Source: Candidatus Scatovicinus merdipullorum
GTDB lineage: Bacteria > Bacillota > Clostridia > Oscillospirales > Acutalibacteraceae
DNA length: 64,000 nucleotides
Reading direction: 5' to 3'
Assembly: GCA_018712865.1 (NCBI GenBank)
Contig: DVGH01000034.1
Coordinates: forward strand, 48,941-112,940
Shown here: piece by piece, positions 1-64,000 of the stretch
How the letters are laid out: every line of letters begins with the position of its first letter
Numbering within the stretch: position 1 is the stretch's first letter
Notes under the pieces: generated by a model
Told to the model about the DNA's origin: nothing
Database searches by the model: none
Seen by the model: only the letters and a program-made list of their open reading frames with translations
Program-made: the position numbers and the translations under genes

Positions 1-1
1 C

Positions 2-586
2 TATTACTTTCCACCGCTTACCGGCACCTACATTCGCTTTGCCCGTTATATTGTCACACTTGCCACGCTGGTCATTACACCGCTGTGGCTGCTCGCCCTG
101 AAAAACCCGGATCTTGTCCCCAAACCTTTTGAGTTTATATTGATCACAGAGCCTGTCAATATCCCTGTTTTCTGGCAGCTAATGATTCTGGAACTGGGCA
201 TAGACGGCCTACGCCTTGCCTCTGTCAACACACCAAACAGCCTAAGCACCTCTTTAAGTATTATCGGCGCGATCGCCCTAAGCGATTTTGCCGTCACGGT
301 AGGCTGGTTTTCTACAGAAGCAATTCTTTATATGGCCTTTGTCGCCATCGCCAACTATACGCAGCCAAGCTATGAACTGGGCTATTCGCTTAAATTTCTG
401 CGCATGCTTTTGCTGATTTTGACCCAGCTGTTTAATATATGGGGCTTTTGCGCGGGTATTGCCCTGACCTTTGTCCTGCTGCTGACAAACAAAACGGTAT
501 CGGGCAAAAGCTATTTGTATCCCCTTATCCCGTTTAACGGCAAAGCGCTTGCACGCAAACTGATCCGCACGCCGCTGACAAAATAA
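2..586 (+). CDS. Spore germination protein, GerA/SpoVAF family, C-terminal membrane part (5' end outside the window)
   Basis: The frame of ORF 140..586 stays open back to nt 2 (YYFPPLTGTYIRFARY...). The C-terminal region is polytopic and hydrophobic, as in GerAA/SpoVAF proteins. It lies next to spmAB. Confidence 0.7.
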   Translation, partial: YYFPPLTGTYIRFARYIVTLATLVITPLWLLALKNPDLVPKPFEFILITEPVNIPVFWQLMILELGIDGLRLASVNTPNSLSTSLSIIGAIALSDFAVTVGWFSTEAILYMAFVAIANYTQPSYELGYSLKFLRMLLLILTQLFNIWGFCAGIALTFVLLLTNKTVSGKSYLYPLIPFNGKALARKLIRTPLTK

Positions 587-590
587 ACGT

Positions 591-1070
591 CTACGGATAA
601 AAAAAACGCACGCTTAAAACCGCCATCACCATCCCTGCAAAATCCGCGCACAGCGCAGCAGGGACGGTATGGCGGATTTTTTTGATCCCCACCGCCCCAT
701 AATATACGGCAATTGCATAGAACGTCGTTTCTGTAGAACCCGCCATCACGCTGGCTGCGCGTCCAATAAAGCTGTCCGGGCCGTAATCCTGCAAAATGCT
801 GTTTAAAATTGCCGTTGAGCCGCTGCCGGATACCGGGCGCAGCAGCGCCAACGGGACCACCTCCGCCGGAAAACCCAAAAATTCCGCCGCCGGCCTTATA
901 AAATCGATCAGCATTTCCAGCGCGCCTGAAGCCTTGAGCATATTGACCGCAACAATCAGCCCAATCAGCGACGGCGCAATTTTATAAGTAGAAATCAGTC
1001 CCTGCTTTGCCCCTTCCAAAAAGGTATCAAAGCAGGGAACTTTTTTGATAAAAGCAAATAGAATAATCAA
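591..1070 (-). CDS. spmB: Spore maturation protein B (nucleoside-recognition/Gate domain)
   Basis: 159-aa membrane protein directly downstream of spmA. It reads ...KKVPCFDTFLEGAKQGL... like B. subtilis SpmB. The listed start is TTG at 1070, but the frame is open and SpmB-like up to 1112 (see finding). Confidence 0.8.
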   Translation of the reverse strand: MIILFAFIKKVPCFDTFLEGAKQGLISTYKIAPSLIGLIVAVNMLKASGALEMLIDFIRPAAEFLGFPAEVVPLALLRPVSGSGSTAILNSILQDYGPDSFIGRAASVMAGSTETTFYAIAVYYGAVGIKKIRHTVPAALCADFAGMVMAVLSVRFFYP

Positions 1071-1112
1071 AAAGATTACAAGCGGGATTACATAATTTCC
1101 AAGCTGTTCGAT

Positions 1113-1703
1113 CTAACCCACCTTCTTTGTCCCGCATTTTTGTAACAGCTTTGCCATCGTAATGCCGATTGCAAGCGCAAAAACGGAGCTTACCCATACG
1201 CACGGTAAAATATCAAACGGTGCGCTTGCGCCATGGCTCTGCCGCAAAACGGCAATCGTTGTGGGAATCAGCTGGATCGACGCTGTATTGAGCACAACAA
1301 ACATGACCATACTGTCGTTTGCCCGCTCCTGTTCCGGGTTTTTCAGCTGCATTCTGTGCATAGCCTCTATTCCAAGCGGCGTGGCGGCATTGCCAAGCCC
1401 CAGCAGGTTTGCCGTCACATTGGAGCAAATTGCGCTGCAAGCTTTTTTGTCATCTTTATATTGGGGAAACAGCCCCTTAAGCACAGGGGAAAAGGCTTTT
1501 GCCAGCAGCAAGGTAATCCCTCCACGCTCAGCAATTGCCATCAATCCCGACCAAAGGCACATCATGCCGCACATGGTAAGCAAAAGCTCTATTGCCTCTT
1601 GCGCACCGTTGAGCGCTCCTTGGCTTAATTGCGCCGTTTTTCCTGTAAAAACACCACATATTATGCTAATCAGCAAAATTGCGCCCCATATATAGTTTAG
1701 CAC
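1113..1703 (-). CDS. spmA: Spore maturation protein A
   Basis: 196 aa with the typical SpmA N-terminus MLNYIWGAILLISIICGVFTGK. It is paired with spmB in the same order as Bacillus. Confidence 0.85.
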   Translation of the reverse strand: MLNYIWGAILLISIICGVFTGKTAQLSQGALNGAQEAIELLLTMCGMMCLWSGLMAIAERGGITLLLAKAFSPVLKGLFPQYKDDKKACSAICSNVTANLLGLGNAATPLGIEAMHRMQLKNPEQERANDSMVMFVVLNTASIQLIPTTIAVLRQSHGASAPFDILPCVWVSSVFALAIGITMAKLLQKCGTKKVG

Positions 1704-1748
1704 TATTTGTCACCTCGCCACGGAAAAATAACAAAGATGTTATATTTA

Positions 1749-1777
1749 TTGACAATTATGGCATTTTTTGGTAAAAT
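1749..1777 (+). promoter_or_regulatory. Sigma-A-type promoter for the AbrB-like gene
   Basis: TTGACA (1749-1754), 17-bp spacer, extended -10 TGgTAAAAT (1769-1777), about 60 nt upstream of the start at 1838. Confidence 0.6.
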
Positions 1778-1837
1778 AAAAAAAATTCTGCTAAACCACT
1801 TTATTTTTTACAAGAAAGCGTAGAAGGGAGTCTTACG

Positions 1838-2116
1838 ATGAAAAATGCCACAAACTTTTTTGCCACGGTTGACAATCTGGGACGTATCGTTATTCCAAAG
1901 CCATTAAGAAAGTCTTACGAACTGGAAAGCGGTACTTCTATCGAGCTTTTCCCCACAGACGACACCATTGTCATCAGAAAATACACGCCCGGATGCACCT
2001 TTTGCAACAGTATTACAAACCTTATCAATTACGAAGGAAAGCTGATTTGCAAAGACTGCATCAAAGAACTGGAAGGTAAGCTTTCTGTAAAAAATGAGGA
2101 GGAATCCGCAGAATAA
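1838..2116 (+). CDS. AbrB/SpoVT-family DNA-binding protein with C-terminal CxxC...CxxC zinc-ribbon
   Basis: The N-terminus VDNLGRIVIPKPLRKSYELESGTSIELFPTDDTIVIRKY matches the swapped-hairpin AbrB fold motif. The C-terminus carries CTFCNS...CKDC. RBS is GAAGGGAG. Confidence 0.8.
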   Translation: MKNATNFFATVDNLGRIVIPKPLRKSYELESGTSIELFPTDDTIVIRKYTPGCTFCNSITNLINYEGKLICKDCIKELEGKLSVKNEEESAE

Positions 2117-2159
2117 AAAAAGGCACATAGTAAATATATGCGCCAAAAAAATTTTCATG

Positions 2160-2191
2160 AAAAAACCCGGCACTTCCGTGCTGGGTTTTTT
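2160..2191. terminator. Bidirectional rho-independent terminator between convergent abrB-like and dCMP deaminase genes
   Basis: A-run, stem ACCCGGCAC / GTGCTGGGT (one G-U pair), loop TTCC, T-run. Confidence 0.75.
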
Positions 2192-2215
2192 CTGTCATAA
2201 AGGTTCTGCTTCCTG

Positions 2216-2710
2216 TCAATATCCCATCTCTCCGTGAAGCGATTCGTCGTTTGCAACCCAGTCGTCCACATAAATGGCCGTAAATGTATCCTTGGAATTG
2301 CGTATGATCACACGCTTGATTCCTGCGTTGATGATCATTCGCTTACACATTGCGCACGAATTTGCATCCTTTACATATTCGCCGGTCTTGGCGTCCTTTC
2401 CAACCAGGTACATCGTCGCGCCAATCATGTCGTTTCTGGAAGCATGAATAATCGCGTTTGCCTCTGCATGCACGCTTCTGCAAAGCTCATAGCGCTCACC
2501 TCTTGGTACCTGCATGCTTTCGCGGATGCATACCCCCAGGTCAATGCAGTTATGCCTGCCTCTTGGCGCCCCCACATAGCCGGTCGAAACAATCTGGTCG
2601 TTTTTTACTATAATCGCCCCAAAATTTCGCCTCAGGCACGTACCTCTCTCTAAAACCGTTTCTGCTATATCCAAATAATAATTTTTTTTGTCTATACGGT
2701 TTATTCCCAT
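2216..2710 (-). CDS. comEB: dCMP deaminase (ComEB-type cytidine/deoxycytidylate deaminase)
   Basis: Zinc motifs HAEANAI and CAMCKRMIINAGI. 164 aa. RBS GGAGGAAAAG before the ATG. Confidence 0.85.
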   Translation of the reverse strand: MGINRIDKKNYYLDIAETVLERGTCLRRNFGAIIVKNDQIVSTGYVGAPRGRHNCIDLGVCIRESMQVPRGERYELCRSVHAEANAIIHASRNDMIGATMYLVGKDAKTGEYVKDANSCAMCKRMIINAGIKRVIIRNSKDTFTAIYVDDWVANDESLHGEMGY

Positions 2711-2796
2711 CTTTTCCTCCGTCCGTTTCTTTCAGAGGCCGCGCCCCTTTTTCTTTTATGATAATCCAAATTTAAAAAATAAGCAACATATTTATC

Positions 2797-3711
2797 TCAA
2801 AAATCTAATTTTTCTATATATTCTGCTGCATACACGGCCGCAATTGCTCCATCTGAAGCCGCCGTTACAATCTGCCGCAGTCGTTTGGTACGCGTATCGC
2901 CTGCCGCATACACGCCCTCCATGTTGGTTTTGCAATCTTCCCCCGCTACAATATATCCGTCCTTGTCAAGCTCTAAAAAGTCCCGAAACGGCTCATTGCT
3001 TGGCATCTGTCCAACCGCCACAAACACAGCGTCCGTGCGGTAAAGCTGTTCCTTCCCCGTTTCCCTGTTGACGGTCCGGACCGCTTCCACCTGGTTCTCG
3101 CCCAAAATCTCTGCAATGCTTTCGTTAAAAATAATGGTTACATTCTTCTTTTTCTTCAGCCGCTGCGCCGCTGTTTCTTCCCCCTTGATCCGGTCCCCGC
3201 GGATCAGCAGTTTAACCTCTGCGCAAATATTTGCAAGGTACAGCGCGTCCTCCAGGGCCGTATTGCCGCTTCCGGCCACAATTGCCTGCTTGCCCTTGAA
3301 AAACGCGCCATCGCATGTGGCACAGTAAGACACACCGCGCCCTGTAAGCCGCTGCTCGCCATTGCATTCAAGCTTTCTGCGCACCGCACCGTTTGCAATA
3401 ATTACCGCTTTGGCGGTATATTCCTGTCCGCCTGCCATAAGCTTCTTTTCCTTTCCCTCCAGACAAAGCGGCGTAACGTCTGCAAATACAAACTGCGCGC
3501 CCAGTGCAGAGGCCTGCTCATACAACTGCATTGCAAAATCCGTCCCGCTGATCCTGCGGATCCCCGGATAATTTTCAATTTCATAGGTGTTGACGGTTTG
3601 CCCTCCGTACATGGCCTTGTCAAACACGGCAACGCGTTTTCCTGCACGCAGTGCATAGATAGCGGCACTCATACCGGCGGGGCCTGCGCCGATAATCAAA
3701 ATATCCAACAT
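2797..3711 (-). CDS. trxB: Thioredoxin-disulfide reductase
   Basis: FAD motif IIGAGPAGMSAA, redox-active CATCDG, NADPH motif GSGNTALE. 304 aa. Confidence 0.92.
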   Translation of the reverse strand: MLDILIIGAGPAGMSAAIYALRAGKRVAVFDKAMYGGQTVNTYEIENYPGIRRISGTDFAMQLYEQASALGAQFVFADVTPLCLEGKEKKLMAGGQEYTAKAVIIANGAVRRKLECNGEQRLTGRGVSYCATCDGAFFKGKQAIVAGSGNTALEDALYLANICAEVKLLIRGDRIKGEETAAQRLKKKKNVTIIFNESIAEILGENQVEAVRTVNRETGKEQLYRTDAVFVAVGQMPSNEPFRDFLELDKDGYIVAGEDCKTNMEGVYAAGDTRTKRLRQIVTAASDGAIAAVYAAEYIEKLDF

Positions 3712-3820
3712 ATTTTTTCCCCTTTTCCAAGCATCCTGGTCTGTATTGACAAAAACCTGGATATTGTGTATTTATATTAGTATAGCACAAACACTTTCAA
3801 CAGAACAGGAGAATTTCGTC

Positions 3821-4720
3821 GTGGAACAAATTTTGGTATCGGGCCTTTTAAATACAGAAGCAACCGTACAAATCGACCACTTTCCCATAGAATACTGCCC
3901 CATTCATTTTCCGTTTTTTGGTATAAGTACGTCTGTATCGGGGGTGGGCTTCAACGTTGCAAAAGCGTTGCGCACGCTGGGCGACAGCGTAACACTGTTT
4001 TCCCTGACAGGCAACGACCAAACCGGGCAGACCATTTTGCAGGCTGTGCAAGAAGAAGGGCTGGACGCCGCATATATCCTCCCTGCCCTGGCGCAGTCTC
4101 CCCAGTCAGTCGTTTTATATGACAAAAGCGGAAAGCGCCAGATTTATTGTGACCTGAAGGATATTCAACAGGCCGTATGCGACCCTGCGCTTTTTGCACA
4201 GGCGCTTACAGACTGCAAAGCAGCCATATTATGTAATATCAATTTTAACCGCCCGCTTTTATCGGTTGCAAAAAAGGCCGGCGTTTTGATCGCTACAGAC
4301 GTTCATGTCCTGTCGGATCTGCACGATGCCTTTAATGCAGACTTTATGCACCATGCCGACGTGCTTTTTTTAAGCGACGAGGCAATCCCCGGCGAGCCTT
4401 CGGCCTTTGTAAAAGCGCTTGCCGGCATTTACTGCTGTAAGGTCATTGCCGTGGGTCTTGGCCATAAAGGCGCTTTGCTTTATACAAGGGAAAACGGACA
4501 ATGCATCCATATTCCCGCCGTTTACACCCGTCCGGTTGTCAATACGGTCGGCGCGGGCGACGCGCTTTTTTCCTCCTTTATGCATTTTTATACAAAAACA
4601 AACGACGCGCTTTTCTCTTTACAACGCGCCGTGTATTTTGCCTCTTATAAAATTGGCGAAGCGGGCGCGGCAAACGGCTTTATAGATGAATCGGCGCTTA
4701 ACTCCCTGATAAATACCTAA
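3821..4720 (+). CDS. PfkB-family carbohydrate/nucleoside kinase
   Basis: C-terminal PfkB signature NTVGAGDALFSSF. I moved the start to GTG 3821, 7 nt after CAGGAGAA. The TTG at 3746 in the track is more likely a TTGACA -35 box. Confidence 0.72.
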   Translation: MEQILVSGLLNTEATVQIDHFPIEYCPIHFPFFGISTSVSGVGFNVAKALRTLGDSVTLFSLTGNDQTGQTILQAVQEEGLDAAYILPALAQSPQSVVLYDKSGKRQIYCDLKDIQQAVCDPALFAQALTDCKAAILCNINFNRPLLSVAKKAGVLIATDVHVLSDLHDAFNADFMHHADVLFLSDEAIPGEPSAFVKALAGIYCCKVIAVGLGHKGALLYTRENGQCIHIPAVYTRPVVNTVGAGDALFSSFMHFYTKTNDALFSLQRAVYFASYKIGEAGAANGFIDESALNSLINT

Positions 4721-4785
4721 CGGACGTATACAACGGCGGCAAAGGCAAATAATAAATTAAATTCTACATAATACAGTAGGAATGG

Positions 4786-5334
4786 ATGATTCTTATGCCC
4801 GTCGTCGTGTTATGCTCCTGCCGCAGGGACCAAAGCCTGTACCATATCCTTCTGCGCGCGCTTTCCAATTATGGCGGCGTACAGGCTATGCTTGGCAATA
4901 CTCTGTATACAAGCTGTCAGGACCCCCATTTTACGCTTTTCTGTACGCACAGCGCACCACGTGCCGACAACACAAAGGGCGTTTTGGTATTTGACGAAAA
5001 TTTTAAAAACGCGGGCAGCTTTCCGCTTTCCCAGGGCCTGATCCCCGTTTTGGAAAGCAATAACAAAAAGGCGGTTTCCCGCTTAAAAGACACAAGCCAC
5101 ATTGCCATTACCTGCGGCACCGGCCTGCGCGACACCTTAAGCATTGCAAGCCTGGACGATATGCGCGCCACCATCAGCCTGCAGCGTGAGCTGACCTCTA
5201 TAAACGGCGACGCATACGAACCGCACGACTTTATTGCGCATCTTTCCCAAAAGACAGATGTTTACCCGCTGCTTGCCGTGTGCGGAACGCTTTTGCTGTG
5301 CGGGATTAAACCGGAGGATGGCTATTATATTTAA
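4786..5334 (+). CDS. Hypothetical protein resembling a degenerate Mur-ligase central domain
   Basis: 182 aa. VVVLCSCRRDQSLYHILLRAL sits where Mur ligases carry the ...TGxxGKT P-loop. The C-terminus (...YPLLAVCGTLLLCGIKPED) resembles the hNv.NaLaA...G segment. It looks paralogous to ORF 16310..16897. Confidence 0.45.
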   Translation: MILMPVVVLCSCRRDQSLYHILLRALSNYGGVQAMLGNTLYTSCQDPHFTLFCTHSAPRADNTKGVLVFDENFKNAGSFPLSQGLIPVLESNNKKAVSRLKDTSHIAITCGTGLRDTLSIASLDDMRATISLQRELTSINGDAYEPHDFIAHLSQKTDVYPLLAVCGTLLLCGIKPEDGYYI

Positions 5335-5498
5335 ATTCAATAGGCAATGCTGTCTTTTCTGTTTATCCAGACCTTCTCCATGGGGGTGTTTTATAGAGGC
5401 TTTTATCTTATCCACCGAGTTTCTGCGTTTATATAGATTACTTCTAAAAAGACTTTCTTCATTTCTTGTGGAAGAAACGAACAAAAGACCAAAAAAGA

Positions 5499-5523
5499 GG
5501 GGACTTGCAAAGTTCCTTTTTTT
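5499..5523 (+). terminator. Candidate rho-independent terminator
   Basis: Stem GGGGACTT / AAGTTCCT (with G-U pairs), loop GCA, followed by TTTTTTT. Confidence 0.45.
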
Positions 5524-5613
5524 ATTTGTTCCAAAACTTGCTTTTGTTTGCACTTTATGCAGGTAAGATAAAAACCCGCAGAAAGTTTAAAAAACAAAAA
5601 GAAGCGCGCCCGG

Positions 5614-6462
5614 CTATGCCAATTGTCCATCTTCCTTGTACAGGCCCCGCAAAAGCTTAATCTCCTGCGCATAGCCTGCAAGGTCGTTTGGCGTTTCCAA
5701 ATAAAACGGCAAATGCCGAAGCTTTGGGTGATTGATCACCCTGACAATTGCCTCCAGCCCCAAATGGCCGTTGCCAATCGTTTCGTGCCTGTCCTTATGG
5801 CTGCCGCCCGGGTTTTTGCTGTCGTTCAAATGGATCGCATACAGCCGCTCAAGGCCAATCACCCGGTCAAATTCCTCCAAAACGCCGTCTAAGTCATGCA
5901 CAATGTCATACCCCGCGTCGCTCACATGGCAGGTGTCCAGGCACACGCCCATTTTTTCATTTAGCTGCACACGGTCTAAAATTGCGCGCAGCTCTTCAAA
6001 GCTGCGGCCTACCTCGCTGCCCTTTCCCGCCATCGTTTCCAACAGCACGGTCGTGGTCTGCTCCGGCTTTAAAATCGTGTTAAGAAGCGCTGCAATCATC
6101 TCTATTCCCGCCTCTGCCCCCTGCTTTACATGACTGCCCGGATGAAAATTATAATAATTATGCGGCACATGCTCCATCCGCTTTAAGTCATCCTCCATAA
6201 TCATCTGCGCCAGCTCCCTGGTGTGAGCGTCCGCAGAGCAGGCATTCAGCGTATACGGCGCATGCGCCAAAATGGGAGCAAATCCCTTATCCGCTATATA
6301 TGCATGAAACTGCGCAATATCCTCCGGGTCTATATCCTTTGCCGCAAACCCTCTGGGATTGCGCGTAAAAAATTGGAACGTGTTGGCGCCTATGGACACC
6401 GCCTCTTGCGCCATATGGGTAAACCCCTTGGCAGCCGACAAATGTGAACCAATATGCAGCAT
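5614..6462 (-). CDS. nfo: Deoxyribonuclease IV (endonuclease IV)
   Basis: [14 protein letters not shown]...[13 protein letters not shown]... and H/D/E metal ligands throughout. Start set at ATG 6462 behind GAAAGGACGG. The 26-codon extension in the track lacks an RBS. Confidence 0.9.
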
Positions 6463-6636
6463 GTTTTTTTCCGTCCTTTCATATAATTGCATATTGTAGT
6501 TATTATACCACAATTGCAGGCAGACAACAACGCAACGCATCTATGGTTTTTATTCTCTGTTTTGCAATTGCACAAACGGCAGTTTCGGTGTATAATTTTT
6601 TTCGTGCGAATCTATATACAGAAAAGGGGCGGCATT

Positions 6637-7563
6637 ATGATCTATGACAACGTGCTCGAAGCGATCGGCCATACGCCGGTCATACGCTTAAACAGAATGG
6701 CAGACAAAAGCGGCGCACAGGTGCTTGTAAAATACGAAGGGCTCAACGTAGGCGGGTCAATCAAAACCAGAACCGCTTATAACATGATCTTGCAGGGCGA
6801 AAAAGATGGACTTATCCATAAAGACACCATTATTGTAGAGCCCACCAGCGGCAACCAGGGCATTGGCCTTGCGCTGGTCGGCGCGGTGCGCGGCTACCAA
6901 ACAGTCATCATTATGCCAGACTCGGTAAGCTACGAGCGCAGAAAGCTGGTCGAACACTACGGCGCAAAGGTCATTTTGATCCATGACGACGGCAACATCG
7001 GCAAATGCATAGAAACCTGCCTGCAAACAGCGCTGCAAATGGCAAAGGACGACCCGCGCGTTTATGTTCCGCAGCAGTTTGAAAACCCCGCCAACCCGCT
7101 TGTACATAAGCACCACACCGCCTTGGAGATTATGGAACAGGTCGCACAGCCAATCGACGGCTTTTGCTCCGGTATAGGAACAGGCGGTACTATTACCGGC
7201 ATAGGCGAGGTGCTAAAAGCGCAATATCCCGATATCCTGATCTGGGCGGTCGAGCCGGAAAACGCGGCAATTTTAGCAGGCGGCAACATAGGCACCCATT
7301 TGCAGATGGGCATAGGCGACGGCCTGATCCCCCGCAACCTGAACACACAGATTTACGACGATATTTATATCGTAAGCGACGAAGAAGCCATACAAACCGC
7401 CAAGGATCTTGCGCGCCTGGAAGGCCTCATGTGCGGGATTTCCTCCGGCACAAATGTAGCGGCCGCACTGAAAATGGCAAAAAAACTTGGCCCCGGCAAA
7501 ACCGTTATTACCGTGCTGCCAGATACTGCCGAGCGTTATTTCAGCACGCCGCTTTTTACCTGA
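6637..7563 (+). CDS. cysK: Cysteine synthase A (O-acetylserine sulfhydrylase)
   Basis: MIYDNVLEAIGHTPVIRLNR..., PLP lysine context GGSIKTR, TSGNQGIG, GIGTGGTITG. Start at ATG 6637 behind GAAAAGGGGCGG. Confidence 0.9.
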   Translation: MIYDNVLEAIGHTPVIRLNRMADKSGAQVLVKYEGLNVGGSIKTRTAYNMILQGEKDGLIHKDTIIVEPTSGNQGIGLALVGAVRGYQTVIIMPDSVSYERRKLVEHYGAKVILIHDDGNIGKCIETCLQTALQMAKDDPRVYVPQQFENPANPLVHKHHTALEIMEQVAQPIDGFCSGIGTGGTITGIGEVLKAQYPDILIWAVEPENAAILAGGNIGTHLQMGIGDGLIPRNLNTQIYDDIYIVSDEEAIQTAKDLARLEGLMCGISSGTNVAAALKMAKKLGPGKTVITVLPDTAERYFSTPLFT

Positions 7564-7579
7564 TTTTCATTTTTTATAG

Positions 7580-7618
7580 AAAAGCACGCCGGGGAACAAT
7601 TTCCCGGCGTGCTTTTTT
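7580..7618. terminator. Bidirectional terminator between convergent cysK and methyltransferase genes
   Basis: AAAA-GCACGCCGGG / CCCGGCGTGC-TTTTTT with a 9-nt loop. Confidence 0.8.
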
Positions 7619-8435
7619 ACAGCGGCATGTTCCGGTTACTGGGCTTTGTCTCCAGCCTGTAAACCTCTATCTGGATCTGATGCCGGATTGCGACGGTGTT
7701 ACCTGGGTATTTCAATAAAAGCGCCCCATACTCCCGGTCAAACTGCCGCACCCTTTCTTCCGGCAGGCTGGCGCCTATTCCCCTGCAGGTTCGGATTCTT
7801 CCGCGCCAGGCATCTTTATCAAAAACAATTTTTTCTTTATATGTATGTACGGTTTCCAATGCAAAATACGGCCTTGCCCAGTCCGGAAACGAATAAGCAA
7901 CCGGGCGAAAACCTCCTCCTGTCCAGTCTGGGTTATACCGCAGCACAAGCGCTTCCATTTCCTGTACCATCGTGTCTTCAAACGGCAGCCATTCCATGGA
8001 AATTTTGCAAAACGCCCCGTCGGGCCGTAAAACACGCGCAATTTCCGGTACTGCCCGCTTTACATCAAAATACCAAAAGCATTGCACGGCGGTTACTGCG
8101 TCAAAGCGGTTGTCTGCAAAGCCGGTATCCTCCGCGCTGCACACTTTAAATGCAATTGCATCCATACCGGCCTTTTCTGCAAGCCTTTTGCCTTCTTTAA
8201 GCTGCTTTTGCGAAGGGTCTGTCGCGGTAAAGCTTGCGCCCGTACCATACATATTGCGCGGCAGCACGGCCGTACCGCTGCCCAGATCCAGTATTTTTTG
8301 GCCCGGCCTTCCAATTCCAAAGGTGCAAAGCTTATCGTACATGCTTTGCGGGTAAATATCCCTGTATTTCCCGTATTCCTCTGCCGTGTTTCCAAAATCA
8401 AAGGCTTTTCCTTTATCGATCGTATCTATATGCAC
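7617..8435 (-). CDS. Class I SAM-dependent methyltransferase
   Basis: Motif I ILDLGSGTAVL, post-I acidic residue, RPDGAF motif. Start moved to GTG 8435 (RBS GAAGAAGG) because the ftsZ terminator overlaps the TTG at 8480. Confidence 0.7.
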   Translation of the reverse strand: MHIDTIDKGKAFDFGNTAEEYGKYRDIYPQSMYDKLCTFGIGRPGQKILDLGSGTAVLPRNMYGTGASFTATDPSQKQLKEGKRLAEKAGMDAIAFKVCSAEDTGFADNRFDAVTAVQCFWYFDVKRAVPEIARVLRPDGAFCKISMEWLPFEDTMVQEMEALVLRYNPDWTGGGFRPVAYSFPDWARPYFALETVHTYKEKIVFDKDAWRGRIRTCRGIGASLPEERVRQFDREYGALLLKYPGNTVAIRHQIQIEVYRLETKPSNRNMPL

Positions 8436-8462
8436 ACAAAAACCTTCTTCCGTTTGCTCATA

Positions 8463-8498
8463 CAAAAAGCAGGAAAACAAGCGTTGCTGTTTTCCTGC
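8463..8498 (-). terminator. Rho-independent terminator downstream of ftsZ
   Basis: On the minus strand: GCAGGAAAACA-gcaacgct-TGTTTTCCTGC followed by TTTTTG. 11-bp perfect stem. Confidence 0.8.
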
Positions 8499-8522
8499 CC
8501 TTTATTTTTATTTTATCCTTTA

Positions 8523-9674
8523 TTATTTACGGTTAAAAATAGACATGATGTCATAGAAGGTGTCATCGTCATCCGCTACATCCACATTGCCCGTTTTCCT
8601 TGCCGCTACATCTTTTGCCGCCGCAACAGAAGCCGCCTGGTTTCTGAGCATTTCTGTCCGTGAAGAGGTCATAGACATTCTGGATGTATGCGCGTTGTCC
8701 TTCTTTCCGCCGTCAAACGATGCAAAGCCTGTAGCAATCACCGTAACGCTCATTTCGTCTTCCATATTTTCATCCAAAACGGCACCCCAGATAATATTTG
8801 CTTCCGGGTCGGCCTGGTCTGTAATCATTGCGGAAGCCGTATCAATTTCATCCAGCCCAATATCCGCAGAAGCCGTTATATTGACAATCACGCCCTTGGC
8901 ACCGTCAATCGAAGTTTCAAGCAGCGGGCTTGTAATCGCCATTCTTGCAGCCTCTTCCGCCTTGTCCTTTCCCTGTGCATAACCAATACCCATGTGCGCA
9001 TAACCCGCATTGTTCATAATAGAGGTTACGTCTGCAAAGTCCAGGTTGACCAAACCGGGAATCAAGATCAGGTCAGAAATGCTTTGTACGCCCTGGCGCA
9101 GCACATCGTCCGCCAGGTCAAACGCATTCTTCAATGTAATGCGCTGTTCACTTGCATATTTCAACCTTTCGTTCGGTACAACAATCAGCGAATCCACATG
9201 CTCCCTTAAGGCCGCAATACCGGCTTCGGCCTGTTCCATACGCTTTTTTCCCTCAAAGGCAAAAGGCTTTGTTACAATGGCAACTGTCAATACGCCCATA
9301 TCCTTTGCAATTTCCGCAACAATCGGCGCAGCGCCCGTGCCGGTTCCGCCGCCCATACCGGCAGTGATAAAGACCATGTCTGTACCCTGCAGCACAGCGG
9401 TAATTTCCTCACGGTTCTCTTCTGCGGCCTCTCTGCCGACCTCCGGCTTAGAGCCAGCGCCTTTTCCATGCGTAATCTTTTCGCCTATCTGAAGCTTTTG
9501 TGAAGCATTGGAAAACTGCAAAACATGGTCGTCGGTATTAATTGCAATAAACTCAACACAGCGCACACCCATTTTTACCATGCGGTTTACAGCGTTTCCG
9601 CCGCCGCCGCCTACGCCAATGACCTTAATAACAGGGATGTTGTTGCTGTACTCTTTTTCAAGCTCGAATGCCAT
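8523..9674 (-). CDS. ftsZ: Cell division GTPase FtsZ
   Basis: Tubulin signature [25 protein letters not shown]. 383 aa. RBS AGGAGGAAG. Confidence 0.97.
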
Positions 9675-9770
9675 TTGAACTTCCTCCTAATCAACATCTG
9701 ATTGCTTCATCCAACTAAAAAAGCCTGATGTTTTAAATCTATAATCCAATCGACTATACGCCTATTTAAT

Positions 9771-9799
9771 AATGTATCACAAGCGCTGAAAAATTTCAA
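9771..9799 (-). promoter_or_regulatory. Sigma-A-type promoter upstream of ftsZ
   Basis: Minus strand TTGAAA-17 bp-TGaTACATT, about 95 nt upstream of the ftsZ ATG. Confidence 0.5.
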
Positions 9800-9877
9800 T
9801 AAGTTCTTGCAGAAAAATTTAAAAATTCGGCAAATATTCTCGATTTCAACGCCTTTTACCCAAGTACCCCGAAAAGA

Positions 9878-11338
9878 TCAGGCATATACCCCATCATCAT
9901 ACCCGTCTGTCCCGTCGGCATAACCATCGTAATAGTAGCCGTCGTCATAATAATAACCATCGTCAGCATAGCTGTCGTCAGAATAACCGTCATCGTAATA
10001 GCTTTCGTCAGTATAGCCGTCGGTATATCCATCGCCGCTGTCCTGCCAGGTATAATCTGTCACAGGCTCGGTGGCGGCGGTTGTGGGCTCGGTAGAAGGC
10101 TCGGTGGCATACAGCGTATTGTCCGGGTTGTAATATGATGCCTTTTTGCTGCCATTGCAGGCCGAAACATCTAAAACGCCCATATCGGTCTGGGCAAGCT
10201 TCTGGTCAATAATCGTCTGCGCCGTGCGGATTTTATAATCAATATCCTCTGGCATTCCCAGAACAATCTGGATCCTGTCTGCATAATTTAACTTAATATT
10301 GGCCGTGTTCGAAACATCAATTTCCCGTATGCCGTTAAATTCATTTTTTTGTAAGGCCTTGGTGATCTCGTTTAAGATCGGCATAATATTCTTATTCTTC
10401 ACCTGGGCCGTGTTTCCCACCTCGGCCTTCTCCAGCGTACAGCCTTCGATCACCGGCGCGTCATATGTATTTTTACTGATTCGCTCCAGCACTCTCCCCT
10501 CAGAGGAAATCACCACAAATTCTTCCCCTTCCGCAATCACATACGCCGGTTGCGCCTCTGTAATATGTATGACCATCGTATCGGGGATTCGTATGTCAAT
10601 TTTCGCCTCTTCCACATACGGGAGCGTCTGCTTGATCTTCTCTTCCCCTGCTTTTTTATCACTTAAAAACAGATTTTCCCCCAGCGTCAGACCGCTTGCA
10701 TCAATAATCTCCTGGTTGCTGTAATGCGCAGATCCTTCCACCTCAAACTGTTCTGATTTAAAAAATACCGTCAGTGAAAGCACAACGCCTACGATCAGGA
10801 TCACCAGCAGGATCGCGCCGCAAACGGCAAAGTTAATCACCTTTCTGGTTTTTCTGGAAAATGGCTCTCTGCTGAGCTCCTCCTGGATCCTTGCCTCTTC
10901 CTCGGCCTGCATGGCGGCATTTTGCTTCATAGCGACTTCATCTGTGTAAAAGCCGTCGCCGTAATCGTCCCGCCGGACAATCGGCTCCTCTGTATACGTC
11001 TTTCTTGCAGGGCCGCTCTTGGCTCTTCTTGCCGCGTCACCTACCTTCTTACCGCCGCGTTGGGGCATACGCGTTGATTTTGCCTCGGCCTTTTGCACCG
11101 TTTTTATAGCGGGGCTGCGCTTTGTCTGTTGTCTTTTTTGTTTTTCCTCAGAAAAGGGCCGCCCTGCACTTTTTTCCGGGGCAGTCCGCTTATTGCCCGG
11201 GGCTGCGGCAGGCCTTCTTCCGCCTGTCGGCCTTTTTGCATTGCGCATCTTCTGGCTGCCATTTTGCATGCCCGGCCTTTGTTCAGACATCCGCTTGTTT
11301 TGCTGATTTTGATTGCTGCCTTTGTTCTTGTTTTCCAT
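9878..11338 (-). CDS. ftsQ: FtsQ/DivIB-type cell division protein with long basic N-terminal tail and Asp/Tyr-rich C-terminal tail
   Basis: Single TM segment (INFAVCGAILLVILIVGVVLSLTVFF), then a POTRA-like FEVEGSAHYSNQEIIDASGL... and an FtsQ-like beta domain. It sits between murA and ftsZ in the dcw cluster. Confidence 0.7.
   Translation of the reverse strand: MENKNKGSNQNQQNKRMSEQRPGMQNGSQKMRNAKRPTGGRRPAAAPGNKRTAPEKSAGRPFSEEKQKRQQTKRSPAIKTVQKAEAKSTRMPQRGGKKVGDAARRAKSGPARKTYTEEPIVRRDDYGDGFYTDEVAMKQNAAMQAEEEARIQEELSREPFSRKTRKVINFAVCGAILLVILIVGVVLSLTVFFKSEQFEVEGSAHYSNQEIIDASGLTLGENLFLSDKKAGEEKIKQTLPYVEEAKIDIRIPDTMVIHITEAQPAYVIAEGEEFVVISSEGRVLERISKNTYDAPVIEGCTLEKAEVGNTAQVKNKNIMPILNEITKALQKNEFNGIREIDVSNTANIKLNYADRIQIVLGMPEDIDYKIRTAQTIIDQKLAQTDMGVLDVSACNGSKKASYYNPDNTLYATEPSTEPTTAATEPVTDYTWQDSGDGYTDGYTDESYYDDGYSDDSYADDGYYYDDGYYYDGYADGTDGYDDGVYA
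9881..10060 (-). repeat. Low-complexity coding repeat (D/Y/G-rich C-terminal tail of FtsQ-like protein)
   Basis: The last 60 aa (TDYTWQDSGDGYTDGYTDESYYDDGYSDDSYADDGYYYDDGYYYDGYADGTDGYDDGVYA) contain 18 D, 16 Y and 10 G by my count. Confidence 0.9.
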
Positions 11339-11393
11339 CTTTTCTACATCCTTACAGATTGAAGTCCATATCTTTCTCCGGCCGTTTTCCGTT

Positions 11394-12647
11394 TTATACC
11401 TTTTTGACCGTCGCTCCTACGCTGGATAAATAGAGCTCTATATCCTCATAGCCGCGTTCCAAAAATTTTACGCCCTTAAGCTCGGTTGTTCCTTCCGCCG
11501 CAAGCGCCGCTACAACCAGTGCGGCACTGCCGCGCAGGTCAAGTGCCTCCACAGAAGCACCGTAAAAATGCTTTACGCCCTCTACAACGGCAACTCTGCC
11601 TTCCACCTTAATATTTGCACCAAGACGCAACAGCTCCCCTACATGTTTATAACGGCTTTCAAAAATATTTTCCACAAACACGCTCGTTCCGTTTGCAAGG
11701 GCCGTCATCGCCATAATGGGCGCCTGCGCGTCTGTAGGAAAACCGGGGTACGGCATCGTCCTTATAAATTTTACTGCCTTAAGCCGTTGCGGTGCAAAAA
11801 TATGCAGTGTATTCCCGCTGATACGGATCGTACAGCCGGCTTCTTCAAAAACGGAAATAATGGAACCCAAATGCGCAGGAACAACATGCTTCAGTTCCAG
11901 GCTGCCGCCGGTCACCGCCGCCGCAGCCATATAGGTTGCGGTCACAATTCTGTCCGGAATAATCGTGTGCTGCGTCCCTGTAAGTCGTTCTACGCCGTCA
12001 ATAAAAATAGTTCCCTCGCCTGCGCCGGAAATTTTTGCGCCGCAGCCGTTTAAAAAGTCTGCAAGGTCGCAAATCTCCGGCTCTCTTGCCGCATTTGTAA
12101 TGATCGTCGTTCCCTTGGCAAGCACAGCCGAAAGCATAATATTTTCAGTAGCACCCACGCTTGGAAAGGACAACGTAATCTTTGCGCCGTGTAAGCCATT
12201 GGGAACGCTGCAATCTAAAATCCCGTGATGTTCTGTAATTTCCAGCCCCATCAGACGCAGCGCCTTTAAGTGCAAATCGATCGGACGCGGGCCCAGCTCG
12301 CATCCTCCCGGAAAAGACAGCCTTGCTCTTCCCATGGTGGCAATAATTGCACCTAAAAAGACAATGGAGGAGCGCATCTCCCGCATTAACGCATCCGGTA
12401 TATCATACCGGCACACGCTGTGTGTATCCACAGTCAGGGTGCTGCCGCTGCGGCTGACATTGCAGCCCAGATAACGCAAAATTTTGATAGAAGTTTCCAC
12501 ATCGGAAAGGCGCGGGCAGTTATGTAGCACACAGCGGTCGCCTGAAAGCAGTGTTGCCGCCAGAACAGGGAGCGCGCTATTTTTAGCCCCCTGTACAGAA
12601 ATACTGCCGTTTAGTCTGTTGCATCCCTCTATCATAAGCTTCGACAC
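11394..12647 (-). CDS. murA: UDP-N-acetylglucosamine 1-carboxyvinyltransferase (copy 1)
   Basis: KLMIEGCNRLNGSISVQGAKNSALPVL, active-site Cys in FPGGCELGPRPIDLH. Start set at GTG 12647 behind GGAAAGGG; this start is uncertain, and the track start is 12668. Confidence 0.9.
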   Translation of the reverse strand: MSKLMIEGCNRLNGSISVQGAKNSALPVLAATLLSGDRCVLHNCPRLSDVETSIKILRYLGCNVSRSGSTLTVDTHSVCRYDIPDALMREMRSSIVFLGAIIATMGRARLSFPGGCELGPRPIDLHLKALRLMGLEITEHHGILDCSVPNGLHGAKITLSFPSVGATENIMLSAVLAKGTTIITNAAREPEICDLADFLNGCGAKISGAGEGTIFIDGVERLTGTQHTIIPDRIVTATYMAAAAVTGGSLELKHVVPAHLGSIISVFEEAGCTIRISGNTLHIFAPQRLKAVKFIRTMPYPGFPTDAQAPIMAMTALANGTSVFVENIFESRYKHVGELLRLGANIKVEGRVAVVEGVKHFYGASVEALDLRGSAALVVAALAAEGTTELKGVKFLERGYEDIELYLSSVGATVKKV

Positions 12648-12777
12648 ACAGAACACCCTTTCCAACAAAAGCTTTAGGGCTGAAAATCAACCCTTGATAT
12701 CTTATGTTTTAAGGCTGTCTGTTGTTACACAGCTACAAACACCAAACCGTTTCTATACAGCCGGCACAGTCCGTCGG

Positions 12778-13905
12778 TTAAACAGCTGCTGTGCCAAGCA
12801 CCTTTTTAATAACCGAATAAATCCTTTCGTTTGCATCTGTAATTGCAAGTCTTTTGGCATTTTCGCTGTATTTTCTAAGCTTTTCCGGATCGCTTACCAT
12901 ATCGTCCACCGCCTGCATAACCGCTTCCTGGGTCAGCTCCTCTTCTTTTAAAACGCGAGCTGCCTGTCGGTTGGCCATTGCCATAGCGTTGTGATACTGG
13001 TGGTTTTCCGCCACATTGGGCGAAGGGATCAAAATAGCGGGCTTTCCCTGCGCCTGCAGCTCGCTTAACGTAATCGCCCCCGCCCTGCATATAACAAGGT
13101 CTGCCGCCGCAAGGCACACGGGCATATCATCAATATATTCCCTTATATCTAAATTTTCACAGCCGTCCGGGTCTGCCCCCATCTTTCGCAAAAGATCGGG
13201 GAACCACTTCCCGTATTGGCCGTAAGCGTGTATAATTTGGTATTTGCCGTCCTTTGCGCTGCGCGCTATCATTCCTGCGACATTCTCGTTGATCTTCCGG
13301 GCGCCCAGGCTTCCGCCAAATGACAAAACCACAGGGCGGCTATCCAGCCCCAGCTTCTTTCTGCACGCCGTTTTGTCCGCCGTTAAAATTTCCTGCCTTA
13401 CAGGGTTGCCCGTCGTAACGCAGCGGCATCCGTCGCTTAAATATTGTTTTGCCTCCGGCATTGCAAGCATAACGCGCTTTACATACCGGGAAAGCATTTT
13501 TGTAGTAACGCCCGGAAAGGCGTTTTGTTCATGGATCACAGTCGGGATAGAAAGCTTTGCCGCCGCCCGGATCACCGGGCCGCTTACATAGCCGCCCGTC
13601 CCCATACAAATATCCGGTTTAAAATCCCGGATAATCCTTTTAGACACAGTGCCTGCCTGCAACGCCTTTTTTACTGTAATGATATTATCCTTTACGGCGC
13701 TGGGGGAAAAGCTCCGCTTAAATCCAGACACAGAAATCCCTTCAAAAGCAAAACCGGCCTGCGGCACCAAGCGCTCCTCCATGCCTCCTTTTGCTCCTAC
13801 ATATAAAATTTGCACGTCCGGCTCTTTTTTCCTTATATAGCCGGCTACCGCGAGCGCAGGGTTAATATGGCCCGCCGTGCCGCCGCCTGCAAATAAAATT
13901 CTCAT
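12778..13905 (-). CDS. murG: Undecaprenyldiphospho-muramoylpentapeptide beta-N-acetylglucosaminyltransferase
   Basis: MRILFAGGGTAGHINPAL..., C-terminal GAITLSEL and PSPNVAENHQ. Start at ATG 13905 behind AAGGAGGGTG. Confidence 0.92.
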   Translation of the reverse strand: MRILFAGGGTAGHINPALAVAGYIRKKEPDVQILYVGAKGGMEERLVPQAGFAFEGISVSGFKRSFSPSAVKDNIITVKKALQAGTVSKRIIRDFKPDICMGTGGYVSGPVIRAAAKLSIPTVIHEQNAFPGVTTKMLSRYVKRVMLAMPEAKQYLSDGCRCVTTGNPVRQEILTADKTACRKKLGLDSRPVVLSFGGSLGARKINENVAGMIARSAKDGKYQIIHAYGQYGKWFPDLLRKMGADPDGCENLDIREYIDDMPVCLAAADLVICRAGAITLSELQAQGKPAILIPSPNVAENHQYHNAMAMANRQAARVLKEEELTQEAVMQAVDDMVSDPEKLRKYSENAKRLAITDANERIYSVIKKVLGTAAV

Positions 13906-13942
13906 AGAAGCACCCTCCTTTGTCACACAGCCTGTCAAAGGC

Positions 13943-15211
13943 TTATGCTTTATTAATATTGGATGTCCTTGAAATCGAAAGCACAATCCCCATCTGCGCC
14001 AACAGCATGACAAGCGAGCTTCCGCCTGAGCTGAAAAACGGCAGGCTGATCCCGGTGTTTGGAAGCAAATCGGTAATAACCAGAATATTCAAAATTACCT
14101 GCAGCCCAATTTGTGCGGTCAGGCCCACACCCAAAAGTGTACCGAACTTATCTTTCGCACGCATCGATATGGTAATCCCGCGCCATACAAGCAGTCCAAA
14201 AATTGCAAGAATAATCACCGCGCCGATCAACCCCAGCTCTTCACAGACAATCGCAAAGATAAAGTCGTTTTGCGGTTCCGGCAGGTACAGATACTTTTGC
14301 CTGGATTGCCCTAACCCCAGACCCATCAGCCCGCCTGAGCCAATCGCATACATCGAATTCCTGGTCTGCCATGTGGTCTGCCACATTTCAGGCGTTGTGT
14401 ATTCCAGCGCCTGTCCCCAGCCTTCCATACGCTCCATCGCATAAGAAAGCAGCCCGGTGGCCGACATGATAAGAAAAATAACCAGTATGCCGGCACCCGC
14501 AAACAAAAACCACTTTCCCTTCACGCCCGATATATACATCATCAGCGCCGTTAAAAGCGTTACAATAACAATACCGGAATAATGCGGCTCCAACAGCAAC
14601 AGCACCACCGTAGGAACAAGGATTACAATTGCCGGTAGAACACCGTATTTAAATGTTTCCATCTTATAAAAATACACAGAGCCCCAATGGGCAAAAAACA
14701 AAATCAACGCAAACTTCATCAGCTCAGACGCCTGAAAACTTGCTATGCCCAGGTCAATCCATCGGTGCACACCCGTTTCAGACGGGATAAACAGCACAAC
14801 AACCAAAAGTAAAAACGCAAGGGCCAAAACCCATACCGCCAGCTTATGGAAGTGATGATAATCAAAAAAAGAAATAGCAAGCATTGCAGCAACGCCAATC
14901 ACTGCAAAAATTACCTGTCTTTTTAAATACAGGTAACTATCTCCGTTGGTAAAATAAGCAACCGGATAGCTTGCGGAAAACATCATAATAATCCCAATAA
15001 CAAGCAAAATCAAGATTAAAAGTAAAAAAGGCATATCCAATCCGGCGCGTACCGAAAACAGCTTGAGCTTTTTCCGTATACCGCGGCGTTTTGTATCCGC
15101 CGTTTTTTCGTGCGCAGCTACAGAGGCATAGTAGCCGCGCCTTCTATTATATGCTTCCTGTGCTTTCCGTTTAAGCTCCGCCTCGTATCTTAGGGGATAT
15201 TTTCTATCCAT
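13943..15211 (-). CDS. ftsW: SEDS-family peptidoglycan glycosyltransferase FtsW/SpoVE
   Basis: About 10 TM segments with motifs QASELMKFALILF, LPEPQNDFIFA and LPFFSSGGSS. It lies between mraY and murG. Confidence 0.88.
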   Translation of the reverse strand: MDRKYPLRYEAELKRKAQEAYNRRRGYYASVAAHEKTADTKRRGIRKKLKLFSVRAGLDMPFLLLILILLVIGIIMMFSASYPVAYFTNGDSYLYLKRQVIFAVIGVAAMLAISFFDYHHFHKLAVWVLALAFLLLVVVLFIPSETGVHRWIDLGIASFQASELMKFALILFFAHWGSVYFYKMETFKYGVLPAIVILVPTVVLLLLEPHYSGIVIVTLLTALMMYISGVKGKWFLFAGAGILVIFLIMSATGLLSYAMERMEGWGQALEYTTPEMWQTTWQTRNSMYAIGSGGLMGLGLGQSRQKYLYLPEPQNDFIFAIVCEELGLIGAVIILAIFGLLVWRGITISMRAKDKFGTLLGVGLTAQIGLQVILNILVITDLLPNTGISLPFFSSGGSSLVMLLAQMGIVLSISRTSNINKA

Positions 15212-15258
15212 CTTTCCACCACCATACAGTCATACATAAAACGCGCGCCAGCCCTATT

Positions 15259-16278
15259 TTAAAAGCCCGTCATTACCAACGCAAGTGCCAACACGCCGCA
15301 TAACGCCGTCGCCAGGCTGAACACAACTACAATTTTCACTTCCGACCATCCACACATTTCAAAATGGTGGTGGATCGGGCTCATTTTAAACAGCCTTTTT
15401 CCTTTTGTCGCTTTAAAATACACAACCTGCAAAACGACCGAAAGCATCTCAAGCAAATATACAAGCGCAATGGGGATTAAGATAATCGGCATATTCATTC
15501 CAAACGCCAACGCGCATAAAAAACCTCCAAGATACAAGGAACCCGTATCGCCCATAAAAACCTTTGCCGGATGAAAATTCCAGATCAAAAAGCCAAGGCA
15601 TCCGCCCGCCAGAGCCGCAGACATAATCCCAATCCCCTGCGAAACCAAGGTAGAGGCAATTAGCATAAAAGCAAGCGCGGCAAAAAAGGTCATAGATCCT
15701 ACCAGCCCGTCTATCCCGTCTGAAAGGTTAACGGCGTTTACAACGCCCACAATCAGCACCGCAGACAATATCCAGTAAAGCCATCCCAGATCCACCGGCC
15801 CAACAAAGGGGATCAGTGTTTCAGAAGTAACGCCTGTTAAAGACAACGTAAACAAATACGCAGCCGCAACGCCAAACTGCAAAATCAGCTTTTGCTTTGC
15901 CGTAAGGCCCAAATTCCGCTTCTTCACAACCTTGATATAATCGTCAAAAAAGCCAATTGCGCCAAATGCCGCCGCCATGGCAAGGCCCGCAAACACCTTG
16001 TTAAAAGAAAGCGTCACCTGTGTAAATACGGGATCCTCTCCCGAAGCAAACGCGCTGCAAAGCAAAACACCGGCAACAGACGTCACAATGGTACTGGCCA
16101 CAAACATCAAACCGCCCATGGTCGGTGTACCCTGCTTTCCTTTATGCCATTTTGGCCCAATATCTAAAATCGTCTGACCATATTTCAGCTTTTGTAAAAA
16201 AGGTACAAGCCATTTTCCTAAAATTGCGGCAATCGCAAACGAAACTACCGCACTTCCCAGTATCCAACCAACGTTCAT
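15259..16278 (-). CDS. mraY: Phospho-N-acetylmuramoyl-pentapeptide transferase
   Basis: Motifs KxGTPTMGG, NLSDGIDGL, FMGDTGSL and PIHHHFE. Start at ATG 16278 behind GGAGG. Confidence 0.95.
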   Translation of the reverse strand: MNVGWILGSAVVSFAIAAILGKWLVPFLQKLKYGQTILDIGPKWHKGKQGTPTMGGLMFVASTIVTSVAGVLLCSAFASGEDPVFTQVTLSFNKVFAGLAMAAAFGAIGFFDDYIKVVKKRNLGLTAKQKLILQFGVAAAYLFTLSLTGVTSETLIPFVGPVDLGWLYWILSAVLIVGVVNAVNLSDGIDGLVGSMTFFAALAFMLIASTLVSQGIGIMSAALAGGCLGFLIWNFHPAKVFMGDTGSLYLGGFLCALAFGMNMPIILIPIALVYLLEMLSVVLQVVYFKATKGKRLFKMSPIHHHFEMCGWSEVKIVVVFSLATALCGVLALALVMTGF

Positions 16279-16309
16279 AGAAAAACCTCCATCATTTTCA
16301 ACCTCAAAA

Positions 16310-16897
16310 TTATGCAAAGGCCGCCAAACTTTCAAGGGTGCTCAGCCCGTTTGCTATCTCTTTTAGCGCAATATCCGAAGCAAGCAGCGCGCCTGCAAGT
16401 GCAAGCGCATTTTCAACTGAAAGGCCGCAACCCTCTTTTAGCTTAATCCTGCCAATCAGTCCCGTGCCTACAAGCTCAAAATTTATATGCTCCGCCGTTT
16501 GCGTTATATTCTTTGCAACAAGGTCCGCTCGGTCGTCATTGTGGGAATATTCTACAATTTTCTCTTTTTCCTTTTCTTCCAGCCGCTGTTTTCTCATCTC
16601 GTCATAGGGAAGGACCAGCGTAGTACATGTCTGCAGCCACTGCTGCTCATATGGGCAGGCGCTTTCATCTGTAAACAACACCGTATTGACCGCACGCTGT
16701 CCCGCCGCAAAGGTAATACTTCCAACGCAGTAGGGGTGCTCCGTATAAACAGCCATACTTTTTGCCGTTACACTCTTTCCTGCCTCTGCAAGCACATGCT
16801 CCAACGCTTTTAAGGAATGTTCCACCAATGGCTGCCTTCCCACCGCCGTTATCTGTCCGTACGGGGGCGTGCCGCCGCTTGATTTTTTGCTCTTCAT
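16310..16897 (-). CDS. Mur-ligase-like remnant (central-domain-like, no P-loop, no C-terminal domain) in the murF position
   Basis: 195 aa, tightly packed between spoVD and mraY. ...ADLVAKNITQTAEHINFELVGTGLIGRIKLKEGCGLSVENALALAGALLASDIALKEIANGLSTL mirrors the MurF segment ...FTATNI...F.L......V.LPLPGRHNIANALAAAALS...L..I..GL..L. The expected GxxGKT is replaced by AVGRQPL. Confidence 0.5.
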   Translation of the reverse strand: MKSKKSSGGTPPYGQITAVGRQPLVEHSLKALEHVLAEAGKSVTAKSMAVYTEHPYCVGSITFAAGQRAVNTVLFTDESACPYEQQWLQTCTTLVLPYDEMRKQRLEEKEKEKIVEYSHNDDRADLVAKNITQTAEHINFELVGTGLIGRIKLKEGCGLSVENALALAGALLASDIALKEIANGLSTLESLAAFA

Positions 16898-16925
16898 CGC
16901 TTTCCCTGCCTTTATTTATCTAAAA

Positions 16926-19175
16926 TTAAAAGATCGGTTCTCCATAGCTGCTGTCCTGCACAAACGTCACAATAACCACCGTGCCCTGGCTTACCATGGT
17001 TCCCTGCGCAATGCTTTGCGATTGGGAAATCCCCTCGCCTGCGGCGCTTGCGCCCGCAATGCTGATATTTAAATTATACTGTGACGCTATACTGTTTACA
17101 TCTGATATGGAAAGCCCTGTAAGATCGGGAACCTCTACCATATCCTCATCTACGCCGGCTGCATCTGTATAAAGCACAACCGTACCGCCCTGCGGAATTC
17201 TGGACTCCGCCGCAGGAATCTGTGCAGCAACGGTCGTTCCTTCACCCTTTACAATAGAAACAAATCCGTCTTCCTCGGCCGCAGCCTGCGCCTGCTCCAC
17301 ACTCTCGCCCACGTAATTGCCCGCCGTTGTATCCAGCATCGACAGCTCTTCTTCGTTATACTGTGTTTCAACCTCTAAATATGGCAGCACCTCCGCCATA
17401 ATTTCCGCAAACACGGGTGCTGCAACCTGGCTTCCGTAATACTGTCCGCCAGTGGGGGTGTCAAAGTATACAAGCAGCGCCACCTGCGGATCATCCGCCG
17501 GGGCAAAACCGCAGAAAGATGCAATATAGTCCTCTATTCCATCGTCATTAGAATCGGTCAGCTTTTCAGACGTTCCCGTTTTTCCGGCAATCCTGTACCC
17601 CTGTACATAACCGTTTGTCGCCGCACCGCTAATCGCGTTTTCCTCCAGTATGGCGCACAGCTCCTTAGACACCTCTTCCGAAATGACCTGCCGTTTCACG
17701 GTTGTATCTGTCGACTCTACCACGTTGCCGTCGCTGTCAAGAATCTGCCTGACCGTATAAGGCTGCAAAAGCTTCCCGCCGTTTGCAACTGCAGAAACAG
17801 CCGTCACCATCTGGATTGGCGTTACAGAAAAGTTTTGCCCAAACGATGCAACCGCCAGATCCATGGGCCCCATCGAGCCGTCCTCGTTAAAAAAGATATC
17901 TTCCGATTCGCCCGGCAGGTCGATCCCCGTTTTCTCAGAAAATCCAAACGCCTGGTAATATTCCCAAAATTTTGTCGCGCCAATTAAATTACCAATCTGC
18001 ATAAACGCCGGGTTGCAGGAATTACATAACGCTTCTTCAAAGGTCTGTGTGCCATGCCCTGCTGTATTATGGCAGCTGATGGACGATGCACCCTCAAACG
18101 GCACGTAAGATCCTGTGCAGTAAAAGCGCGACTCGTCGTTAATCAGATTTTCCTCCAGCGCCATGGAAGAAGTAATGATTTTCCATACCGATCCGGGATA
18201 ATAGGTGTCGCTGACCGCCTTGTTCCTCCATTGCTTGGAAAGCGCAGCGCTTTCCGCCGCAGCCTTTTCATCCTCCGGCAGCTGCGCAATCTCATCCTTT
18301 GCCGTCTGGTTGACTAAAGTAAACGGGTCGTTTAAGTCATACCCCTCTTCTACCGCCATTCCTAAAATAGCACCCGTATTGACCTCCATCATAATCGCCA
18401 CCGCGCGATTATATACCTTGTGCTCTTCTATACCTTTTTGCAAATACTTTTCCATAATATGCTGGATCGTCTCGTCAATCGTCAGCACCAGGCTGTTTCC
18501 ATCCTCTGCCTGTACCTTTTGTTCATAATCAAACGGCATCTCCGTCCCGTTTGCATTCTTCGCCGTTACCAGCCGGCCGGGTGTTCCCGTCAGGCTTTCA
18601 TCATACTGGTATTCTATGCCGGAAAGGCCCTGGTCGTCGCTGCCTGTAAACCCGATCAGAGAAGAAGCAAACGATCCATATGGATAGTACCGTTTATAGT
18701 CCTCAATCAGGTCGATTACACCGGTAATATCGTGTTCTTCGTCCAGCTCATCTACAAACTTCAGGATTTCGTCTCTGACGTCGCTTTCAATTTGCCGCTT
18801 CACTACCACATAATAAGACCTTTCCTTTGTTTTCTCAAAAATATCCGCCTGCTCTAAATCCAGTATCTCTGCTAAACCCTGGGAAACAATCGTGCGTTCT
18901 TCGTCAGATTCAAAATTGATCGGGGACAATACCACCTTCCAAACGGTAGCGCTTTGCGCAAGCACCTTTCCGTTGGTGTCATAAATGGTACCCCTCCTTG
19001 CACTGATCGTCGTATCGTTCAGCTGCTGCGCCACAGCCGCCTGTTGCAGCTCTTCCCCCTGCACAACGCTTAGCTGCGTAAGGCGTAATATTGCGCTGCC
19101 AAAACCAACCACAAGAATTAATACCAAAATAATTACAGACCTGTGAACCAGCTTTGTATTTGCGCCCTTTGACAT
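16926..19175 (-). CDS. spoVD: Class B penicillin-binding protein (SpoVD/FtsI type) with C-terminal PASTA domains
   Basis: Transpeptidase motifs PGSVWK (SxxK), SCHN (SxN-like) and KTGTS. N-terminal TM and dimerisation domain, two PASTA-like repeats at the C-terminus. Start at ATG 19175 behind GGAAGGGAG. Confidence 0.9.
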   Translation of the reverse strand: MSKGANTKLVHRSVIILVLILVVGFGSAILRLTQLSVVQGEELQQAAVAQQLNDTTISARRGTIYDTNGKVLAQSATVWKVVLSPINFESDEERTIVSQGLAEILDLEQADIFEKTKERSYYVVVKRQIESDVRDEILKFVDELDEEHDITGVIDLIEDYKRYYPYGSFASSLIGFTGSDDQGLSGIEYQYDESLTGTPGRLVTAKNANGTEMPFDYEQKVQAEDGNSLVLTIDETIQHIMEKYLQKGIEEHKVYNRAVAIMMEVNTGAILGMAVEEGYDLNDPFTLVNQTAKDEIAQLPEDEKAAAESAALSKQWRNKAVSDTYYPGSVWKIITSSMALEENLINDESRFYCTGSYVPFEGASSISCHNTAGHGTQTFEEALCNSCNPAFMQIGNLIGATKFWEYYQAFGFSEKTGIDLPGESEDIFFNEDGSMGPMDLAVASFGQNFSVTPIQMVTAVSAVANGGKLLQPYTVRQILDSDGNVVESTDTTVKRQVISEEVSKELCAILEENAISGAATNGYVQGYRIAGKTGTSEKLTDSNDDGIEDYIASFCGFAPADDPQVALLVYFDTPTGGQYYGSQVAAPVFAEIMAEVLPYLEVETQYNEEELSMLDTTAGNYVGESVEQAQAAAEEDGFVSIVKGEGTTVAAQIPAAESRIPQGGTVVLYTDAAGVDEDMVEVPDLTGLSISDVNSIASQYNLNISIAGASAAGEGISQSQSIAQGTMVSQGTVVIVTFVQDSSYGEPIF

Positions 19176-19557
19176 ATCAGACAAACTCCCTTCCAACTCA
19201 CTGGGATCTTTCCCGCATAGGCAGCCGCTCTTGCCGGCCGCCGGGAAGACGCTACCATTTTTATACTACTATCCATATCTTCACTTTTTACAGGATATTT
19301 TTCCTGCATCTATCTACATATATAATATAAGCATATCTTACGCACGGGGTAAACCTGAAATTTTTGCCTCGGCTTTTTACATATATCGTTTTGCATATAA
19401 AAATACGGTTGTAACATAAGTCAGCCAGCAATTACCCCATAACAGTAATACGTCCGTTTACCAACTCATTCAGAAACGGCAGACCGCCGCTCCCTGTTAC
19501 AACCGCTTCGTCATTCTTATAATTCTTATATATATGTGTATTAGAAACCCGCTCTGG

Positions 19558-20076
19558 TTATGACCAAAGCCCCGCAATCGCATCAGCAATGGATTCAAAC
19601 AGATTGCCGCCGTCTGTCTGAGAGATTTCCGCTTTATCCCCCTGTGAAAGACTTATGTACTCTTTTTGATAATTGTCGGCTCTGGACATCCCCAACTCTT
19701 CTGATGCATACGCCTCTACCACAGATGGGGAAAGCTTGGACTCCACCTTCATCTGCAACTGCGTATACAGGCTTTCCTGATCTGCAAGCTCGCTTGCAGC
19801 GTTGCTGATCTGCTGGTTGAGCTCTGTCAATTGCACCTGTCCATGTACAATCATAACCACAGCGCCGGTGACAATCATGCCCAGCATAAACCCGGTAAAT
19901 AGCTTTGCAGGGTTATATTTACGCCTGCGTATTTTATCCAACTGCTCCTCAGGAATGCTCAGAACATTGTTCTTTCTTCTTCTGTGAATCTGCTTTTTCG
20001 GCTCTTCTATCTCAATCTGTTCGGCTGCTTCAAACAGGCTAATATCATACGCTGCATTTCTCTCTTCAAAAGCCAT
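19558..20076 (-). CDS. ftsL: FtsL-like cell division protein (bitopic, coiled coil)
   Basis: 172 aa: cytoplasmic N-terminus, one TM (LFTGFMLGMIVTGAVVMIV), then a heptad-like QLTELNQQISNAASELADQESLYTQLQ. It lies between rsmH and the PBP. Confidence 0.6.
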   Translation of the reverse strand: MAFEERNAAYDISLFEAAEQIEIEEPKKQIHRRRKNNVLSIPEEQLDKIRRRKYNPAKLFTGFMLGMIVTGAVVMIVHGQVQLTELNQQISNAASELADQESLYTQLQMKVESKLSPSVVEAYASEELGMSRADNYQKEYISLSQGDKAEISQTDGGNLFESIADAIAGLWS

Positions 20077-20371
20077 TCCTTACACCTCTATGTAAAACCC
20101 TTAACATCTATAAATATATAAACGAAGTCGTATTTTTGTATTTTCTTTTCTATGTTTAAACGTATTTTTTATGGAATTTGGGTGGCAAACTGCCTTGTAT
20201 TATTTTTGTAACTTTTTAATTTTTATCTATTTTTTTGCGGCTTGTTAGCCGAACATATGTATGCACAATATGTAGTGTCCCATGCAAAACTTTTTCATTG
20301 AACCACAATATATAGTCTACTACATGTACCTGCTTTTGTCAAAGCTTTTTTTAACAATTTTTACAACTTTG

Positions 20372-21295
20372 TTACAATTTTTCTGCTGCGCGCAGCTTTG
20401 CGCTTCTGCTTCTTGGGTTTTTCTGCAATTCCTGCGCTGATGCCTCCACCGGCTTTTTAAAAATAAGCTTTGCTTTGGGCTTTTTCCCGCAAACGCATAT
20501 GGGAAAATCCTTCGGGCAGGTACATCCCTGGCACCACAAAGCCATACGTTGTTTGACAATGCGGTCCTCCAAGGAATGAAAACTTATCACCGCAAGCCGT
20601 CCGCCTGGTTTTAAAATGGAAAACGCGGCGTCCAGCCCCTGCGAAAGCCTGTCAAGTTCACCGTTGACAGCAATGCGAAGCGCCTGAAACGTTTTCCTCG
20701 CAGGATGCCCGTCTCGCCTTCTGGCCGCGGGCACAGCGCCTTTAATAATTTCAGCAAGCTGCGTGGTCGTTTGTATCGCTTCTTTTTCCCTGGCCTTTAT
20801 AATTGCATCTGCAATCGGTCCTGCAAATTTTTCTTCCCCATAGGTGCGAATAATCTTTGCAAGTTCCCCATACGGCAGAGTGTTCACCAACTCGTACGCC
20901 GTCGTCCCCTGTTGACTCATACGCATATCCAGCGGAGCCTCGTAATGAAAGGAAAATCCACGCTGCGCAGTATCGAGCTGTCTGGAGGAAACCCCTATAT
21001 CCAACAGCACCCCGTCAACGCTTTCAAATCCAAGCGACTGTACAACCGTATCCATCTGACTAAAATTTGCCTGCACTACTTTGGAATTGCCATTTCCAAA
21101 AAACCTCTTTGTTACTGCTTCAATGGCATCGGGATCCTGGTCAATAGAAATCAGCGTCCCGGTTTTCAGCCTTTTCAAAATCTCAGCTGAATGGCCGCCT
21201 CCTCCCGCCGTGCCGTCCACGTAAACCCCATTTGGTTTTATGGCAAGCGCCTCTATGGTTTCGGCAAGCAGCACCGGCATATGGGAAAACTCCAT
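20372..21295 (-). CDS. rsmH: 16S rRNA (cytosine1402-N4)-methyltransferase
   Basis: HMPVLL..., DGTAGGGGHS, DLGVSS, SFHSLEDR. Start at ATG 21295 behind GGAGG. Confidence 0.93.
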   Translation of the reverse strand: MEFSHMPVLLAETIEALAIKPNGVYVDGTAGGGGHSAEILKRLKTGTLISIDQDPDAIEAVTKRFFGNGNSKVVQANFSQMDTVVQSLGFESVDGVLLDIGVSSRQLDTAQRGFSFHYEAPLDMRMSQQGTTAYELVNTLPYGELAKIIRTYGEEKFAGPIADAIIKAREKEAIQTTTQLAEIIKGAVPAARRRDGHPARKTFQALRIAVNGELDRLSQGLDAAFSILKPGGRLAVISFHSLEDRIVKQRMALWCQGCTCPKDFPICVCGKKPKAKLIFKKPVEASAQELQKNPRSRSAKLRAAEKL

Positions 21296-21314
21296 CGGTA
21301 CGACCTCCGTCACG

Positions 21315-21749
21315 CTAAATCATTTCCAGCAAAGCAACAATATCCTCGCTTGCCTGGCGATCCAGGTAATTTTCCCAGTTTTCCCGGTTCCAAATTTCCA
21401 CCCTTGTACCGCAGCCAATAATCACGGCCTCTTTTTCCAGACAGGCATGCTGCCGTAAATGATCCGGGATCAGGATTCTTCCCTGTGCGTTCGGTTCAGA
21501 AACGTCTGCTCCCGCACAGAAATACCTGTACAGCCCTGTTGCCTTTGAAACCGGCAAAGCGCTGATTTTTGCCAGAAACTCTTCCCATTTTGCAAGGGAA
21601 AGCACCTGTAGACAGCCTTTTCCTTCCTCAGGTCCCGTATGGATCCCTTTTGTGACATAGAAAGTCTCGCCAAGCTCCTCACGAAACTTTGCGGGCATAA
21701 TAATGCGGCCTTTCGCATCTATGTTATGTTGGTAAGTCCCAATAAACAT
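21315..21749 (-). CDS. mraZ: Transcriptional regulator MraZ
   Basis: MFIGTYQHNIDAKGRIIMPAKFR... plus a second DxxGR-type repeat (NAQGRILIP). 144 aa, first gene of the dcw cluster. Confidence 0.93.
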   Translation of the reverse strand: MFIGTYQHNIDAKGRIIMPAKFREELGETFYVTKGIHTGPEEGKGCLQVLSLAKWEEFLAKISALPVSKATGLYRYFCAGADVSEPNAQGRILIPDHLRQHACLEKEAVIIGCGTRVEIWNRENWENYLDRQASEDIVALLEMI

Positions 21750-21782
21750 ACCATCACTTCCATGTCATCCGTGCATATTGCA

Positions 21783-21819
21783 GTGCTATTGTGTGCCACA
21801 AAATGGTCTAAAGTGCCAC
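21783..21819 (-). promoter_or_regulatory. Candidate MraZ operator (phased GTGGCAC-type direct repeats)
   Basis: Minus strand: AAAGTGGCAC, then 20 bp later (start to start) TTTGTGGCAC, then 10 bp later a degenerate ATAGCAC. All lie between the -10 box and the mraZ start. Confidence 0.45.
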
Positions 21820-21830
21820 TTTGTGTTTCA

Positions 21831-21859
21831 ATTATAGACGATTGATTTGGAAATTGCAA
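21831..21859 (-). promoter_or_regulatory. Sigma-A-type promoter of the dcw cluster (Pmra)
   Basis: Minus strand TTGCAA-17 bp-TATAAT, about 80 nt upstream of the mraZ ATG. Confidence 0.6.
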
Positions 21860-21981
21860 TATGTTTTTTAAAAAAGATATGCCAAAAAGCACATTTTTTC
21901 TGATTTTTTATGTGTTTTTTCGTTTTCTCCCGTTTTTCCGGTCTTTTTCCCCCCGGCAGTTCTGTCTCTGCACTTGAAAAC

Positions 21982-22015
21982 AAAAAACGGCAGGTGGAAC
22001 CCACCTGCCGTTTTT
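21982..22015 (-). terminator. Rho-independent terminator after the coiled-coil protein gene (symmetric, A-run/T-run flanked)
   Basis: AACGGCAGGTGG-aac-CCACCTGCCGTT, a 12-bp perfect stem flanked by AAAAAA and TTTTT. Confidence 0.85.
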
Positions 22016-22052
22016 ATTGTTGAATAGACCTGTTATCAAAAACTTTTTCTCT

Positions 22053-22514
22053 TCAGTTTCCCGTACGCTGGCTTGCTTTCAAGCTTTGTCTTGTCTTCTT
22101 AATTTCGTTTGCCTGCGCTGTCATCAACTCATCTGTTTTACGCATAAGCTCTTCTACATATTCGTTGGCGGCCTTTCTGATCTCCTTGGCCTTCAGCTTT
22201 GCGTCAGAAATAATCTCGTTTGCCTCCTGCTGTGCCTGGCGCACAATTTCATTCTGATTGACAAGTGTCTTTTTCCGCTCCTCGGCAGAACGCACAATGC
22301 TTTCGCCTTCCTTTTTTGCGTCTGCAATGATTTGCGCCCGATCTGCAACAATCGCCTTTGCCTGCCTTACCTCCTGCGGAAGCGTTTCCTCAATGTCATC
22401 CAGAATTTCCTTAACATGCTCCGCGTCTATTACGGACTTCCCCCCGGAAAGCGGCAGGGTTTTTGCATCGTCAATAACCTCTCTTAATTCAATAATCAAA
22501 TCTTCAACCTTCAT
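22053..22514 (-). CDS. Coiled-coil protein of unknown function (ATP synthase b-subunit-like heptads)
   Basis: 153 aa, Lys/Glu/Ala-rich helical sequence (...QAKAIVADRAQIIADAKKEGESIVRSAEERKK...). Start at ATG 22514 behind GAAAGGAA. Confidence 0.6.
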   Translation of the reverse strand: MKVEDLIIELREVIDDAKTLPLSGGKSVIDAEHVKEILDDIEETLPQEVRQAKAIVADRAQIIADAKKEGESIVRSAEERKKTLVNQNEIVRQAQQEANEIISDAKLKAKEIRKAANEYVEELMRKTDELMTAQANEIKKTRQSLKASQRTGN

Positions 22515-22595
22515 TATACACTCATTCCTTTCTCTTGATTCCCTAAATACTGAACTAAAACTAAAGCTTGGCACACATTAGCATAAAGCACATAT

Positions 22596-23081
22596 TTATT
22601 TGGAATAGAGTCTTTCCTTGATTTCGTCATGAATACACTCGGGTACAAAGTTGGTAATATCGCCCCCCAGGCTTGCAACCTGCTTTACAATGCTGGAGCT
22701 TAAATACATGTTTTCTGCGCTGGAAGTTAAAAAAACCGTTTCCAAATTGGGGTTTAACTTTTTATTGGTAAGAGACATCTGAAACTCGTATTCAAAATCA
22801 GAAACAGCCCGCAGGCCCTTCACTACGGCAATTGCACCCCTCTGCTTTGCATATTCCGCCAAAAGGCCGTCAAAGCTTACAACTTCTATATTTTCTATAC
22901 CCTTTGTCGCTTTCTTCAGAAGATACATTCGTTCTTCAATCGCAAAGCTGGGTTGTTTTGCAAGATTTGTCAGCACCGCCACAATCACATGATCAAACAT
23001 CTTTGCAGCTCTGCCAATAATATCGACATGGCCCAAAGTCACCGGGTCAAAACTGCCTGGGCAGATTACGGTTCTTTTCAT
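22596..23081 (-). CDS. coaD: Phosphopantetheine adenylyltransferase
   Basis: CPGSFDPVTLGHVDII (HxGH nucleotidyltransferase motif). 161 aa. ATGA overlap with rsmD. Confidence 0.93.
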   Translation of the reverse strand: MKRTVICPGSFDPVTLGHVDIIGRAAKMFDHVIVAVLTNLAKQPSFAIEERMYLLKKATKGIENIEVVSFDGLLAEYAKQRGAIAVVKGLRAVSDFEYEFQMSLTNKKLNPNLETVFLTSSAENMYLSSSIVKQVASLGGDITNFVPECIHDEIKERLYSK

Positions 23082-23626
23082 CCGACCACATCCTTATGAC
23101 AATATGTGTTAATTTTTATTTTACCATAGCGATAGCTCCTGTCAAGCACAAAATCACCAATTTTCTGTGGTAAATCTTCATTTTGTGGACTTTCACATAT
23201 AATCAAACCGCCCCGATTCATTATTTCGGCAACCATTGGCAACGCTTTTTGCAGCAGGCCACTGTAATACGGAGGGTCCAAGAAAGCCAGGTCATAAACA
23301 TCGCGGCATTGCCGCAAATAAGCAAGCGCGTCTGCCAGTACCACCTCTGCATCTTTTTTAAGGCCTGTATTTTCCAGATTTTTCTTTACCGTTTCTATGC
23401 TTTCACGCCTTGCATCTACAAAAACACTTTTTCTGGCGCCACGGCTAAGGGCTTCAATCCCCATTTGCCCAGACCCTGCAAAAAGGTCCAAAAAGCTTCT
23501 GCCTTCTATTTGAAACTGTATCACGCTGAAAACCGCCTCTTTCACGCGCTCCGGCGTTGGCCGGACCTCTTCTCCTCCCAGCGTCAGCAGTTTTCTTCCT
23601 CTTGCGCTTCCGGTAATGACTCTCAT
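23078..23626 (-). CDS. rsmD: 16S rRNA (guanine966-N2)-methyltransferase
   Basis: MRVITGSARGRKL...RPTPERVKEAVF, DLFAGSG, and the DPPY motif (FLDPPY). Confidence 0.9.
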   Translation of the reverse strand: MRVITGSARGRKLLTLGGEEVRPTPERVKEAVFSVIQFQIEGRSFLDLFAGSGQMGIEALSRGARKSVFVDARRESIETVKKNLENTGLKKDAEVVLADALAYLRQCRDVYDLAFLDPPYYSGLLQKALPMVAEIMNRGGLIICESPQNEDLPQKIGDFVLDRSYRYGKIKINTYCHKDVVG

Positions 23627-23734
23627 AAACCTTTATCCTTCCGTTTTATCGTACATGTCAAATCCAGTATGTCTTTCTATTTCATGATGCTTTTACACTT
23701 TCTTATCCCATAGTACCGTACCTTGCTTTATGTG

Positions 23735-25561
23735 TCAACCGTGAAAATGGTTGTACACCGCCTGTGCCGAAGCCTTATTCATGGAAGGCGCCGCAAGCAG
23801 CTCCTGCAGATCTGCCATCTCTATATTTTTAATCGTACCAAAATGGCGCAGCAACGCCTTTGCACGTGCAGGCCCAATCGTTTCAATTTCTGTAAGCGAG
23901 CTTTTAAACGCATTTTTGCTGCGCTTCTGCCTGTGGTAACCGATTGCAAATCGGTGTACCTCTTCCTGAATCGCGGAAACAAGTGAAAACGCCCGCCTGT
24001 TGGACTGAATCGCAATCTCTCCACCGTCGCCTGTAATCGCGCGGGTCCGGTGCCTATCGTCCTTTACCATACCGTACAGCGGCACCTGTATCCCCATCTG
24101 GCGTAAAACAGGTTCAACCGCTGAAACATGCCCCTTGCCTCCGTCAAGCAAAATCAGGTCGGGCAGCCTTCCAAAGCCCTCTCCGCTTTCCTGCGCCTTG
24201 TTATACTCCTCAAAACGCCGGCGGATGACTTCGCACATAGAGCCATAATCGTCCTGCCCTGCAATTTCTTGAATTTTAAATTTCCGATAGGCGCTTTTAA
24301 GAGGACGTCCATTTTCAAACACAACCATTCCTGCAACATTTTCATTTCCCGCAAGATTGGATATGTCGTATGCTTCAATGTATGCAGGCACGCTGGAAAG
24401 ACCCAAAATAGAGGCAAGCTCATCCAGCGCAGAAGCTTCGCGCCCACTGCTCCCCTTCATCTGCCCAATTCGTTCCGCCGCGTTATTTTTGCACATGGTC
24501 ACAAGCCGCATTTGTTCGCCCTTTTGCGGTATCACCATCCGCACACGGCGTCCGGCCTTTTGTGAAAGCCACTGTTCCAGCGTTTCCCCGTCTTCGCAGC
24601 TTCCGTCAAGCGTAATCTGCCCGGGAACCCATTCTCGCATAGAATAATACTGTACAATAAATTCCGCGCGCGCCTGCACCGGGTCCCCAATATCAGAAAT
24701 GATAAAATGCTCCCGGTCAAAAAGCTTTCGATCCTTAAACCGGAAAACCTCAAAACAGCCGGTGGTTCCGTTGCGTACAAGCGCAATGACATCCTGGTCG
24801 CGCACCTTAGTGGCAACAACCTTTTGTCTTTCCTGCATACGCCGTACCGCTGCAATGCGGTCACGGATTTTTGCCGCACGCTCATATTCCATACTTTCTG
24901 CGGCACGGTTCATTTTTTCTGTCAGGTCCCTAATAGAAAGGCTGTTTCCTCCCTTAAGGAACTCCACGGCCTCCGCAACATATTCATTATACTCTTTATT
25001 GGACACCTTCCCCGTGCATGGAGCACAGCACTGCTTAATATGATAATTCAGGCAGGGCCTTCCCTTCCCAAACTCTTGCGGGAACTTCCTGGTGCAGTCC
25101 GGGAGCTTAAAAATCTTTCTTGCTTCGTCTACTGCGTTTTTTACATAATAGCCGCTGTTATACGGGCCTATATATTCGGCGTTTTTGTCAGACGCCTGTT
25201 TGGATTCCGATATTCTCGGCCATTCTTCCTTTGTAATTTTAATATAGCTATACCCCTTGTCGTCCTTCAGTAAAATGTTATATTTGGGCGTGTATTGCTT
25301 GATCAGGCTGCATTCCAAAATCAGCGCTTCAAATTCGCTGTCCGTTATAATATAGTCAAAATCCTGCACCTGCGCCACCATCCGCCTGACCTTTTCCTGG
25401 TGATTTTTCTGCGACCCAAAATAGGAACTCACCCGGTTTTTCAGCGCTTTGGCCTTGCCGATATAAATTATCTTTCCACTTTTATCACGCATCATGTATA
25501 CGCCTGGCAGCAGCGGCAGACGCATGGATTTTTTACGCAATTTCTCTATATTCTCATTCAC
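23735..25561 (-). CDS. uvrC: Excinuclease ABC subunit C
   Basis: GIY-YIG N-terminus (GVYMMRDKSGKIIYIGKAKAL), UVR domain, RNase H-like endonuclease domain, C-terminal (HhH)2. 608 aa. Confidence 0.95.
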   Translation of the reverse strand: MNENIEKLRKKSMRLPLLPGVYMMRDKSGKIIYIGKAKALKNRVSSYFGSQKNHQEKVRRMVAQVQDFDYIITDSEFEALILECSLIKQYTPKYNILLKDDKGYSYIKITKEEWPRISESKQASDKNAEYIGPYNSGYYVKNAVDEARKIFKLPDCTRKFPQEFGKGRPCLNYHIKQCCAPCTGKVSNKEYNEYVAEAVEFLKGGNSLSIRDLTEKMNRAAESMEYERAAKIRDRIAAVRRMQERQKVVATKVRDQDVIALVRNGTTGCFEVFRFKDRKLFDREHFIISDIGDPVQARAEFIVQYYSMREWVPGQITLDGSCEDGETLEQWLSQKAGRRVRMVIPQKGEQMRLVTMCKNNAAERIGQMKGSSGREASALDELASILGLSSVPAYIEAYDISNLAGNENVAGMVVFENGRPLKSAYRKFKIQEIAGQDDYGSMCEVIRRRFEEYNKAQESGEGFGRLPDLILLDGGKGHVSAVEPVLRQMGIQVPLYGMVKDDRHRTRAITGDGGEIAIQSNRRAFSLVSAIQEEVHRFAIGYHRQKRSKNAFKSSLTEIETIGPARAKALLRHFGTIKNIEMADLQELLAAPSMNKASAQAVYNHFHG

Positions 25562-25611
25562 GCCGTTTCACCGGTCTTTCTTTTTTAAATCGACATTTTT
25601 TTCATCATAAC

Positions 25612-25640
25612 AAAAAAACGGGCGGAGTACAACTCCGCCC
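25612..25640 (-). terminator. Rho-independent terminator downstream of ptsH
   Basis: Minus strand GGGCGGAG-ttgta-CTCCGCCC followed by GTTTTTTTG. Confidence 0.8.
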
Positions 25641-25663
25641 ACAAACTTTTGCCTGTTTTCCAA

Positions 25664-25927
25664 TTATTCTGCAAACCCGGACTCAACAAGCTTTACCAGA
25701 TCATTTACAGCGCCCTGTTCATCTGCGCCGTCTGCAATAATCCGGATGGAAGTCCCCCCAACAATACCAAGTGAAAGAACGCCCAAAAGGCTCTTTGCGT
25801 TTACTCTTCTTTCTTCCTTTTCAACCCAGATAGAAGATTTATACTCGTTGGCTTTCTGAATAAAGAAAGTTGCCGGGCGCGCGTGAAGACCTACCTGATT
25901 TTGAACTTCTACATCTTTTACAAACAT
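25664..25927 (-). CDS. ptsH: Phosphocarrier protein HPr
   Basis: His15 context GLHARPA and Ser46 context NAKSLLGVLSLG. 87 aa. Start at ATG 25927 behind GGAGAGGG. Confidence 0.92.
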   Translation of the reverse strand: MFVKDVEVQNQVGLHARPATFFIQKANEYKSSIWVEKEERRVNAKSLLGVLSLGIVGGTSIRIIADGADEQGAVNDLVKLVESGFAE

Positions 25928-26035
25928 AATTGAACCCTCTCCTACATACATAAATTTCATTTAAGCTATAAACCTATTTGCATGTAATGCCAAAAGCGTT
26001 TCCCAAACAAAAACTTCCTCTTATGAATAATTAGT

Positions 26036-26063
26036 ATTATAACACAAAGAAAACTACCGTCAA
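26036..26063 (-). promoter_or_regulatory. Sigma-A-type promoter of ptsH
   Basis: Minus strand TTGACG-16 bp-TGtTATAAT. Confidence 0.6.
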
Positions 26064-26191
26064 CATTATTTTTCTATTTTCGGATTGATGAACGATTTGC
26101 CGACGAACACCGCCGCGCTTTCTTGTATAACTTTGCCAAAAAGTATTGCAATTTTTGTTTCAGACATACAGTATTTATTTCCATAAAAAAT

Positions 26192-26938
26192 TTATTCGTC
26201 AATTTCCCCCGCTGTTTCATTTAAAAACTGCCTATCCTCGAACGAAAGCTGCGCCTGCGCAAGCAGGTCGGGACGAAGCTGCCTGGTACGCAGCAAAGAC
26301 TGCTGCCTCCGCCATTTTTCAATATTTGCATGATGGCCGGAAAGCAGTACCTGCGGTGTTTCCCGTTCGCGCCAGACCGCCGGGCGCGTATATTGCGGAT
26401 ATTCCAACAGCCCGCCAAAATGGCTTTCCTCTTCAAAGCAAAGGTCATCTGATAAAACGCCGGGTACCATTCGGCTTACAGCGTCTGCAAGAACCAGCGC
26501 CGGAAGCTCGCCGCCGGTAAGAACATAATCGCCTATGGATATCTGTTCATCTACGTATGCATCGATCACACGCTGATCGACCCCCTCATAATGGCCGCAA
26601 AGTATACAGATAGTATCATACCGCGACAGCTCCTTTATTCTTTGCTGTGTAAGAACTTTTCCCTGCGGAGACATATAGATAAAATGCGGCTTTTTTCCAA
26701 GAATTTTGCAAATATTCTCAAAGCAAAGCGCAACAGGCTGCGCCATTAACAGCATACCCATCCCACCGCCATACGGTGCATCATCCACACGGTTGTGTTT
26801 ATTAAAGGCAAAATCGCGCAGCTGGTGGCACACAACTTCAAGCGCGCCACGCTGCCTTGCCCGTCCAATAATGCTTTCTGCCATAACCGCCTCACACATT
26901 TCGGGGAACAGCGTAATCAGGTCAATCCGCATCTTCAA
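26192..26938 (-). CDS. trmD: tRNA (guanine37-N1)-methyltransferase
   Basis: MRIDLITLFPEM..., DDAPYGGGMGML, GHYEGVDQR. It overlaps the rimM end by 17 nt. Confidence 0.95.
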   Translation of the reverse strand: MKMRIDLITLFPEMCEAVMAESIIGRARQRGALEVVCHQLRDFAFNKHNRVDDAPYGGGMGMLLMAQPVALCFENICKILGKKPHFIYMSPQGKVLTQQRIKELSRYDTICILCGHYEGVDQRVIDAYVDEQISIGDYVLTGGELPALVLADAVSRMVPGVLSDDLCFEEESHFGGLLEYPQYTRPAVWRERETPQVLLSGHHANIEKWRRQQSLLRTRQLRPDLLAQAQLSFEDRQFLNETAGEIDE

Positions 26939-27434
26939 AAAGTCCTTTCATTGGTTTAATCAGCACAACGCCGCCTTCAATATCTGTTTTTTTGATAATC
27001 TGATCAATTACCGGCAAAAGAAATTCTTTTTTTTCATTGTCCGTTACTTGGTACACATCGTTCGCACCAGTTTTAAACACATCCGTTATAACGCCATATT
27101 CTTTGCCACTATCAACATCAAGCACACGAAGTCCAATGATGTCCTGTATAAAGTACACATCTTCTTCCAGCGCAACATCGTTTCTGTCCATATACAAAAC
27201 TTTTCCCCGCATAAGGTCTGCCTGTTCCACCGTGTCTATCCCTTCCGCTTTCATAATGGCCATACGCTTATGTGCGCGGGAACAGACAGACAGCTTTTTA
27301 CCCCCTTCTTGCAAATACAGCGTTTGAAACATGCAAAAAAAGGCCGGCGTATCACACCAAGGCTCTACCCGCATTTCGCCCTTTAGCCCATGTGTTCCAA
27401 CAATTTTGCCGATTTCCAAATATCTCTTGCGCAT
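26922..27434 (-). CDS. rimM: 16S rRNA processing protein RimM
   Basis: LEIGKIVGTHGLKGEMRV... N-terminal beta-barrel and PRC-barrel C-terminus. Lies upstream of trmD. Confidence 0.9.
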   Translation of the reverse strand: MRKRYLEIGKIVGTHGLKGEMRVEPWCDTPAFFCMFQTLYLQEGGKKLSVCSRAHKRMAIMKAEGIDTVEQADLMRGKVLYMDRNDVALEEDVYFIQDIIGLRVLDVDSGKEYGVITDVFKTGANDVYQVTDNEKKEFLLPVIDQIIKKTDIEGGVVLIKPMKGLFEDAD

Positions 27435-27474
27435 GCCGCTCTCCTTTTTTCTCTTTTTATTTTATCTTCCGTTG

Positions 27475-27503
27475 ATTGTATCATATCCTGGTTACTTTTG
27501 CAA
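27475..27503 (-). promoter_or_regulatory. Sigma-A-type promoter of rimM-trmD
   Basis: Minus strand TTGCAA-17 bp-TGaTACAAT, about 40 nt upstream of the rimM ATG. rpsP is not upstream here. Confidence 0.6.
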
Positions 27504-27528
27504 AAAGCAGAGCGCGTCAGCGCCCTGC
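27502..27528 (-). terminator. Candidate terminator after the hypothetical membrane protein gene
   Basis: Minus strand GCAGGGCGC-tgac-GCGCTCTGC (one mismatch) followed by TTTTTG. Confidence 0.55.
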
Positions 27529-27645
27529 CCTCATCTTAATATACTAAAACAAAGCTTTGTCGGTTACAATCTTTCTGTATGCGTTTGGGAGCCTTTTCTA
27601 TACAACCACCATTGATCCGCATTTCTGCAAGTCTTTCTGCTTTTT

Positions 27646-28413
27646 TTAAAAAAGCCCTTCAAAAAATTCCTCAATTACATCCGCAGCGCTGGTGGTAAGA
27701 ACCTTCGCATGCGCCTGCTGCGGGATAAATTTTTTAATTTCAAACGTCACCTGGCTTGAAAACGCCTGCACCGTCCAGCAAGACGGCACATATACCGAGC
27801 TCCCGCTGCAGGAAATCTGGTCAGAAACAGGTGTGACCGCCTGATGCGCAAACAAAAACGGAATCACCCAGTCCGGTGCCACCACAAGCGCGCCAATTTT
27901 GGTTTCCTTTATATCCAAAATCAATTGCTTTTGCTCCGTATCCAGCCGTATATCCGCAAGCGCAGAAAGTACAACCACCTGTTCTCCGCATAAAAGCTTT
28001 ACATAAATCTCGCTTGGCTGTTCCTCATAAAAATATACCGCGAGCGCATCCGCTGAAATCTGCATGCCCTCTGGCGCAGGCTCCTGTTGCTGATCAAAAA
28101 GATAGGCAAAAAACGCGTTGATCTGTGCATCGGTAATTTCCTGCTCCTGTCCAAAAATAAACGACTGCGCCAGCGTGTAAACCAACCCGTCATCCGGCGG
28201 CGTATCAAATTTTTGCAGATCCTCCGTCTGCAGCGCCAGATTGACCGCTACAATGGCCGAAACAGCCAACAAAACAATCAAAACGCCAAACGCAATCAAT
28301 ATATTTCTTCCAAGATGCCCGCGCTTTTTCTCGCCATTTTGCAATTCCCCATAAGAATCGCCATATTGATCTGCAAACGCTTGTTGCCGCTTGTTTTGAT
28401 CCTTTTCCGGCAT
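27646..28413 (-). CDS. Membrane-anchored hypothetical protein (N-terminal TM, extracytoplasmic domain)
   Basis: 255 aa. The TM is NILIAFGVLIVLLAVSAIVAVNLAL. It starts 12 nt after the mutS2 stop. The topology faintly recalls YpmS/DUF2140 proteins (weak, from memory). Confidence 0.55.
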   Translation of the reverse strand: MPEKDQNKRQQAFADQYGDSYGELQNGEKKRGHLGRNILIAFGVLIVLLAVSAIVAVNLALQTEDLQKFDTPPDDGLVYTLAQSFIFGQEQEITDAQINAFFAYLFDQQQEPAPEGMQISADALAVYFYEEQPSEIYVKLLCGEQVVVLSALADIRLDTEQKQLILDIKETKIGALVVAPDWVIPFLFAHQAVTPVSDQISCSGSSVYVPSCWTVQAFSSQVTFEIKKFIPQQAHAKVLTTSAADVIEEFFEGLF

Positions 28414-28424
28414 ATTTTCCCTCC

Positions 28425-30782
28425 TTATTTAAGCTCCACAATGGTTACACCCGTTTCGCCTTCACCATAAACGCCCAGGCGAAACGATCGGACAGCCTTA
28501 TGCCCCTTTAAAAACGCATGCACCTCACGGCGCAAAACGCCTGTTCCTTTGCCGTGGATCACCGTAAGCTGCCCTATGCCTGAAAGCACAGCGGCGTCAA
28601 TGGCATTGTCCAATTCCATAACGGCTTCCATTGCGGTCATTCCCCGCAGGTCTATCTCCGTTACAGGCCGTACGTCCGACTTCCCTCCGACGCTCCTCGT
28701 TACAGAGCGTATCACCTGCTGTTTTGGTTTTTTATCCAGCAGCCGCAGGTTTGCGGCCGGAACTTTTGTTTTAATGATCCCCGCCTGTACAAGCACCTGC
28801 CCGGCAGCGTCTTCTTCTTTTAAAACCACACCCTCTTTGTCAATATCAAAAATCAACACATTGTCCCCCGGCTTAAGCTTTCTTGGCAGCTTATATCCAT
28901 CGTCTTCCTTTTTCCTTATGGGGTCTGCACTGTCCTCCATAGACTTTATTTTTGCTTTTAAGCGCGACCTGTCTTCTGCAGAAAGACGCGCCTCTTTTTT
29001 CTGTGCCGCTTCCAAGCGGTCCAAAATCGCAAAGGCCTGCGCCTTTGTTCGCGCGCTGATGCTCTGCGCCTCTTCCTTTGCCCTTTTTATTTCACTCTCA
29101 GCCTGCTGTTTTACAGCGTCGAGCTCTTTTTTTGCAGCCTGCCTGTCCGCCTGCGCCTGTAAGGCAGCCTGTTGCGCCTGCTTTAAGCGCTCTTCCAGCT
29201 CCTGCCTTTTGGCTTCTAATGTCTGCATAACATCCTCAAACGCTCTGTTCTCCCTTGAAACAAGCGTGCGTGCCCTTTCCACCACCGCCTGATCCAATCC
29301 CAAACGCTCTGATATTGCAAAAGCGTTTGACCTTCCCGCCACACCAATTAAAAGTTTATAGGTCGGCCGCAAGGTCGCAACGTCAAACTCGCAGCAGCCG
29401 TTTTCTACACGTTCGGTTTGCAGCGCGTACGCTTTAAGTTCTGCATAATGGGTGGTAGAAGCCGTTTTTGCTCCCATTGTGTGCAAACGTTCCAATATGG
29501 CAATGGCCAGTGCCGCACCTTCTACAGGATCCGTCCCCGCGCCAAGCTCATCAATTAATACCAGGCTGTTTTCATTAGCCTGCTTTAAAATTTGTGTAAT
29601 ATTGGTCATATGTGCGGAAAAAGTCGAAAGCGACTGCTCAATGCTCTGCTCGTCGCCAATATCGACTAAAACGTTTTGAAATACAGAAATCTGGCTGTTG
29701 TCGCGCGCAGGTATCATAAGCCCGCACATGGCCATCAGCGTTAAAAGCCCCAGTGTTTTAAGCGAAACCGTCTTTCCGCCTGTGTTTGGCCCTGTAATCA
29801 CAAGCGTATCAAAGTGGTCGCCCAGCTCTATATCCGTGGGCACCACCTGATCCGGATCAATCAACGGATGGCGCGCGCTGTGCAGGCGGACAATTCCTTC
29901 CTCGTTGAGCACGGGCACGCTGGCTTTCATTTTATAGCCAAGCTGTGCTTTTGCAAAGATCACATTTAACTCCACCAGGTTTTCGTAGCTGCCGATAATC
30001 GCATCTGCAAACGAGCCTGCCTCTGCAGAAAGCGCAAACAAAATCCGTTCTATTTCCTGCTCTTCCTTTGCTTTAAGCACTTTTATTTCATTATTGGCCT
30101 CCACCACGTTCATAGGCTCAATAAAAAGTGTTGCACCGCTGGCGGAAGTATCGTGTACCAGCCCGCTGATATTTCCCTTGCATTCCGCCTTGACAGGTAC
30201 GACAAACCTGCCGTCGCGCATTGTAATAATCGCTTCCTGCAAATACTTCTGATAAGCAGCAGATCGCACCATTTTTTCAAGTGCCTCCCTCGCTTTTGCA
30301 GACGTCGCAGTTATTTTTCTGCGGATTTCCGCAAGCGCACGCGAAGCTTGGTCTGCCATTTCATCTTCCGATAAAATCGCGTTGGTAATTTTATCCTCCA
30401 TATATTTATTGGGGACAAGCCCTTCAAAACGAAAATCCAGCGCCGTCTTTATTGCCAGCGACTTTTGCCTCCACTGGACAACCGAACGAATCACACGAAG
30501 ACATTGCGCTATCAAAAGCAGCTCCTTCATTGTTAAAATGCCGCCCGCCTGTCCTCTTTTCAGCGCATTTGTCACATTTTCCATACCGTAAAACGACGGC
30601 GCTCCAAAGCGCCCTGCAAGCATATGCGCATCTGCCGTTTCCTCCAGCAAGCGCTGCGCCTGCGTGACGTTGTGTACAGGCTCCAAACGCAGCGCCAGAT
30701 CGCGTGCGTCGGGGCAGGTTGTCTCCTGCGATAGCCTGTCCAGTATTTTATCAAGCTCCAAAGCCCTTTCATGTCTGTTCAT
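28425..30782 (-). CDS. mutS2: Endonuclease MutS2 (MutS domain plus C-terminal Smr)
   Basis: Walker A GPNTGGKT, DELGAGTDP, long coiled coil, and an Smr C-terminus (IDLRGMTAMEAV...VIHGKGTGVLR). 785 aa. Confidence 0.95.
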   Translation of the reverse strand: MNRHERALELDKILDRLSQETTCPDARDLALRLEPVHNVTQAQRLLEETADAHMLAGRFGAPSFYGMENVTNALKRGQAGGILTMKELLLIAQCLRVIRSVVQWRQKSLAIKTALDFRFEGLVPNKYMEDKITNAILSEDEMADQASRALAEIRRKITATSAKAREALEKMVRSAAYQKYLQEAIITMRDGRFVVPVKAECKGNISGLVHDTSASGATLFIEPMNVVEANNEIKVLKAKEEQEIERILFALSAEAGSFADAIIGSYENLVELNVIFAKAQLGYKMKASVPVLNEEGIVRLHSARHPLIDPDQVVPTDIELGDHFDTLVITGPNTGGKTVSLKTLGLLTLMAMCGLMIPARDNSQISVFQNVLVDIGDEQSIEQSLSTFSAHMTNITQILKQANENSLVLIDELGAGTDPVEGAALAIAILERLHTMGAKTASTTHYAELKAYALQTERVENGCCEFDVATLRPTYKLLIGVAGRSNAFAISERLGLDQAVVERARTLVSRENRAFEDVMQTLEAKRQELEERLKQAQQAALQAQADRQAAKKELDAVKQQAESEIKRAKEEAQSISARTKAQAFAILDRLEAAQKKEARLSAEDRSRLKAKIKSMEDSADPIRKKEDDGYKLPRKLKPGDNVLIFDIDKEGVVLKEEDAAGQVLVQAGIIKTKVPAANLRLLDKKPKQQVIRSVTRSVGGKSDVRPVTEIDLRGMTAMEAVMELDNAIDAAVLSGIGQLTVIHGKGTGVLRREVHAFLKGHKAVRSFRLGVYGEGETGVTIVELK

Positions 30783-30803
30783 ATATGTATCTCCAACTTG
30801 TTG

Positions 30804-31550
30804 TCAATTTTGAATGGTTTTATAAAAATCAAGCGTTTTAAAAACATGCTCACTCACATGCAGCACATACGCCTCGCTTGCCTGCTCCAAAAGCGCAACG
30901 GAAGCTTCCGGCAGGGTAAAACCAAAAAGCTTTTCAAGCGGCGCATAAATACAATGGCGCATCGCCGTTGTCACACCCATACCAAGCAACATGCCGTATC
31001 TTTCTTTTCCTTGTATACAATCTCCACACAGCAATATGCCGCTTTGCGGTAAAAAATACATGTTCTCATGCGCATAGCACTGACAGCCGTTGCAGCACAT
31101 AAGGTCCGGCATATACCCTGCAATGGACAAAAGCCGCAGCTCCACGGCCGCCTTTATCAGCCCTCTGGGGCGCTTTTCTCTGGACAATACGTACAGCCCG
31201 TTTAAAAACAAGCGCAAATATTCCTCCGCCGGAAGATTTTCCGGTGCAAAGGCCAACGCAAGCTCGCAAAAATACTGCGCCAAAGACATCTTTACAACAT
31301 CCGTGCGCAGTCTTACAAACATTTCCTGCGATTGTGCCTCGTCAATTGTATATGTATCCCGGCCTATAAAAATAGTAAGCCGGGAATAGCACAACAGCCG
31401 TGTTGCAGAACCCTTGGGGCTTTTTATACTGCGCGCGTTTTTTACAAACGCCCGTATAATGCCATGACTCTTTGTAAGCACTGTCACAAGCCTATTTTGC
31501 TCCCCTATATTCTGTTCCTTTATAATCAGGCCGTCCGTGCTGATTTTCAT
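30804..31550 (-). CDS. recO: DNA repair protein RecO
   Basis: MKISTDGLIIKEQNIGEQNRLVTVLTKSHGIIRAFVKNA (OB fold) and a zinc motif CNGC...CGDC. Start at ATG 31550 behind GAGGAGGCGGAG. Confidence 0.88.
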   Translation of the reverse strand: MKISTDGLIIKEQNIGEQNRLVTVLTKSHGIIRAFVKNARSIKSPKGSATRLLCYSRLTIFIGRDTYTIDEAQSQEMFVRLRTDVVKMSLAQYFCELALAFAPENLPAEEYLRLFLNGLYVLSREKRPRGLIKAAVELRLLSIAGYMPDLMCCNGCQCYAHENMYFLPQSGILLCGDCIQGKERYGMLLGMGVTTAMRHCIYAPLEKLFGFTLPEASVALLEQASEAYVLHVSEHVFKTLDFYKTIQN

Positions 31551-31668
31551 GCTCCGCCTCCTGCGTGTTGTCTGCAAAATCCTTACTGTTTTTTATGCTT
31601 GTATACGTTAAATAATCCAGAACGCTGCCCGATTTCAAAAAGGCCGTCCATGCATCTGTTTCATCCAT
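31492..31668 (-). CDS. yqzL: YqzL-like small protein (58 aa, not in the ORF track)
   Basis: Read by hand: MDETDAWTAFLKSGSVLDYLTYTSIKNSKDFADNTQEAEHENQHGRPDYKGTEYRGAK. An AAGGGTG/TAAGGT RBS region lies upstream. It occupies the era-recO gap, as yqzL does in Bacillus. The W..F...G.+..YL.Y core resembles that family. Confidence 0.55.
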   Translation of the reverse strand: MDETDAWTAFLKSGSVLDYLTYTSIKNSKDFADNTQEAEHENQHGRPDYKGTEYRGAK

Positions 31669-31798
31669 ACCTTACACACCCTTAACGTTAAATAGCGGGG
31701 ATTGTTTTTACATCCCTATTAACAGTATACGCACCCGGTTTGGTGATATAGCGTGTAAATTGTAGAAGAAATGAAAGTTAAATTTTCCCGTTTTTATA

Positions 31799-32734
31799 TT
31801 AGCGAAAATGATCGCTGTCATAGCCCAGCGACCGCAAAATCCCCTGCCTGTTGCGCCAGTCCTCTTTAACCTTTACCCAAAGCGAAAGGTTGATTTTACA
31901 GGCAAAAAACGCCTCCATATCCTGTCGCGCACAGGAACCGATCTTTTTAAGCATAGACCCGTTTTTTCCAATGATAATCCCTTTATGACTTGCCCTTTCG
32001 CAGTAGATGACCGCGTCTATATCCATTATGCCGCTTTGTTCCCTTGTCTGCATTTTTTCCACAATAACCGCCGTCCCGTGCGGAATTTCGTGATTAAGCT
32101 GCCGCAAAAGCTTTTCACGAATCATTTCCGCCGCAAGCACCCGCTCAGGCTGGTCGGTTAAGGTATCTTCTTCAAACAGGTGCTCACCCGGCTGCGCCTG
32201 CTTTTTCAGCTCGTCCTCCAGCGCCTGCATACCGCTTGCATGCAGCGCAGAAACGGGCACAATCGCAGAAAAATCAAACAGACTACTGTAATCTGCAATA
32301 TTCTGCATCAAATCCTCTTTGTTTTTGACAAGGTCAATCTTATTTAAGGCCAGCACCGCCGGTACCCCAAGAGCCTTAAATTTTTCCACCAGCGAAAGCT
32401 CCGTATCCGCCGGAGCTTTCCCCGCCTGTGCAACAAGCAGGCAGGCATCCACGCCGGACACAGATTCCCTGACGGCACGCACCATATAATTGCCAAGCTG
32501 CGTTTTGGGCTTATGCATGCCGGGCGTGTCAATAAAAACAAGCTGAACATCCGCCTTTGTTAAAACCCCCATAATCCTGGTGCGCGTTGTTTGCGGCTTG
32601 CTGGAAACAATCGCCACCTTTTGCCCCAGCAATCGGTTCAGTATAGAAGATTTTCCCACATTGGGTCTGCCCACAATCGCAATAAAGGCCGTTTTCTCCT
32701 GCCTGTTTTCCGTATGATAACCTGTACTAGCCAA
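31799..32734 (-). CDS. era: GTPase Era
   Basis: G1 GRPNVGKSS, G3 DTPG, G4 NKID, C-terminal KH domain. TTG start behind GGAGGG. Confidence 0.93.
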   Translation of the reverse strand: MASTGYHTENRQEKTAFIAIVGRPNVGKSSILNRLLGQKVAIVSSKPQTTRTRIMGVLTKADVQLVFIDTPGMHKPKTQLGNYMVRAVRESVSGVDACLLVAQAGKAPADTELSLVEKFKALGVPAVLALNKIDLVKNKEDLMQNIADYSSLFDFSAIVPVSALHASGMQALEDELKKQAQPGEHLFEEDTLTDQPERVLAAEMIREKLLRQLNHEIPHGTAVIVEKMQTREQSGIMDIDAVIYCERASHKGIIIGKNGSMLKKIGSCARQDMEAFFACKINLSLWVKVKEDWRNRQGILRSLGYDSDHFR

Positions 32735-32811
32735 AATATCCCTCCATGCTTACGCTTTATGCAAAAAGCGGAGAGTTGTCGGCTCTCCGCTGCTGTTGAT
32801 ATCATCAAGAT

Positions 32812-33309
32812 CTAATCCTTATCCTTTTTTCTGCTGCATACCGATTTTGCATTTTCCGCCATGCCAGACGGACCAATCATCACAAACAGAAGACTTAGGA
32901 CAACTGTTAAAATAAATATGGTAAACAGCGCGGGGTCGGAACATAAAAAGGTGACCATCTCCCACAGCTTTTGTGGCTGCCAGAACAGGCATATGCCCAC
33001 GGCCACGGCAAAAACCGACAAAACAAGAACCGCGCCGGCGGCCATATCCTTTGCCGCCTTAATCAAAGGGTGGCGCTGCTTTGCGCAGTAGTCGCAAACC
33101 CGTTCAAGCGCTGTGTTCAAAAGCTCCGCCGCCAACACCGCCGCAATCGTCAAAAGAAGTAAGGCCCAATGCAGCGCCGGCAATTCAAAAAATGCCGCAA
33201 CTGCCAACACATAGGCCGCTACCACAATATGTATCCGTATATTCCGCTCTGTTTTTATACAGTGCGCAATGCCGCTTACAGCATATTTAAAAGCACGAAA
33301 AAAACGCAT
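32812..33309 (-). CDS. dgkA: Diacylglycerol/undecaprenol kinase (DgkA family) with extra C-terminal TM segment
   Basis: FKYAVSGIAHCIKTERNIRIH, ELLNTALE, AKDMAAGAVL. 165 aa versus about 120 aa for canonical DgkA. Confidence 0.85.
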   Translation of the reverse strand: MRFFRAFKYAVSGIAHCIKTERNIRIHIVVAAYVLAVAAFFELPALHWALLLLTIAAVLAAELLNTALERVCDYCAKQRHPLIKAAKDMAAGAVLVLSVFAVAVGICLFWQPQKLWEMVTFLCSDPALFTIFILTVVLSLLFVMIGPSGMAENAKSVCSRKKDKD

Positions 33310-33806
33310 TATTCGTTAATTACATAGCTGGAGGATGCCGGAAGCCCCAACTGGTCCATAATAAATTCTTCCTTTTCGCGCATACGCACCCGTTCCAGGT
33401 TATCCTCATGATCATATCCAAGAAGGTGCAGCACAGAATGCGCCGTAAGATAACCAACCTCTCGCTGCAGGCTGTGGTCAAAGCGTTTTGCCTGCTCCTG
33501 CGCTTTTTCCATGGAAATCACTACGTCACCCAAAATCTGCGCACCCGTTTCAGGGTCTGTATCATATACGCCGTTTTCCCCCATTCCAAAGGAAAGAACA
33601 TCCGTAACCATATCCTTGTCACGGTATTGCTTATTATACTCCTGGATCTGCGCATTATTTACAAAGGTCACGCTGATTTCTGCCGGGCCCTTAAATTCTT
33701 CCAAACGTAAAACCGCATTGCAGCAACGGCGTACCAGCATACGCAGTCCTGTGGGAATTTTTACTTCTTTCTGCTTGTTTGTAATAATTACTCTGATCTT
33801 ATCCAT
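33309..33806 (-). CDS. ybeY: rRNA maturation endoribonuclease YbeY
   Basis: Zinc motif HSVLHLLGYDH. 165 aa. 1-nt overlaps with both neighbours. Confidence 0.93.
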   Translation of the reverse strand: MDKIRVIITNKQKEVKIPTGLRMLVRRCCNAVLRLEEFKGPAEISVTFVNNAQIQEYNKQYRDKDMVTDVLSFGMGENGVYDTDPETGAQILGDVVISMEKAQEQAKRFDHSLQREVGYLTAHSVLHLLGYDHEDNLERVRMREKEEFIMDQLGLPASSSYVINE

Positions 33807-34885
33807 TATCTGTTACGTCTGACCTCCTCATTTTTTTCATAGGCTTTTATAATATCTTGTACAAGCTTGTGTCTGACAACGTCTTTTTCATTAAAGGTCA
33901 CATGGCAGATATCCTTAATATTTTTTAAAACCCTGACACATTCCTTTAATCCGGACCGGCACCCCGGCGGCAGATCAATTTGCGTAATATCGCCGGTGAT
34001 CACCATTTTTGAGTTAAACCCAAGCCTTGTTAAAAACATTTTCATTTGCTCGCTGGTTGTATTCTGCGCCTCATCCAAAATAATAAAGCTGTCGTCCAGC
34101 GTGCGGCCGCGCATATATGCAAGCGGCGCAACCTCAATATTGCCGCGTTCCACATATTTCTGATAGGTTTCGGCGCCAAGCATGTCAAACAACGCGTCAT
34201 ACAGCGGGCGCAGATAGGGGTCCACCTTGCTTTGCAGATCCCCCGGCAGAAATCCAAGCTTTTCGCCCGCCTCTACAGCCGGGCGCGTCAAAATAATCCG
34301 GTTGATCTGCCTGGAACGGAACGCCGTTACCGCCATGGCAACTGCCAGATAGGTTTTACCCGTACCGGCAGGCCCAACACCTATGGTAATCGTATTGTCG
34401 CGGATTGCGTTACAGTATTGCTTTTGCCCAAGCGTTTTCGGTTTTACAGGCTTACCCTTCGACGTTATACAAATGCAATCGCCCGCCAGCTGCTCAATTT
34501 TCTCTTCGCTTCCGTCATTGACAAGCGACATACAATAACGAACGTTTTGCTCGCTTAAGCTTTCTCCCCGGTTAACAAGCTTTAAGAGGCTTTCAATCAC
34601 CTTTGCCGCCTTCGAAACAGCTTCCGGTTCACCCGTAATTTTCAAATCGGAGCCCCTGCCAATTACACCGACCGCATATTCGTTTTCTATCAACTTAATG
34701 TTTTCATCAAAGCTGCCAAATAATGCTACGGCATGCTCCATTCTGTCTACATTTACAATTTGCTCCAGTGTATCTTCACCTTCATCCAAGTGGTCTTGCA
34801 AAAAATAAATTATGGGAAATAGACAATATAACCCTACTATACTCAAATTATCTGTAATTATAACACAGAATTTTTTTAAAGTCAT
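33806..34885 (-). CDS. phoH: PhoH-family ATPase
   Basis: Walker A GPAGTGKTYLAVA, ILDEAQN, FLTRLGF..K+VITGD. The start is uncertain; the true start is probably about 25-45 codons inside the listed ORF, near LDEGEDTLEQI/MEHAV. Confidence 0.85.
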   Translation of the reverse strand: MTLKKFCVIITDNLSIVGLYCLFPIIYFLQDHLDEGEDTLEQIVNVDRMEHAVALFGSFDENIKLIENEYAVGVIGRGSDLKITGEPEAVSKAAKVIESLLKLVNRGESLSEQNVRYCMSLVNDGSEEKIEQLAGDCICITSKGKPVKPKTLGQKQYCNAIRDNTITIGVGPAGTGKTYLAVAMAVTAFRSRQINRIILTRPAVEAGEKLGFLPGDLQSKVDPYLRPLYDALFDMLGAETYQKYVERGNIEVAPLAYMRGRTLDDSFIILDEAQNTTSEQMKMFLTRLGFNSKMVITGDITQIDLPPGCRSGLKECVRVLKNIKDICHVTFNEKDVVRHKLVQDIIKAYEKNEEVRRNR

Positions 34886-35071
34886 TAAATTTGTGTAAAA
34901 ATATTATATCAGAAAAACTTTTGTTTAAAACTCCCAATAATCAAAACAAAAACAGCCTTTGTATTGTTGTATTTTTTCACTATTTTTCTATACGTCCTTT
35001 TATTTGCTTTTTAGGCGAAAAAATGGTAGTATAAATAAATTAGATCGTATCATAAAAAGAAGGTGCGTGCA

Positions 35072-35944
35072 ATGCCCGCTGTAATACCCAAAACGCTTTC
35101 TCTTCCAAAGGAACTTCTTGCGCTTTTGGAGCATAACTGCCTGCCGCATGCGGTTGTTTTGGAAAGCCACGATAAGCAGACTGCTCTGGATACCGCGTTG
35201 CATCTTTCCAAATGGGCGGTATGCACCGGCAGGGAAAAGCCGTGTGGCGTATGCAGCGCATGTATAAAAGCTGTAAAAAACAGCCATCCCGATATTTACA
35301 CAGCACAAGCTGCGGGAAAAACACAGGCCATCCCGGTGGACGAGATTCGCAGGATCTGTATGGACGCTTACATCGTCCCCAACGAGGCCCCGGTCAAGGT
35401 ATATTTGCTGTTTGATACAGACAATATGCAGCAAAGCGCGCAAAACGCTTTTTTAAAAGTATTGGAGGAACCGCCGCAGAATATCCTTTTTATTCTGACA
35501 TGCGAAAACGCGGAAAACCTTTTGCCCACAATCCGCTCCAGGGCGCCCGTTTTTCACCTGTCATCCGTACCGTCCGGACAAGCACAGGATGACCCCACCA
35601 AAGAAAAAGCATATGCGCTTGCCCTGCAAATTTGCCAGGCGCTTTATACCGGCAGCGAAATGCATCTGCTGGAACTGACAGGTGCGCTTTTGGACAAAGC
35701 ATTTGCCGCAGACGTGCTGGCACAGCTCACACTTCTGGTCCGCGGCGCGCTGGTTTGCTCAATAACCGGCAATATACAGGCTGCAGAGCAGGAAACAGAG
35801 CTTTGTGCGCATATCAGAAAACAAGGACTTTTAAATCTTTTAAACGTCATAAGCACCGCGCAGGCAAAGCTTATACGCAATGTCAACATGGCGCTTTTCT
35901 GCACCTGGCTGTGCGCGGCCCTCAGGGAAGAAAAAAATCATTAA
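35072..35944 (+). CDS. holB: DNA polymerase III subunit delta'
   Basis: LPHAVVLES..., zinc module CGVCSACIK, NAFLKVLEEPP, and the SRA motif (TIRSRA). Start at ATG 35072 behind AGAAGGTG. Confidence 0.85.
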   Translation: MPAVIPKTLSLPKELLALLEHNCLPHAVVLESHDKQTALDTALHLSKWAVCTGREKPCGVCSACIKAVKNSHPDIYTAQAAGKTQAIPVDEIRRICMDAYIVPNEAPVKVYLLFDTDNMQQSAQNAFLKVLEEPPQNILFILTCENAENLLPTIRSRAPVFHLSSVPSGQAQDDPTKEKAYALALQICQALYTGSEMHLLELTGALLDKAFAADVLAQLTLLVRGALVCSITGNIQAAEQETELCAHIRKQGLLNLLNVISTAQAKLIRNVNMALFCTWLCAALREEKNH

Positions 35945-35980
35945 AACAAAGAAAGCCAATATAGAATACAGGAGGATAAA

Positions 35981-36844
35981 ATGGCAGAGGTAATTGGTGT
36001 TCGCTTTAAAGATGTCGGAAAAGTATATTACTTTGACCCCGACAATACAACCCTTCAAGAAGGGGATGCAGTCATTGTAGAAACGGCCCGCGGTGTTGAA
36101 TGCGGCCGCGTGGCTACCGCAAATAGGGAAATACCGGACGAGGACATAGTCCATCCGCTTAAAAAGCTAATACGTAAAGCCACACAGGAAGACCTTGCGC
36201 GCGTAGAAGAAAACAGAAAAAAGGAAAAAGAAGCGTTTGGCATTTGTGAAAAGAAAATTCTCGCCCATAAGCTGGATATGAAGCTGGTAGATGTAGAATA
36301 TACTTTTGACAACAGCAAAATTCTGTTTTATTTTACAGCGGACGGGCGGGTGGATTTCCGCGCGCTGGTAAAGGACCTTGCGTCTGTCTTCCGCACAAGG
36401 ATCGAGCTGCGGCAGATCGGCGTGCGCGACGAAGCAAAAATGCTCGGCGGTCTTGGCATCTGCGGCAAACCGTTTTGCTGCTCCACCTTCCTGGGTGAAT
36501 TCCAGCCCGTTTCTATTCGGATGGCAAAAGAACAGGGGCTGTCTTTAAGCCCTGTAAAAATTTCCGGAACCTGCGGCAGGCTGATGTGCTGTTTAAAATA
36601 CGAGCAGGAAGCTTATACAGACCTTTTAAAAACAACCCCAAAGGTGGGTGCCATTGTAGGCACACCGGAAGGGCGCGGCGTTGTGGTAGACCAAAATCTG
36701 CTTACCGGCGTTTTAAAGGTGCGCATGGACAGAGCCCCCGAAGCGGCACCGTCAACCTTCAAGGTAAAAGAGGTCAAGGTTTTAAAGGACGCACAGATTC
36801 GCCTTGAGAAAAAAGAAATAGAAGAATTAAAAGGTTTGGAGTAA
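35981..36844 (+). CDS. yaaT: PSP1-domain protein (stage 0 sporulation protein YaaT/RicT)
   Basis: VIGVRFKDVGKVYYFDP..., Cys cluster GICGKPFCCSTF...GTCGRLMCCLKYE. Follows holB as in Bacillus. Confidence 0.9.
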   Translation: MAEVIGVRFKDVGKVYYFDPDNTTLQEGDAVIVETARGVECGRVATANREIPDEDIVHPLKKLIRKATQEDLARVEENRKKEKEAFGICEKKILAHKLDMKLVDVEYTFDNSKILFYFTADGRVDFRALVKDLASVFRTRIELRQIGVRDEAKMLGGLGICGKPFCCSTFLGEFQPVSIRMAKEQGLSLSPVKISGTCGRLMCCLKYEQEAYTDLLKTTPKVGAIVGTPEGRGVVVDQNLLTGVLKVRMDRAPEAAPSTFKVKEVKVLKDAQIRLEKKEIEELKGLE

Positions 36845-36888
36845 ATTTTATGCACGACATGTAAATCTTACTTTTTTCAGGAAAACAG

Positions 36889-36916
36889 TTGCTTTTTTTT
36901 TGAACAATGATACAAT
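36889..36916 (+). promoter_or_regulatory. Sigma-A-type promoter of the ferredoxin gene
   Basis: TTGCTT-16 bp-TGaTACAAT. Confidence 0.5.
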
Positions 36917-36948
36917 AGAGGTGTAATTTTAAAAGGAGGTGTTTCTAA

Positions 36949-37119
36949 GTGGCATATGTAATAAATGATGATTGCATTTCCTGCGGCGCATGTGAGGCTG
37001 AATGTCCCGTTAGCGCTATTTCCGAAGGGGATGGAAAGTACGTAATAGACGCAGATACCTGCACAGAGTGCGGTGCATGCGCAGACACCTGCCCCGTAGG
37101 CGCTCCGCAGCAGGGTTGA
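36949..37119 (+). CDS. 2x[4Fe-4S] clostridial-type ferredoxin (56 aa, not in the ORF track)
   Basis: Read by hand: (GTG)M-AYVINDDCISCGACEAECPVSAISEGDGKYVIDADTCTECGACADTCPVGAPQQG. Two CxxCxxCxxxCP motifs. AAAGGAGGTG lies 9 nt upstream and a terminator follows. Confidence 0.9.
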   Translation: MAYVINDDCISCGACEAECPVSAISEGDGKYVIDADTCTECGACADTCPVGAPQQG

Positions 37120-37144
37120 TGACCTCCGTGTACATCAGAAAATA

Positions 37145-37184
37145 AACGGCAGGCTGCCACGTTTGGCCCTGCCGTTGTTTTTTT
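37145..37184 (+). terminator. Rho-independent terminator after ferredoxin
   Basis: AACGGCAGG ... CCTGCCGTT stem (14-nt loop) followed by GTTTTTTT. Confidence 0.75.
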
Positions 37185-37385
37185 ATTTATGGGCAGATGG
37201 CTTTTGTGCGGTTTGGACGATGCGCTGTAAAAAGCAATTTTATCTCCGCCCAAAATAAAAGATTCCATAGCAGTGAGACGCTGCCTGTTTTTAACCCGCA
37301 AACGCGGAAAATCACACAGGCATTGTCCCACCGCTTTTTTTTTGCTATAATAGACGCAAATCTTTTATACGGCAGGTGAACAAAT

Positions 37386-38120
37386 ATGGTTGGCGGCCAG
37401 CGTACAGAGCCCTTGGGAAACGGCGTGCAGGTCATTGTATCGGACGACCATCATTTTGCTACAGATACCGTGCTGCTTGCAGACTTTGCAAAGCCTGCAG
37501 CGCGTGAAAAGGCCGTCGATCTTGGCAGCGGGTGCGGTACAATTCCCCTTTTGTGGAACAGGGGGAACGCGCCTGCCCACACAGTGGCGGTTGAATTACA
37601 GCAGGAAGCCTGCAATATGCTTGTGCGCAGCATTGCAATAAATTGCCTGGAAGAAAAAATAACCGTCCTGCACGCAGACCTTCGCAGTCTGAAAGGCCTG
37701 CTGCCCTTTGGGGCTTTTGACCTGGTTGTATGCAACCCACCGTATAAAACACTGGGGAGCGGCCTTGTCAACCCCTCCCACGCGCAAAGGCTTGCACGTC
37801 ACGAATGCACCTGCACTGTTTTAGACGCCGCTATGGCGGCCTCCTCTCTGCTGCGCTTTGGCGGCCGGTTCTGCCTTTGCCAGCGGCCGGAGCGCCTTTG
37901 CGATTGTATCCAGGCCTTCCGGCAGGCGGGTCTGGAGCCAAAACGTCTGCGCTTTGTACAGCCGCGTGAAGACAAAGCCCCCAAGCTTTTTCTGATTGAG
38001 GCAAAAAAAGGCGCAAGGCCGGGCGGGCTTCGTACGGAACCCGCGCTTTTTATTGAGCGCAACGGCAGACTTTCCGATGAAATGCACGCAATCTACGGGT
38101 CTTATAAGGACGGACATTAA
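37386..38120 (+). CDS. SAM-dependent methyltransferase, YfiC/TrmN6 (B. subtilis YabB)-like
   Basis: DLGSGCGTIPLL motif I and NPPY motif (VVCNPPY). Lies upstream of rsmI as yabB-yabC does in Bacillus. Confidence 0.78.
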   Translation: MVGGQRTEPLGNGVQVIVSDDHHFATDTVLLADFAKPAAREKAVDLGSGCGTIPLLWNRGNAPAHTVAVELQQEACNMLVRSIAINCLEEKITVLHADLRSLKGLLPFGAFDLVVCNPPYKTLGSGLVNPSHAQRLARHECTCTVLDAAMAASSLLRFGGRFCLCQRPERLCDCIQAFRQAGLEPKRLRFVQPREDKAPKLFLIEAKKGARPGGLRTEPALFIERNGRLSDEMHAIYGSYKDGH

Positions 38121-38134
38121 GGAGGACAGCTTCT

Positions 38135-38971
38135 ATGGCGGGAACATTATATGTAGTTGGCACCCCCATCGGTAATCTGGGCGATCTGTCGCCGCGCGCC
38201 CTGCAAACACTGCAAGACGTAGATTTTATTGCGGCGGAGGACACGCGCGTCACCTTAAAGCTTTTGAACCATTTTTCCATAAAGAAGCCCATGATCAGCT
38301 ACTTTGAGCATAACAAGCTGCAACGCGGCGATGTAATCTGTACCAGAATAGAGGCTGGCGAAAACTGCGCTTTGGTTACAGACGCAGGCATGCCGGCAAT
38401 TTCCGACCCCGGGGAAGACCTGATACGGCAGTGCGCACAGCGCGGTATACAGGCGGTCGTTGTCCCGGGGCCCAGCGCCGTCGTGTCTGCGCTTGCATTG
38501 TCTGCACTGCCCACCGGGCGTTTTACCTTTGAAGGCTTTTTAAGCATGAACAAAAAAAGCAGGCGCGAACATCTGGCACAGCTTCAAGAAGAAACACGCA
38601 CCATGGTTTTTTACGAAGCGCCGCACAAGCTCCCCCACACGCTTGAAGACCTGTACCAAACCTTTGGCGACAGGCGGCTTTCCATTGTCCGTGAGCTTAC
38701 AAAGGTGCACGAACAGGTAATCCGCACCACGCTTAAAGACGCCGTACAGCATTATGCGCAGGGCCAGTTAAAAGGCGAGCTGGTCCTTGTAATAGAAGGA
38801 AAATCACAAGAACAACCGCAGCCCTGCCCGTTTGATCAGGCGCTTTTGCTTGCGCAAGAATATGTGGAACAGGGAATGTCCGCTTCTGAAGCGGCAAAAA
38901 CAGCGGCAAAATCCACAGGCCTAAAAAAAGGCGACCTTTACAAAGCGCTGCAAAACGGCAAACAACCGTAA
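38135..38971 (+). CDS. rsmI: 16S rRNA (cytidine1402-2'-O)-methyltransferase
   Basis: GTLYVVGTPIGNLGDLSPRA...IAAEDTR (tetrapyrrole-methylase fold signature). 278 aa. Confidence 0.93.
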   Translation: MAGTLYVVGTPIGNLGDLSPRALQTLQDVDFIAAEDTRVTLKLLNHFSIKKPMISYFEHNKLQRGDVICTRIEAGENCALVTDAGMPAISDPGEDLIRQCAQRGIQAVVVPGPSAVVSALALSALPTGRFTFEGFLSMNKKSRREHLAQLQEETRTMVFYEAPHKLPHTLEDLYQTFGDRRLSIVRELTKVHEQVIRTTLKDAVQHYAQGQLKGELVLVIEGKSQEQPQPCPFDQALLLAQEYVEQGMSASEAAKTAAKSTGLKKGDLYKALQNGKQP

Positions 38972-39008
38972 AAGCAAGGTAGTATTTTTTGAAAGGACGT
39001 AGCTTACA

Positions 39009-40295
39009 ATGACCTATCGGCAGGCTATCGATAAAATCAATTCTCTTCTGCGCTTTGGTTCGCGTCCCGGGCTTGACCGGATCACAAAGCTTTTGCAGCT
39101 TCTGGGAAATCCGCACAAGGGACTTTCCTGTGTCCATGTGGCAGGTACAAACGGCAAAGGCTCTGTCTGCGCACTGCTTTCCTCTGTACTGAAAAATGCA
39201 GGCTACAAAACGGGCTTGTTTATTTCCCCGTACGTGGTCGATTTTCGGGAGCGCATACAGATCAACGGCTGTATGATCCCAGAAACGCAGCTAAGCGAAA
39301 TAACCGAGCAAGTGCTGCCGTTTGTTGAGCAAATGGCAACACAAAATGAAATCATTACAGAATTTGAGTTGATTACCGCAATCGCTTTTTTATATTTCAA
39401 GCGCCAAAACTGCGATATCGTCGTATTGGAAACAGGCCTGGGCGGGCGCTTTGATTCTACCAACGTAATCCAAACGCCGCTTTGTTCCGTCATTACCTCT
39501 ATCGGTCTGGACCACACAGCTGTCCTGGGCGGCACGGTGGAGGAGATTGCGTTTGAAAAAAGCGGGATCATCAAGCCATACGGCAACACTGTTTTTTATC
39601 CGCAGCAGCCATCTGTCAACGCCGTAATTGAAAAAGCGGTAACAGAGCAAAAAAACACGCTTTTTTATGCAGACAATGTCCCGCTGTCACCCTTGGAAAG
39701 CACAATTGAAGGAACCACGCTGGACTACGGCGGGCAGCGCCTGCTGCTGCCGTTGATCGGCCGCCATCAAATCAAAAACGCCAAAACTGCTTTGCAAACA
39801 CTGCAGGTCCTGCAAAAAAGCGGGATTCCCATAAGCGCCTCCTCCATTACAGACGGCTTTGCACAGGTGTTTTTGCCAGCAAGGATGGAACTTTTAAGCC
39901 GCCGCCCCGTTGTTTTACTTGATGGTTCACACAATCCGGACGGGCTTTTAGCGCTTGCCGATGTCGTCCAAACCTATCTGCCCAATAAAAAAGCCGTATG
40001 CATTATGGGCATGCTGCGCGACAAGGACAGTATTTCATCCCTTTCCCACATAAGCGGGCTTTTTTCCACGCTGATCACCCTAACCCCGCAAAATCCACGG
40101 GCACTCCCTGCGCAAACACTTGCACAGGAGGCAAAAGCCTGTTTCCCAAATACGGTTGCAATGGAGGATCCTGCACAGGCCATCGAAAAAGCGCTTTCGC
40201 TTGCCGGGGCCGACGGCGCAGTCGTATGCTGCGGCTCCCTGTATTTGGCCGCACAGCTGCGCCCTGTTTTACTTAAGACAGTAAATAGAAATTAA
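39009..40295 (+). CDS. folC: Bifunctional folylpolyglutamate synthase/dihydrofolate synthase
   Basis: P-loop HVAGTNGKGS, ETGLGGRFDSTN, TSIGLDH, DGSHNPDG. 428 aa. Confidence 0.92.
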   Translation: MTYRQAIDKINSLLRFGSRPGLDRITKLLQLLGNPHKGLSCVHVAGTNGKGSVCALLSSVLKNAGYKTGLFISPYVVDFRERIQINGCMIPETQLSEITEQVLPFVEQMATQNEIITEFELITAIAFLYFKRQNCDIVVLETGLGGRFDSTNVIQTPLCSVITSIGLDHTAVLGGTVEEIAFEKSGIIKPYGNTVFYPQQPSVNAVIEKAVTEQKNTLFYADNVPLSPLESTIEGTTLDYGGQRLLLPLIGRHQIKNAKTALQTLQVLQKSGIPISASSITDGFAQVFLPARMELLSRRPVVLLDGSHNPDGLLALADVVQTYLPNKKAVCIMGMLRDKDSISSLSHISGLFSTLITLTPQNPRALPAQTLAQEAKACFPNTVAMEDPAQAIEKALSLAGADGAVVCCGSLYLAAQLRPVLLKTVNRN

Positions 40296-40335
40296 TTCAA
40301 AAATATGACAACCATATTCGATAAAAAATTTTTAT

Positions 40336-40370
40336 AAAATCATCTATTATTACTATCAGTAGATGATTTT
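40336..40370 (+). terminator. Symmetric hairpin downstream of folC (candidate terminator)
   Basis: AAAATCATCTA-13 nt-TAGATGATTTT, an 11-bp perfect stem with A/T tracts built into it. Confidence 0.45.
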
Positions 40371-40428
40371 ACTACGGAACAAAAAAACAACTCCTTTCTA
40401 CAACCGGCTTTTCAGAAAGGGCGCTGAA

Positions 40429-40466
40429 AATCATCTATCCACAGGATAGGTGATTTTTTTATTTTT
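40429..40466 (+). terminator. Rho-independent terminator in the folC-spoIIAA spacer
   Basis: AATCATCTATCC-aca-GGATAGGTGATT (12 bp, one G-U) followed by TTTTTTATTTTTT. Confidence 0.7.
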
Positions 40467-40552
40467 TCAGGTTTTTTTGTATTTCCCATGTATAATCTGC
40501 GTATTTTGGGGAATTTTAAAAAAATATGTAAATGTGAATCGGGGAATGTAAA

Positions 40553-40894
40553 ATGAATGTACAGCTTAGCTGTTCCAAAGGCGAGCTTACCGCCCTATTG
40601 CGCGGCGAAATTGACCATCATACAGCGCGCGAAATTCGAAAAGCGATCGACAGCGACATAGAACGCCTGCATCCATCCCTTTTAAAACTGGATTTTTCAA
40701 ATGTCCAGTTTATGGACAGCTCGGCCATTGGCTTAATCATGGGGCGCTTCCGTCTGATGCAGCTGACCGGAGGCTACGTAAAGGTCATTAACGTCCCACC
40801 GCATTTAAAACGCCTGATCGAGCTTTCCGGCGTGGGTGCTCTGGGCGTTTTGGAGTATAAGGGAAAAACAAAAGGAAAGGAAGTGCAAAAATGA
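40553..40894 (+). CDS. spoIIAA: Anti-sigma F factor antagonist (STAS domain)
   Basis: 113 aa. Phosphorylatable-Ser context FMDSSAIGLIMG. First gene of the spoIIA operon. Confidence 0.92.
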   Translation: MNVQLSCSKGELTALLRGEIDHHTAREIRKAIDSDIERLHPSLLKLDFSNVQFMDSSAIGLIMGRFRLMQLTGGYVKVINVPPHLKRLIELSGVGALGVLEYKGKTKGKEVQK

Positions 40895-41334
40895 AGCCGA
40901 TCAATGAAATGAAGCTGAGCTTCTTAAGCCGCAGTGCAAACGAAAGCTTTGCAAGAGCAGCAGTTTCCGCATTCATTTTACAGCTGGACCCCACAATTGG
41001 GGAAATGGCAGATATCAAAACTGCCGTATCAGAAGCTGTCACAAATTGCATTGTCCATGCATATGCCGGTACGTCAGGGATTATATACATAACGGCGCAA
41101 ATTTTTGAAAAAGGCAAGGTCGTTATTCGGGTGCGTGATAAAGGCTGCGGCATTGCGGACATCGAACAGGCGATGAAGCCGCTTTTCACAACCGGCGGCG
41201 ATGAACGGGCAGGGCTTGGGTTTGCAGTCATGACAAGCTTTACGGACAAGTTAAAGGTTACCTCCGCCCCACAAAAGGGCACAACCGTAACCATGACAAA
41301 ATTTCTGTCGCAGGATGTACAGCAAAATGCCTGA
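40891..41334 (+). CDS. spoIIAB: Anti-sigma F factor (serine kinase)
   Basis: GHKL motifs EAVTNCIVHAY, DKGCGI and GLGFAVM. 4-nt overlap with spoIIAA. Confidence 0.93.
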   Translation: MKPINEMKLSFLSRSANESFARAAVSAFILQLDPTIGEMADIKTAVSEAVTNCIVHAYAGTSGIIYITAQIFEKGKVVIRVRDKGCGIADIEQAMKPLFTTGGDERAGLGFAVMTSFTDKLKVTSAPQKGTTVTMTKFLSQDVQQNA

Positions 41335-41992
41335 AACTGTTGAAAAATCCTGTATCATACAGGAAAACCTTGGGCTGGTTCACGCCTGCGCAAAACGCTT
41401 CAAAGGCAGAGGCATAGAATACGACGACCTGTACAGCGCCGGGTGCCTGGGGCTTGTAAAAGCAGCCGGCCATTTCGACAGTACGCGTGGGTTCCAGTTT
41501 TCAACCTATGCCGTCCCCGTCATTTTAGGGGAGATCCGGCGCCTGTTTCGCGACGGCGGAACGGTCAAGGTCAGTCGCAGCTTAAAAGAGCTTTCGTTAA
41601 AGGCAAGCCGGGCTTGTACGGCTTTTATTGCAGAACACGGCAGGGAGCCCACCATCAACGAATTGGCCTCTCTTTTAAACATTGAACCACAGCAGGCGGC
41701 AGAAGCCCTAAACGCCGCTGCCAGGCCTGTTTCCCTTTCTGCCGATGAGGAAAACGGCGGTGGACAGCTGGACATCCCCACAGACGCGCCGGAAGAACGC
41801 CTGACAGAGCTGCTCTCTTTAAAGCAGGTTCTCCATGAGCTAAATGAACAGGACCGCATGCTGATTACCCTGCGTTTTTTTAAAAACCAAACACAAACGC
41901 AAACCGCACAGGCACTTTCCATGACACAGGTACAGGTTTCCCGCAGGGAAAAGAAAATCCTCCTGCTTCTGCGGGAAAAGCTTGCCGTTTAA
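41315..41992 (+). CDS. sigF: Sporulation sigma factor SigF
   Basis: Region 2 DDLYSAGCLGLVKAAGHFD...FSTYAVPVILGEIRR, region 3, and the region 4 HTH TQTAQALSMTQVQVSRREKK. The alternative start ATG 41327 cannot be excluded. Confidence 0.9.
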   Translation: MYSKMPETVEKSCIIQENLGLVHACAKRFKGRGIEYDDLYSAGCLGLVKAAGHFDSTRGFQFSTYAVPVILGEIRRLFRDGGTVKVSRSLKELSLKASRACTAFIAEHGREPTINELASLLNIEPQQAAEALNAAARPVSLSADEENGGGQLDIPTDAPEERLTELLSLKQVLHELNEQDRMLITLRFFKNQTQTQTAQALSMTQVQVSRREKKILLLLREKLAV

Positions 41993-42004
41993 TTTTTATA
42001 AAAA

Positions 42005-42046
42005 GGGCCTCCCGGCGCTGATACTTGCGCCGGGAGGCCCTTTTTT
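42005..42046. terminator. Bidirectional terminator between convergent sigF and metA
   Basis: GGGCCTCCCGGCGC-8 nt-GCGCCGGGAGGCCC (14-bp perfect stem) flanked by AAAA and TTTTTT. Confidence 0.88.
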
Positions 42047-42048
42047 CG

Positions 42049-42978
42049 CTATACAAACATCTTTTTTAAATCTTCCAGATCGTACGGCGTCTGCTGGTAC
42101 ACATAGTAATTCAGCCAGTTGGTATAAAGCAGCGTCGCATTGCTGCGCCACGTCATCGGCGGTGTTGCAGAAGGGTCGTCGTTTCTGAAGTAATTATAGG
42201 GGACCTGTGGGTTTAACCCCTTATTGACATCCCTGAAATACTCCGTTGCCAGCGTATTGCGGTCATATTCTGCATGTCCCATCACAAAAAACTGGCGTCC
42301 GTTTTTGTTACATACAACGGACACCCCAGCCATACGGGACGTAGCCAGGATCTCAAGCTCCGGATGCTGCTCCACATCCTCTCTTAAAACGCCTGTATAC
42401 CGCGAATGCGGAAGCGCAAACCGATCGTCAAACCCGCGCATAAGCGGGTGATTGGGGTTTAACACACGGTGGCTGTATATACCGCTGATCTTTCCGTCCA
42501 GCTCATACTTTGGAACACCAAAATGGTAATAAAGCCCCGCCTGCGCGCCCCAACAGATGTGGAATGTGGAATACACGTTCTTTTTGCTCCACTGCATAAT
42601 CAGGCACAGTTCTTCCCAGTAATCCACCTGCTCAAACGGCAGCAGCTCCACAGGCGCGCCCGTTATAATCATCCCGTCAAATTTCTGATCTTTGATTTCT
42701 TCAAATGTTTTATAAAAGGTTGTCAAATGGCGCTGGGAGGTATTTTTAGATACATGTGTGGCCATCTGCAAAAGCTCTATATCCACCTGCAATGGACTGT
42801 TGCCCAAAAGGCGCAAAAGCTGCGTCTCTGTTTCGACCTTTGTAGGCATAAGGTTTAAAATCACAATTTTTAAAGGACGGATATCCTGCATCATCGCCCG
42901 TTCAAGCGGCATGACAAATATGTTTTCCGACTCCAGTATCTTTCTGGCCGGCAAGTCGCTTTGAATCCTGATGGGCAT
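42049..42978 (-). CDS. metA: Homoserine O-acyltransferase (MetA family)
   Basis: [23 protein letters not shown]..., [10 protein letters not shown], active-site region [13 protein letters not shown]. 309 aa. Confidence 0.92.
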
Positions 42979-43041
42979 CCAAAACCCCCTCCTTTCGCGC
43001 TTTACTTTTTCTTTGAATACCGTATTGGCCTGCTTGTGCTA

Positions 43042-44484
43042 TCAATAGGCCTTTCCCCACATAACCATACATTTTGCGGGCTTCCCGCAGCAAACACAGG
43101 TGTCGGAAATATGCTCCTGCGCAAAAGGAATACAGCGTGACCCTACGCCCGTTTTTTCTTTTACGCCATCCTCACAGGCTTCGCTGCCGCACCACATGGC
43201 CTTAACAAACCCGTCGCCTTTTTCTGCAAGCGCCTGGATGATTTCATCCATCGTTTTGCAGGTATATGTCCTTCTTTCCCTGTTTTCCAGCGCCTTTTGA
43301 TAAAGCCCACTATGTACTTGCGCAAGCTTTTCCTGCACGGCGCTTTCCAGCTCATCCAAAGAAACGACTGTCTTTTCACGGTTATGGCGGGTTACCAGCA
43401 CGCATTGGTTATTTTCTATGTCGCGCGGGCCAAGCTCTACGCGCACAGGCACGCCCTTCATTTCATATTCAGAAAATTTCCATCCCGGGCTGTTATCGCT
43501 GTCGTCAAGCTTCACGCGCACGCTCTTTTCCAGGCGGGTTTTCAGCTGCGCCGCCTTTTCTAAAACGCCCGGCTTATGTTGGGCAATCGGTATAATTACC
43601 GCCTGAATCGGCGCTACGGCAGGCGGCAATACAAGCCCGCTGTCGTCGCCGTGCGTCATAATAATCCCGCCAATCAGCCGCGTAGAAACACCCCACGAAG
43701 TCTGGAACGGATACGCCTGTTTATTTTCCTTGTTGGTATAGGTAATCTCAAAGGCTTTTGCAAACCCGTCGCCAAAATTATGCGACGTACCGGCCTGCAG
43801 CGCCTTTCCGTCATGCATAAGCGCTTCTATGGCGTAGGTGGCCTCTGCGCCTGCAAATTTGTCGCTGTCTGTCTTTCTGCCTTTAATAACCGGCATTGCC
43901 AGTGTATTTTCACAAAAATCGGCATATATCCCCAGCATGCGCTCTGTTTCCTCTTGCGCTTCCTGCGCAGTGGCATGGATGGTATGTCCTTCCTGCCATA
44001 AAAATTCCCTGCTGCGCAAAAAAGGACGCGTTGTCTTCTCCCAGCGCACAACGCTTACCCACTGGTTATAAAGCTTGGGCAAATCGCGCCAGCTTTGTAT
44101 AATATTCGCATAATGCTCGCAAAACAGCGTTTCAGACGTGGGCCGCACGCAAAGCCGGTCTTCCAGCTTTTCGTCGCCGCCGTGCGTAACCCAGGCTACC
44201 TCCGGGGCAAAGCCCTCAACGTGGTCCTTTTCCTTTTGCAGCAGACTTTCCGGAATAAACATGGGCATACACACGTTTTCATGCCCCGTAGCTTTAAACA
44301 TGCCGTCAAGAATATGCTGTATATTTTCCCATATCGCATAGCCGTAAGGGCGTATAACCATACAGCCTTTTACGCTTGTATACTCAATCAACTCCGCCTT
44401 TTTTACAATATCGGTATACCATTTTGCAAAATCCTCTTCCATAGAAGTAATAGATTCCACCATTTTCTTTTCTGCCATTTTCAT
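43042..44484 (-). CDS. proS: Proline--tRNA ligase (archaeal/eukaryote-like short form, about 480 aa)
   Basis: [19 protein letters not shown]..., class II motifs (...[12 protein letters not shown]..., ...GTSHNFG...), C-terminal Cys-rich zinc domain ending in KAY. The start could be ATG 44478. Confidence 0.93.
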
Positions 44485-44528
44485 CTGCCCTTTCGTTGTA
44501 CGTCGGTTTAAAACGCCGCAATATTTGT

Positions 44529-44557
44529 ATTATATCGGATTTCCCGTTCTTTTTCAA
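44529..44557 (-). promoter_or_regulatory. Sigma-A-type promoter of proS
   Basis: Minus strand TTGAAA-17 bp-TATAAT, about 45 nt upstream of the ATG. There is no room for a T-box leader. Confidence 0.65.
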
Positions 44558-44936
44558 TATATAAATCCAACCTTCCCTTGCTTTCCTATACTTATCAAAC
44601 CTATTTTTATCTAATGTGTTTTTATAAATTCAATTTTTCCATATTTTTCTTGCAGTTATTATTTTATACATTTTTTATATGTCAAAATTCACTATATATT
44701 TTTTACTCATTTTACTATGTATAAGACAAAAAATAACAAAAAAATGCACAAAATTTGCATATCAATATCGTTTACATTATGTACAATGAACATATAGGCT
44801 ACATTTTTCTGGTTGCCTATACAAAAATACGCATATATTTCATAGTCAAAAACTGATTTTTGCTGGCCTTAGATCACAATGGAATATAGAAAGCGTATAA
44901 AAACAAATTTTTTGGGGATGAAAAGAGGTTGTAAGG

Positions 44937-47900
44937 ATGAAAACATGGAAAAGGGTGGTATCGTCACTTCTGACATTTCTGATCGTGCTAAGCATGTTCA
45001 CGATCTGTACATTGGCGGCAGCAGCACAAACACCTGGACTCAACATCGGGAAACTGTATTTTAACAATACAGAAAATTGGGAACAGGTTTTAGCGTGTTT
45101 GCTGATGTCCGATGGAGAAACCTCCGTACAAGCCACACAAGCGCAAAGCAATGAATCCGTATTTTACGTAGAAATTGCTGAAAGTGTGGACGGTGTGTAT
45201 TTTTATGATGGCAACACGCAACGTACACAAACCATCACCGATTTTACTGACGGCCAAATCTTTATACCAGACGGTGGTACTCAGCAAGAAAACGGAAATA
45301 TATTCTTTAGCGGCACACTGGAACAATACGCTGTAAAAAACGTCATATTTATGATTGGCGACGGTATGGGGTCAGAACAAATCAAGGCAGGTAGCATCTA
45401 TAAAGGTGAAACGTTGCACATGCAACAAATGCCATACAGCACTATGGTCACCACTTATTCCAACAGCGGCATCACAGACAGCGCTGCCGCGGCTACAGCT
45501 CTTGCCACCGGTTATAAAACAGCTAATAACATGGTCGGCATGCTCGAAGATGGTACGAAAGTTGAAAATCTTGTAGAATTTTCAAAAGCCAGAGGCCTTA
45601 AAACCGGCGTAATTGCAACCCAGGTAACGCCGCATGCAACACCCGCAGGTTTTACCGCACACGTTTCAGCCAGATATTCTTATAATTCGATTGCGGCGCA
45701 GCAACTTACACAACAGCTGGATCTTCTGTTCGGCGGCGGTTCCTCTTACTTTGATACAAGGACGGAAGCCATTGAGGCCAACAATTATATATGGATCAAG
45801 GATCTCAGCGAGATCGCGTCTGTTCCAGCTGATAAAAACGTTCTGGGGACATTTTCCACGTCCTATATTACAGCGGACGATGAACCTCATCTGAAAGATA
45901 TGACCGCCGCGGGGTTGGAGCGTTTATCAAATGAAAATGGCTTTTTTACCATGATTGAGGGTTCCGACATAGATTCTTATGCGCACAAAAACGATATGGA
46001 TAAAATGCTTAAGGAGTTAATCGTCTTCGACGACGCAGTTGAAGTTGCACAGAAATATGTAGAAGATCATCCCGACACGCTGTTAATCGTAACAGCAGAC
46101 CATGAAACGGGCGGATTAAAAATTCCTGACAACGCAACGACAGAAGACCTGACTGACAATCTGTTCACAACCGGAAATCATACAGGCGCCGACGTCCCGG
46201 TATTTGCAAGCGGCGCAAGGGCATGGGAACTTTGCAGCGAACCTATCATAGATAACACGGAAATTCATGATTTTATTGCGGATGCCATAGAGGAAAGCTA
46301 TGGCTATGCACCACCCAAGGATTTTACAAATTACGACGCAAGGAAGATCTTTTTAGAATTGCCTGAAAGCTGGGAAGCTCCATTTGCTTATACCGAGGGT
46401 GCTATTTCTTTAGGAGAATTTCCCGGAGTAGAAATGACACATGAGGAAGACAATATTTATTCTATTTTGCTGCGGGATTACGACGGAAATACGGCCCCAG
46501 AAGATCTGTATATTCCGGGTGATGTAAACGGCAATGGAACAGTCACCATACAAGATGTATTAGATATACAAAAATATTTATCACGTTTAATAACATTTAA
46601 CGATGACGCACAGCTTGCTGCAGATATAAATTGCGACGGTAGCATCACCATCGAGGACGTACTGGAGATACAAGAATACCTTGCAAAAGAAGAAAACATA
46701 TATAACATTGGTACACAGGTATTAAAGCCTGGCGTTGCCGGTCTGTCTATCATATTTAGCAGCCAAAACGGATATCAAACAGAAAAAATTCCGTTTGCAG
46801 GTTTTTATAAAAAATATACCATTACGAACAATGAACAGACACAGACTGCCACAGGCGTATGGGAGGACTACACCCCTACATTTGGATCTGTCTATTTTGA
46901 AAAACCAGAATCCTGGGAAAACGCTTACTTCTATACATGGGGCGATGCATATTTTGGCGTATGGCCTGGTACAAAGATGCAGCAGGTAGAAGATAATATT
47001 TATTCCATTACTATTTCGGCAGATGATGTTTTGGAAACCACCTTAGAATTCAGTCTGGTCTTTAGCGATGGAAATACATACCAAACAATAGATATAGATT
47101 TTGCTGGACTCAATAAAATTTATAAGATTTTTGGCGGCGAAAATTCTAAAAAAGCGTACGGAAGTTGGTTTGATTACGATAGCAACAGCGGTGACGATCC
47201 AGATCCTGGAAACCCAATGACCATTTATCTGAAAGATGAAACCTCCTGGGATATTACAACAGATGACGCAATTATATCCGTTCAATGCGACAACGGGGAT
47301 ATGATCCCAATGACCTATCTTGGCTCTAAAATATGGTCTGCAACTGTCACAGATAATTATAAGGGTATTGTGTTTACAAGAAGCAATCCCAAGGACGGCG
47401 TTGTTTGGAATGCATTTTGTCCTGCCACAGCACGGGAAGAAAACGATATGTATTGTGTTACAGGCAGTACAACTGGCTATTGGGACAAATTTGACGGCAT
47501 AGTGGAACCTACCGATCCCACCGATCCGACAGACCCCACAGAACCATTCGATCCAAATCAAGACGACTCTAAAGAATTTGAAGATGTACCCAAAAAAGAA
47601 ATTTACCTTAAAGATGAAACCAGCTGGGGTATCCATTCTGACGATCCCGTTATTTTTGCACAGTGCGGCAGCAAAAAAATTATAGCCACCCCAAACGAAG
47701 ACAACACCGTTTGGACAGCAAGCGTACCGCAGGATTGGGATCTGGTTATTTTCAACAGAGTTGATCGCGATTCCGGCAGAGTGTGGAACAGCTTTCCAAA
47801 AACACCTGTAAGCATGGGCGAGAATAATATGTATGTTGCCACCTCCAGCTCTGAGGGTGCTTGGACAAAATACGAGCCTGCTCCTCCTGGAGAGGAAAGA

Positions 47901-48386
47901 GAAATTACTGTTTACTTTAAAAATATGCGTGGCACAGAATACTATATACCTCAGGTAATGATCAACGCGGAAGTATTTGACATGAAACTTTTGGATAATA
48001 ACACCGACTTAGGCACACTTGAAGCATCCGCCGATCAAACAGGGGGCTGGTATGCTTACACCTTTACCACCACACAGGAAACAGTAAATGTAACTTTTTC
48101 TAACTCATCCAATAAATACAATATGACCGCAGAGATAAGCACAGACGCATGGTTTTCAAACAAACGTTACGATTATACAAAAGACGAAAATCTCGTAGAC
48201 TATACTGCACTACACCATGCGATCGTACAGGCGCAAAAAGAAGTTTCTCCCACAGACACTCTGCTAGACGCATTAAGCGAAGCTCTTACGGTCTACAATT
48301 CCACATCTTATTCTGACAAAGTAACCGTCGACCAAGACGCAGTAAACACTGCCGAACAAACGCTTACTGCTATACTAAACAATTAA
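44937..48386 (+). CDS. Secreted multidomain alkaline phosphatase (PhoA family) with type I dockerin and multiple carbohydrate-binding-like modules
   Basis: Signal peptide MKTWKRVVSSLLTFLIVLSMFTICTLAAAAQ. PhoA motifs GDGMG, TDSAAAATA (nucleophile Ser), EGSDIDSYAH, TADHETGG and HTGADVPVFASG. Dockerin at aa 528-584. Six modules opening with a YF/YL-x5-W signature. RBS AAGAGG. Confidence 0.85.
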   Translation: MKTWKRVVSSLLTFLIVLSMFTICTLAAAAQTPGLNIGKLYFNNTENWEQVLACLLMSDGETSVQATQAQSNESVFYVEIAESVDGVYFYDGNTQRTQTITDFTDGQIFIPDGGTQQENGNIFFSGTLEQYAVKNVIFMIGDGMGSEQIKAGSIYKGETLHMQQMPYSTMVTTYSNSGITDSAAAATALATGYKTANNMVGMLEDGTKVENLVEFSKARGLKTGVIATQVTPHATPAGFTAHVSARYSYNSIAAQQLTQQLDLLFGGGSSYFDTRTEAIEANNYIWIKDLSEIASVPADKNVLGTFSTSYITADDEPHLKDMTAAGLERLSNENGFFTMIEGSDIDSYAHKNDMDKMLKELIVFDDAVEVAQKYVEDHPDTLLIVTADHETGGLKIPDNATTEDLTDNLFTTGNHTGADVPVFASGARAWELCSEPIIDNTEIHDFIADAIEESYGYAPPKDFTNYDARKIFLELPESWEAPFAYTEGAISLGEFPGVEMTHEEDNIYSILLRDYDGNTAPEDLYIPGDVNGNGTVTIQDVLDIQKYLSRLITFNDDAQLAADINCDGSITIEDVLEIQEYLAKEENIYNIGTQVLKPGVAGLSIIFSSQNGYQTEKIPFAGFYKKYTITNNEQTQTATGVWEDYTPTFGSVYFEKPESWENAYFYTWGDAYFGVWPGTKMQQVEDNIYSITISADDVLETTLEFSLVFSDGNTYQTIDIDFAGLNKIYKIFGGENSKKAYGSWFDYDSNSGDDPDPGNPMTIYLKDETSWDITTDDAIISVQCDNGDMIPMTYLGSKIWSATVTDNYKGIVFTRSNPKDGVVWNAFCPATAREENDMYCVTGSTTGYWDKFDGIVEPTDPTDPTDPTEPFDPNQDDSKEFEDVPKKEIYLKDETSWGIHSDDPVIFAQCGSKKIIATPNEDNTVWTASVPQDWDLVIFNRVDRDSGRVWNSFPKTPVSMGENNMYVATSSSEGAWTKYEPAPPGEEREITVYFKNMRGTEYYIPQVMINAEVFDMKLLDNNTDLGTLEASADQTGGWYAYTFTTTQETVNVTFSNSSNKYNMTAEISTDAWFSNKRYDYTKDENLVDYTALHHAIVQAQKEVSPTDTLLDALSEALTVYNSTSYSDKVTVDQDAVNTAEQTLTAILNN
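46518..46688 (+). other. Type I dockerin module (duplicated Ca-binding F-hand)
   Basis: GDVNGNGTVTIQDVLDIQKYLSRL...ADINCDGSITIEDVLEIQEYLAK. Two DxNxDGxxxxxD-type loops, each followed by a helix. Confidence 0.85.
47217..47876 (+). repeat. Diverged tandem duplication of a module of about 95 aa inside the phosphatase gene, separated by a PTDPTDPTDPTEP linker
   Basis: Copy 1 is aa 761-853 and copy 2 is aa 887-980. Both begin IYLKDETSW and share the ...QC...W.A.V......F.R....G.VWN.F.......N.MY... register. The linker is 47508..47546. Confidence 0.8.
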
Positions 48387-48456
48387 TGTGCAAATCTAAA
48401 CCATAACCACCCCCCTAAGAGGAGGGGGGAACTGATAAGCCGTTTATAAGGCCACG

Positions 48457-48492
48457 ACAAGAGCCAGTGCCTTTTGGGGCACTGGCTCTTGT
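48457..48492 (+). terminator. Strong hairpin downstream of the phosphatase gene (terminator-like, no clear U-tract)
   Basis: ACAAGAGCCAGTGCC-ttttgg-GGCACTGGCTCTTGT, a 15-bp perfect stem. It is preceded by a second hairpin CCCCCCT-aagagg-AGGGGGG at 48410..48429. Confidence 0.5.
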
Positions 48493-48640
48493 GCTAAACC
48501 AGCAACAAAAGAACAAAGCGTGTGATATCCTTAACGAAAAAATCAAAGCAAACCAAATAGATATAAAATCAGAAACTCTGAATAAAATTTCTGTTTTTAT
48601 TTTTCAAAACAAGGTATACTACGAATAGCGGGGGGATCGT

Positions 48641-49482
48641 GTGAAATATTTCTATGAAGTTGTAAAATATGAAAAAAATTGTCCCGGAAAGATTTTGATG
48701 CAAGATAAAGCAGGCTCGCGTTGCAATACAACGTTACATTGGCATAAGGAACTGGAATTTGTATATATAATCAAAGGCACGCTTAATGTAAATATTAGCG
48801 GGAAAAGTCTCCAAATTAAAGACGGGGATTTCTATTTTGCAAACAGCGAAGAAATCCATATCACCTCCGCTATAGACGATGATTCTATTAATAAATACAT
48901 TGTTATCTTGCTTTCCCATGATTTTATGCGGAATTACTGCAAAAAATTGGACAGCGTCATGTTTGATGTAAACGGCAGACAATCTGTAAAAGAACCACTC
49001 AAACAATGCTTTATTAAGCTTATAGATCTTAAGGAAAACGATAAAGACGACCCATATGCAGGCTTAAAAATCAACGCGCAAATCATGAATATTTACTACA
49101 TCCTTTTAAGCCAATGCATCGTTTACAAAAAAAGCCTTACAATGCGTATGTACCAGATTCCTTCACTTACGCAAAGAAGGTAATTGAATACGTAGGCCTA
49201 AATTATAAAAATGAAATTACGCTTAACGATATGGCTGCTCTTGTTGGCTTAACACCCGCATATTTTTCTAAATATTTTAAAAGAATAACAGAAAGCAATT
49301 TTACGCAATATTTGAATAATGTGCGCCTGGAGCATGCTTTACAGGACATGATATACGATAACCTATCGGTCACCGACGCAGCTTTAGAAAATGGTTTTGC
49401 AAACGTAAAATCCTTCATAACCTTCTGTAAAAAGGTATACGGCTGTACGCCTATGCATTATAAAAAACAATTTTCTATATAA
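48641..49482 (+). pseudogene. AraC/XylS-family transcriptional regulator interrupted by a frameshift in an A7 run
   Basis: ORF 48641..49183 encodes the cupin-type sensor domain (HWHKELEFVYIIKGTL...). ORF 49114..49482 encodes the double-HTH AraC domain (ITLNDMAALVGLTPAYFSKYFKR...GFANVKSFITFCKKVYGCTP). The frames join at AAAAAAA 49127..49133, and an eighth A would restore one 280-aa ORF. Confidence 0.8.
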
Positions 49483-49505
49483 TAGCAATATATTGGCCAT
49501 ACAAA

Positions 49506-49976
49506 TCAATATGGAATATTTACAACGTTTGTCACAATCCCTGCGTCTGTTATATCTACAATACCAAACGAAGCATACAGGCCATGCAGGCTTCCGGGAT
49601 TCATCACATACAACCCGTCCTCATAATCGGTCATAGCGGTATGGGTATGCCCAAACAGCAAAACATCGGCTTTTTCCTCCCGCGCGGCACAGTAAATATT
49701 GTAATATCCCATTTTGACTTGATACAGATGTCCATGTGTTGCAAAAATCTTCTTTCCCGCAACCGTCAGCACCTGCTTGGAAGGGAGCGACGACCCCCAA
49801 TCGCAATTTCCCCGTATGCGTACAATCATTTTTTCGGGAAAATCTGTAACCAACTGCGCAGACTGCTCCTCCCCATCGCCTAAATGAATCACGACCTCCG
49901 CCTTTGGCTGGGCGGTTACCACCCTGCGCAGCGTATCATAATCGCCATGCGTATCGGAAACGACCAATATCCTCAT
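49506..49976 (-). CDS. YfcE/MJ0936-family metallophosphoesterase
   Basis: MRILVVSDTHGD, HLGDG, GNCD, THGH and GHTH motifs. 156 aa. Confidence 0.88.
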   Translation of the reverse strand: MRILVVSDTHGDYDTLRRVVTAQPKAEVVIHLGDGEEQSAQLVTDFPEKMIVRIRGNCDWGSSLPSKQVLTVAGKKIFATHGHLYQVKMGYYNIYCAAREEKADVLLFGHTHTAMTDYEDGLYVMNPGSLHGLYASFGIVDITDAGIVTNVVNIPY

Positions 49977-50067
49977 ATTTTTTACACCCCTGTAAGTAAA
50001 AGTATATTTTTTCTGCCTACTGCATAATATGTGCTGTAGGCCTTATTTTTATAAAGGTGGTGCTTAT

Positions 50068-50325
50068 ATGCAAAACAATGGTAAAAACCAAAACAACGAA
50101 CAAATGCAAAATTTAATAAATACCGTTTCCCAACGTCTGGGAACAAATCCTGAAGCGCTTGGAAAGGCCGCAAAACAAGGGAACCTGCAAAACCTTTTGA
50201 ATCAAATGGATCAAAACCAGGCAAAAAAAATTCAGCAAATTCTCAACGATAAAGAGGCCTCTGAAAAGCTTTTGAACACGCCGCAGGCAAAAGCACTTTT
50301 AAAAAAGCTAATGGGCGGCGAATAA
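50068..50325 (+). CDS. Small Gln/Asn/Lys-rich hypothetical protein (85 aa)
   Basis: MQNNGKNQNNEQMQNLINTVSQRLGTNPEAL.... Start at ATG 50068, 6 nt after AAAGGTGGTG. First of three co-oriented small ORFs. Confidence 0.6.
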   Translation: MQNNGKNQNNEQMQNLINTVSQRLGTNPEALGKAAKQGNLQNLLNQMDQNQAKKIQQILNDKEASEKLLNTPQAKALLKKLMGGE

Positions 50326-50393
50326 TCTAAATCTCCCATCGATCATTTAATGTAACACATTTAAACATCACAATGAAAGGAAGGTGACGCCCA

Positions 50394-50762
50394 ATGGATG
50401 ACCTGGCGGGAAAAATTTCTCAAATGCTTAGCGACCCCGAAACCCTGCAGCAACTAAAGGGGCTGACAGGCATGCTGCAAAAGGAAACGCCCGCCCCTCC
50501 GGCTGCGCCGGCCGCCCAGGAAACCCCTGCCGCCGGGACAGGAGGGCTGGACCTTTCCTCCGCGCTTTCAGGCGACACAATGCAAACCATCATGCGCGTT
50601 ATGCCTCTTTTAAACGAATTTAAAAAGGAAGATGCGTCTACACGCCTTTTGCACGCCCTACGCCCGTTTTTAAGCGACGCGCGCAAAAAAAAGCTCGACG
50701 AAGCTTCCAGAATGCTGCATATGATGAAATTGCTGCCTATGCTCAAGGGACTGCAGCTTTAA
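50394..50762 (+). CDS. Small hypothetical protein with Pro/Ala linker (122 aa)
   Basis: Strong RBS GAAAGGAAGGTGA. N-terminal helix, ETPAPPAAPAAQETPAAGTGG linker, and a basic helical C-terminus (LLHALRPFLSDARKKKLDEASRMLHMMKLL). Confidence 0.65.
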   Translation: MDDLAGKISQMLSDPETLQQLKGLTGMLQKETPAPPAAPAAQETPAAGTGGLDLSSALSGDTMQTIMRVMPLLNEFKKEDASTRLLHALRPFLSDARKKKLDEASRMLHMMKLLPMLKGLQL

Positions 50763-50784
50763 CAAACGCGGGAGGTGACAACGC

Positions 50785-51102
50785 TTGAGCGATACTATGG
50801 ACCGGATGCAGCAGGAGGCTGTCCGCCGAATGCACGAAATGCAGGCAAGATCCCGCCCGGCCGCCGGAAAGCCGCAGGCTTCCCCGGCAAGCCCCACAAA
50901 AGCTCCCCCTTCTCCTCCGGCGCCGGAGGGACTGCCTGCGATAGATAACAGCACGTTTGAAAACGAAAAGCCTGCAAAAGACCTTCTTGCAGGCTTTTTT
51001 GAAGACAAGGAACGCAACCTGATCTTACTTTTAATTTTGCTTCTTTCCAGCGAAAATACCGACAGCGGCCTGTTGCTTGCGCTGATGTACCTGATTATCT
51101 GA
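50785..51102 (+). CDS. Small hypothetical protein with Pro/Ala linker and hydrophobic C-terminal segment (105 aa)
   Basis: TTG start 6 nt after GGGAGGTGA. MQQEAVRRMHEMQARS helix, Pro-rich linker, C-terminal NLILLLILLLSSENTDSGLLLALMYLII. The 3' end overlaps the convergent proA end by 8 nt. Confidence 0.6.
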   Translation: MSDTMDRMQQEAVRRMHEMQARSRPAAGKPQASPASPTKAPPSPPAPEGLPAIDNSTFENEKPAKDLLAGFFEDKERNLILLLILLLSSENTDSGLLLALMYLII

Positions 51103-52339
51103 CCTGCCCGTCGCCGTTGATAATAAATTTCATGGAAGTAAGCTCATGCAGCCCCATGGGCCCTCTGGCATGGAGCTTTTGTGTGGAAATGCCAATTTCC
51201 GCGCCCATGCCGAACATGCCGCCGTCTGTAAAGCGCGTAGAGGCATTGACATATACCGCCGCGCTGTCTACACAGGCGGTAAACCTGCGCGCGCGTGCAT
51301 AGTCTTTTGTCACAATACATTCGCTGTGCCCGCTGGAATACTTTGCAATATGCGCAACCGCTTCATCAAACGAATCCACCACACGCACGGCAAGGATATA
51401 ATCCAAATATTCCGTATACCAGTCGTCCTCTGTCGCCTCGGCTACACGATCGCCCAATATTTCTATCGTCCGCGCGCAGCCACGAAGCTGCACATTCTTT
51501 TCATCCAGCCTTGCCTTGATCATCGGCAGGGCTTTTTGCGCGACGTCCTGGTGGACAAGAATGGTTTCTATCGCGTTACAAACAGACGGGCGCGACGTTT
51601 TCGCATTATAAATAATGTCCGCGGCCATAGCAAGGTCTGCGCTTTTGTCCACATATACATGGCAATTGCCCACGCCCGTTTCAATAACCGGCACGCGGGA
51701 ATTTTCCACAACGGCCCTGATCAGCCCGGCGCCTCCTCGCGGGATCAGCACATCCAGATAATCGGAAAGCGCCATCATCTCCATGGAAGACTGCCGCGTT
51801 GTATCCTCTACAAGCTGGATGCAATCCTTCGGCAACCCGGCGCGCTCTATCGCGCCGCGCATAATGGCCGCAATACAAGTGTTGGAGCAAATGGCCTCCT
51901 TTCCTCCCCTTAAAATAACGGCATTGCCAGATTTCAGGCAAAGCGCCGCAGCGTCCGAGGTAACATTGGGACGGGCTTCAAAAATAATCCCGATCACACC
52001 AAGCGGCACCCGTATTTTCCTGATTTCCAGCCCATTTTTAAGCTGTTTTCCGCTTAAAACCTCCCCAATAGGATCATCCATTTGCGCAATCTGGCGCACA
52101 CCCTGCGCCATCCCTTCTATACGCGCCTGCGTCAGGCAAAGCCTGTCAAGAAGCGCGTCTGTCAGACCGGCCTTTCTGCCGTTTTCCAGGTCCTTTGCAT
52201 TTTCTTTGCGGATCTGTTCGCTGTTGTCAAGCAGAGCCTGCGCAATTTCCAATAGCGCGTCATCTTTTTTGCTGCCTGCAACACGCAGCACTGCCGCCGC
52301 CTCTTTGGCCCTTTTTCCCATCTGTTCAAGAACTGTCAT
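51095..52339 (-). CDS. proA: Glutamate-5-semialdehyde dehydrogenase (gamma-glutamyl phosphate reductase)
   Basis: 414 aa. IFEARPNVT, catalytic Cys context NASTRFTDG / VCNAIETIL. Lies downstream of proB. Confidence 0.93.
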   Translation of the reverse strand: MTVLEQMGKRAKEAAAVLRVAGSKKDDALLEIAQALLDNSEQIRKENAKDLENGRKAGLTDALLDRLCLTQARIEGMAQGVRQIAQMDDPIGEVLSGKQLKNGLEIRKIRVPLGVIGIIFEARPNVTSDAAALCLKSGNAVILRGGKEAICSNTCIAAIMRGAIERAGLPKDCIQLVEDTTRQSSMEMMALSDYLDVLIPRGGAGLIRAVVENSRVPVIETGVGNCHVYVDKSADLAMAADIIYNAKTSRPSVCNAIETILVHQDVAQKALPMIKARLDEKNVQLRGCARTIEILGDRVAEATEDDWYTEYLDYILAVRVVDSFDEAVAHIAKYSSGHSECIVTKDYARARRFTACVDSAAVYVNASTRFTDGGMFGMGAEIGISTQKLHARGPMGLHELTSMKFIINGDGQVR

Positions 52340-52356
52340 ACTGGCTTCCTCCCTGT

Positions 52357-53154
52357 TTAATTGTTTATTTCACTGTTCGCCATAAATTTTGTTCCGATCT
52401 CTTTGCCTTCCAGCAGCGCATAAATATTTTCCGGATCGGTTCCGTTGATCACACAGCATTCTATCCCGCTTGCCGTAGCAAGCTCCGCTGCAAGCAGCTT
52501 TGTGCGCATACCGCCTGTTCCTCTGTTCGAACCGGTTCCGTCCGCCATTTTTTTTATAGCGCCGTCTATCCTTTCAACCTGCCGAATCAGCTTGGCATCC
52601 GGGTTTGCCTTTGGGTTTTTATCATATAACCCGTCAATGTCCGTTAATATTACAAGCTGCTGCGCGCCAATAATACTGGCTACAATGGCGGAAAGCATAT
52701 CGTTGTCGCCAAAATTCTGCCCGTCAAGCTCGTCGATTGCCACCGTATCGTTTTCGTTGACAATAGGGATAATCCCCATTTCCAGCAATGTATGAAACGT
52801 ATTGATTACATTCTGCTTGCTGTGCTCGTTTTCTATCACTCTTCTTGTTAAAAGCACCTGTGCAACCGTATGGTTGTATTCCCCAAAAAATTTGTCATAC
52901 ATAAACATCAATTCGCACTGGCCGACTGCTGCAAGCGCCTGTTTTTTGCGCGTTTCCTTTGGGCGCTCCTTCAGCCCCAGCTTGCCAATCCCCACGCCAA
53001 TGGCGCCCGAACTCACCAGAACCACGTCGTAGCCTGCATTCTGCAAATTACACAAAACCTTGCAAAGCTGCTCCATCCGCCTTAAATTCAGTCTGCCGCT
53101 TTCATATGTCAGAGTGGAGGTTCCCACCTTCACTACAAGCTTTTTTTCCTTCAT
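52357..53154 (-). CDS. proB: Glutamate 5-kinase (short form without PUA domain)
   Basis: KLVVKVGTSTLT, VLVSSGAIGVG, GDNDMLSA, TGGMRTK. 265 aa. Confidence 0.92.
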   Translation of the reverse strand: MKEKKLVVKVGTSTLTYESGRLNLRRMEQLCKVLCNLQNAGYDVVLVSSGAIGVGIGKLGLKERPKETRKKQALAAVGQCELMFMYDKFFGEYNHTVAQVLLTRRVIENEHSKQNVINTFHTLLEMGIIPIVNENDTVAIDELDGQNFGDNDMLSAIVASIIGAQQLVILTDIDGLYDKNPKANPDAKLIRQVERIDGAIKKMADGTGSNRGTGGMRTKLLAAELATASGIECCVINGTDPENIYALLEGKEIGTKFMANSEINN

Positions 53155-53203
53155 ACCCCATTACCTCGTCACATTTATCCCTGATAAAAAAGAATTCCAT
53201 TTG

Positions 53204-53232
53204 ATTATACCATAGATCAAACGGAATTTTAA
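53204..53232 (-). promoter_or_regulatory. Sigma-A-type promoter of proBA
   Basis: Minus strand TTAAAA-17 bp-TGgTATAAT (extended -10), about 50 nt upstream of the proB ATG. Confidence 0.55.
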
Positions 53233-53403
53233 GGGATCTGCAAAAATTATTTTTTATGAACCCTATCCTATCAAACCGCCTGCGGTCACCTGCCGCGCAA
53301 AACCGCTTAAAGCAGAAAGCGGGCATCCTTCCGGACACACATCCTGCGGGCAGCTTTTTCAAAAGGCAGATGTACAAAATACCCCTTGTGCGCCACCTTT
53401 TTC

Positions 53404-53433
53404 TTGTTTCCCCACCCGGTCCAATGCTATAAT
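53404..53433 (+). promoter_or_regulatory. Sigma-A-type promoter of the M28 peptidase gene
   Basis: TTGTTT-18 bp-TGcTATAAT (extended -10). Confidence 0.5.
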
Positions 53434-53511
53434 ATTGCAAAAGCTTTACGATACCTGCTATATGTTTGATCGCACACGCTGCGGCGTCTGCTATTTACAG
53501 TATACAAAAGG

Positions 53512-54294
53512 ATGGATAAAATGGAATATGTAAAAAGGATCGCACAGGTAACACAGGAAGACAGAAAAAACGCAATCCTTTCCATACTCGACGAACTGGG
53601 TATCCGCTATACACGGCAAAAAGCAGTCTTAGGAAAACATACGCCGGAAAACATCATTGTTTCCTATAACCCCTCCTCCTCGCGCCTTGTAATCGGCGCC
53701 CATTGGGACAGCGTAGAAGGCAGCACCGGTGCAAACGACAATGCGGCGGCCTGCAGTATTTTAATCCGTCTTGCCGCGCTGCTTACAAGCTCAAAGCACA
53801 GCATAGACCTTGTGTTTTTTGACAGGGAAGAGTATGAAGATCACGGAAGCACCGCCTATCTTACATACACCGGAAAAGAAACGATTTCCGCCATGATCAA
53901 TCTGGACATGTGCGGGCACGGCGAAAACATTGTTGTTTCCGACAAAGGCAACATTGGCAACGCTCTGTTTATGCGCGTGATGGATGGCTCCATATTAAAA
54001 AAGCACAACGTCCATGCCGTCGCGTATCTGCCAAACGGGGACGACGACCGGTTTTCTCAAGCCGGTATCCCCAACATTTCCGTTTGTGCGTTAAACAGCC
54101 AGGACCTTGCCTTTTTTCAATACATATCGCAAAAAATCAATGCCGGACAGCCTCTTACGGAAGAAGATCAAACACGCTTTCTGGCGCTGGATGTAATTGC
54201 AACCATGCATTTGGGCGCAAAAGACCATATCGGCGCCGTGTCACAGGCCTCCATAGATATGCTTGTTCAATATTTATACGACGGACTGCAATAA
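53512..54294 (+). CDS. M28-family zinc aminopeptidase
   Basis: VIGAHWDSVEGSTGANDNAAACS and FFDREEYEDHGS metal-ligand regions. The start could be ATG 53521. Confidence 0.75.
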   Translation: MDKMEYVKRIAQVTQEDRKNAILSILDELGIRYTRQKAVLGKHTPENIIVSYNPSSSRLVIGAHWDSVEGSTGANDNAAACSILIRLAALLTSSKHSIDLVFFDREEYEDHGSTAYLTYTGKETISAMINLDMCGHGENIVVSDKGNIGNALFMRVMDGSILKKHNVHAVAYLPNGDDDRFSQAGIPNISVCALNSQDLAFFQYISQKINAGQPLTEEDQTRFLALDVIATMHLGAKDHIGAVSQASIDMLVQYLYDGLQ

Positions 54295-54304
54295 ACCGCA
54301 ACGT

Positions 54305-54352
54305 AAAAGCCCATTATCCGCTATGCTTTCTTTCAGCGGATAACGGGCTTTT
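54305..54352. terminator. Bidirectional terminator between convergent peptidase and ABC ATPase genes
   Basis: AAAAGCCCATTATCCGCT-12 nt-AGCGGATAACGGGCTTTT (one mismatch). Confidence 0.75.
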
Positions 54353-55123
54353 TTATAGGCTTTGGTCAAAGCGCGCAAGAAACGCTTTGGTCCTTTCATT
54401 TTGTGTATTGCCAAAAAGCTCCTGCGGCGTGCCGCTTTCAATGATTACACCGCCGTCCATAAAAATAACCCTGTCTGCAACACTTCTTGCAAAGGCCATT
54501 TCATGCGTAACCACAACCATCGTCATTTTTTCCACTGCCAGGGACCGGATCACCTTGAGGATTTCCCCCGTAAGCTCCGGGTCCAGCGCGGAGGTAGGCT
54601 CGTCAAATAAGAGCAGCTCCGGTTTAAGCGCCAAAGCTCTGGCGATAGAAACACGTTGCTGCTGTCCCCCCGAAAGCTGGTAAGGGTATGCCTGCGCTTT
54701 ATCCTTCAGCCCCATTTTCTCAAGCAGTGCAAGCGCCGTTTCCTGTGCTTCTTCCCGCGGCGTTTTCAGCACCGTCACCGCCGCCTCTGTAATATTGCGC
54801 ATAACAGAAAAATGCGGAAAAAGGTTAAAGTTTTGAAAAACAAGACCCAAATGCAGGCCTATTTTTACGCATGTCTTTTTATCCGCATACACGGCACGCC
54901 CATTTTCGTTGGTCTGCACAAGCGTTTGTCCGCAAATTTCAATCCGGCCGCTGTCAATGGTCTCCAGCTGTGTAATGCAGCGCAAAAGTGTGCTCTTCCC
55001 TGAGCCGGACGGCCCAATAATGGCAAGCACTTCCCCCTGCTTTACCTCAACGGATATATCCTTAAGGACAACAGCTTTGCCGTATGCTTTCTTAATTTTT
55101 TCAGCTGTAAGGATCTTCATCAT
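54353..55123 (-). CDS. Polar amino acid ABC transporter ATP-binding protein
   Basis: Walker [10 protein letters not shown], signature LSGGQQQR, Walker [13 protein letters not shown]. GlnQ/ArtP-like. Confidence 0.92.
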
Positions 55124-55162
55124 ATTTTCCCCTTATCTTCATCATTCAACAGCCTTTTCAGC

Positions 55163-55801
55163 TCATCTATAATAGCTCAGCTTCTTCTCCAGTGCAGAAA
55201 AGAACAGCGTAACAATCCCATTCATCACAAGATAGAACAGCGCGGCTATGATGTACGGTACAACGCTCACTGCAGAATTTGCAAAGGTCTTGGTCACGTT
55301 CATCAGCTCAATAACCGATATGGTAAGCGCCAAAGACGTATCCTTTACAAGCGTGATAAACTCATTGCCCATCGGCGGAAGAATCTGCTTAATCACCTGG
55401 GGCAGTATAATTTTTAAAAATGTCTGTCCCTTTGTAAAACCCAAAACCTTGGAGGCTTCATATTGCCCCTGGGGAATGCTTTGGATTCCGCCTCTGTAAA
55501 TTTCTGCAAAATATGCCGCATAATTTAAAGAAAATGCAATAATGCAGGCGGTAAAGCGGTCAAAAACAATTCCAATAAAAGGAAGGCCAAAAAATACAAA
55601 CATCAGCTGCAGCATAAGCGGCGTACCGCGCATAACCAGCAAATACAGCTGGATCGGTATGCGCACAATTTTCAGCTTCGACATCCTTCCAAAAGAAAGA
55701 ATCAGCCCCAGCGGCAGTGCAAACAGCAGCGTCAGCCCAAAAATCATACCGGTGAACATCGCACCGGAGAGCATTTCCTCCAATAACACCTGAAAATTCA
55801 T
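55163..55801 (-). CDS. Polar amino acid ABC transporter permease (HisM/GlnP type)
   Basis: EAA-loop region EASKVLGFTKGQTFLKIILPQ. 212 aa. Start at ATG 55801 behind AAAGGAGAA. Confidence 0.9.
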   Translation of the reverse strand: MNFQVLLEEMLSGAMFTGMIFGLTLLFALPLGLILSFGRMSKLKIVRIPIQLYLLVMRGTPLMLQLMFVFFGLPFIGIVFDRFTACIIAFSLNYAAYFAEIYRGGIQSIPQGQYEASKVLGFTKGQTFLKIILPQVIKQILPPMGNEFITLVKDTSLALTISVIELMNVTKTFANSAVSVVPYIIAALFYLVMNGIVTLFFSALEKKLSYYR

Positions 55802-55940
55802 GATATATGTTCTCCTTTGCCCCGGATTCCACTTCCCAGCTTTCTGTAAAACGCGCCGCACCGCTGTCGTTTTTTCGGAAAGCCTGATAAAACCGCAAGG
55901 GGGCGGTCAAAGCTCCCGCCCCCCGGATGTTTCTATGCTT

Positions 55941-56813
55941 TTATTCCACTGCCGTAATGTCTTCGTCAAACCAGTCATTAGAAATTTCTGCAAGCGTACC
56001 GTCCTGCTTCATTTCCTGCAGTGTGCTGTAAATTTTGTCTTTCAGTGCCTTGTCGCCTTTTCTGAACCCAATTACATAATCCTCTTGAGCAAGGGACGCT
56101 TCCTCCCCGTTTTCATCCTGTACAATCTGGTACAGCTCCGGGTCCCTTGCAATATAATAGCGTGCCACAATTTCATCAATGGCAATTCCATCAATCGTTC
56201 CGTTTTGCAGCTCCAAAACGGCAGACGTATAATTTTCTATGCCAATAACCTGACCTAACGTATTTTTAAACGCTTCATTCTCATTAAGCGCCGTTTCTGC
56301 TGAACTGTCCTTCTGCACACCCAGAATTTTCCCGGCGAGCGAATCCATTGTCGTGTATGCAGATCCTTTCAGCGTAATGATAAACTGCTTGTTCTGCATA
56401 TAAGGAGCCGACACCAGCATTTCCTGCGCACGCTCCTCGGTATAGCTCATACCGTTCCAGATGCAGTCAATGTTGCCGCCGTCAAGCTCAAGCTGCTTAT
56501 TGTCCCAGTTAATGGGCGTCTTTACCAGTTCCAAGCCCAGGCGCTTACAAACCTCCTCTGCAAGGTCAATATCAAAGCCGACAATTTCCCCTGTTTCGGT
56601 ATCCCTGTACCCCATGGGCGGAAATTCCGCATCCAGGCCAAGGACCAGCTTCCCTGCGCTTTGAACCTTTGTCCATGAATCATCCGTACCACCCTGTGTA
56701 GCAATGTCCGCTTCGCTTTCATTACCGCCTGTTTGTGCATTTTCCTGCGAGCAGCCCGCTATCAGCGTCATCACCATAAGCGCCGCAAGAATAAACGCTG
56801 TTATTTTCTTCAT
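55941..56813 (-). CDS. Amino acid ABC transporter substrate-binding lipoprotein
   Basis: Lipobox MKKITAFILAALMVMTLIAGC. Type 3 SBP fold motifs (LVLGLDAEFPPMGY, IDCIWNGMS). Start at ATG 56813 behind GGGGGAG. Confidence 0.9.
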   Translation of the reverse strand: MKKITAFILAALMVMTLIAGCSQENAQTGGNESEADIATQGGTDDSWTKVQSAGKLVLGLDAEFPPMGYRDTETGEIVGFDIDLAEEVCKRLGLELVKTPINWDNKQLELDGGNIDCIWNGMSYTEERAQEMLVSAPYMQNKQFIITLKGSAYTTMDSLAGKILGVQKDSSAETALNENEAFKNTLGQVIGIENYTSAVLELQNGTIDGIAIDEIVARYYIARDPELYQIVQDENGEEASLAQEDYVIGFRKGDKALKDKIYSTLQEMKQDGTLAEISNDWFDEDITAVE

Positions 56814-56938
56814 AAAAAGCTCCCCCATACAAAATGTTTTAGCGTGAAAAACACGCCGACAAGGCAAATTTTATCATATTAACAAGATAGAGTAAATAGG
56901 CAAATTAAACAAGATTTTGTCAAAATTGCACAGCACAC

Positions 56939-56974
56939 AAAAAAACCTCCGGCAAAACATAGCCGGAGGTTTTT
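56939..56974 (-). terminator. Rho-independent terminator after the zinc-ribbon gene
   Basis: CCTCCGGC-8 nt-GCCGGAGG flanked by an A-run and a T-run (symmetric). Confidence 0.8.
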
Positions 56975-57005
56975 GTTCGCATGAAAAACTCTATTTAAAA
57001 GAATT

Positions 57006-57287
57006 TTATTCCTGCTCTTCTCTCATTTTTGCGAAACAGTCACTGCAATATACAGCGCGGTCTTCTCTGGGCTTAAAAGGAACCCTGGCTTCCTGTCCGC
57101 ATGCTGCACAGGTGGCCACAAACATTTCGCGGTCAGCCTTCGCCGCGTTCTTTCTTGCGTCACGGCAGGGCTTACATCTCTGCGGCTCGTTTACAAAGCC
57201 TTTTTCCGCATAAAATTCCTGCTCGCCCGCGGTGAAAATAAATTCCTGCCCGCACTCCTTGCAAATGAGAGTTTTGTCTTCGTACAT
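57006..57287 (-). CDS. Zinc-ribbon protein with four CxxC pairs (zf-trcl-like)
   Basis: 93 aa: CKECGQEF...CKPCRD...CAACGQE...CSDCF. RBS GAGGTAAA. Confidence 0.8.
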   Translation of the reverse strand: MYEDKTLICKECGQEFIFTAGEQEFYAEKGFVNEPQRCKPCRDARKNAAKADREMFVATCAACGQEARVPFKPREDRAVYCSDCFAKMREEQE

Positions 57288-57400
57288 GTGATTTTACCTC
57301 GCTTTGGATTAAATAAATTTTTCGCCCCCGGGCGGATTTGCACCGCCGCCTTTGTAAAACAACGCTCTTCTGGAATAAGCTACATGGGACATATTGAATT

Positions 57401-57988
57401 TTAAACGCTCCTGAGTTTTTTTCTTATTCTCTGTAAAGCATTGTCTACCGCCTTCGGGTGCGTACCCAAAGCTTTTGCTGTTTGGGCGTAGGTGTGTCCG
57501 CTTAAATAGTAAGAAAGCACCTGCAGCTCAAAAGGGGAAAGCACGCTTTTAATGTGCCGCATCACCGCTTGATAGCTTTCTGCGTCAATCAGTTCCTGCT
57601 CCGGATCACGGGACACCCCACCGCCCGGCTGCAGGCTGCTGTCAGACAACGGCACAAGGCATTCCTGCGGAATATCCTTTGCCCTCTTTTCACTTTTATA
57701 TACAGACATAAAGCGCCGCTGAATACAAACCCCTACATAAGTGGAAAAAGAAGCGCCTGCCGTACTGTCAAAGCTCTTTACCGCATGAATAAAAGAAATA
57801 AAACCCTCCTGGATAAAGTCCTCAAGCTCCGTTTTGGCTCCGCGATATACAGAAGCCTTCGCCCGGATTACCGAAAGATAGCGCTCTGCCAGCGTATTAA
57901 ACGCATTTCCATCGCCGCTGCGGATCAATGCAATCAGGCGGTCGTCAGAATAGTTGTCCATATGCTTATCCGACCATGTTTTACCCAT
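57401..57988 (-). CDS. Sigma-70-family (group 4/ECF-like) RNA polymerase sigma factor
   Basis: Region 2 (DFIQEGFISFIHAVKSFD...FSTYVGVCIQRR) and region 4 HTH (HTYAQTAKALGTHPKAVDNALQRIRKKL). 195 aa. Confidence 0.85.
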   Translation of the reverse strand: MGKTWSDKHMDNYSDDRLIALIRSGDGNAFNTLAERYLSVIRAKASVYRGAKTELEDFIQEGFISFIHAVKSFDSTAGASFSTYVGVCIQRRFMSVYKSEKRAKDIPQECLVPLSDSSLQPGGGVSRDPEQELIDAESYQAVMRHIKSVLSPFELQVLSYYLSGHTYAQTAKALGTHPKAVDNALQRIRKKLRSV

Positions 57989-58271
57989 AAAATTACCCCG
58001 CCGCCGATCCTTTTGCCTGTGTAATGGATATTGTACTGCATTTCTAAAAATAAGTCAAATACTTTTTTCTATTCCTTGTAAAATTATAAAAAGATGTGTT
58101 AAATTTTTAGATACAATCTACACATTCCTGTCGTAAAAGCAAATTTTGTATGCCCTTTTGAGCTTTCTTTGCCGCTCATTTGTGAAGAATACAAACATAT
58201 TTTATTTTGTTTGTATACGCTATGGTAAAATACGGTCATATATCATACGCATTGTAAAAGGAAGTGGCACT

Positions 58272-59798
58272 ATGGTCGTACATTGCAACAGCCTTGGGCT
58301 TTTCGGGTTGGATGCCTTTTTGGTAGAGGTAGAAGCAGACGTATCAAACGGGATGGCTGCGTTTGATATTGTCGGGCTGCCCGATGCCGCCGTCAAAGAA
58401 TCGCGTGACCGGGTGCGCGCCGCATTGAAAAACTGCGGGTTTACTTTTCCCTTAGGCAGGATCACCATCAACCTTGCACCGGCAGATATCCGTAAAGAAG
58501 GCCCCTTATACGATCTGCCCATTCTCGCCGCTTTGCTGCAGGCAACCGGGCAGATCGCACCGCTGCCGGACGACGTCGCCCTGATCGGCGAGCTGTCCCT
58601 AAGCGGGGAGATCCGACGGATAAACGGCATACTGCCCATGGCCATCCATGCAAAGCAGTCAGGGATCAAAAAGCTGTTTGTTCCTTATGCAAACGCGCAG
58701 GAAGGCGCCGTTGTACAGGGGCTTTGCATTTACCCTGTACAAAACCTGAAGCAGCTGCTTTTACATTTAAACGGCAGGCAGGAAATAACGCCCGCCCGCC
58801 TTGCTGCCGAACCCGCTTTGCAGCCCCCAACCCTGCTGGATTTTTCCCAGGTCAAAGGTCAGTACGAAGCAAAGCGCGCTATGGAGGTCGCCGCCGCAGG
58901 CGGCCACAATATCCTACTGGTCGGCCCGCCCGGCTCCGGCAAAAGTATGCTTGCCAAGCGCCTGCCTTCCATTTTGCCGGACATGCGTTTTGAAGAAACC
59001 ATAGAAACGACAAAAATCCATTCCATTGCCGGCGTATTAAAAAACGGGCAGCTTGTACGCAGCCGGCCATTCCGCAGCCCGCACCACACGGTTTCGGCCG
59101 CGGGCCTTTCCGGTGGCGGCGCAATACCAAAGCCCGGCGAGCTTTCTCTGGCGCACAACGGCGTACTTTTTTTGGACGAGCTGCCGGAATTCTCGCGCAG
59201 CGCACTTGAGGTGCTGCGCCAACCGGTAGAGGAAGGCGTCGTAACCATATCCAGGGTCAGCGGCAGCGTTTCCTATCCCTGCCGCGTCATGCTGGTTGCC
59301 GCTATGAACCCCTGCCCATGCGGCTATTTTGGCCATCCCACGCGCAAATGCTCCTGCACACCCGGCGCTGTAGCGCGCTATCTTTCGCGCGTGTCAGGCC
59401 CGCTGCTGGACCGGCTGGATCTGCATATAGAGGTTCCTCCCGTCCGGTTCGAAGAACTGGCAAAAGACAGCCATGAAGAAAGCTCTCAACAGGTACAAAC
59501 GCGCGTAAACCGTGCAAGAGAAATACAGCGCGCGCGTTACAAAGACAGCAAAATTACATGCAACGCACATTTAAGCCCCGCTATGCTCCAGCGCTGCTGT
59601 CCTATGGACGCTAAGGCCGAGCTTTTATTAAAGAACGCTTTTGACAGACTGGGCTTTTCAGCACGCGCCTATGACCGTGTGCTGAAGGTATCGCGCACCA
59701 TTGCGGACCTTGAAGGGAGCCAGATAATCCGCTCTGCGCACATTGCAGAAGCAATCCAGTACAGAAGTCTCGACCGGAAATACTGGCGCACAGTATGA
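58272..59798 (+). CDS. comM: YifB/ComM-family Mg-chelatase-like AAA+ ATPase
   Basis: Lon-protease-like N-domain, Walker A GPPGSGKSM, Walker B VLFLDELPEF, zinc motif CPCGY...C.C. Start at ATG 58272 behind AAAGGAAG. Confidence 0.92.
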   Translation: MVVHCNSLGLFGLDAFLVEVEADVSNGMAAFDIVGLPDAAVKESRDRVRAALKNCGFTFPLGRITINLAPADIRKEGPLYDLPILAALLQATGQIAPLPDDVALIGELSLSGEIRRINGILPMAIHAKQSGIKKLFVPYANAQEGAVVQGLCIYPVQNLKQLLLHLNGRQEITPARLAAEPALQPPTLLDFSQVKGQYEAKRAMEVAAAGGHNILLVGPPGSGKSMLAKRLPSILPDMRFEETIETTKIHSIAGVLKNGQLVRSRPFRSPHHTVSAAGLSGGGAIPKPGELSLAHNGVLFLDELPEFSRSALEVLRQPVEEGVVTISRVSGSVSYPCRVMLVAAMNPCPCGYFGHPTRKCSCTPGAVARYLSRVSGPLLDRLDLHIEVPPVRFEELAKDSHEESSQQVQTRVNRAREIQRARYKDSKITCNAHLSPAMLQRCCPMDAKAELLLKNAFDRLGFSARAYDRVLKVSRTIADLEGSQIIRSAHIAEAIQYRSLDRKYWRTV

Positions 59799-59932
59799 AT
59801 AAAACCGCGCGCCTTATCGTTTGATTTCACGCGCCATATAGCCATATAAAAGAAACCTGCACGATTGCGCCGCACTTTTGTGTAAATAATTACAAAATTG
59901 GTTAAAATGATGTTACGAACACGATTTTCGGT

Positions 59933-59961
59933 TGACAAGAATATGGAATTGTATTATCATT
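59933..59961 (+). promoter_or_regulatory. Sigma-A-type promoter upstream of the second murA
   Basis: TTGACA-17 bp-TATCAT, about 190 nt upstream of the murA2 start. Confidence 0.5.
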
Positions 59962-60056
59962 GCAAGTAGTGTTTTTTTGGTAATGTTGCAACAGCAAACA
60001 ACCATATGTTTGATTATATCGAACAAAAAACAAATTCGCAGGTTTTGAATTCCGAC

Positions 60057-60083
60057 AAATTCCGGACTGGTTCCGGAATTTTT
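60057..60083 (+). terminator. Terminator-like hairpin inside the murA2 leader
   Basis: AAATTCCGGA-ctggt-TCCGGAATTT followed by TT(A). It lies between the candidate promoter and the murA2 start. Confidence 0.45.
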
Positions 60084-60155
60084 ATACATAGGCGGATTGC
60101 ACCGTTGGTACATAAAACGGCGCAAACTGAAAAACGATATGGGAGTGTGCCACAC

Positions 60156-61442
60156 TTGGATAAATTTGTGATCAACGGCGGCCTCCCCCTAAAAGGGGAA
60201 GTTACCGTAAGCGGGGCAAAGAATGCGGCTGTCGCCATTATTCCGGCTGTTATTCTTGCCGATGAGCCCTGCCGCATTGAAAATATACCAAACATCAGCG
60301 ACGTAACCTTTATTGCAAATATTTTGGCGCAAATCGGCGCCAGCGTTAAAAGAATTAACAAATCCACTTTGGAAATAGACCCCACCGGTATACGTACCTC
60401 TATTGCAACCTACGAACAGGTCAAGGGCATGCGCGCCTCTTATTATCTTTTGGGCGCACTCCTTGGGAAATTCAACCAGGCGCAGGTTGCCATGCCGGGC
60501 GGGTGCGATTTTGGCGTTCGCCCTGTCGACCAGCATTTAAAGGGCTTTGCCGCTTTGGGTGCCAAGCACGAACTGATCAACGGTGCGGTCATCAGCGTAA
60601 GCGCCGAACAGCTTGTGGGGGCGCATATTTATCTGGACGTCGTTTCTGTGGGCGCAACCATGAACATCATGCTTGCAGCCGTAAAGGCACAGGGCATGAC
60701 TGTGCTGGAAAATGCCGCAAAGGAACCGCACGTTGTCGACCTTGCAAATTTTTTAAACTCCATGGGCGCAGATATCCGCGGCGCAGGTACAGACGTCATT
60801 AAAATCAGAGGTGTGCAGCATCTGCACGGAACAACCTATTCCATTATTCCTGACCAGATCGAAGCAGGCACCTATATGGTCGCCGCTGCTGCCACAAACG
60901 GCGATGTTCTGGTTAAAAACGTTATCCCCAAGCATTTAGAATCCATTTCTGCAAAGCTGCGCGAAATGGGCGCACAGGTTACGGAATATGACGAGGCCGT
61001 CCATGTAAAGAGCAGCGGACGCCTTTCACGCTGCAATATAAAAACAATGCCGCATCCCGGTTTCCCAACCGATATGCAGCCGCAGTTTGCGGCACTTCTG
61101 TCGATTTCCAACGGTACCAGCATCATTAACGAAAACGTATGGGATAACCGTTTCCGCTATGTCAGTGAACTTTGCAGGATGGGCGCGCAAATTTCTGTCG
61201 ACGGCAGGCTTGCTATTATCGAGGGTGTGGAAGAGCTGATCGCCGCACCCGTAAAGGCAACCGACCTGCGTGCCGGCGCGGCTATGATTATTGCCGGCCT
61301 TTGCGCAAAGGGCACGACAGAAATTGAAAACATTGTGCATATAGAGCGCGGCTATGAAGATATTGTCAATAAATTCAGGGGACTTGGCGCAGACATCAAA
61401 AAAGAGCGTACACAAACTACCACGCACGTTGTAACGGCTTGA
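60156..61442 (+). CDS. murA: UDP-N-acetylglucosamine 1-carboxyvinyltransferase (copy 2)
   Basis: (TTG)M-DKFVINGGLPLKGEVTVSGAKNAAVAI, active-site Cys in MPGGCDFGVRPVDQH. TTG 60156 lies 11 nt after GGGAG. The 50-codon upstream extension in the track has no RBS. Confidence 0.9.
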   Translation: MDKFVINGGLPLKGEVTVSGAKNAAVAIIPAVILADEPCRIENIPNISDVTFIANILAQIGASVKRINKSTLEIDPTGIRTSIATYEQVKGMRASYYLLGALLGKFNQAQVAMPGGCDFGVRPVDQHLKGFAALGAKHELINGAVISVSAEQLVGAHIYLDVVSVGATMNIMLAAVKAQGMTVLENAAKEPHVVDLANFLNSMGADIRGAGTDVIKIRGVQHLHGTTYSIIPDQIEAGTYMVAAAATNGDVLVKNVIPKHLESISAKLREMGAQVTEYDEAVHVKSSGRLSRCNIKTMPHPGFPTDMQPQFAALLSISNGTSIINENVWDNRFRYVSELCRMGAQISVDGRLAIIEGVEELIAAPVKATDLRAGAAMIIAGLCAKGTTEIENIVHIERGYEDIVNKFRGLGADIKKERTQTTTHVVTA

Positions 61443-61480
61443 TTTTTTGAAGCACCGGTGATGATTTTTAAAAGAAGGAA

Positions 61481-61511
61481 AGGCGGACAGCTTTGTCTGC
61501 CTTCTTTTTTC
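61481..61511 (+). terminator. Rho-independent terminator after murA2
   Basis: AAGGCGGACA-gctt-TGTCTGCCTT (one G-U) followed by CTTTTTT. Confidence 0.75.
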
Positions 61512-61564
61512 ATATATACAAAAACGTAAAAGACACAAAGATTTTTTAAGGAGCGCTTTTTCAT

Positions 61565-62356
61565 ATGGCACGTTTATGCCCACTGTTTTCCGGCAGCAAA
61601 GGCAATTGCTACTACATAGGCAGCGGCAGCGGCGGCATTTTGGTTGACGCGGGCCGCAGCGCCAAGCAAATTGAAGCTGCCATGGTACAAAACGAACTGG
61701 ATATCCGCCTTGTAAAAGGCATTTTCATTACACATGAGCATTCTGACCATATACAGGGGCTGCGCGTGCTTGCTTCGCGTTACCATATGGATGTCTATGC
61801 ATCCTCCGGCACGCTTGAAGCACTGGACGCCCAAGGTGTCCTAAACGGTCAGTTTAAAAGCCATACGGTCGAAAGCAGCGGCGTGCAGGCCGGCGATATG
61901 CTGATCCGGCCTTTTCAAACATCACATGACGCAAAAGAAAGTACGGGCTTTGTCGTTACCACCGGCGATGGAAGAAAGGCCGCCGTCGCAACAGACACCG
62001 GCGTTTTAACAGAAGCTATCAAACAGGCTGTTTTGGGTTGTGACTGTGTGATTATTGAGTCAAACCACGACGTGGGCATGCTGCTCAACGGCATCTATCC
62101 ATATTACCTAAAACGCCGAATTTTATCAGACCGGGGCCATCTTTCCAACGAGGTGTGCGCGCAATTTCTTCCCACGCTGGTCAAACATGGTACAACCAGG
62201 CTTGTGCTGGCTCATTTAAGCCGTGAAAACAACCTGCCCAATATTGCCATGCAGTCGGCTGTATGCGCGCTGGAAAGCGCCGGCATGCGCCGCGACAGCG
62301 ACTATATGCTGACAATAGCACCCGAAACCACGCAGGGAAAAACCATTCTTTTTTGA
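61565..62356 (+). CDS. MBL-fold metallo-hydrolase (YycJ/WalJ-like)
   Basis: HxHxDH motif (THEHSDH). 263 aa. Lies upstream of rlmH, as yycJ does in Bacillus. Confidence 0.85.
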   Translation: MARLCPLFSGSKGNCYYIGSGSGGILVDAGRSAKQIEAAMVQNELDIRLVKGIFITHEHSDHIQGLRVLASRYHMDVYASSGTLEALDAQGVLNGQFKSHTVESSGVQAGDMLIRPFQTSHDAKESTGFVVTTGDGRKAAVATDTGVLTEAIKQAVLGCDCVIIESNHDVGMLLNGIYPYYLKRRILSDRGHLSNEVCAQFLPTLVKHGTTRLVLAHLSRENNLPNIAMQSAVCALESAGMRRDSDYMLTIAPETTQGKTILF

Positions 62357-62370
62357 AAAGAGGCCAAATT

Positions 62371-62853
62371 ATGCTGACCATACACATCCTTTGCGTAGGC
62401 TCCTTAAAAGAATCCTACTGGGCGCAGGCCTGCGCCGAATACCAAAAACGCCTAGGCGCGTTTTGCCGCTTTACCATTACAGAGGTAAACGAAGAAAAGG
62501 CTCCGCAAAACCCCTCCCCTGCACAGATCGAACAAATTTTGCAGGCCGAGGGCAACCGCCTCCTTGCAAAAATGGATCCACAGGCATATACCGTCGCCAT
62601 GTGCATAGAAGGCAAGCCGCTTTCCTCTAAGGCATTCTCTGAACAAATAAACGCCATCGCCGTTGCGGGCACGAGCAAAATCATTTTTTTCATCGGCGGC
62701 TCCTTTGGCCTTTCCAGCACAGTCAAACAGGCCGCAAATCTGCAACTATCCATGTCTTCTATGACCTTTCCCCACCAGCTTGCGCGGGTTATGCTTTGTG
62801 AACAAATCTACCGTGCGTTCCAAATCTCCGCGGGCGGCAAGTATCATAAATAA
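62371..62853 (+). CDS. rlmH: 23S rRNA (pseudouridine1915-N3)-methyltransferase
   Basis: MLTIHILCVGSLKE...SPOUT knot C-terminus IGGSFGL...SLS.MTFPHQL.R. Start at ATG 62371 behind GAAAAGAGG. Confidence 0.92.
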   Translation: MLTIHILCVGSLKESYWAQACAEYQKRLGAFCRFTITEVNEEKAPQNPSPAQIEQILQAEGNRLLAKMDPQAYTVAMCIEGKPLSSKAFSEQINAIAVAGTSKIIFFIGGSFGLSSTVKQAANLQLSMSSMTFPHQLARVMLCEQIYRAFQISAGGKYHK

Positions 62854-62888
62854 AACAAGGGATAAAATAGAAAAGGAAGGTGGTCTAA

Positions 62889-64000
62889 ATGGCGCTGGAC
62901 GGTGCTTTTTTACACCATTTAAAGGCAGAGCTTCAAAGCGCTTTGCTCCATTGCCGGGTAGAAAAAATTTATCAGCCGGCAAAAGAGGAGATTGTGCTTT
63001 CCATGCGCGGTGCAGGCGGAGCGCACAAGCTTCTGCTTTCATCGCGCGCAAACTCCCCTCGGGCTGCGTTAACCGCTTATGCGCCTGAAAACCCGCAAAC
63101 CCCCCCCATGCTGTGCATGCTTTTGCGCAAACGTCTCTCGGGCGCAAAGCTTAAAGATATCCGCCAACCCAATCTGGAGCGGATGCTCTGTTTTGACTTT
63201 GACGCAACCAATGAGCTGGGCGACCGGGTCGTGCTGACGCTGATCATCGAAATCATGGGCAAATACAGCAACGTCATTTTAACAGAAGAAGACGGCAAAA
63301 TTATTGATGCGTTAAAGCGCGTAGACATGACCATGTCGTCACAACGGTTGATTCTGCCGGGCATCCCCTATCAAATACCGCCTGCACAGGATAAGCTTTG
63401 CTTTTTACAGACCGATATACAAGACATTCTTGCGTATATCTATAAGCAGGAAAATACCCTTCCGTTAAGTCGTGCGCTGTTAAACCATATTCAGGGCCTT
63501 TCCCCCATTGTATGCCGGGAGCTTGCCCATCTCTCCTGCCGCGGGGCAGACCCCGCAGTGCAAGCCATGACCCCGGAGCACAGGCAAAGGCTGCAGTTTT
63601 TCCTGTCCAGAACGGCGCAAACCGTTCAAAATACAAGCGGCGCTCCATATATGGTCTGTCGGCCCGACGGCAAGCCGTTGGACTTTTCCTTTATGAATAT
63701 CGTCCAGTACGGTACGGCAGCCAGCACAAAGCGCTGCGAAAGCTTTTCCCGGCTGCTTGACAGCTTTTACTATGAACGTGACCGGGCCGAGCGCATGCGC
63801 ACAAAGGCGCAGGATCTGTTAAAGCTTTTAACAAACGCCTCTGATCGGCTTGCAAGAAAAATCAACGCACAAAAGGCAGAGCTTTCCCAATGTGCAGATC
63901 GTGAAGCCCTGCGTATTTGCGGCGATCTTATCCAGGCAAACCTTTATAAAATTGAAAGGGGCGCCCCTTTTGCAGACCTGGAAAATTTTTATGGTAAGCA
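62889..64000 (+). CDS. rqcH: Ribosome quality control protein RqcH (NFACT/FbpA family), 5' part; continues beyond the window
   Basis: Not in the ORF track because it has no stop in the window. Read by hand: MALDGAFLHHLKAELQSALLHCRVEKIYQPAKEEIVLSMRG... (NFACT-N). I checked that the frame is open to nt 64000. RBS GAAAAGGAAGGTGG. Confidence 0.85.
   Translation, partial: MALDGAFLHHLKAELQSALLHCRVEKIYQPAKEEIVLSMRGAGGAHKLLLSSRANSPRAALTAYAPENPQTPPMLCMLLRKRLSGAKLKDIRQPNLERMLCFDFDATNELGDRVVLTLIIEIMGKYSNVILTEEDGKIIDALKRVDMTMSSQRLILPGIPYQIPPAQDKLCFLQTDIQDILAYIYKQENTLPLSRALLNHIQGLSPIVCRELAHLSCRGADPAVQAMTPEHRQRLQFFLSRTAQTVQNTSGAPYMVCRPDGKPLDFSFMNIVQYGTAASTKRCESFSRLLDSFYYERDRAERMRTKAQDLLKLLTNASDRLARKINAQKAELSQCADREALRICGDLIQANLYKIERGAPFADLENFYGK

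Follow-up and report, generated by a model that had tools for sequence, protein, structure and literature searches.

A short gene between the PBP gene and mraY of a gut-bacterial dcw operon very probably encodes a stand-alone, catalytically dead central domain of MurE

The short gene ORF195 (195 amino acids, ATG start; positions 16310..16897, (-)) lies between the gene of a class B penicillin-binding protein (PBP) and mraY in the dcw operon of the window, as the whole 64-kb stretch of DNA analysed here is called. It is very probably a real, co-transcribed gene, which encodes a shrunken, stand-alone version of the central (ATP-binding) domain of the Mur ligase MurE. Its product is a putative pseudo-ligase derived from MurE that has kept the central domain alone, and it belongs to a family of short proteins that appears to have been missed by annotation until now. 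What such a protein would do is a more tentative matter, and is treated below together with the alternatives.

The dcw operon holding ORF195 runs from mraZ to ftsZ (8523..21749, (-); assigned from the ORF listing, Pfam and NCBIfam). It comprises, all on the (-) strand, mraZ (21315-21749), rsmH (20372-21313), an FtsL-like gene (ftsL, 19558-20076), the class B PBP gene (16926-19175), ORF195, mraY (15259-16278), ftsW/spoVE (13943-15211), murG (12778-13905), murA (11394-12668), ftsQ/divIB (9878-11338) and ftsZ (8523-9674). The PBP is SpoVD/FtsI-like, with PBP_dimer, Transpeptidase and PASTA domains in Pfam and SpoVD as the best NCBIfam model, and the mraY product matches Pfam Glycos_transf_4. None of murC, murD, murE and murF was found within the operon. 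A full-length murE was also absent from the 64-kb window, where FolC (39009-40295) is the sole other Mur-type ligase. When the gene context of related MurE proteins was looked up, the outcome was limited to murE genes within dcw clusters of other organisms, plus one fragmented assembly. Since the rest of the pathway is present, working murE and murF genes are presumably located elsewhere in the genome.

ORF195 is tightly packed between its neighbours. The TAA stop codon of the PBP gene was read from the sequence at 16926-16928, leaving a gap of 28 nt before ORF195. This gap contains, 3' of the PBP stop, the sequence AGGCAGGGAAAG (16900..16911, (-)), which resembles the consensus of a ribosome-binding site and is a plausible one for ORF195. 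Another 31 nt separate ORF195 from mraY, the likely ATG of which is at 16278, with a GGAGG of its own 8 nt 5' of the ATG. The placement, the size of 195 amino acids, both gaps and the ribosome-binding site given in the original prediction are all borne out by the sequence. No strong terminator was detected around ORF195; a strong terminator and a promoter-like site are found instead upstream of mraZ, and an Rfam search of the 64-kb window gave zero matches. The GC and GC3 contents of ORF195 resemble those of the adjoining genes, a native composition that rules out horizontal acquisition. The possibility that ORF195 is a fragment split off from a larger gene by a frameshift was also ruled out by the flanks of 28 and 31 nt and by the boundaries of the short gene, which are shared by its relatives.

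Homology to Mur ligases emerges at the level of the family. With ORF195 alone, the Pfam model Mur_ligase_M (PF08245) matched with an E-value of 0.011 and 16.1 bits, under the gathering threshold of 24 bits, and the NCBIfam models murF (6e-5), MurE (1.3e-4) and murC (5e-3) all matched far under their cut-offs. No relevant match was obtained by phmmer with ORF195 alone against PDB sequences, and a word-indexed protein search with the same single query returned two near-identical proteins only. The family surfaced solely through tblastn on loci fetched by means of MraY (80 genome loci) and through an exhaustive HMMER search. Once a family profile was available, hhalign against MurE of the related loci gave a probability of 99.4%, an E-value of 2e-21 and 36% identity over 98 columns. 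Hence, the Mur ligase similarity put forward in the original prediction stays below threshold in HMMER and Pfam for ORF195 taken alone, but is decisive for the family profile. This 36% identity to MurE, which covers the last ~100 residues, also agrees with the earlier observation that the C-terminal half of ORF195 resembles the end of the Mur ligase central domain. Against PDB sequences, the family profile matched MurF of P. aeruginosa (6e-7), MurF of E. coli (5e-4) and MurE of S. aureus (4e-3).

Structure prediction points in the same direction. The AlphaFold2 model of ORF195 has a pLDDT of 91 and a pTM of 0.87, and that of a second member, ~27% identical to ORF195, a pLDDT of 94.5 and a pTM of 0.90. 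When the models were compared with the PDB using Foldseek, the best 50 matches were all MurC, MurD, MurE, MurF, pseudomurein ligase, FPGS or plant MurE-like proteins. The maximum query-normalised TM-score (TMq) in this search was 0.64 for the ORF195 model and 0.77 for that of the second member. Profiles and models together place ORF195, far beyond chance, in the Mur ligase superfamily, with a predicted central-domain fold. Derivation from a Mur ligase without P-loop and without C-terminal domain, as originally proposed, is thus upheld by the family profile, the fold and the alignment.

One important question is which ligase gave rise to the short gene. The original prediction had placed ORF195 in a "murF slot" and had assigned it to MurF, and this assignment turned out to be wrong. 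HMMs built from the local enzymes scored ORF195 with 55 bits for MurE against 25 bits for MurF, and hhalign of the family profile with MurF of the same loci and order gave an E-value of 1.8e-10 and 16% identity, against the 2e-21 obtained with MurE. The tblastn matches in relatives were located in murE and not in murF. In a neighbour-joining tree of the ~100 shared residues (calculated without support values), all 63 short proteins formed one clade inside MurE, with MurF as outgroup. Two related loci (L089 and L090) have the order mraZ-rsmH-ftsL-PBP-X-mraY-ftsW-murG-murA-ftsQ-ftsZ, the same as in the window, and X is in both a murE of 474-475 amino acids; murF of the relatives is found downstream of murE or elsewhere. 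A MurF origin of ORF195 is therefore ruled out by hhalign, the HMM scores and the tree, and these comparisons identify MurE, not MurF, as the predicted parent enzyme. MurF (UDP-MurNAc-tripeptide:D-Ala-D-Ala ligase) belongs to the same superfamily and shares with ORF195 the end of the central domain. Among PDB sequences, the family profile finds its best matches in MurF of P. aeruginosa and of E. coli, yet MurF of the same order scores far below MurE. MurE of the Oscillospiraceae and Acutalibacteraceae (UDP-MurNAc-L-Ala-D-Glu:meso-diaminopimelate ligase) has both the PBP-mraY slot and the central-domain fold in common with ORF195. It differs in having ~480 amino acids and three domains, whereas the short family (140-200 amino acids) lacks domains 1 and 3, carries internal deletions and has lost the motifs.

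In a permissive hhalign alignment, with which the merged alignment agrees, the whole of ORF195 is colinear with about residues 89-331 of MurE, i.e. the central domain. Counterparts exist in ORF195 for MurE residues ~89-325 only. About 12 residues precede the first strand of ORF195, and its C-terminal end coincides with the boundary between domains 2 and 3 of MurE. Domain 1 (N-terminal, UDP-binding) and domain 3 (C-terminal, amino-acid-binding, with the DNPR-type motif) are both absent. Loss of the C-terminal domain had been claimed before, and ORF195 indeed stops exactly where the "GVxGRxE" that opens domain 3 begins; loss of the N-terminal UDP-binding domain had escaped notice. In addition, about 50 internal residues of MurE have been deleted in two blocks, one of ~35 (GLIGT...TTPE...helix) and one of ~13 (LTQDHLDxH...).

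The first beta-strand and the site of the lost P-loop correspond to residues 16-27 (ITAVGRQPLVEH; 16817..16852, (-)), where MurE has LIGVTGTNGKTT in a low-mact hhalign alignment. As had been proposed, the P-loop position reads "ITAVG-RQPLVE" in ORF195, and the Walker-A sequence "GTNGKTT" (GxxGKT/S) is replaced by "GRQPLVE". The loop that connects strand and helix at this site is ~3 residues long in the AlphaFold2 model, and in several other members the MurE profile and that of the family align with one another over the strand and helix of the P-loop. Residues 72-83 (TVLFTDESACPY; 16649..16684, (-)) are, in a low-confidence alignment, the degenerate counterpart of FTNLTQDHLDxH and are followed by the ~13-residue deletion. 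The TN..DH-type region pointed out earlier, "NTVLFTDESAC", does align with VGVFTNLTQDHLDF, also with low alignment confidence. The sites of EVSSH, TTPE, TNLTQDH and the carbamylated Lys have all been deleted or replaced. The alignment of the N-terminal half is of low confidence, yet no other register brings the motifs back.

Residues 91-190 (16328..16627, (-)) are the best conserved part of the protein and end at the domain 2/3 boundary. They contain the "TYS" strand, a three-stranded antiparallel sheet with the motifs ADxxAxNI / FELxG / IGRxxL, and two C-terminal helices. The near-invariant residues Y117, A124, D125, N130, F140, R150 and L165 map to the "TYS" strand, to the small antiparallel sheet and to the helix that comes after it. 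A very different picture was obtained for the residues that matter to the enzyme. Only four of the 59 columns of the MurE central domain with at least 90% conservation are kept in the family (L123, G127, D258 and A261). Among 39 members, the Lys and Thr of the P-loop (K112, T113), the Asn and His of TNLTQDH (N198, H203) and the deleted H207 are retained in 0%, the Glu of EVSSH (E175) in 3%, the adenine-binding Asn (N296) in 8% and the carbamylated Lys (K217) in 15%. ORF195 itself keeps the N296 equivalent, in "SVENALA", but the family at large does not. Because the outer domains and all the ATP-, Mg- and substrate-binding residues have been lost, ORF195 cannot be a ligase, and its product is predicted to be catalytically dead.

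Despite these losses, the gene is intact wherever it occurs. An index of public assemblies lists the identical protein in 372 blocks, and one of the contigs concerned measures 2.6 Mb. The 90% cluster of ORF195 contains few substitutions and no truncated allele, save two sequences that were probably cut at contig ends. In every carrier locus the ORF is intact, over divergences at which synonymous sites have reached saturation (dS of at least 1) and MraY identities are down to 55-68%. A frameshifted or partly decayed copy was sought in 40 related loci lacking the gene, and no remnant was found in them.

Selection was assessed by means of dN/dS. A ratio of 0.28 (bootstrap 95% interval 0.13-0.54) was obtained for ORF195 against a 92%-identical allele (locus L001), and ratios of 0.09-0.41 in five other orthologue pairs, with none of 1000 bootstraps reaching 1. 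The C-terminal half gave 0.07-0.18 and the N-terminal half 0.06-0.80, two pairs of the latter (0.66-0.80) having a confidence interval that includes 1. MraY showed 0.04-0.18 in the same pairs, the ORF195 family being 4-6 times less constrained, and the neighbouring genes gave 0.03-0.08 against the ~0.28 of ORF195. These ratios indicate that ORF195 is a real gene kept by purifying selection, which acts most strongly on the antiparallel sheet and the helices at the C-terminal side. The family is thus conserved and under purifying selection, and for this reason the label "candidate pseudo-ligase" attached to ORF195 in the original prediction, that of a Mur homologue that has lost its catalytic residues, is a fair one.

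The members of the family are 140-200 amino acids long and are always encoded in the slot between the PBP gene and mraY. The short gene was present in 19 of 82 related genome loci, and distant members occupy the same slot in metagenome contigs. Carriers include Caproiciproducens, Caproicibacter, Faecalispora, "Candidatus Limousia" and many Ruminococcus-labelled and Acutalibacteraceae MAGs, all of them within the Eubacteriales families Oscillospiraceae and Acutalibacteraceae. None of 39 members matched Pfam at an E-value of 0.01 or better, neither Pfam nor NCBIfam has a model for the family, and where a database name was found for a member, it was "hypothetical protein". Full-text literature searches brought up no earlier account of a Mur ligase that is truncated or inactive in this way. 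The short proteins would accordingly constitute a previously unannotated family of single-domain pseudoenzymes.

The ancestral Firmicutes dcw cluster has been inferred to hold both murE and murF (PMC8136486). In a neighbour-joining tree of MraY from the 82 loci (without support values), the outer clades have the order PBP-murE-murF-mraY or PBP-murE-mraY, with a MurE-MurF fusion in one genome (L031). One derived clade mixes PBP-short ORF-mraY (19 loci and the window) with PBP-mraY, the two arrangements being interspersed. The simplest reading is that the operon murE was truncated a single time, and that the short gene was then inherited vertically and cleanly lost on many occasions. Separate truncations in several lineages were judged unlikely, because all 63 short proteins share their boundaries and fall into one clade.

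A mechanism consistent with these data can be proposed. The family very probably originated once, within the Oscillospiraceae/Acutalibacteraceae, from the murE that follows the class B PBP gene and precedes mraY. Loss of domain 1, domain 3, ~50 internal residues and all catalytic residues left the central domain. The remaining protein may act by binding, without catalysis, as a module of the peptidoglycan-precursor or divisome machinery, and may retain a contact once made by the operon-encoded MurE with MraY, MurG, other Mur ligases or the PBP-FtsW pair. Mur ligases have been reported to bind MurG, MraY, MreB and each other, and gene order has been linked to the association of Mur proteins (PMC4929429, PMC10214165). 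Protein binding is the likeliest function because the ligand-binding elements are gone and the surface-forming sheet is the most constrained part. Any function must be dispensable, since the gene has been lost repeatedly, PBP-mraY loci being interspersed with carriers. The protein would then be an accessory adaptor or modulator that aids the pathway and is not essential, and the gene could therefore be lost. We regard this role of binding module or adaptor, at which we arrive by inference throughout, as a tentative proposal with somewhat less than an even chance of being correct. For the explanation as a whole, a dead domain derived from MurE together with a binding role, the chances are about balanced. 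More speculative still, and rather unlikely, is the narrower idea that the family serves for docking alone, as a specialised subunit without enzyme function. It would be the smallest part of MurE able to contact MraY, MurG, the other Mur ligases or the PBP-FtsW synthase, retained in the operon after the catalytic MurE had moved away.

The main alternative is that ORF195 is slowly vanishing. After duplication or relocation of murE, the operon copy would have lost its outer domains, and a foldable but functionless remainder would persist under weak selection against misfolding or disturbance of the operon until it is cleanly deleted. The repeated clean absence of the gene in sister lineages, the variable length (142-202 amino acids), the disappearance of all the catalytic residues, an omega of ~0.28 where the neighbouring genes have 0.03-0.08, and the nearly neutral evolution of the N-terminal half in some pairs are all in keeping with such a relic. 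However, an unconstrained stretch of 195 codons would be expected to acquire stops and frameshifts, and the ORF is intact in all carriers despite dS of at least 1; nor do the 40 loci lacking the gene show a frameshifted or decayed copy. The omega of 0.07-0.18 in the C-terminal half, the near-invariant residues and the very confident AlphaFold2 models of two members with ~27% identity also argue against decay. The decaying-remnant alternative is weakened by these results, and we consider it unlikely, although it is the most serious of the rivals. Were only the translation of ORF195 of use, in translational coupling or anti-polarity for mraY, with the protein itself irrelevant, the tight packing (28/31 nt) and the lack of a nearby terminator would be explained. 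The amino acid sequence is constrained, though, with omega well below 1, conserved motifs and a confident fold; mraY has a strong GGAGG of its own, and in many relatives it directly follows the PBP gene with no ORF between. This makes the coupling role very improbable.

Two other alternatives assign a ligand or a reaction to the protein. A sensor or regulator, in which the remnant of the cleft binds a nucleotide or UDP-MurNAc-peptide and adjusts MraY flux or operon expression, would fit the nucleotide-binding-domain fold, the position of the gene directly 5' of mraY and the Asn equivalent to N296 of MurE in the "SVENALA" of ORF195. This Asn is nevertheless found in just 8% of the members, every member of the family has a shortened P-loop or none, the segments TTPE and EVSSH have disappeared by deletion or replacement, and the conservation of the family resides in the antiparallel sheet and not in the cleft, so that a sensor is improbable. 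A remaining enzymatic activity of ORF195, as one component of a split MurE or through a newly acquired ligase chemistry, is suggested by homology to Mur ligases and nothing more, and is hardly conceivable. The ATP-, Mg- and substrate-binding motifs are missing family-wide, and no separate ORF for domain 1 or domain 3 was found in the flanks or in the rest of the operon. At the level of sequence, the enzyme reading is effectively refuted.

Conceptually, the ORF195 family comes closest to PAP11, the MurE-like protein of plants that belongs to the plastid-encoded RNA polymerase. This homologue of Mur ligases has a structural, non-ligase role and was present among the Foldseek matches (8r6s_Q and 9epc_Q). 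PAP11, however, is a full-length, three-domain, eukaryotic protein of another complex and of independent origin, whereas the ORF195 family consists of a single domain and has stayed in the dcw operon. Catalytically dead regulators are also found in cell-wall metabolism: CwlM activates MurA in mycobacteria, and EnvC and NlpD activate amidases. What they have in common with ORF195 is the idea of an inactive enzyme homologue that has been kept in peptidoglycan metabolism, but they have unrelated, hydrolase-derived folds and proven functions, whereas the role of the ORF195 family is a proposed one. MurE-MurF fusions and the proposed cytoplasmic Mur ligase/MraY/MurG complex tie the gene order of the dcw cluster to physical association (PMC10214165, PMC4929429). 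The fusions are active enzymes; the ORF195 family has been stripped of its enzyme function, and what remains is at most a putative interaction module.

The finding is solid as evolution and annotation, and speculative as biology. The gene of an essential enzyme has very probably been turned in place into a single-domain pseudoenzyme inside a bacterial operon that is among the most conserved, and the stages (murE-murF, murE alone, the short gene, nothing) can all be seen in a single order of gut bacteria. The family has a wide distribution in the abundant gut Oscillospiraceae and Acutalibacteraceae, and pipelines that rely on dcw synteny to reconstruct peptidoglycan pathways may wrongly report murE to be present, truncated or pseudogenised. 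If the binding role is true, the protein would be a small, soluble tool with which to approach the proposed Mur ligase/MraY/MurG complex and would show which surface of MurE mediates the association, a matter so far approached with full-length enzymes and fusions only. If the narrower docking idea also holds, the family would represent a natural dissection of the long-postulated cytoplasmic assembly of Mur ligases, MraY and MurG, and the conserved antiparallel sheet (ADxxAxNI / FELxGxGxIGR) would be marked as the contact surface.

The genes murC, murD, murB, ddl, murE and murF were all missing from the dcw operon of this clade (mraZ to ftsZ; window 8523-21749, minus strand, together with the related loci), and in the same set murA was placed between murG and ftsQ. 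The dcw operons of two related loci, L089 and L090, differed from that of the window solely by a full murE. Besides ORF195, the 195-aa MurE-derived protein encoded between the class B PBP gene and mraY, the only other protein of the Mur-ligase type within the window was FolC (39009-40295, plus strand), which matched TIGR01499 (378 bits) and is no peptidoglycan ligase.

The FtsQ/DivIB-like protein encoded in this operon (486 aa; window 9878-11338, minus strand) has an N-terminus of about 150 low-complexity and basic residues and an unusual Tyr/Asp/Gly-rich C-terminal tail, ending in ...YYDDGYSDDSYADDGYYYDDGYYYDGYADGTDGYDDGVYA. A charged ORF of 173 aa (window 22053-22574, minus strand), for which no NCBIfam match was found, is located a short distance upstream of the terminator in front of mraZ. 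No Rfam family reached the gathering score anywhere in the 64-kb window.

Comparison of the window with the metagenome contig L001 revealed 98.8% identity over an 18.75-kb overlap. One block of about 3.1 kb (window ~16584-19700), which takes in some of the ftsL region, the PBP gene in full and the 5' portion of ORF195, contained 211 of the 228 differences, and outside it the two sequences were ~99.9% identical. This packing of the differences suggests that the PBP allele is a mosaic produced by recombination, one breakpoint of which would fall inside ORF195, at about codons 73-105.

In another related locus, L031 (Oscillospiraceae MAG JAVBNA010000040.1), the interval between the PBP gene and mraY is occupied by a single ORF of 960 aa (3052-5934), which gave end-to-end matches to both the MurE and the MurF HMMs built from the enzymes of related loci. 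MurE-MurF fusions have been reported from proteobacteria and bacteroidetes (review PMC4929429); the L031 protein is a MurE-MurF fusion whose host is a Firmicute.

Follow-up and report, generated by a model that had tools for sequence, protein, structure and literature searches.

Judged from its sequence, the 1149-amino-acid protein encoded by an open reading frame at 44937..48386 (+ strand, ATG start) of the 64-kb window, the whole stretch of DNA analysed here, joins an alkaline phosphatase (AP) core to a type I dockerin and to starch-binding modules of family CBM26, and we interpret it, with a probability of roughly 0.45, as a secreted PhoA-family phosphomonoesterase built for alpha-glucan work. 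The host, Candidatus Scatovicinus merdipullorum, inhabits the chicken gut and is related to Ruminococcus bromii, a specialist on starch, with which it shares the family Acutalibacteraceae. GenBank labels the protein only 'alkaline phosphatase' (HIR03346.1). The open reading frame was as the first-pass annotation had described it, every motif which that annotation quoted was found in place, and the signal peptide that it proposed is readily seen in the translation. Pfam profiles placed Alk_phosphatase, Dockerin_1 and CBM26 all far beyond chance, so that the architecture given above holds. The features of the gene and its surroundings are as follows.

44726..44810 (+), block upstream of the gene, kept in an alignment with L003 and L009 and carrying a TACAAT/TATAAT that resembles a -10 element
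44937..45026 (+), Sec-type signal peptide, aa 1-30 (MKTWKR, hydrophobic core and AAAAQ, read directly from the translation)
45045..45272 (+), M1, degenerate CBM26-like module, aa 37-112 (hhalign to the CBM26 profile)
45330..46301 (+), PhoA-family AP catalytic domain, aa 132-455 (Pfam PF00245, alignments to 3A52 and 2IUC)
46344..46508 (+), M2-N, N-terminal half of a CBM26, aa 470-524 (M3 as query, hhalign)
46509..46694 (+), type I dockerin, aa 525-586 (Pfam Dockerin_1, PDB matches, hhalign)
46695..46856 (+), M2-C, C-terminal half of the same CBM26, aa 587-640 (M3 as query, hhalign)
46884..47135 (+), M3, canonical CBM26, aa 650-733 (Pfam PF16738, Amy16 alignment)
47217..47495 (+), M4, unclassified beta-sandwich, aa 761-853 (AF2 model, Foldseek)
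47496..47597 (+), Pro/Thr/Asp-rich linker, aa 854-887 (read from the sequence)
47598..47876 (+), M5, second M4-type copy, aa 888-980 (phmmer, M4 against M5, E 8e-19)
47901..48170 (+), M6, beta-sandwich, aa 989-1078 (AF2, Foldseek)
48183..48383 (+), C-terminal three-helix bundle, FIVAR-like, aa 1083-1149 (AF2)
48641..49483 (+), AraC-family regulator with cupin sensor and HTH_18 (gene calls, Pfam)

The PhoA-family catalytic core, which the first-pass annotation had called complete, was confirmed by the Pfam scan (PF00245, 192.5 bits against a cut-off of 24.4, E 1.6e-56) and by matches to the cold-active APs of Shewanella (PDB 3A52, E 3e-48) and Antarctic TAB5 (PDB 2IUC, E 1e-41). Its motifs are GDGMG (aa 141-145), TDSAAAATA (180-188), EGSDIDSYAH (341-350), TADHETGG (386-393) and HTGADVPVFASG (415-426). 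Alignment to 3A52 and 2IUC identified S182, in a D-S-A motif, as the putative nucleophile, R246 as the putative phosphate-binding residue, and D142, T235, E341, D346, H350, D388, H389 and H415 as putative Zn/Mg ligands, while H233 and S347 fall at E. coli positions 153 and 328. We take D142, S182, T235, R246 and E341 to be the equivalents of E. coli D51, S102, T155, R166 and E322, and D346, H350, D388, H389 and H415 to correspond to D327, H331, D369, H370 and H412. All E. coli PhoA catalytic positions are kept; the two-Zn/one-Mg active site is complete in the alignment, and the domain is predicted to be a competent phosphomonoesterase. The cold-active enzymes, to which the likeness is closer than to E. 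coli PhoA, have the same nucleophile, metal ligands and arginine, as well as the histidine at E. coli position 153; at position 328, however, they carry tryptophan and E. coli PhoA carries lysine, whereas the present protein has serine. They are also single-domain proteins, periplasmic or secreted, without CBMs or a dockerin, whereas the 1149-aa protein has both. Membership in the SEX4/LSF2/laforin family was rejected, as Pfam and NCBIfam scans of the catalytic region list only Alk_phosphatase and Metalloenzyme and no dual-specificity phosphatase family, leaving only a 'works like' analogy.

Starch-binding-type modules are indeed present, although the resemblance to CBM25/CBM26 that had been suggested for them was upheld for CBM26 (M3, M2 and, by profile, M1) and not for CBM25. 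Pfam CBM26 covers three stretches of the protein (72 bits, E 5.4e-20). M3 scores 51.9 bits against a gathering score of 28.1 (E 9e-14), and can be aligned with each of the two CBM26 modules in Amy16 of R. bromii (PDB 9QF9). In RbCBM26 the ligand platform consists of the aromatic residues Y53, Y55 and W63, arranged as Y-x-Y...W (Sas6 paper, doi 10.1101/2022.11.20.514607); compared with these residues, the platform is intact in M3 (Y664, Y666, W676), partial in M2 (F483, Y485, F495) and absent from M1, so that M3 is alone among the three CBM26-type modules in having it in full. M1 appears to relate to CBM26 at the profile level only (hhalign probability 93.7%, E 1.9e-7; Pfam E 0.75).

The predicted canonical, duplicated F-hand type I dockerin was likewise borne out. 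Dockerin_1 (PF00404) matches aa 527-582 with 40-44 bits against a cut-off of 22.9 (E 3.4e-10), and the two F-hand Ca2+ loops (D529-x-N-x-N-G...D540 and D563-x-N-x-D-G...D574) are each followed by DVL(D/E)IQ(K/E)YL. In the PDB search the best solved match was the dockerin of R. bromii Amy16 (E 1e-11), and the dockerin of C. thermocellum Xyn10B matched as well. By sequence alignment, this dockerin interrupts a loop of the M2 CBM26 rather than lying between modules. Positions 3-48 of an M3 query match aa 471-516 and positions 36-82 match aa 585-629, and M2 with the dockerin removed spans columns 3-89 of the 89-column CBM26 profile in hhalign (99.2%, E 1e-19), the dockerin being one single insertion; in Pfam, M2 scores 24.6 bits, under the CBM26 gathering score of 28.1. 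The orthologous CBM26 is uninterrupted in the homologues P0007, P0008, P0012 and P0013. Amy16 (GH13-CBM26-dockerin-CBM26, PDB 9QF9; the Ruminococcoides intestinale orthologue is L001) is also the best solved match for M3, and in both proteins CBM26 sequence flanks the dockerin. However, the dockerin of Amy16 lies between two complete CBM26 modules and that of the AP protein inside one, and the catalytic domain of Amy16 is a GH13 amylase whereas ours is a phosphatase.

About six beta-type modules of one shared signature had been proposed in the first-pass annotation; the count stood but the single family did not, with M1-M3 being CBM26-type, M4 and M5 belonging to another family and M6 standing apart. 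M4 has no Pfam or PDB sequence match, and hhalign found no relation of M4/M5 to CBM26. The M4 model (AF2, pLDDT 94) has as its top Foldseek match the CBM41 of TmPulA (TM 0.63-0.65), followed by CBM20, CBM48 and CBM26, none of these matches reaching E<=1e-3, and its structural neighbours also include CBMs from laforin (4RKK) and SEX4 (3NME); on these models the nearest folds to the M4/M5 family would be alpha-glucan-binding CBMs. The M4-type family comprises 209 clusters. Its modules are carried mainly by enzyme-less surface proteins, and co-occur most often with CBM26 (12/70) and X25 (6/70) and also with CBM48 and GH13. The linker between M4 and M5 varies between strains by a 6-aa (PTD)2 insertion or deletion. 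M6 gives weak Pfam matches to CBM26 and DUF7448 and 1.8% against CBM26 in hhalign; its AF2 model (pLDDT 73, 7 strands) has mixed Foldseek matches to Ig-like, CBM41 and CBM25 folds. As for the tail, described earlier as FIVAR-like and helical, the AF2 model has helices at construct positions 105-115, 122-136 and 148-163, a predicted three-helix bundle that would be compatible with FIVAR without being specific to it, whereas the FIVAR profile itself (PF07554, E 0.11, 13.6 bits against a cut-off of 29.2) stayed below threshold.

Comparison with homologues indicates that the AP protein is in a distinct clade that almost always bears CBM26. About 30 similar AP + CBM26 proteins occur in gut Clostridia: CBM26 modules, from one to eight of them, are found on 30 of the 33 closest AP homologues and on none of the remaining, more distant 87. 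A characteristic small residue at the position of E. coli K328 marks the clade, the residue there being S, T, A, L or Y, as against mostly H, W or M in other APs. The catalytic machinery is fully kept across the clade at an overall identity of 40-65%, which argues for selection on catalysis, and no other region of the protein is as well conserved as the AP domain. Members are anchored in three differing ways, by a dockerin, by SLH or by an N-terminal membrane helix, suggesting that the CBM26 modules are additional to cell retention.

The scaffold that such a dockerin would engage was sought in the 64-kb window and in about 100 kb of host-species contigs, where no cohesin was found. In other assemblies a cohesin-like scaffoldin gene adjoins a 40%-identical member of the AP family (Pfam Cohesin E 1.5e-4, below threshold). 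An amylosome setting is supported indirectly, by the family shared with R. bromii, by the Amy16 dockerin match and by the closest metagenomic dockerins, which sit on GH13-CBM26 amylases in 5 of the 10 non-AP proteins scanned, although their source genomes may differ. The same dockerin type also occurs on LRR (LRR_5), RicinB, CHAP, CotH, Peptidase_C1 and CN_hydrolase (nitrilase-type) proteins; the scaffold therefore looks like a general display system, and the dockerin alone says little about the substrate. Many non-CAZyme dockerin proteins are similarly present in R. bromii amylosomes (PMC12663171). No paper that ties alkaline phosphatase to dockerins or to amylosomes came up in the literature search, so that the earlier description of this combination as not characterised appears right, except that the AP part had already been annotated in GenBank.

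Upstream of the gene, the block at 44726..44810 is kept amid AT-rich DNA that is otherwise divergent between the window, L003 and L009, and probably serves the AP gene as promoter or as binding site for a regulator; the consensus promoter scan returned no + strand site within it. An AraC-type regulator adjoins the AP gene in five independent loci, and lies downstream of the AP homologues in L027-L029; NCBIfam gives it generic AraC-family matches only. No pst, phoU or phoR gene is adjacent to the AP gene in any locus examined, and no GH13 or maltodextrin gene adjoins it in eight distinct locus types. A secreted nuclease adjoins the homologue P0019 and a purple-acid-phosphatase-like gene lies near P0025, both being putative further P-scavenging enzymes.

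In the mechanism that we propose, the Ca2+-dependent dockerin of the exported enzyme would engage a cohesin, carried by a scaffold at the cell surface or of the amylosome type, and the CBMs would keep the enzyme bound to starch granules or to alpha-glucan chains that have been solubilised. The AP domain would then cleave phosphomonoesters at the glucan via a phospho-Ser182 intermediate, yielding unblocked chains and inorganic phosphate. The likeliest substrates would be phosphate esters at C6/C3 in amylopectin and in phospho-maltodextrins, which would obstruct amylases, and the adjacent ligand-sensing AraC-type regulator probably controls AP expression in the clade. Functionally, such an activity would be convergent with that of SEX4/LSF2 in plants and laforin in animals, whose catalytic fold is unrelated. 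SEX4 (DSP+CBM48), LSF2 and laforin (CBM20+DSP) follow the same design of a phosphatase with starch- or glycogen-binding modules, and amylases need glucan phosphatases for access to glucan (PMC5779698). In contrast to the AP protein, which has a Ser/Zn/Mg site and is predicted to be secreted, they are Cys-based dual-specificity phosphatases that are intracellular or plastidial.

We regard a glucan phosphatase role as plausible, on the basis of the 30/33 CBM26 clade, the M3 platform, the Amy16-like dockerin and an AraC-type rather than a Pho neighbour. PhoA-type enzymes are notoriously promiscuous, which counts against this role. Phosphate acquisition is, moreover, their canonical function, which favours a broad-specificity AP that takes Pi from soluble phosphomonoesters (nucleotides, sugar phosphates, inositol-phosphate breakdown products), with the glucan as a perch and not a substrate and with the dockerin and CBMs preventing wash-off from the cell surface or starch particle. 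The cereal starch of poultry feed holds very little esterified phosphate; the proposed substrate may therefore be scarce in the host habitat, and this poverty in phosphate esters likewise speaks for general scavenging. Starch-anchored scavenging is a serious contender, falling only a little short of even odds, and is nearly as likely as glucan phosphatase action. It also draws on the absence of starch-utilisation genes near the AP gene in all lineages examined, on the nuclease and purple-acid-phosphatase-like neighbours, and on the many non-starch proteins that carry the same dockerin type, with a parallel in the non-CAZyme dockerin proteins of R. bromii amylosomes (PMC12663171). Scavenging fits less well with loci that lack adjacent pst, phoU and phoR and conserve an AraC-type sensor instead, with the confinement of CBM26 to a single AP clade marked by a distinct active-site signature, or with proteins that are already anchored and still bear up to eight CBM26 modules, a number hard to justify for retention alone.

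Several observations run against the alpha-glucan reading itself. The AraC-family regulator is frameshifted in the window, at an A7/A8 tract near 49127, and the M4/M5 fold matches are weaker than E 1e-3. The loci examined are without adjacent starch genes, no cohesin was seen in the window or in the host-species contigs covered, a single CBM26-type platform of three is intact, and the dockerin is of a general kind. The non-catalytic binding modules make up about 60% of the protein, which together with the enzyme-less surroundings of most M4-type modules could suggest that it is mainly a Sas-like starch adhesin with a minor AP role, or that it acts on non-glucan phospho-compounds of the granule, such as granule-surface phosphoproteins or phospholipid-derived monoesters left by other enzymes. 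Sas6 and Sas20 of R. bromii are a precedent for adherence proteins of this kind, combining CBM26/CBM74 or CBM26-like modules with a dockerin, as in the AP protein, and having the aromatic Y/Y/W platform in common with it. The Sas proteins, however, have no catalytic domain, and in the AP clade the catalytic machinery is perfectly conserved at 40-65% overall identity and the AP domain is the best-conserved part; we consider this explanation improbable.

Extending the alpha-glucan reading to the family as a whole, we suggest tentatively, and with the odds rather against it, that the CBM26-AP clade may comprise the first bacterial extracellular alpha-glucan phosphatases, recruited by CBM26, and in some lineages by dockerins, to the surface apparatus with which gut Clostridia degrade starch, where they would strip the C6/C3 phosphates that block amylases. 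If this is true, these enzymes would be a secreted, convergent counterpart of SEX4/LSF2 and laforin, and would supply a missing step in how microbes break down phosphorylated and resistant starches. The combination of AP, CBM26 and dockerin suggests that phosphate is removed or harvested on starch in a step that is so far unstudied.

The open reading frame at 44937-48386 on the forward strand, which the first-pass annotation had read as a PhoA-type alkaline phosphatase (AP) with a dockerin and starch-binding-like modules, proved to be a genuine gene of 1149 aa, with an ATG start behind an AAGAGG-type ribosome-binding site and, at the N-terminus, an apparent Sec signal peptide (MKTWKR followed by a hydrophobic core and AAAAQ). 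All of the motifs quoted in that annotation were located in the translation at the residues it gave, and a Pfam scan returned Alk_phosphatase (192 bits, E 1.6e-56), CBM26 (72 bits over three stretches) and Dockerin_1 (40 bits), all far over the curated cut-offs. The original observation was thus confirmed, but the account of the non-catalytic modules needed correction, for which we divided the protein into segments and tested each module separately. The six beta modules are called M1 to M6 from the N- to the C-terminus:

44937-48386 (+), AP gene, 1149 aa
45045-45272 (aa 37-112), M1, related to CBM26
aa 470-524 and 587-640, M2, the two halves of a CBM26
aa 525-586, dockerin
aa 650-733, M3, CBM26
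47217-47495 (aa 761-853), M4
47505-47522 (aa 857-862), (PTD)2 in the Pro/Thr/Asp linker after M4
47598-47876 (aa 888-980), M5

The nearest solved structures to aa 132-455 were the compact cold-active APs of Shewanella (3A52, E 3e-48) and TAB5 (2IUC, E 1e-41), and in alignments with both the catalytic positions were all kept (D142, S182, T235, R246, E341, D346, H350, D388, H389 and H415, which we take to be equivalent to D51, S102, T155, R166, E322, D327, H331, D369, H370 and H412 of E. coli PhoA). The Arg166 equivalent, a hallmark of monoesterases, is among them. In E. coli numbering, position 153 is His, as in most relatives, and at position 328 the protein has Ser (Ser347) instead of the Lys of E. 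coli or the Trp of the cold-active enzymes. From these residues we infer that the protein is an active phosphomonoesterase working through a phospho-serine intermediate. GenBank names it 'alkaline phosphatase' (HIR03346.1), and its component domains are all of known kinds. As predicted from its sequence, the protein was shown to be a secreted PhoA-type enzyme in which no catalytic residue is missing; it carries a genuine dockerin, at least one fully canonical CBM26 and other modules of the starch type.

The canonical CBM26 is M3 (52 bits), which aligned to each of the two CBM26 modules of Amy16, the Ruminococcus bromii amylosome amylase (PDB 9QF9). M3 retains, as Y664, Y666 and W676, the aromatic ligand-contacting platform of RbCBM26 (Y53, Y55 and W63; doi 10.1101/2022.11.20.514607). 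M2 is a CBM26 cut into two by the dockerin: with M3 as query, its positions 3-48 matched aa 471-516 and its positions 36-82 matched aa 585-629, and when the dockerin was removed in silico M2 aligned end to end with the family CBM26 profile (hhalign 99.2%, E 1e-19), an alignment that was the same, with one large insertion, when the dockerin was retained. Its platform is partly retained (F483, Y485, F495). M1 is related to CBM26 at the profile level only (93.7%, E 2e-7) and has lost the aromatic residues. M1 also opens with YFNNTENW, as does the C-terminal CBM26 of an Amy16-type amylase of Ruminococcoides intestinale (locus L001, about 10600-10850), which may be left over from an exchange of modules with amylases.

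The dockerin contains a pair of canonical F-hand loops, D529...D540 and D563...D574, and a near-identical helix, DVL(D/E)IQ(K/E)YL, comes after each; its best match among solved dockerins was that of Amy16 (E 1e-11), followed by those of C. thermocellum Xyn10B. Its placement differs among members of the AP family. Homologues P0002-P0005, the clade of the query, have it nested within that same loop of the CBM26; in P0006 and P0015 the loop accommodates a linker and one whole additional CBM26 as well as the dockerin; P0010 and P0011 carry the dockerin in a loop further along the module; and in P0007-P0009, P0012-P0014 and P0016-P0017 it is C-terminal and M2 is contiguous. This distribution suggests repeated insertion or relocation of the dockerin during the history of the family. 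We know of no described case of a dockerin nested in a CBM, and our literature searches were not aimed at excluding one. A dockerin inside a CBM26 loop is an unusual domain insertion that is relevant to cellulosome and amylosome engineering.

M4 and M5 are paralogues from a family distinct from CBM26. Pfam and PDB sequence searches gave no match for either, and membership of M4 in CBM26 by sequence was dropped after a profile comparison found no detectable relation (hhalign 0.6%). M4 was modelled with confidence from 20 sequences of its family (pLDDT 94, nine strands), and the Foldseek neighbours of the model were mainly alpha-glucan-binding modules, none of which reached E 1e-3: the best were CBM41 of T. 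maritima PulA (TM 0.63-0.65), followed by CBM20 of STBD1 and laforin and CBM48 of AMPK-beta and SEX4, with CBM26 of E. rectale Amy13K and the N-domains of pullulanases and isoamylases among the others. An exhaustive HMM search found M4-type modules (consensus YLxP..W...ARFAAY...W..M....G.Y...P....VIF.RMNP....N.W.N.WNQT.DL...N.Y....W.) in another 209 protein clusters, where a single protein may have as many as 8 copies. Among 70 of these clusters the partners most often identified were CBM26 (12), pullulanase X25 (6), CBM48 and AMPK-CBM (2 each) and GH13. A GH13 pullulanase that also carries X25, PUD and SLH modules is a further member, and most members are enzyme-less surface proteins, frequently with CBM26 or X25 (P0242-P0388). 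M4 and M5 thus probably belong to an unclassified starch-associated family, a candidate new starch-binding CBM family, and would themselves bind starch. The M6 and tail model was of moderate confidence (pLDDT 73). M6 was modelled as a seven-stranded sandwich with mixed Ig-like and CBM41/CBM25 fold neighbours; its hhalign comparison with CBM26 gave 1.8%, and from this model and these mixed matches no family could be assigned. The tail, previously described as FIVAR-like, was modelled as a three-helix bundle compatible with FIVAR, but its Pfam FIVAR match was below threshold (E 0.11).

The comparison across the AP family was the most informative result. CBM26 modules of the M3 type (1-8 copies) were present in 30 of the 120 best AP homologues, all 30 of them within the top 33, and were absent from the other 90 (3 of the top 33 and all 87 of the more distant homologues). 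Members of this clade were also found in human-gut assemblies (loci L027-L029 and L033-L036). The CBM26-bearing enzymes use three different anchors, namely dockerins, SLH repeats (P0018) and an N-terminal membrane helix (P0019-P0023, P0028-P0033), so the starch modules are additional to cell retention. The clade also differs at the K328-equivalent, which was S, T, A, L or Y in all 30 CBM26-bearing APs and mostly H (28), W (20) or M (11) in the others. Judged from these comparisons, AP and CBM26 showed themselves almost inseparable within the clade, and this AP subtype and alpha-glucan binding have long been joined in a clade-specific manner.

In order to place the dockerin among its relatives, we scanned metagenomes with a profile of the AP-family dockerins and examined the ORFs with the most similar dockerins. 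GH13 alpha-amylases with CBM26 made up 5 of the first 10 non-AP proteins; the rest of the 20 scanned dockerin proteins carried LRR_5, RicinB, Cthe_2159, NlpC/P60, CHAP, CotH, Peptidase_C1 or CN_hydrolase domains, or were small proteins without another confident domain (three). No Pfam cohesin was found among the 20. These partner domains indicate a dockerin type common to amylosome-type amylases and a scaffold that displays many kinds of protein, with which R. bromii proteomics agrees (PMC12663171). A protein-database search with a dockerin profile returned only fragments of at most 126 aa, uninformative on partner domains, and a scan of the genome collection with the full AP protein returned only the Ruminococcoides intestinale Amy16-type amylase, through its dockerin and CBM26. 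That scan found no AP orthologue in the species representatives, probably because exact peptide patterns reach close relatives only.

A candidate scaffold component lies directly downstream of the P0016-type AP (8 CBM26 and a C-terminal dockerin) in three loci:

L036, 5151-7004, complete gene
L035, 5577-6674, cut by the contig end
L033, 5569-6624, cut by the contig end

This gene encodes a signal peptide, an N-terminal dockerin and PT linkers, with three repeats of about 148 aa in the complete L036 copy. Cohesin was the top Pfam match of the repeats (E 1.5e-4 and 2.8e-3; 22 and 18 bits), spanning nearly the whole profile below its gathering score of 24; the repeats had no PDB sequence match, and Cohesin was absent from the whole-protein scan. 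The L036-type gene may encode a divergent scaffoldin, which we treat as a lead only, and no copy was found in the window or the other fetched loci. Cohesins of ruminococci are known to be divergent (PMC13463774). Loci of this type occur in assemblies OIYD01 and OJQY01, prefixes that may each cover more than one organism, alongside GH13-CBM26-dockerin amylases and the query-type AP next to its AraC gene; GC content is similar across all of them.

Exact-sequence look-ups of ten housekeeping proteins from the window found nine in the collection, with named copies in MAGs called Candidatus Scatovicinus merdipullorum or Acutalibacteraceae bacterium. NCBI places the genus Scatovicinus under Oscillospiraceae; placement of R. 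bromii in Acutalibacteraceae follows GTDB usage. The species name points to chicken faeces. Around the AP gene the window is otherwise housekeeping (dcw cluster, MutS2, PhoH/YbeY group, SpoIIAA/AB/SigF, ProAB), and an Rfam scan gave no match. Its features near the AP gene are:

About 40554-41992 (+), SpoIIAA (STAS), SpoIIAB (anti-sigma kinase) and SigF-like operon just upstream of HTS and ProRS
44485-49483, interval of the GC comparison
48641-49483, AraC-family regulator, frameshifted at an A7 tract at about 49127
49506-49976 (-), YfcE-family metallophosphoesterase

The SpoIIAA, SpoIIAB and SigF-like operon indicates a spore-forming host, as reported for R. bromii. The AP gene lay between ProRS and the AraC-family regulator in 8 of 8 further contigs of the species, which ruled out the AP-AraC pair as a strain-variable island, and the AP protein was 99.6-100% identical among strains except for the 6-aa (PTD)2 insertion or deletion that gives 1149-aa and 1155-aa forms. 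GC was 42.8% in the AP gene, 34.4% in the AraC gene and 27.7% in the upstream spacer, against 48-49% in the flanks and 49-52% for the AP gene in homologous loci; the low GC may mean that the pair was acquired long ago from a donor of lower GC. The YfcE-family gene (NCBIfam TIGR00040, 88 bits) directly follows the AraC gene in all strains, and the homologous loci of P0002 and P0005 lack it.

In the window species, P0002, P0005 and L027-L029 the AP gene is followed by the AraC-family regulator (cupin and HTH_18), which is absent beside the AP in the P0007/P0011, P0019, P0025 and P0028 lineages; no characterised relative of the regulator was specific enough to suggest its ligand. In the window the frameshift leaves a 180-aa cupin ORF and a separate 122-aa HTH ORF. 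In other contigs of the species the tract was A7 in 3/9 and A8, with an intact 280-aa gene, in 6/9, and the 180-aa form was present on at least 65 contigs in the protein collection; phase variation at the homopolymer, or else an assembly error that recurs, may explain this. Upstream of the AP gene a conserved block includes a -10-like element; a consensus promoter scan of the forward strand gave nothing convincing there. AT-rich TAACA-like repeats are also located there; we do not read them as a Pho box, as such matches are expected by chance at 28% GC.

We infer that the AP protein is tethered to a cohesin scaffold and binds starch, and we favour the reading that it acts on glucan-bound phosphate, at a probability of roughly 0.45. 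This reading is favoured because the usual role of CBMs on a catalytic domain is to direct it to its substrate, because the CBM modules persist in APs that already have a cell anchor, and because the CBM26-AP clade has its own active-site signature. The main rival, which we rate as only slightly less likely, is that the enzyme scavenges phosphate in general and has starch and the scaffold only as a perch; this reading draws on the promiscuity of PhoA enzymes, the generic nature of dockerin display, the missing linkage to starch genes and the low phosphate content of cereal starch. In the contexts inspected (nine contigs of the window species and homologues P0002, P0005, P0007, P0011, P0019, P0025 and P0028), no starch-utilisation or pst/phoU/phoR neighbours of the AP gene were present in any lineage, and the 64-kb window held no cohesin, GH13 or other dockerin gene. 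A context without starch-utilisation or Pho-regulon genes does not discriminate between these hypotheses.

Amylases are blocked by the phosphate esters of starch, which is why plants and animals depend on dedicated glucan phosphatases; we know of no microbial extracellular glucan phosphatase, and no such equivalent was described in the literature searched. Amylolysis is known to be hindered by glucan phosphate, whose removal in eukaryotes requires SEX4, LSF2 or laforin (PMC5779698). The AP protein has no DSP domain, unlike the SEX4/laforin family, and is not a member of it. Any likeness is one of functional convergence. The searched literature did not link alkaline phosphatases with dockerins, amylosomes or CBM26. 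New are the recognition of an AP clade associated with CBM26, the finding of a dockerin nested in a CBM26, and the M4 family, which is unclassified.

An AP clade that almost always carries starch-binding modules provides a concrete, clonable glucan-phosphatase candidate. If glucan phosphate is the substrate, this would bear on the use of potato-type and chemically phosphorylated (RS4) starches by gut bacteria, on the role of many 'unknown' amylosome dockerin proteins and on possible feed or food enzyme additives. If these enzymes are instead scavengers on starch, amylosome-type scaffolds and CBM26 would position non-glycosidase enzymes. The clade offers a concrete and cheaply testable hypothesis in resistant-starch biology.
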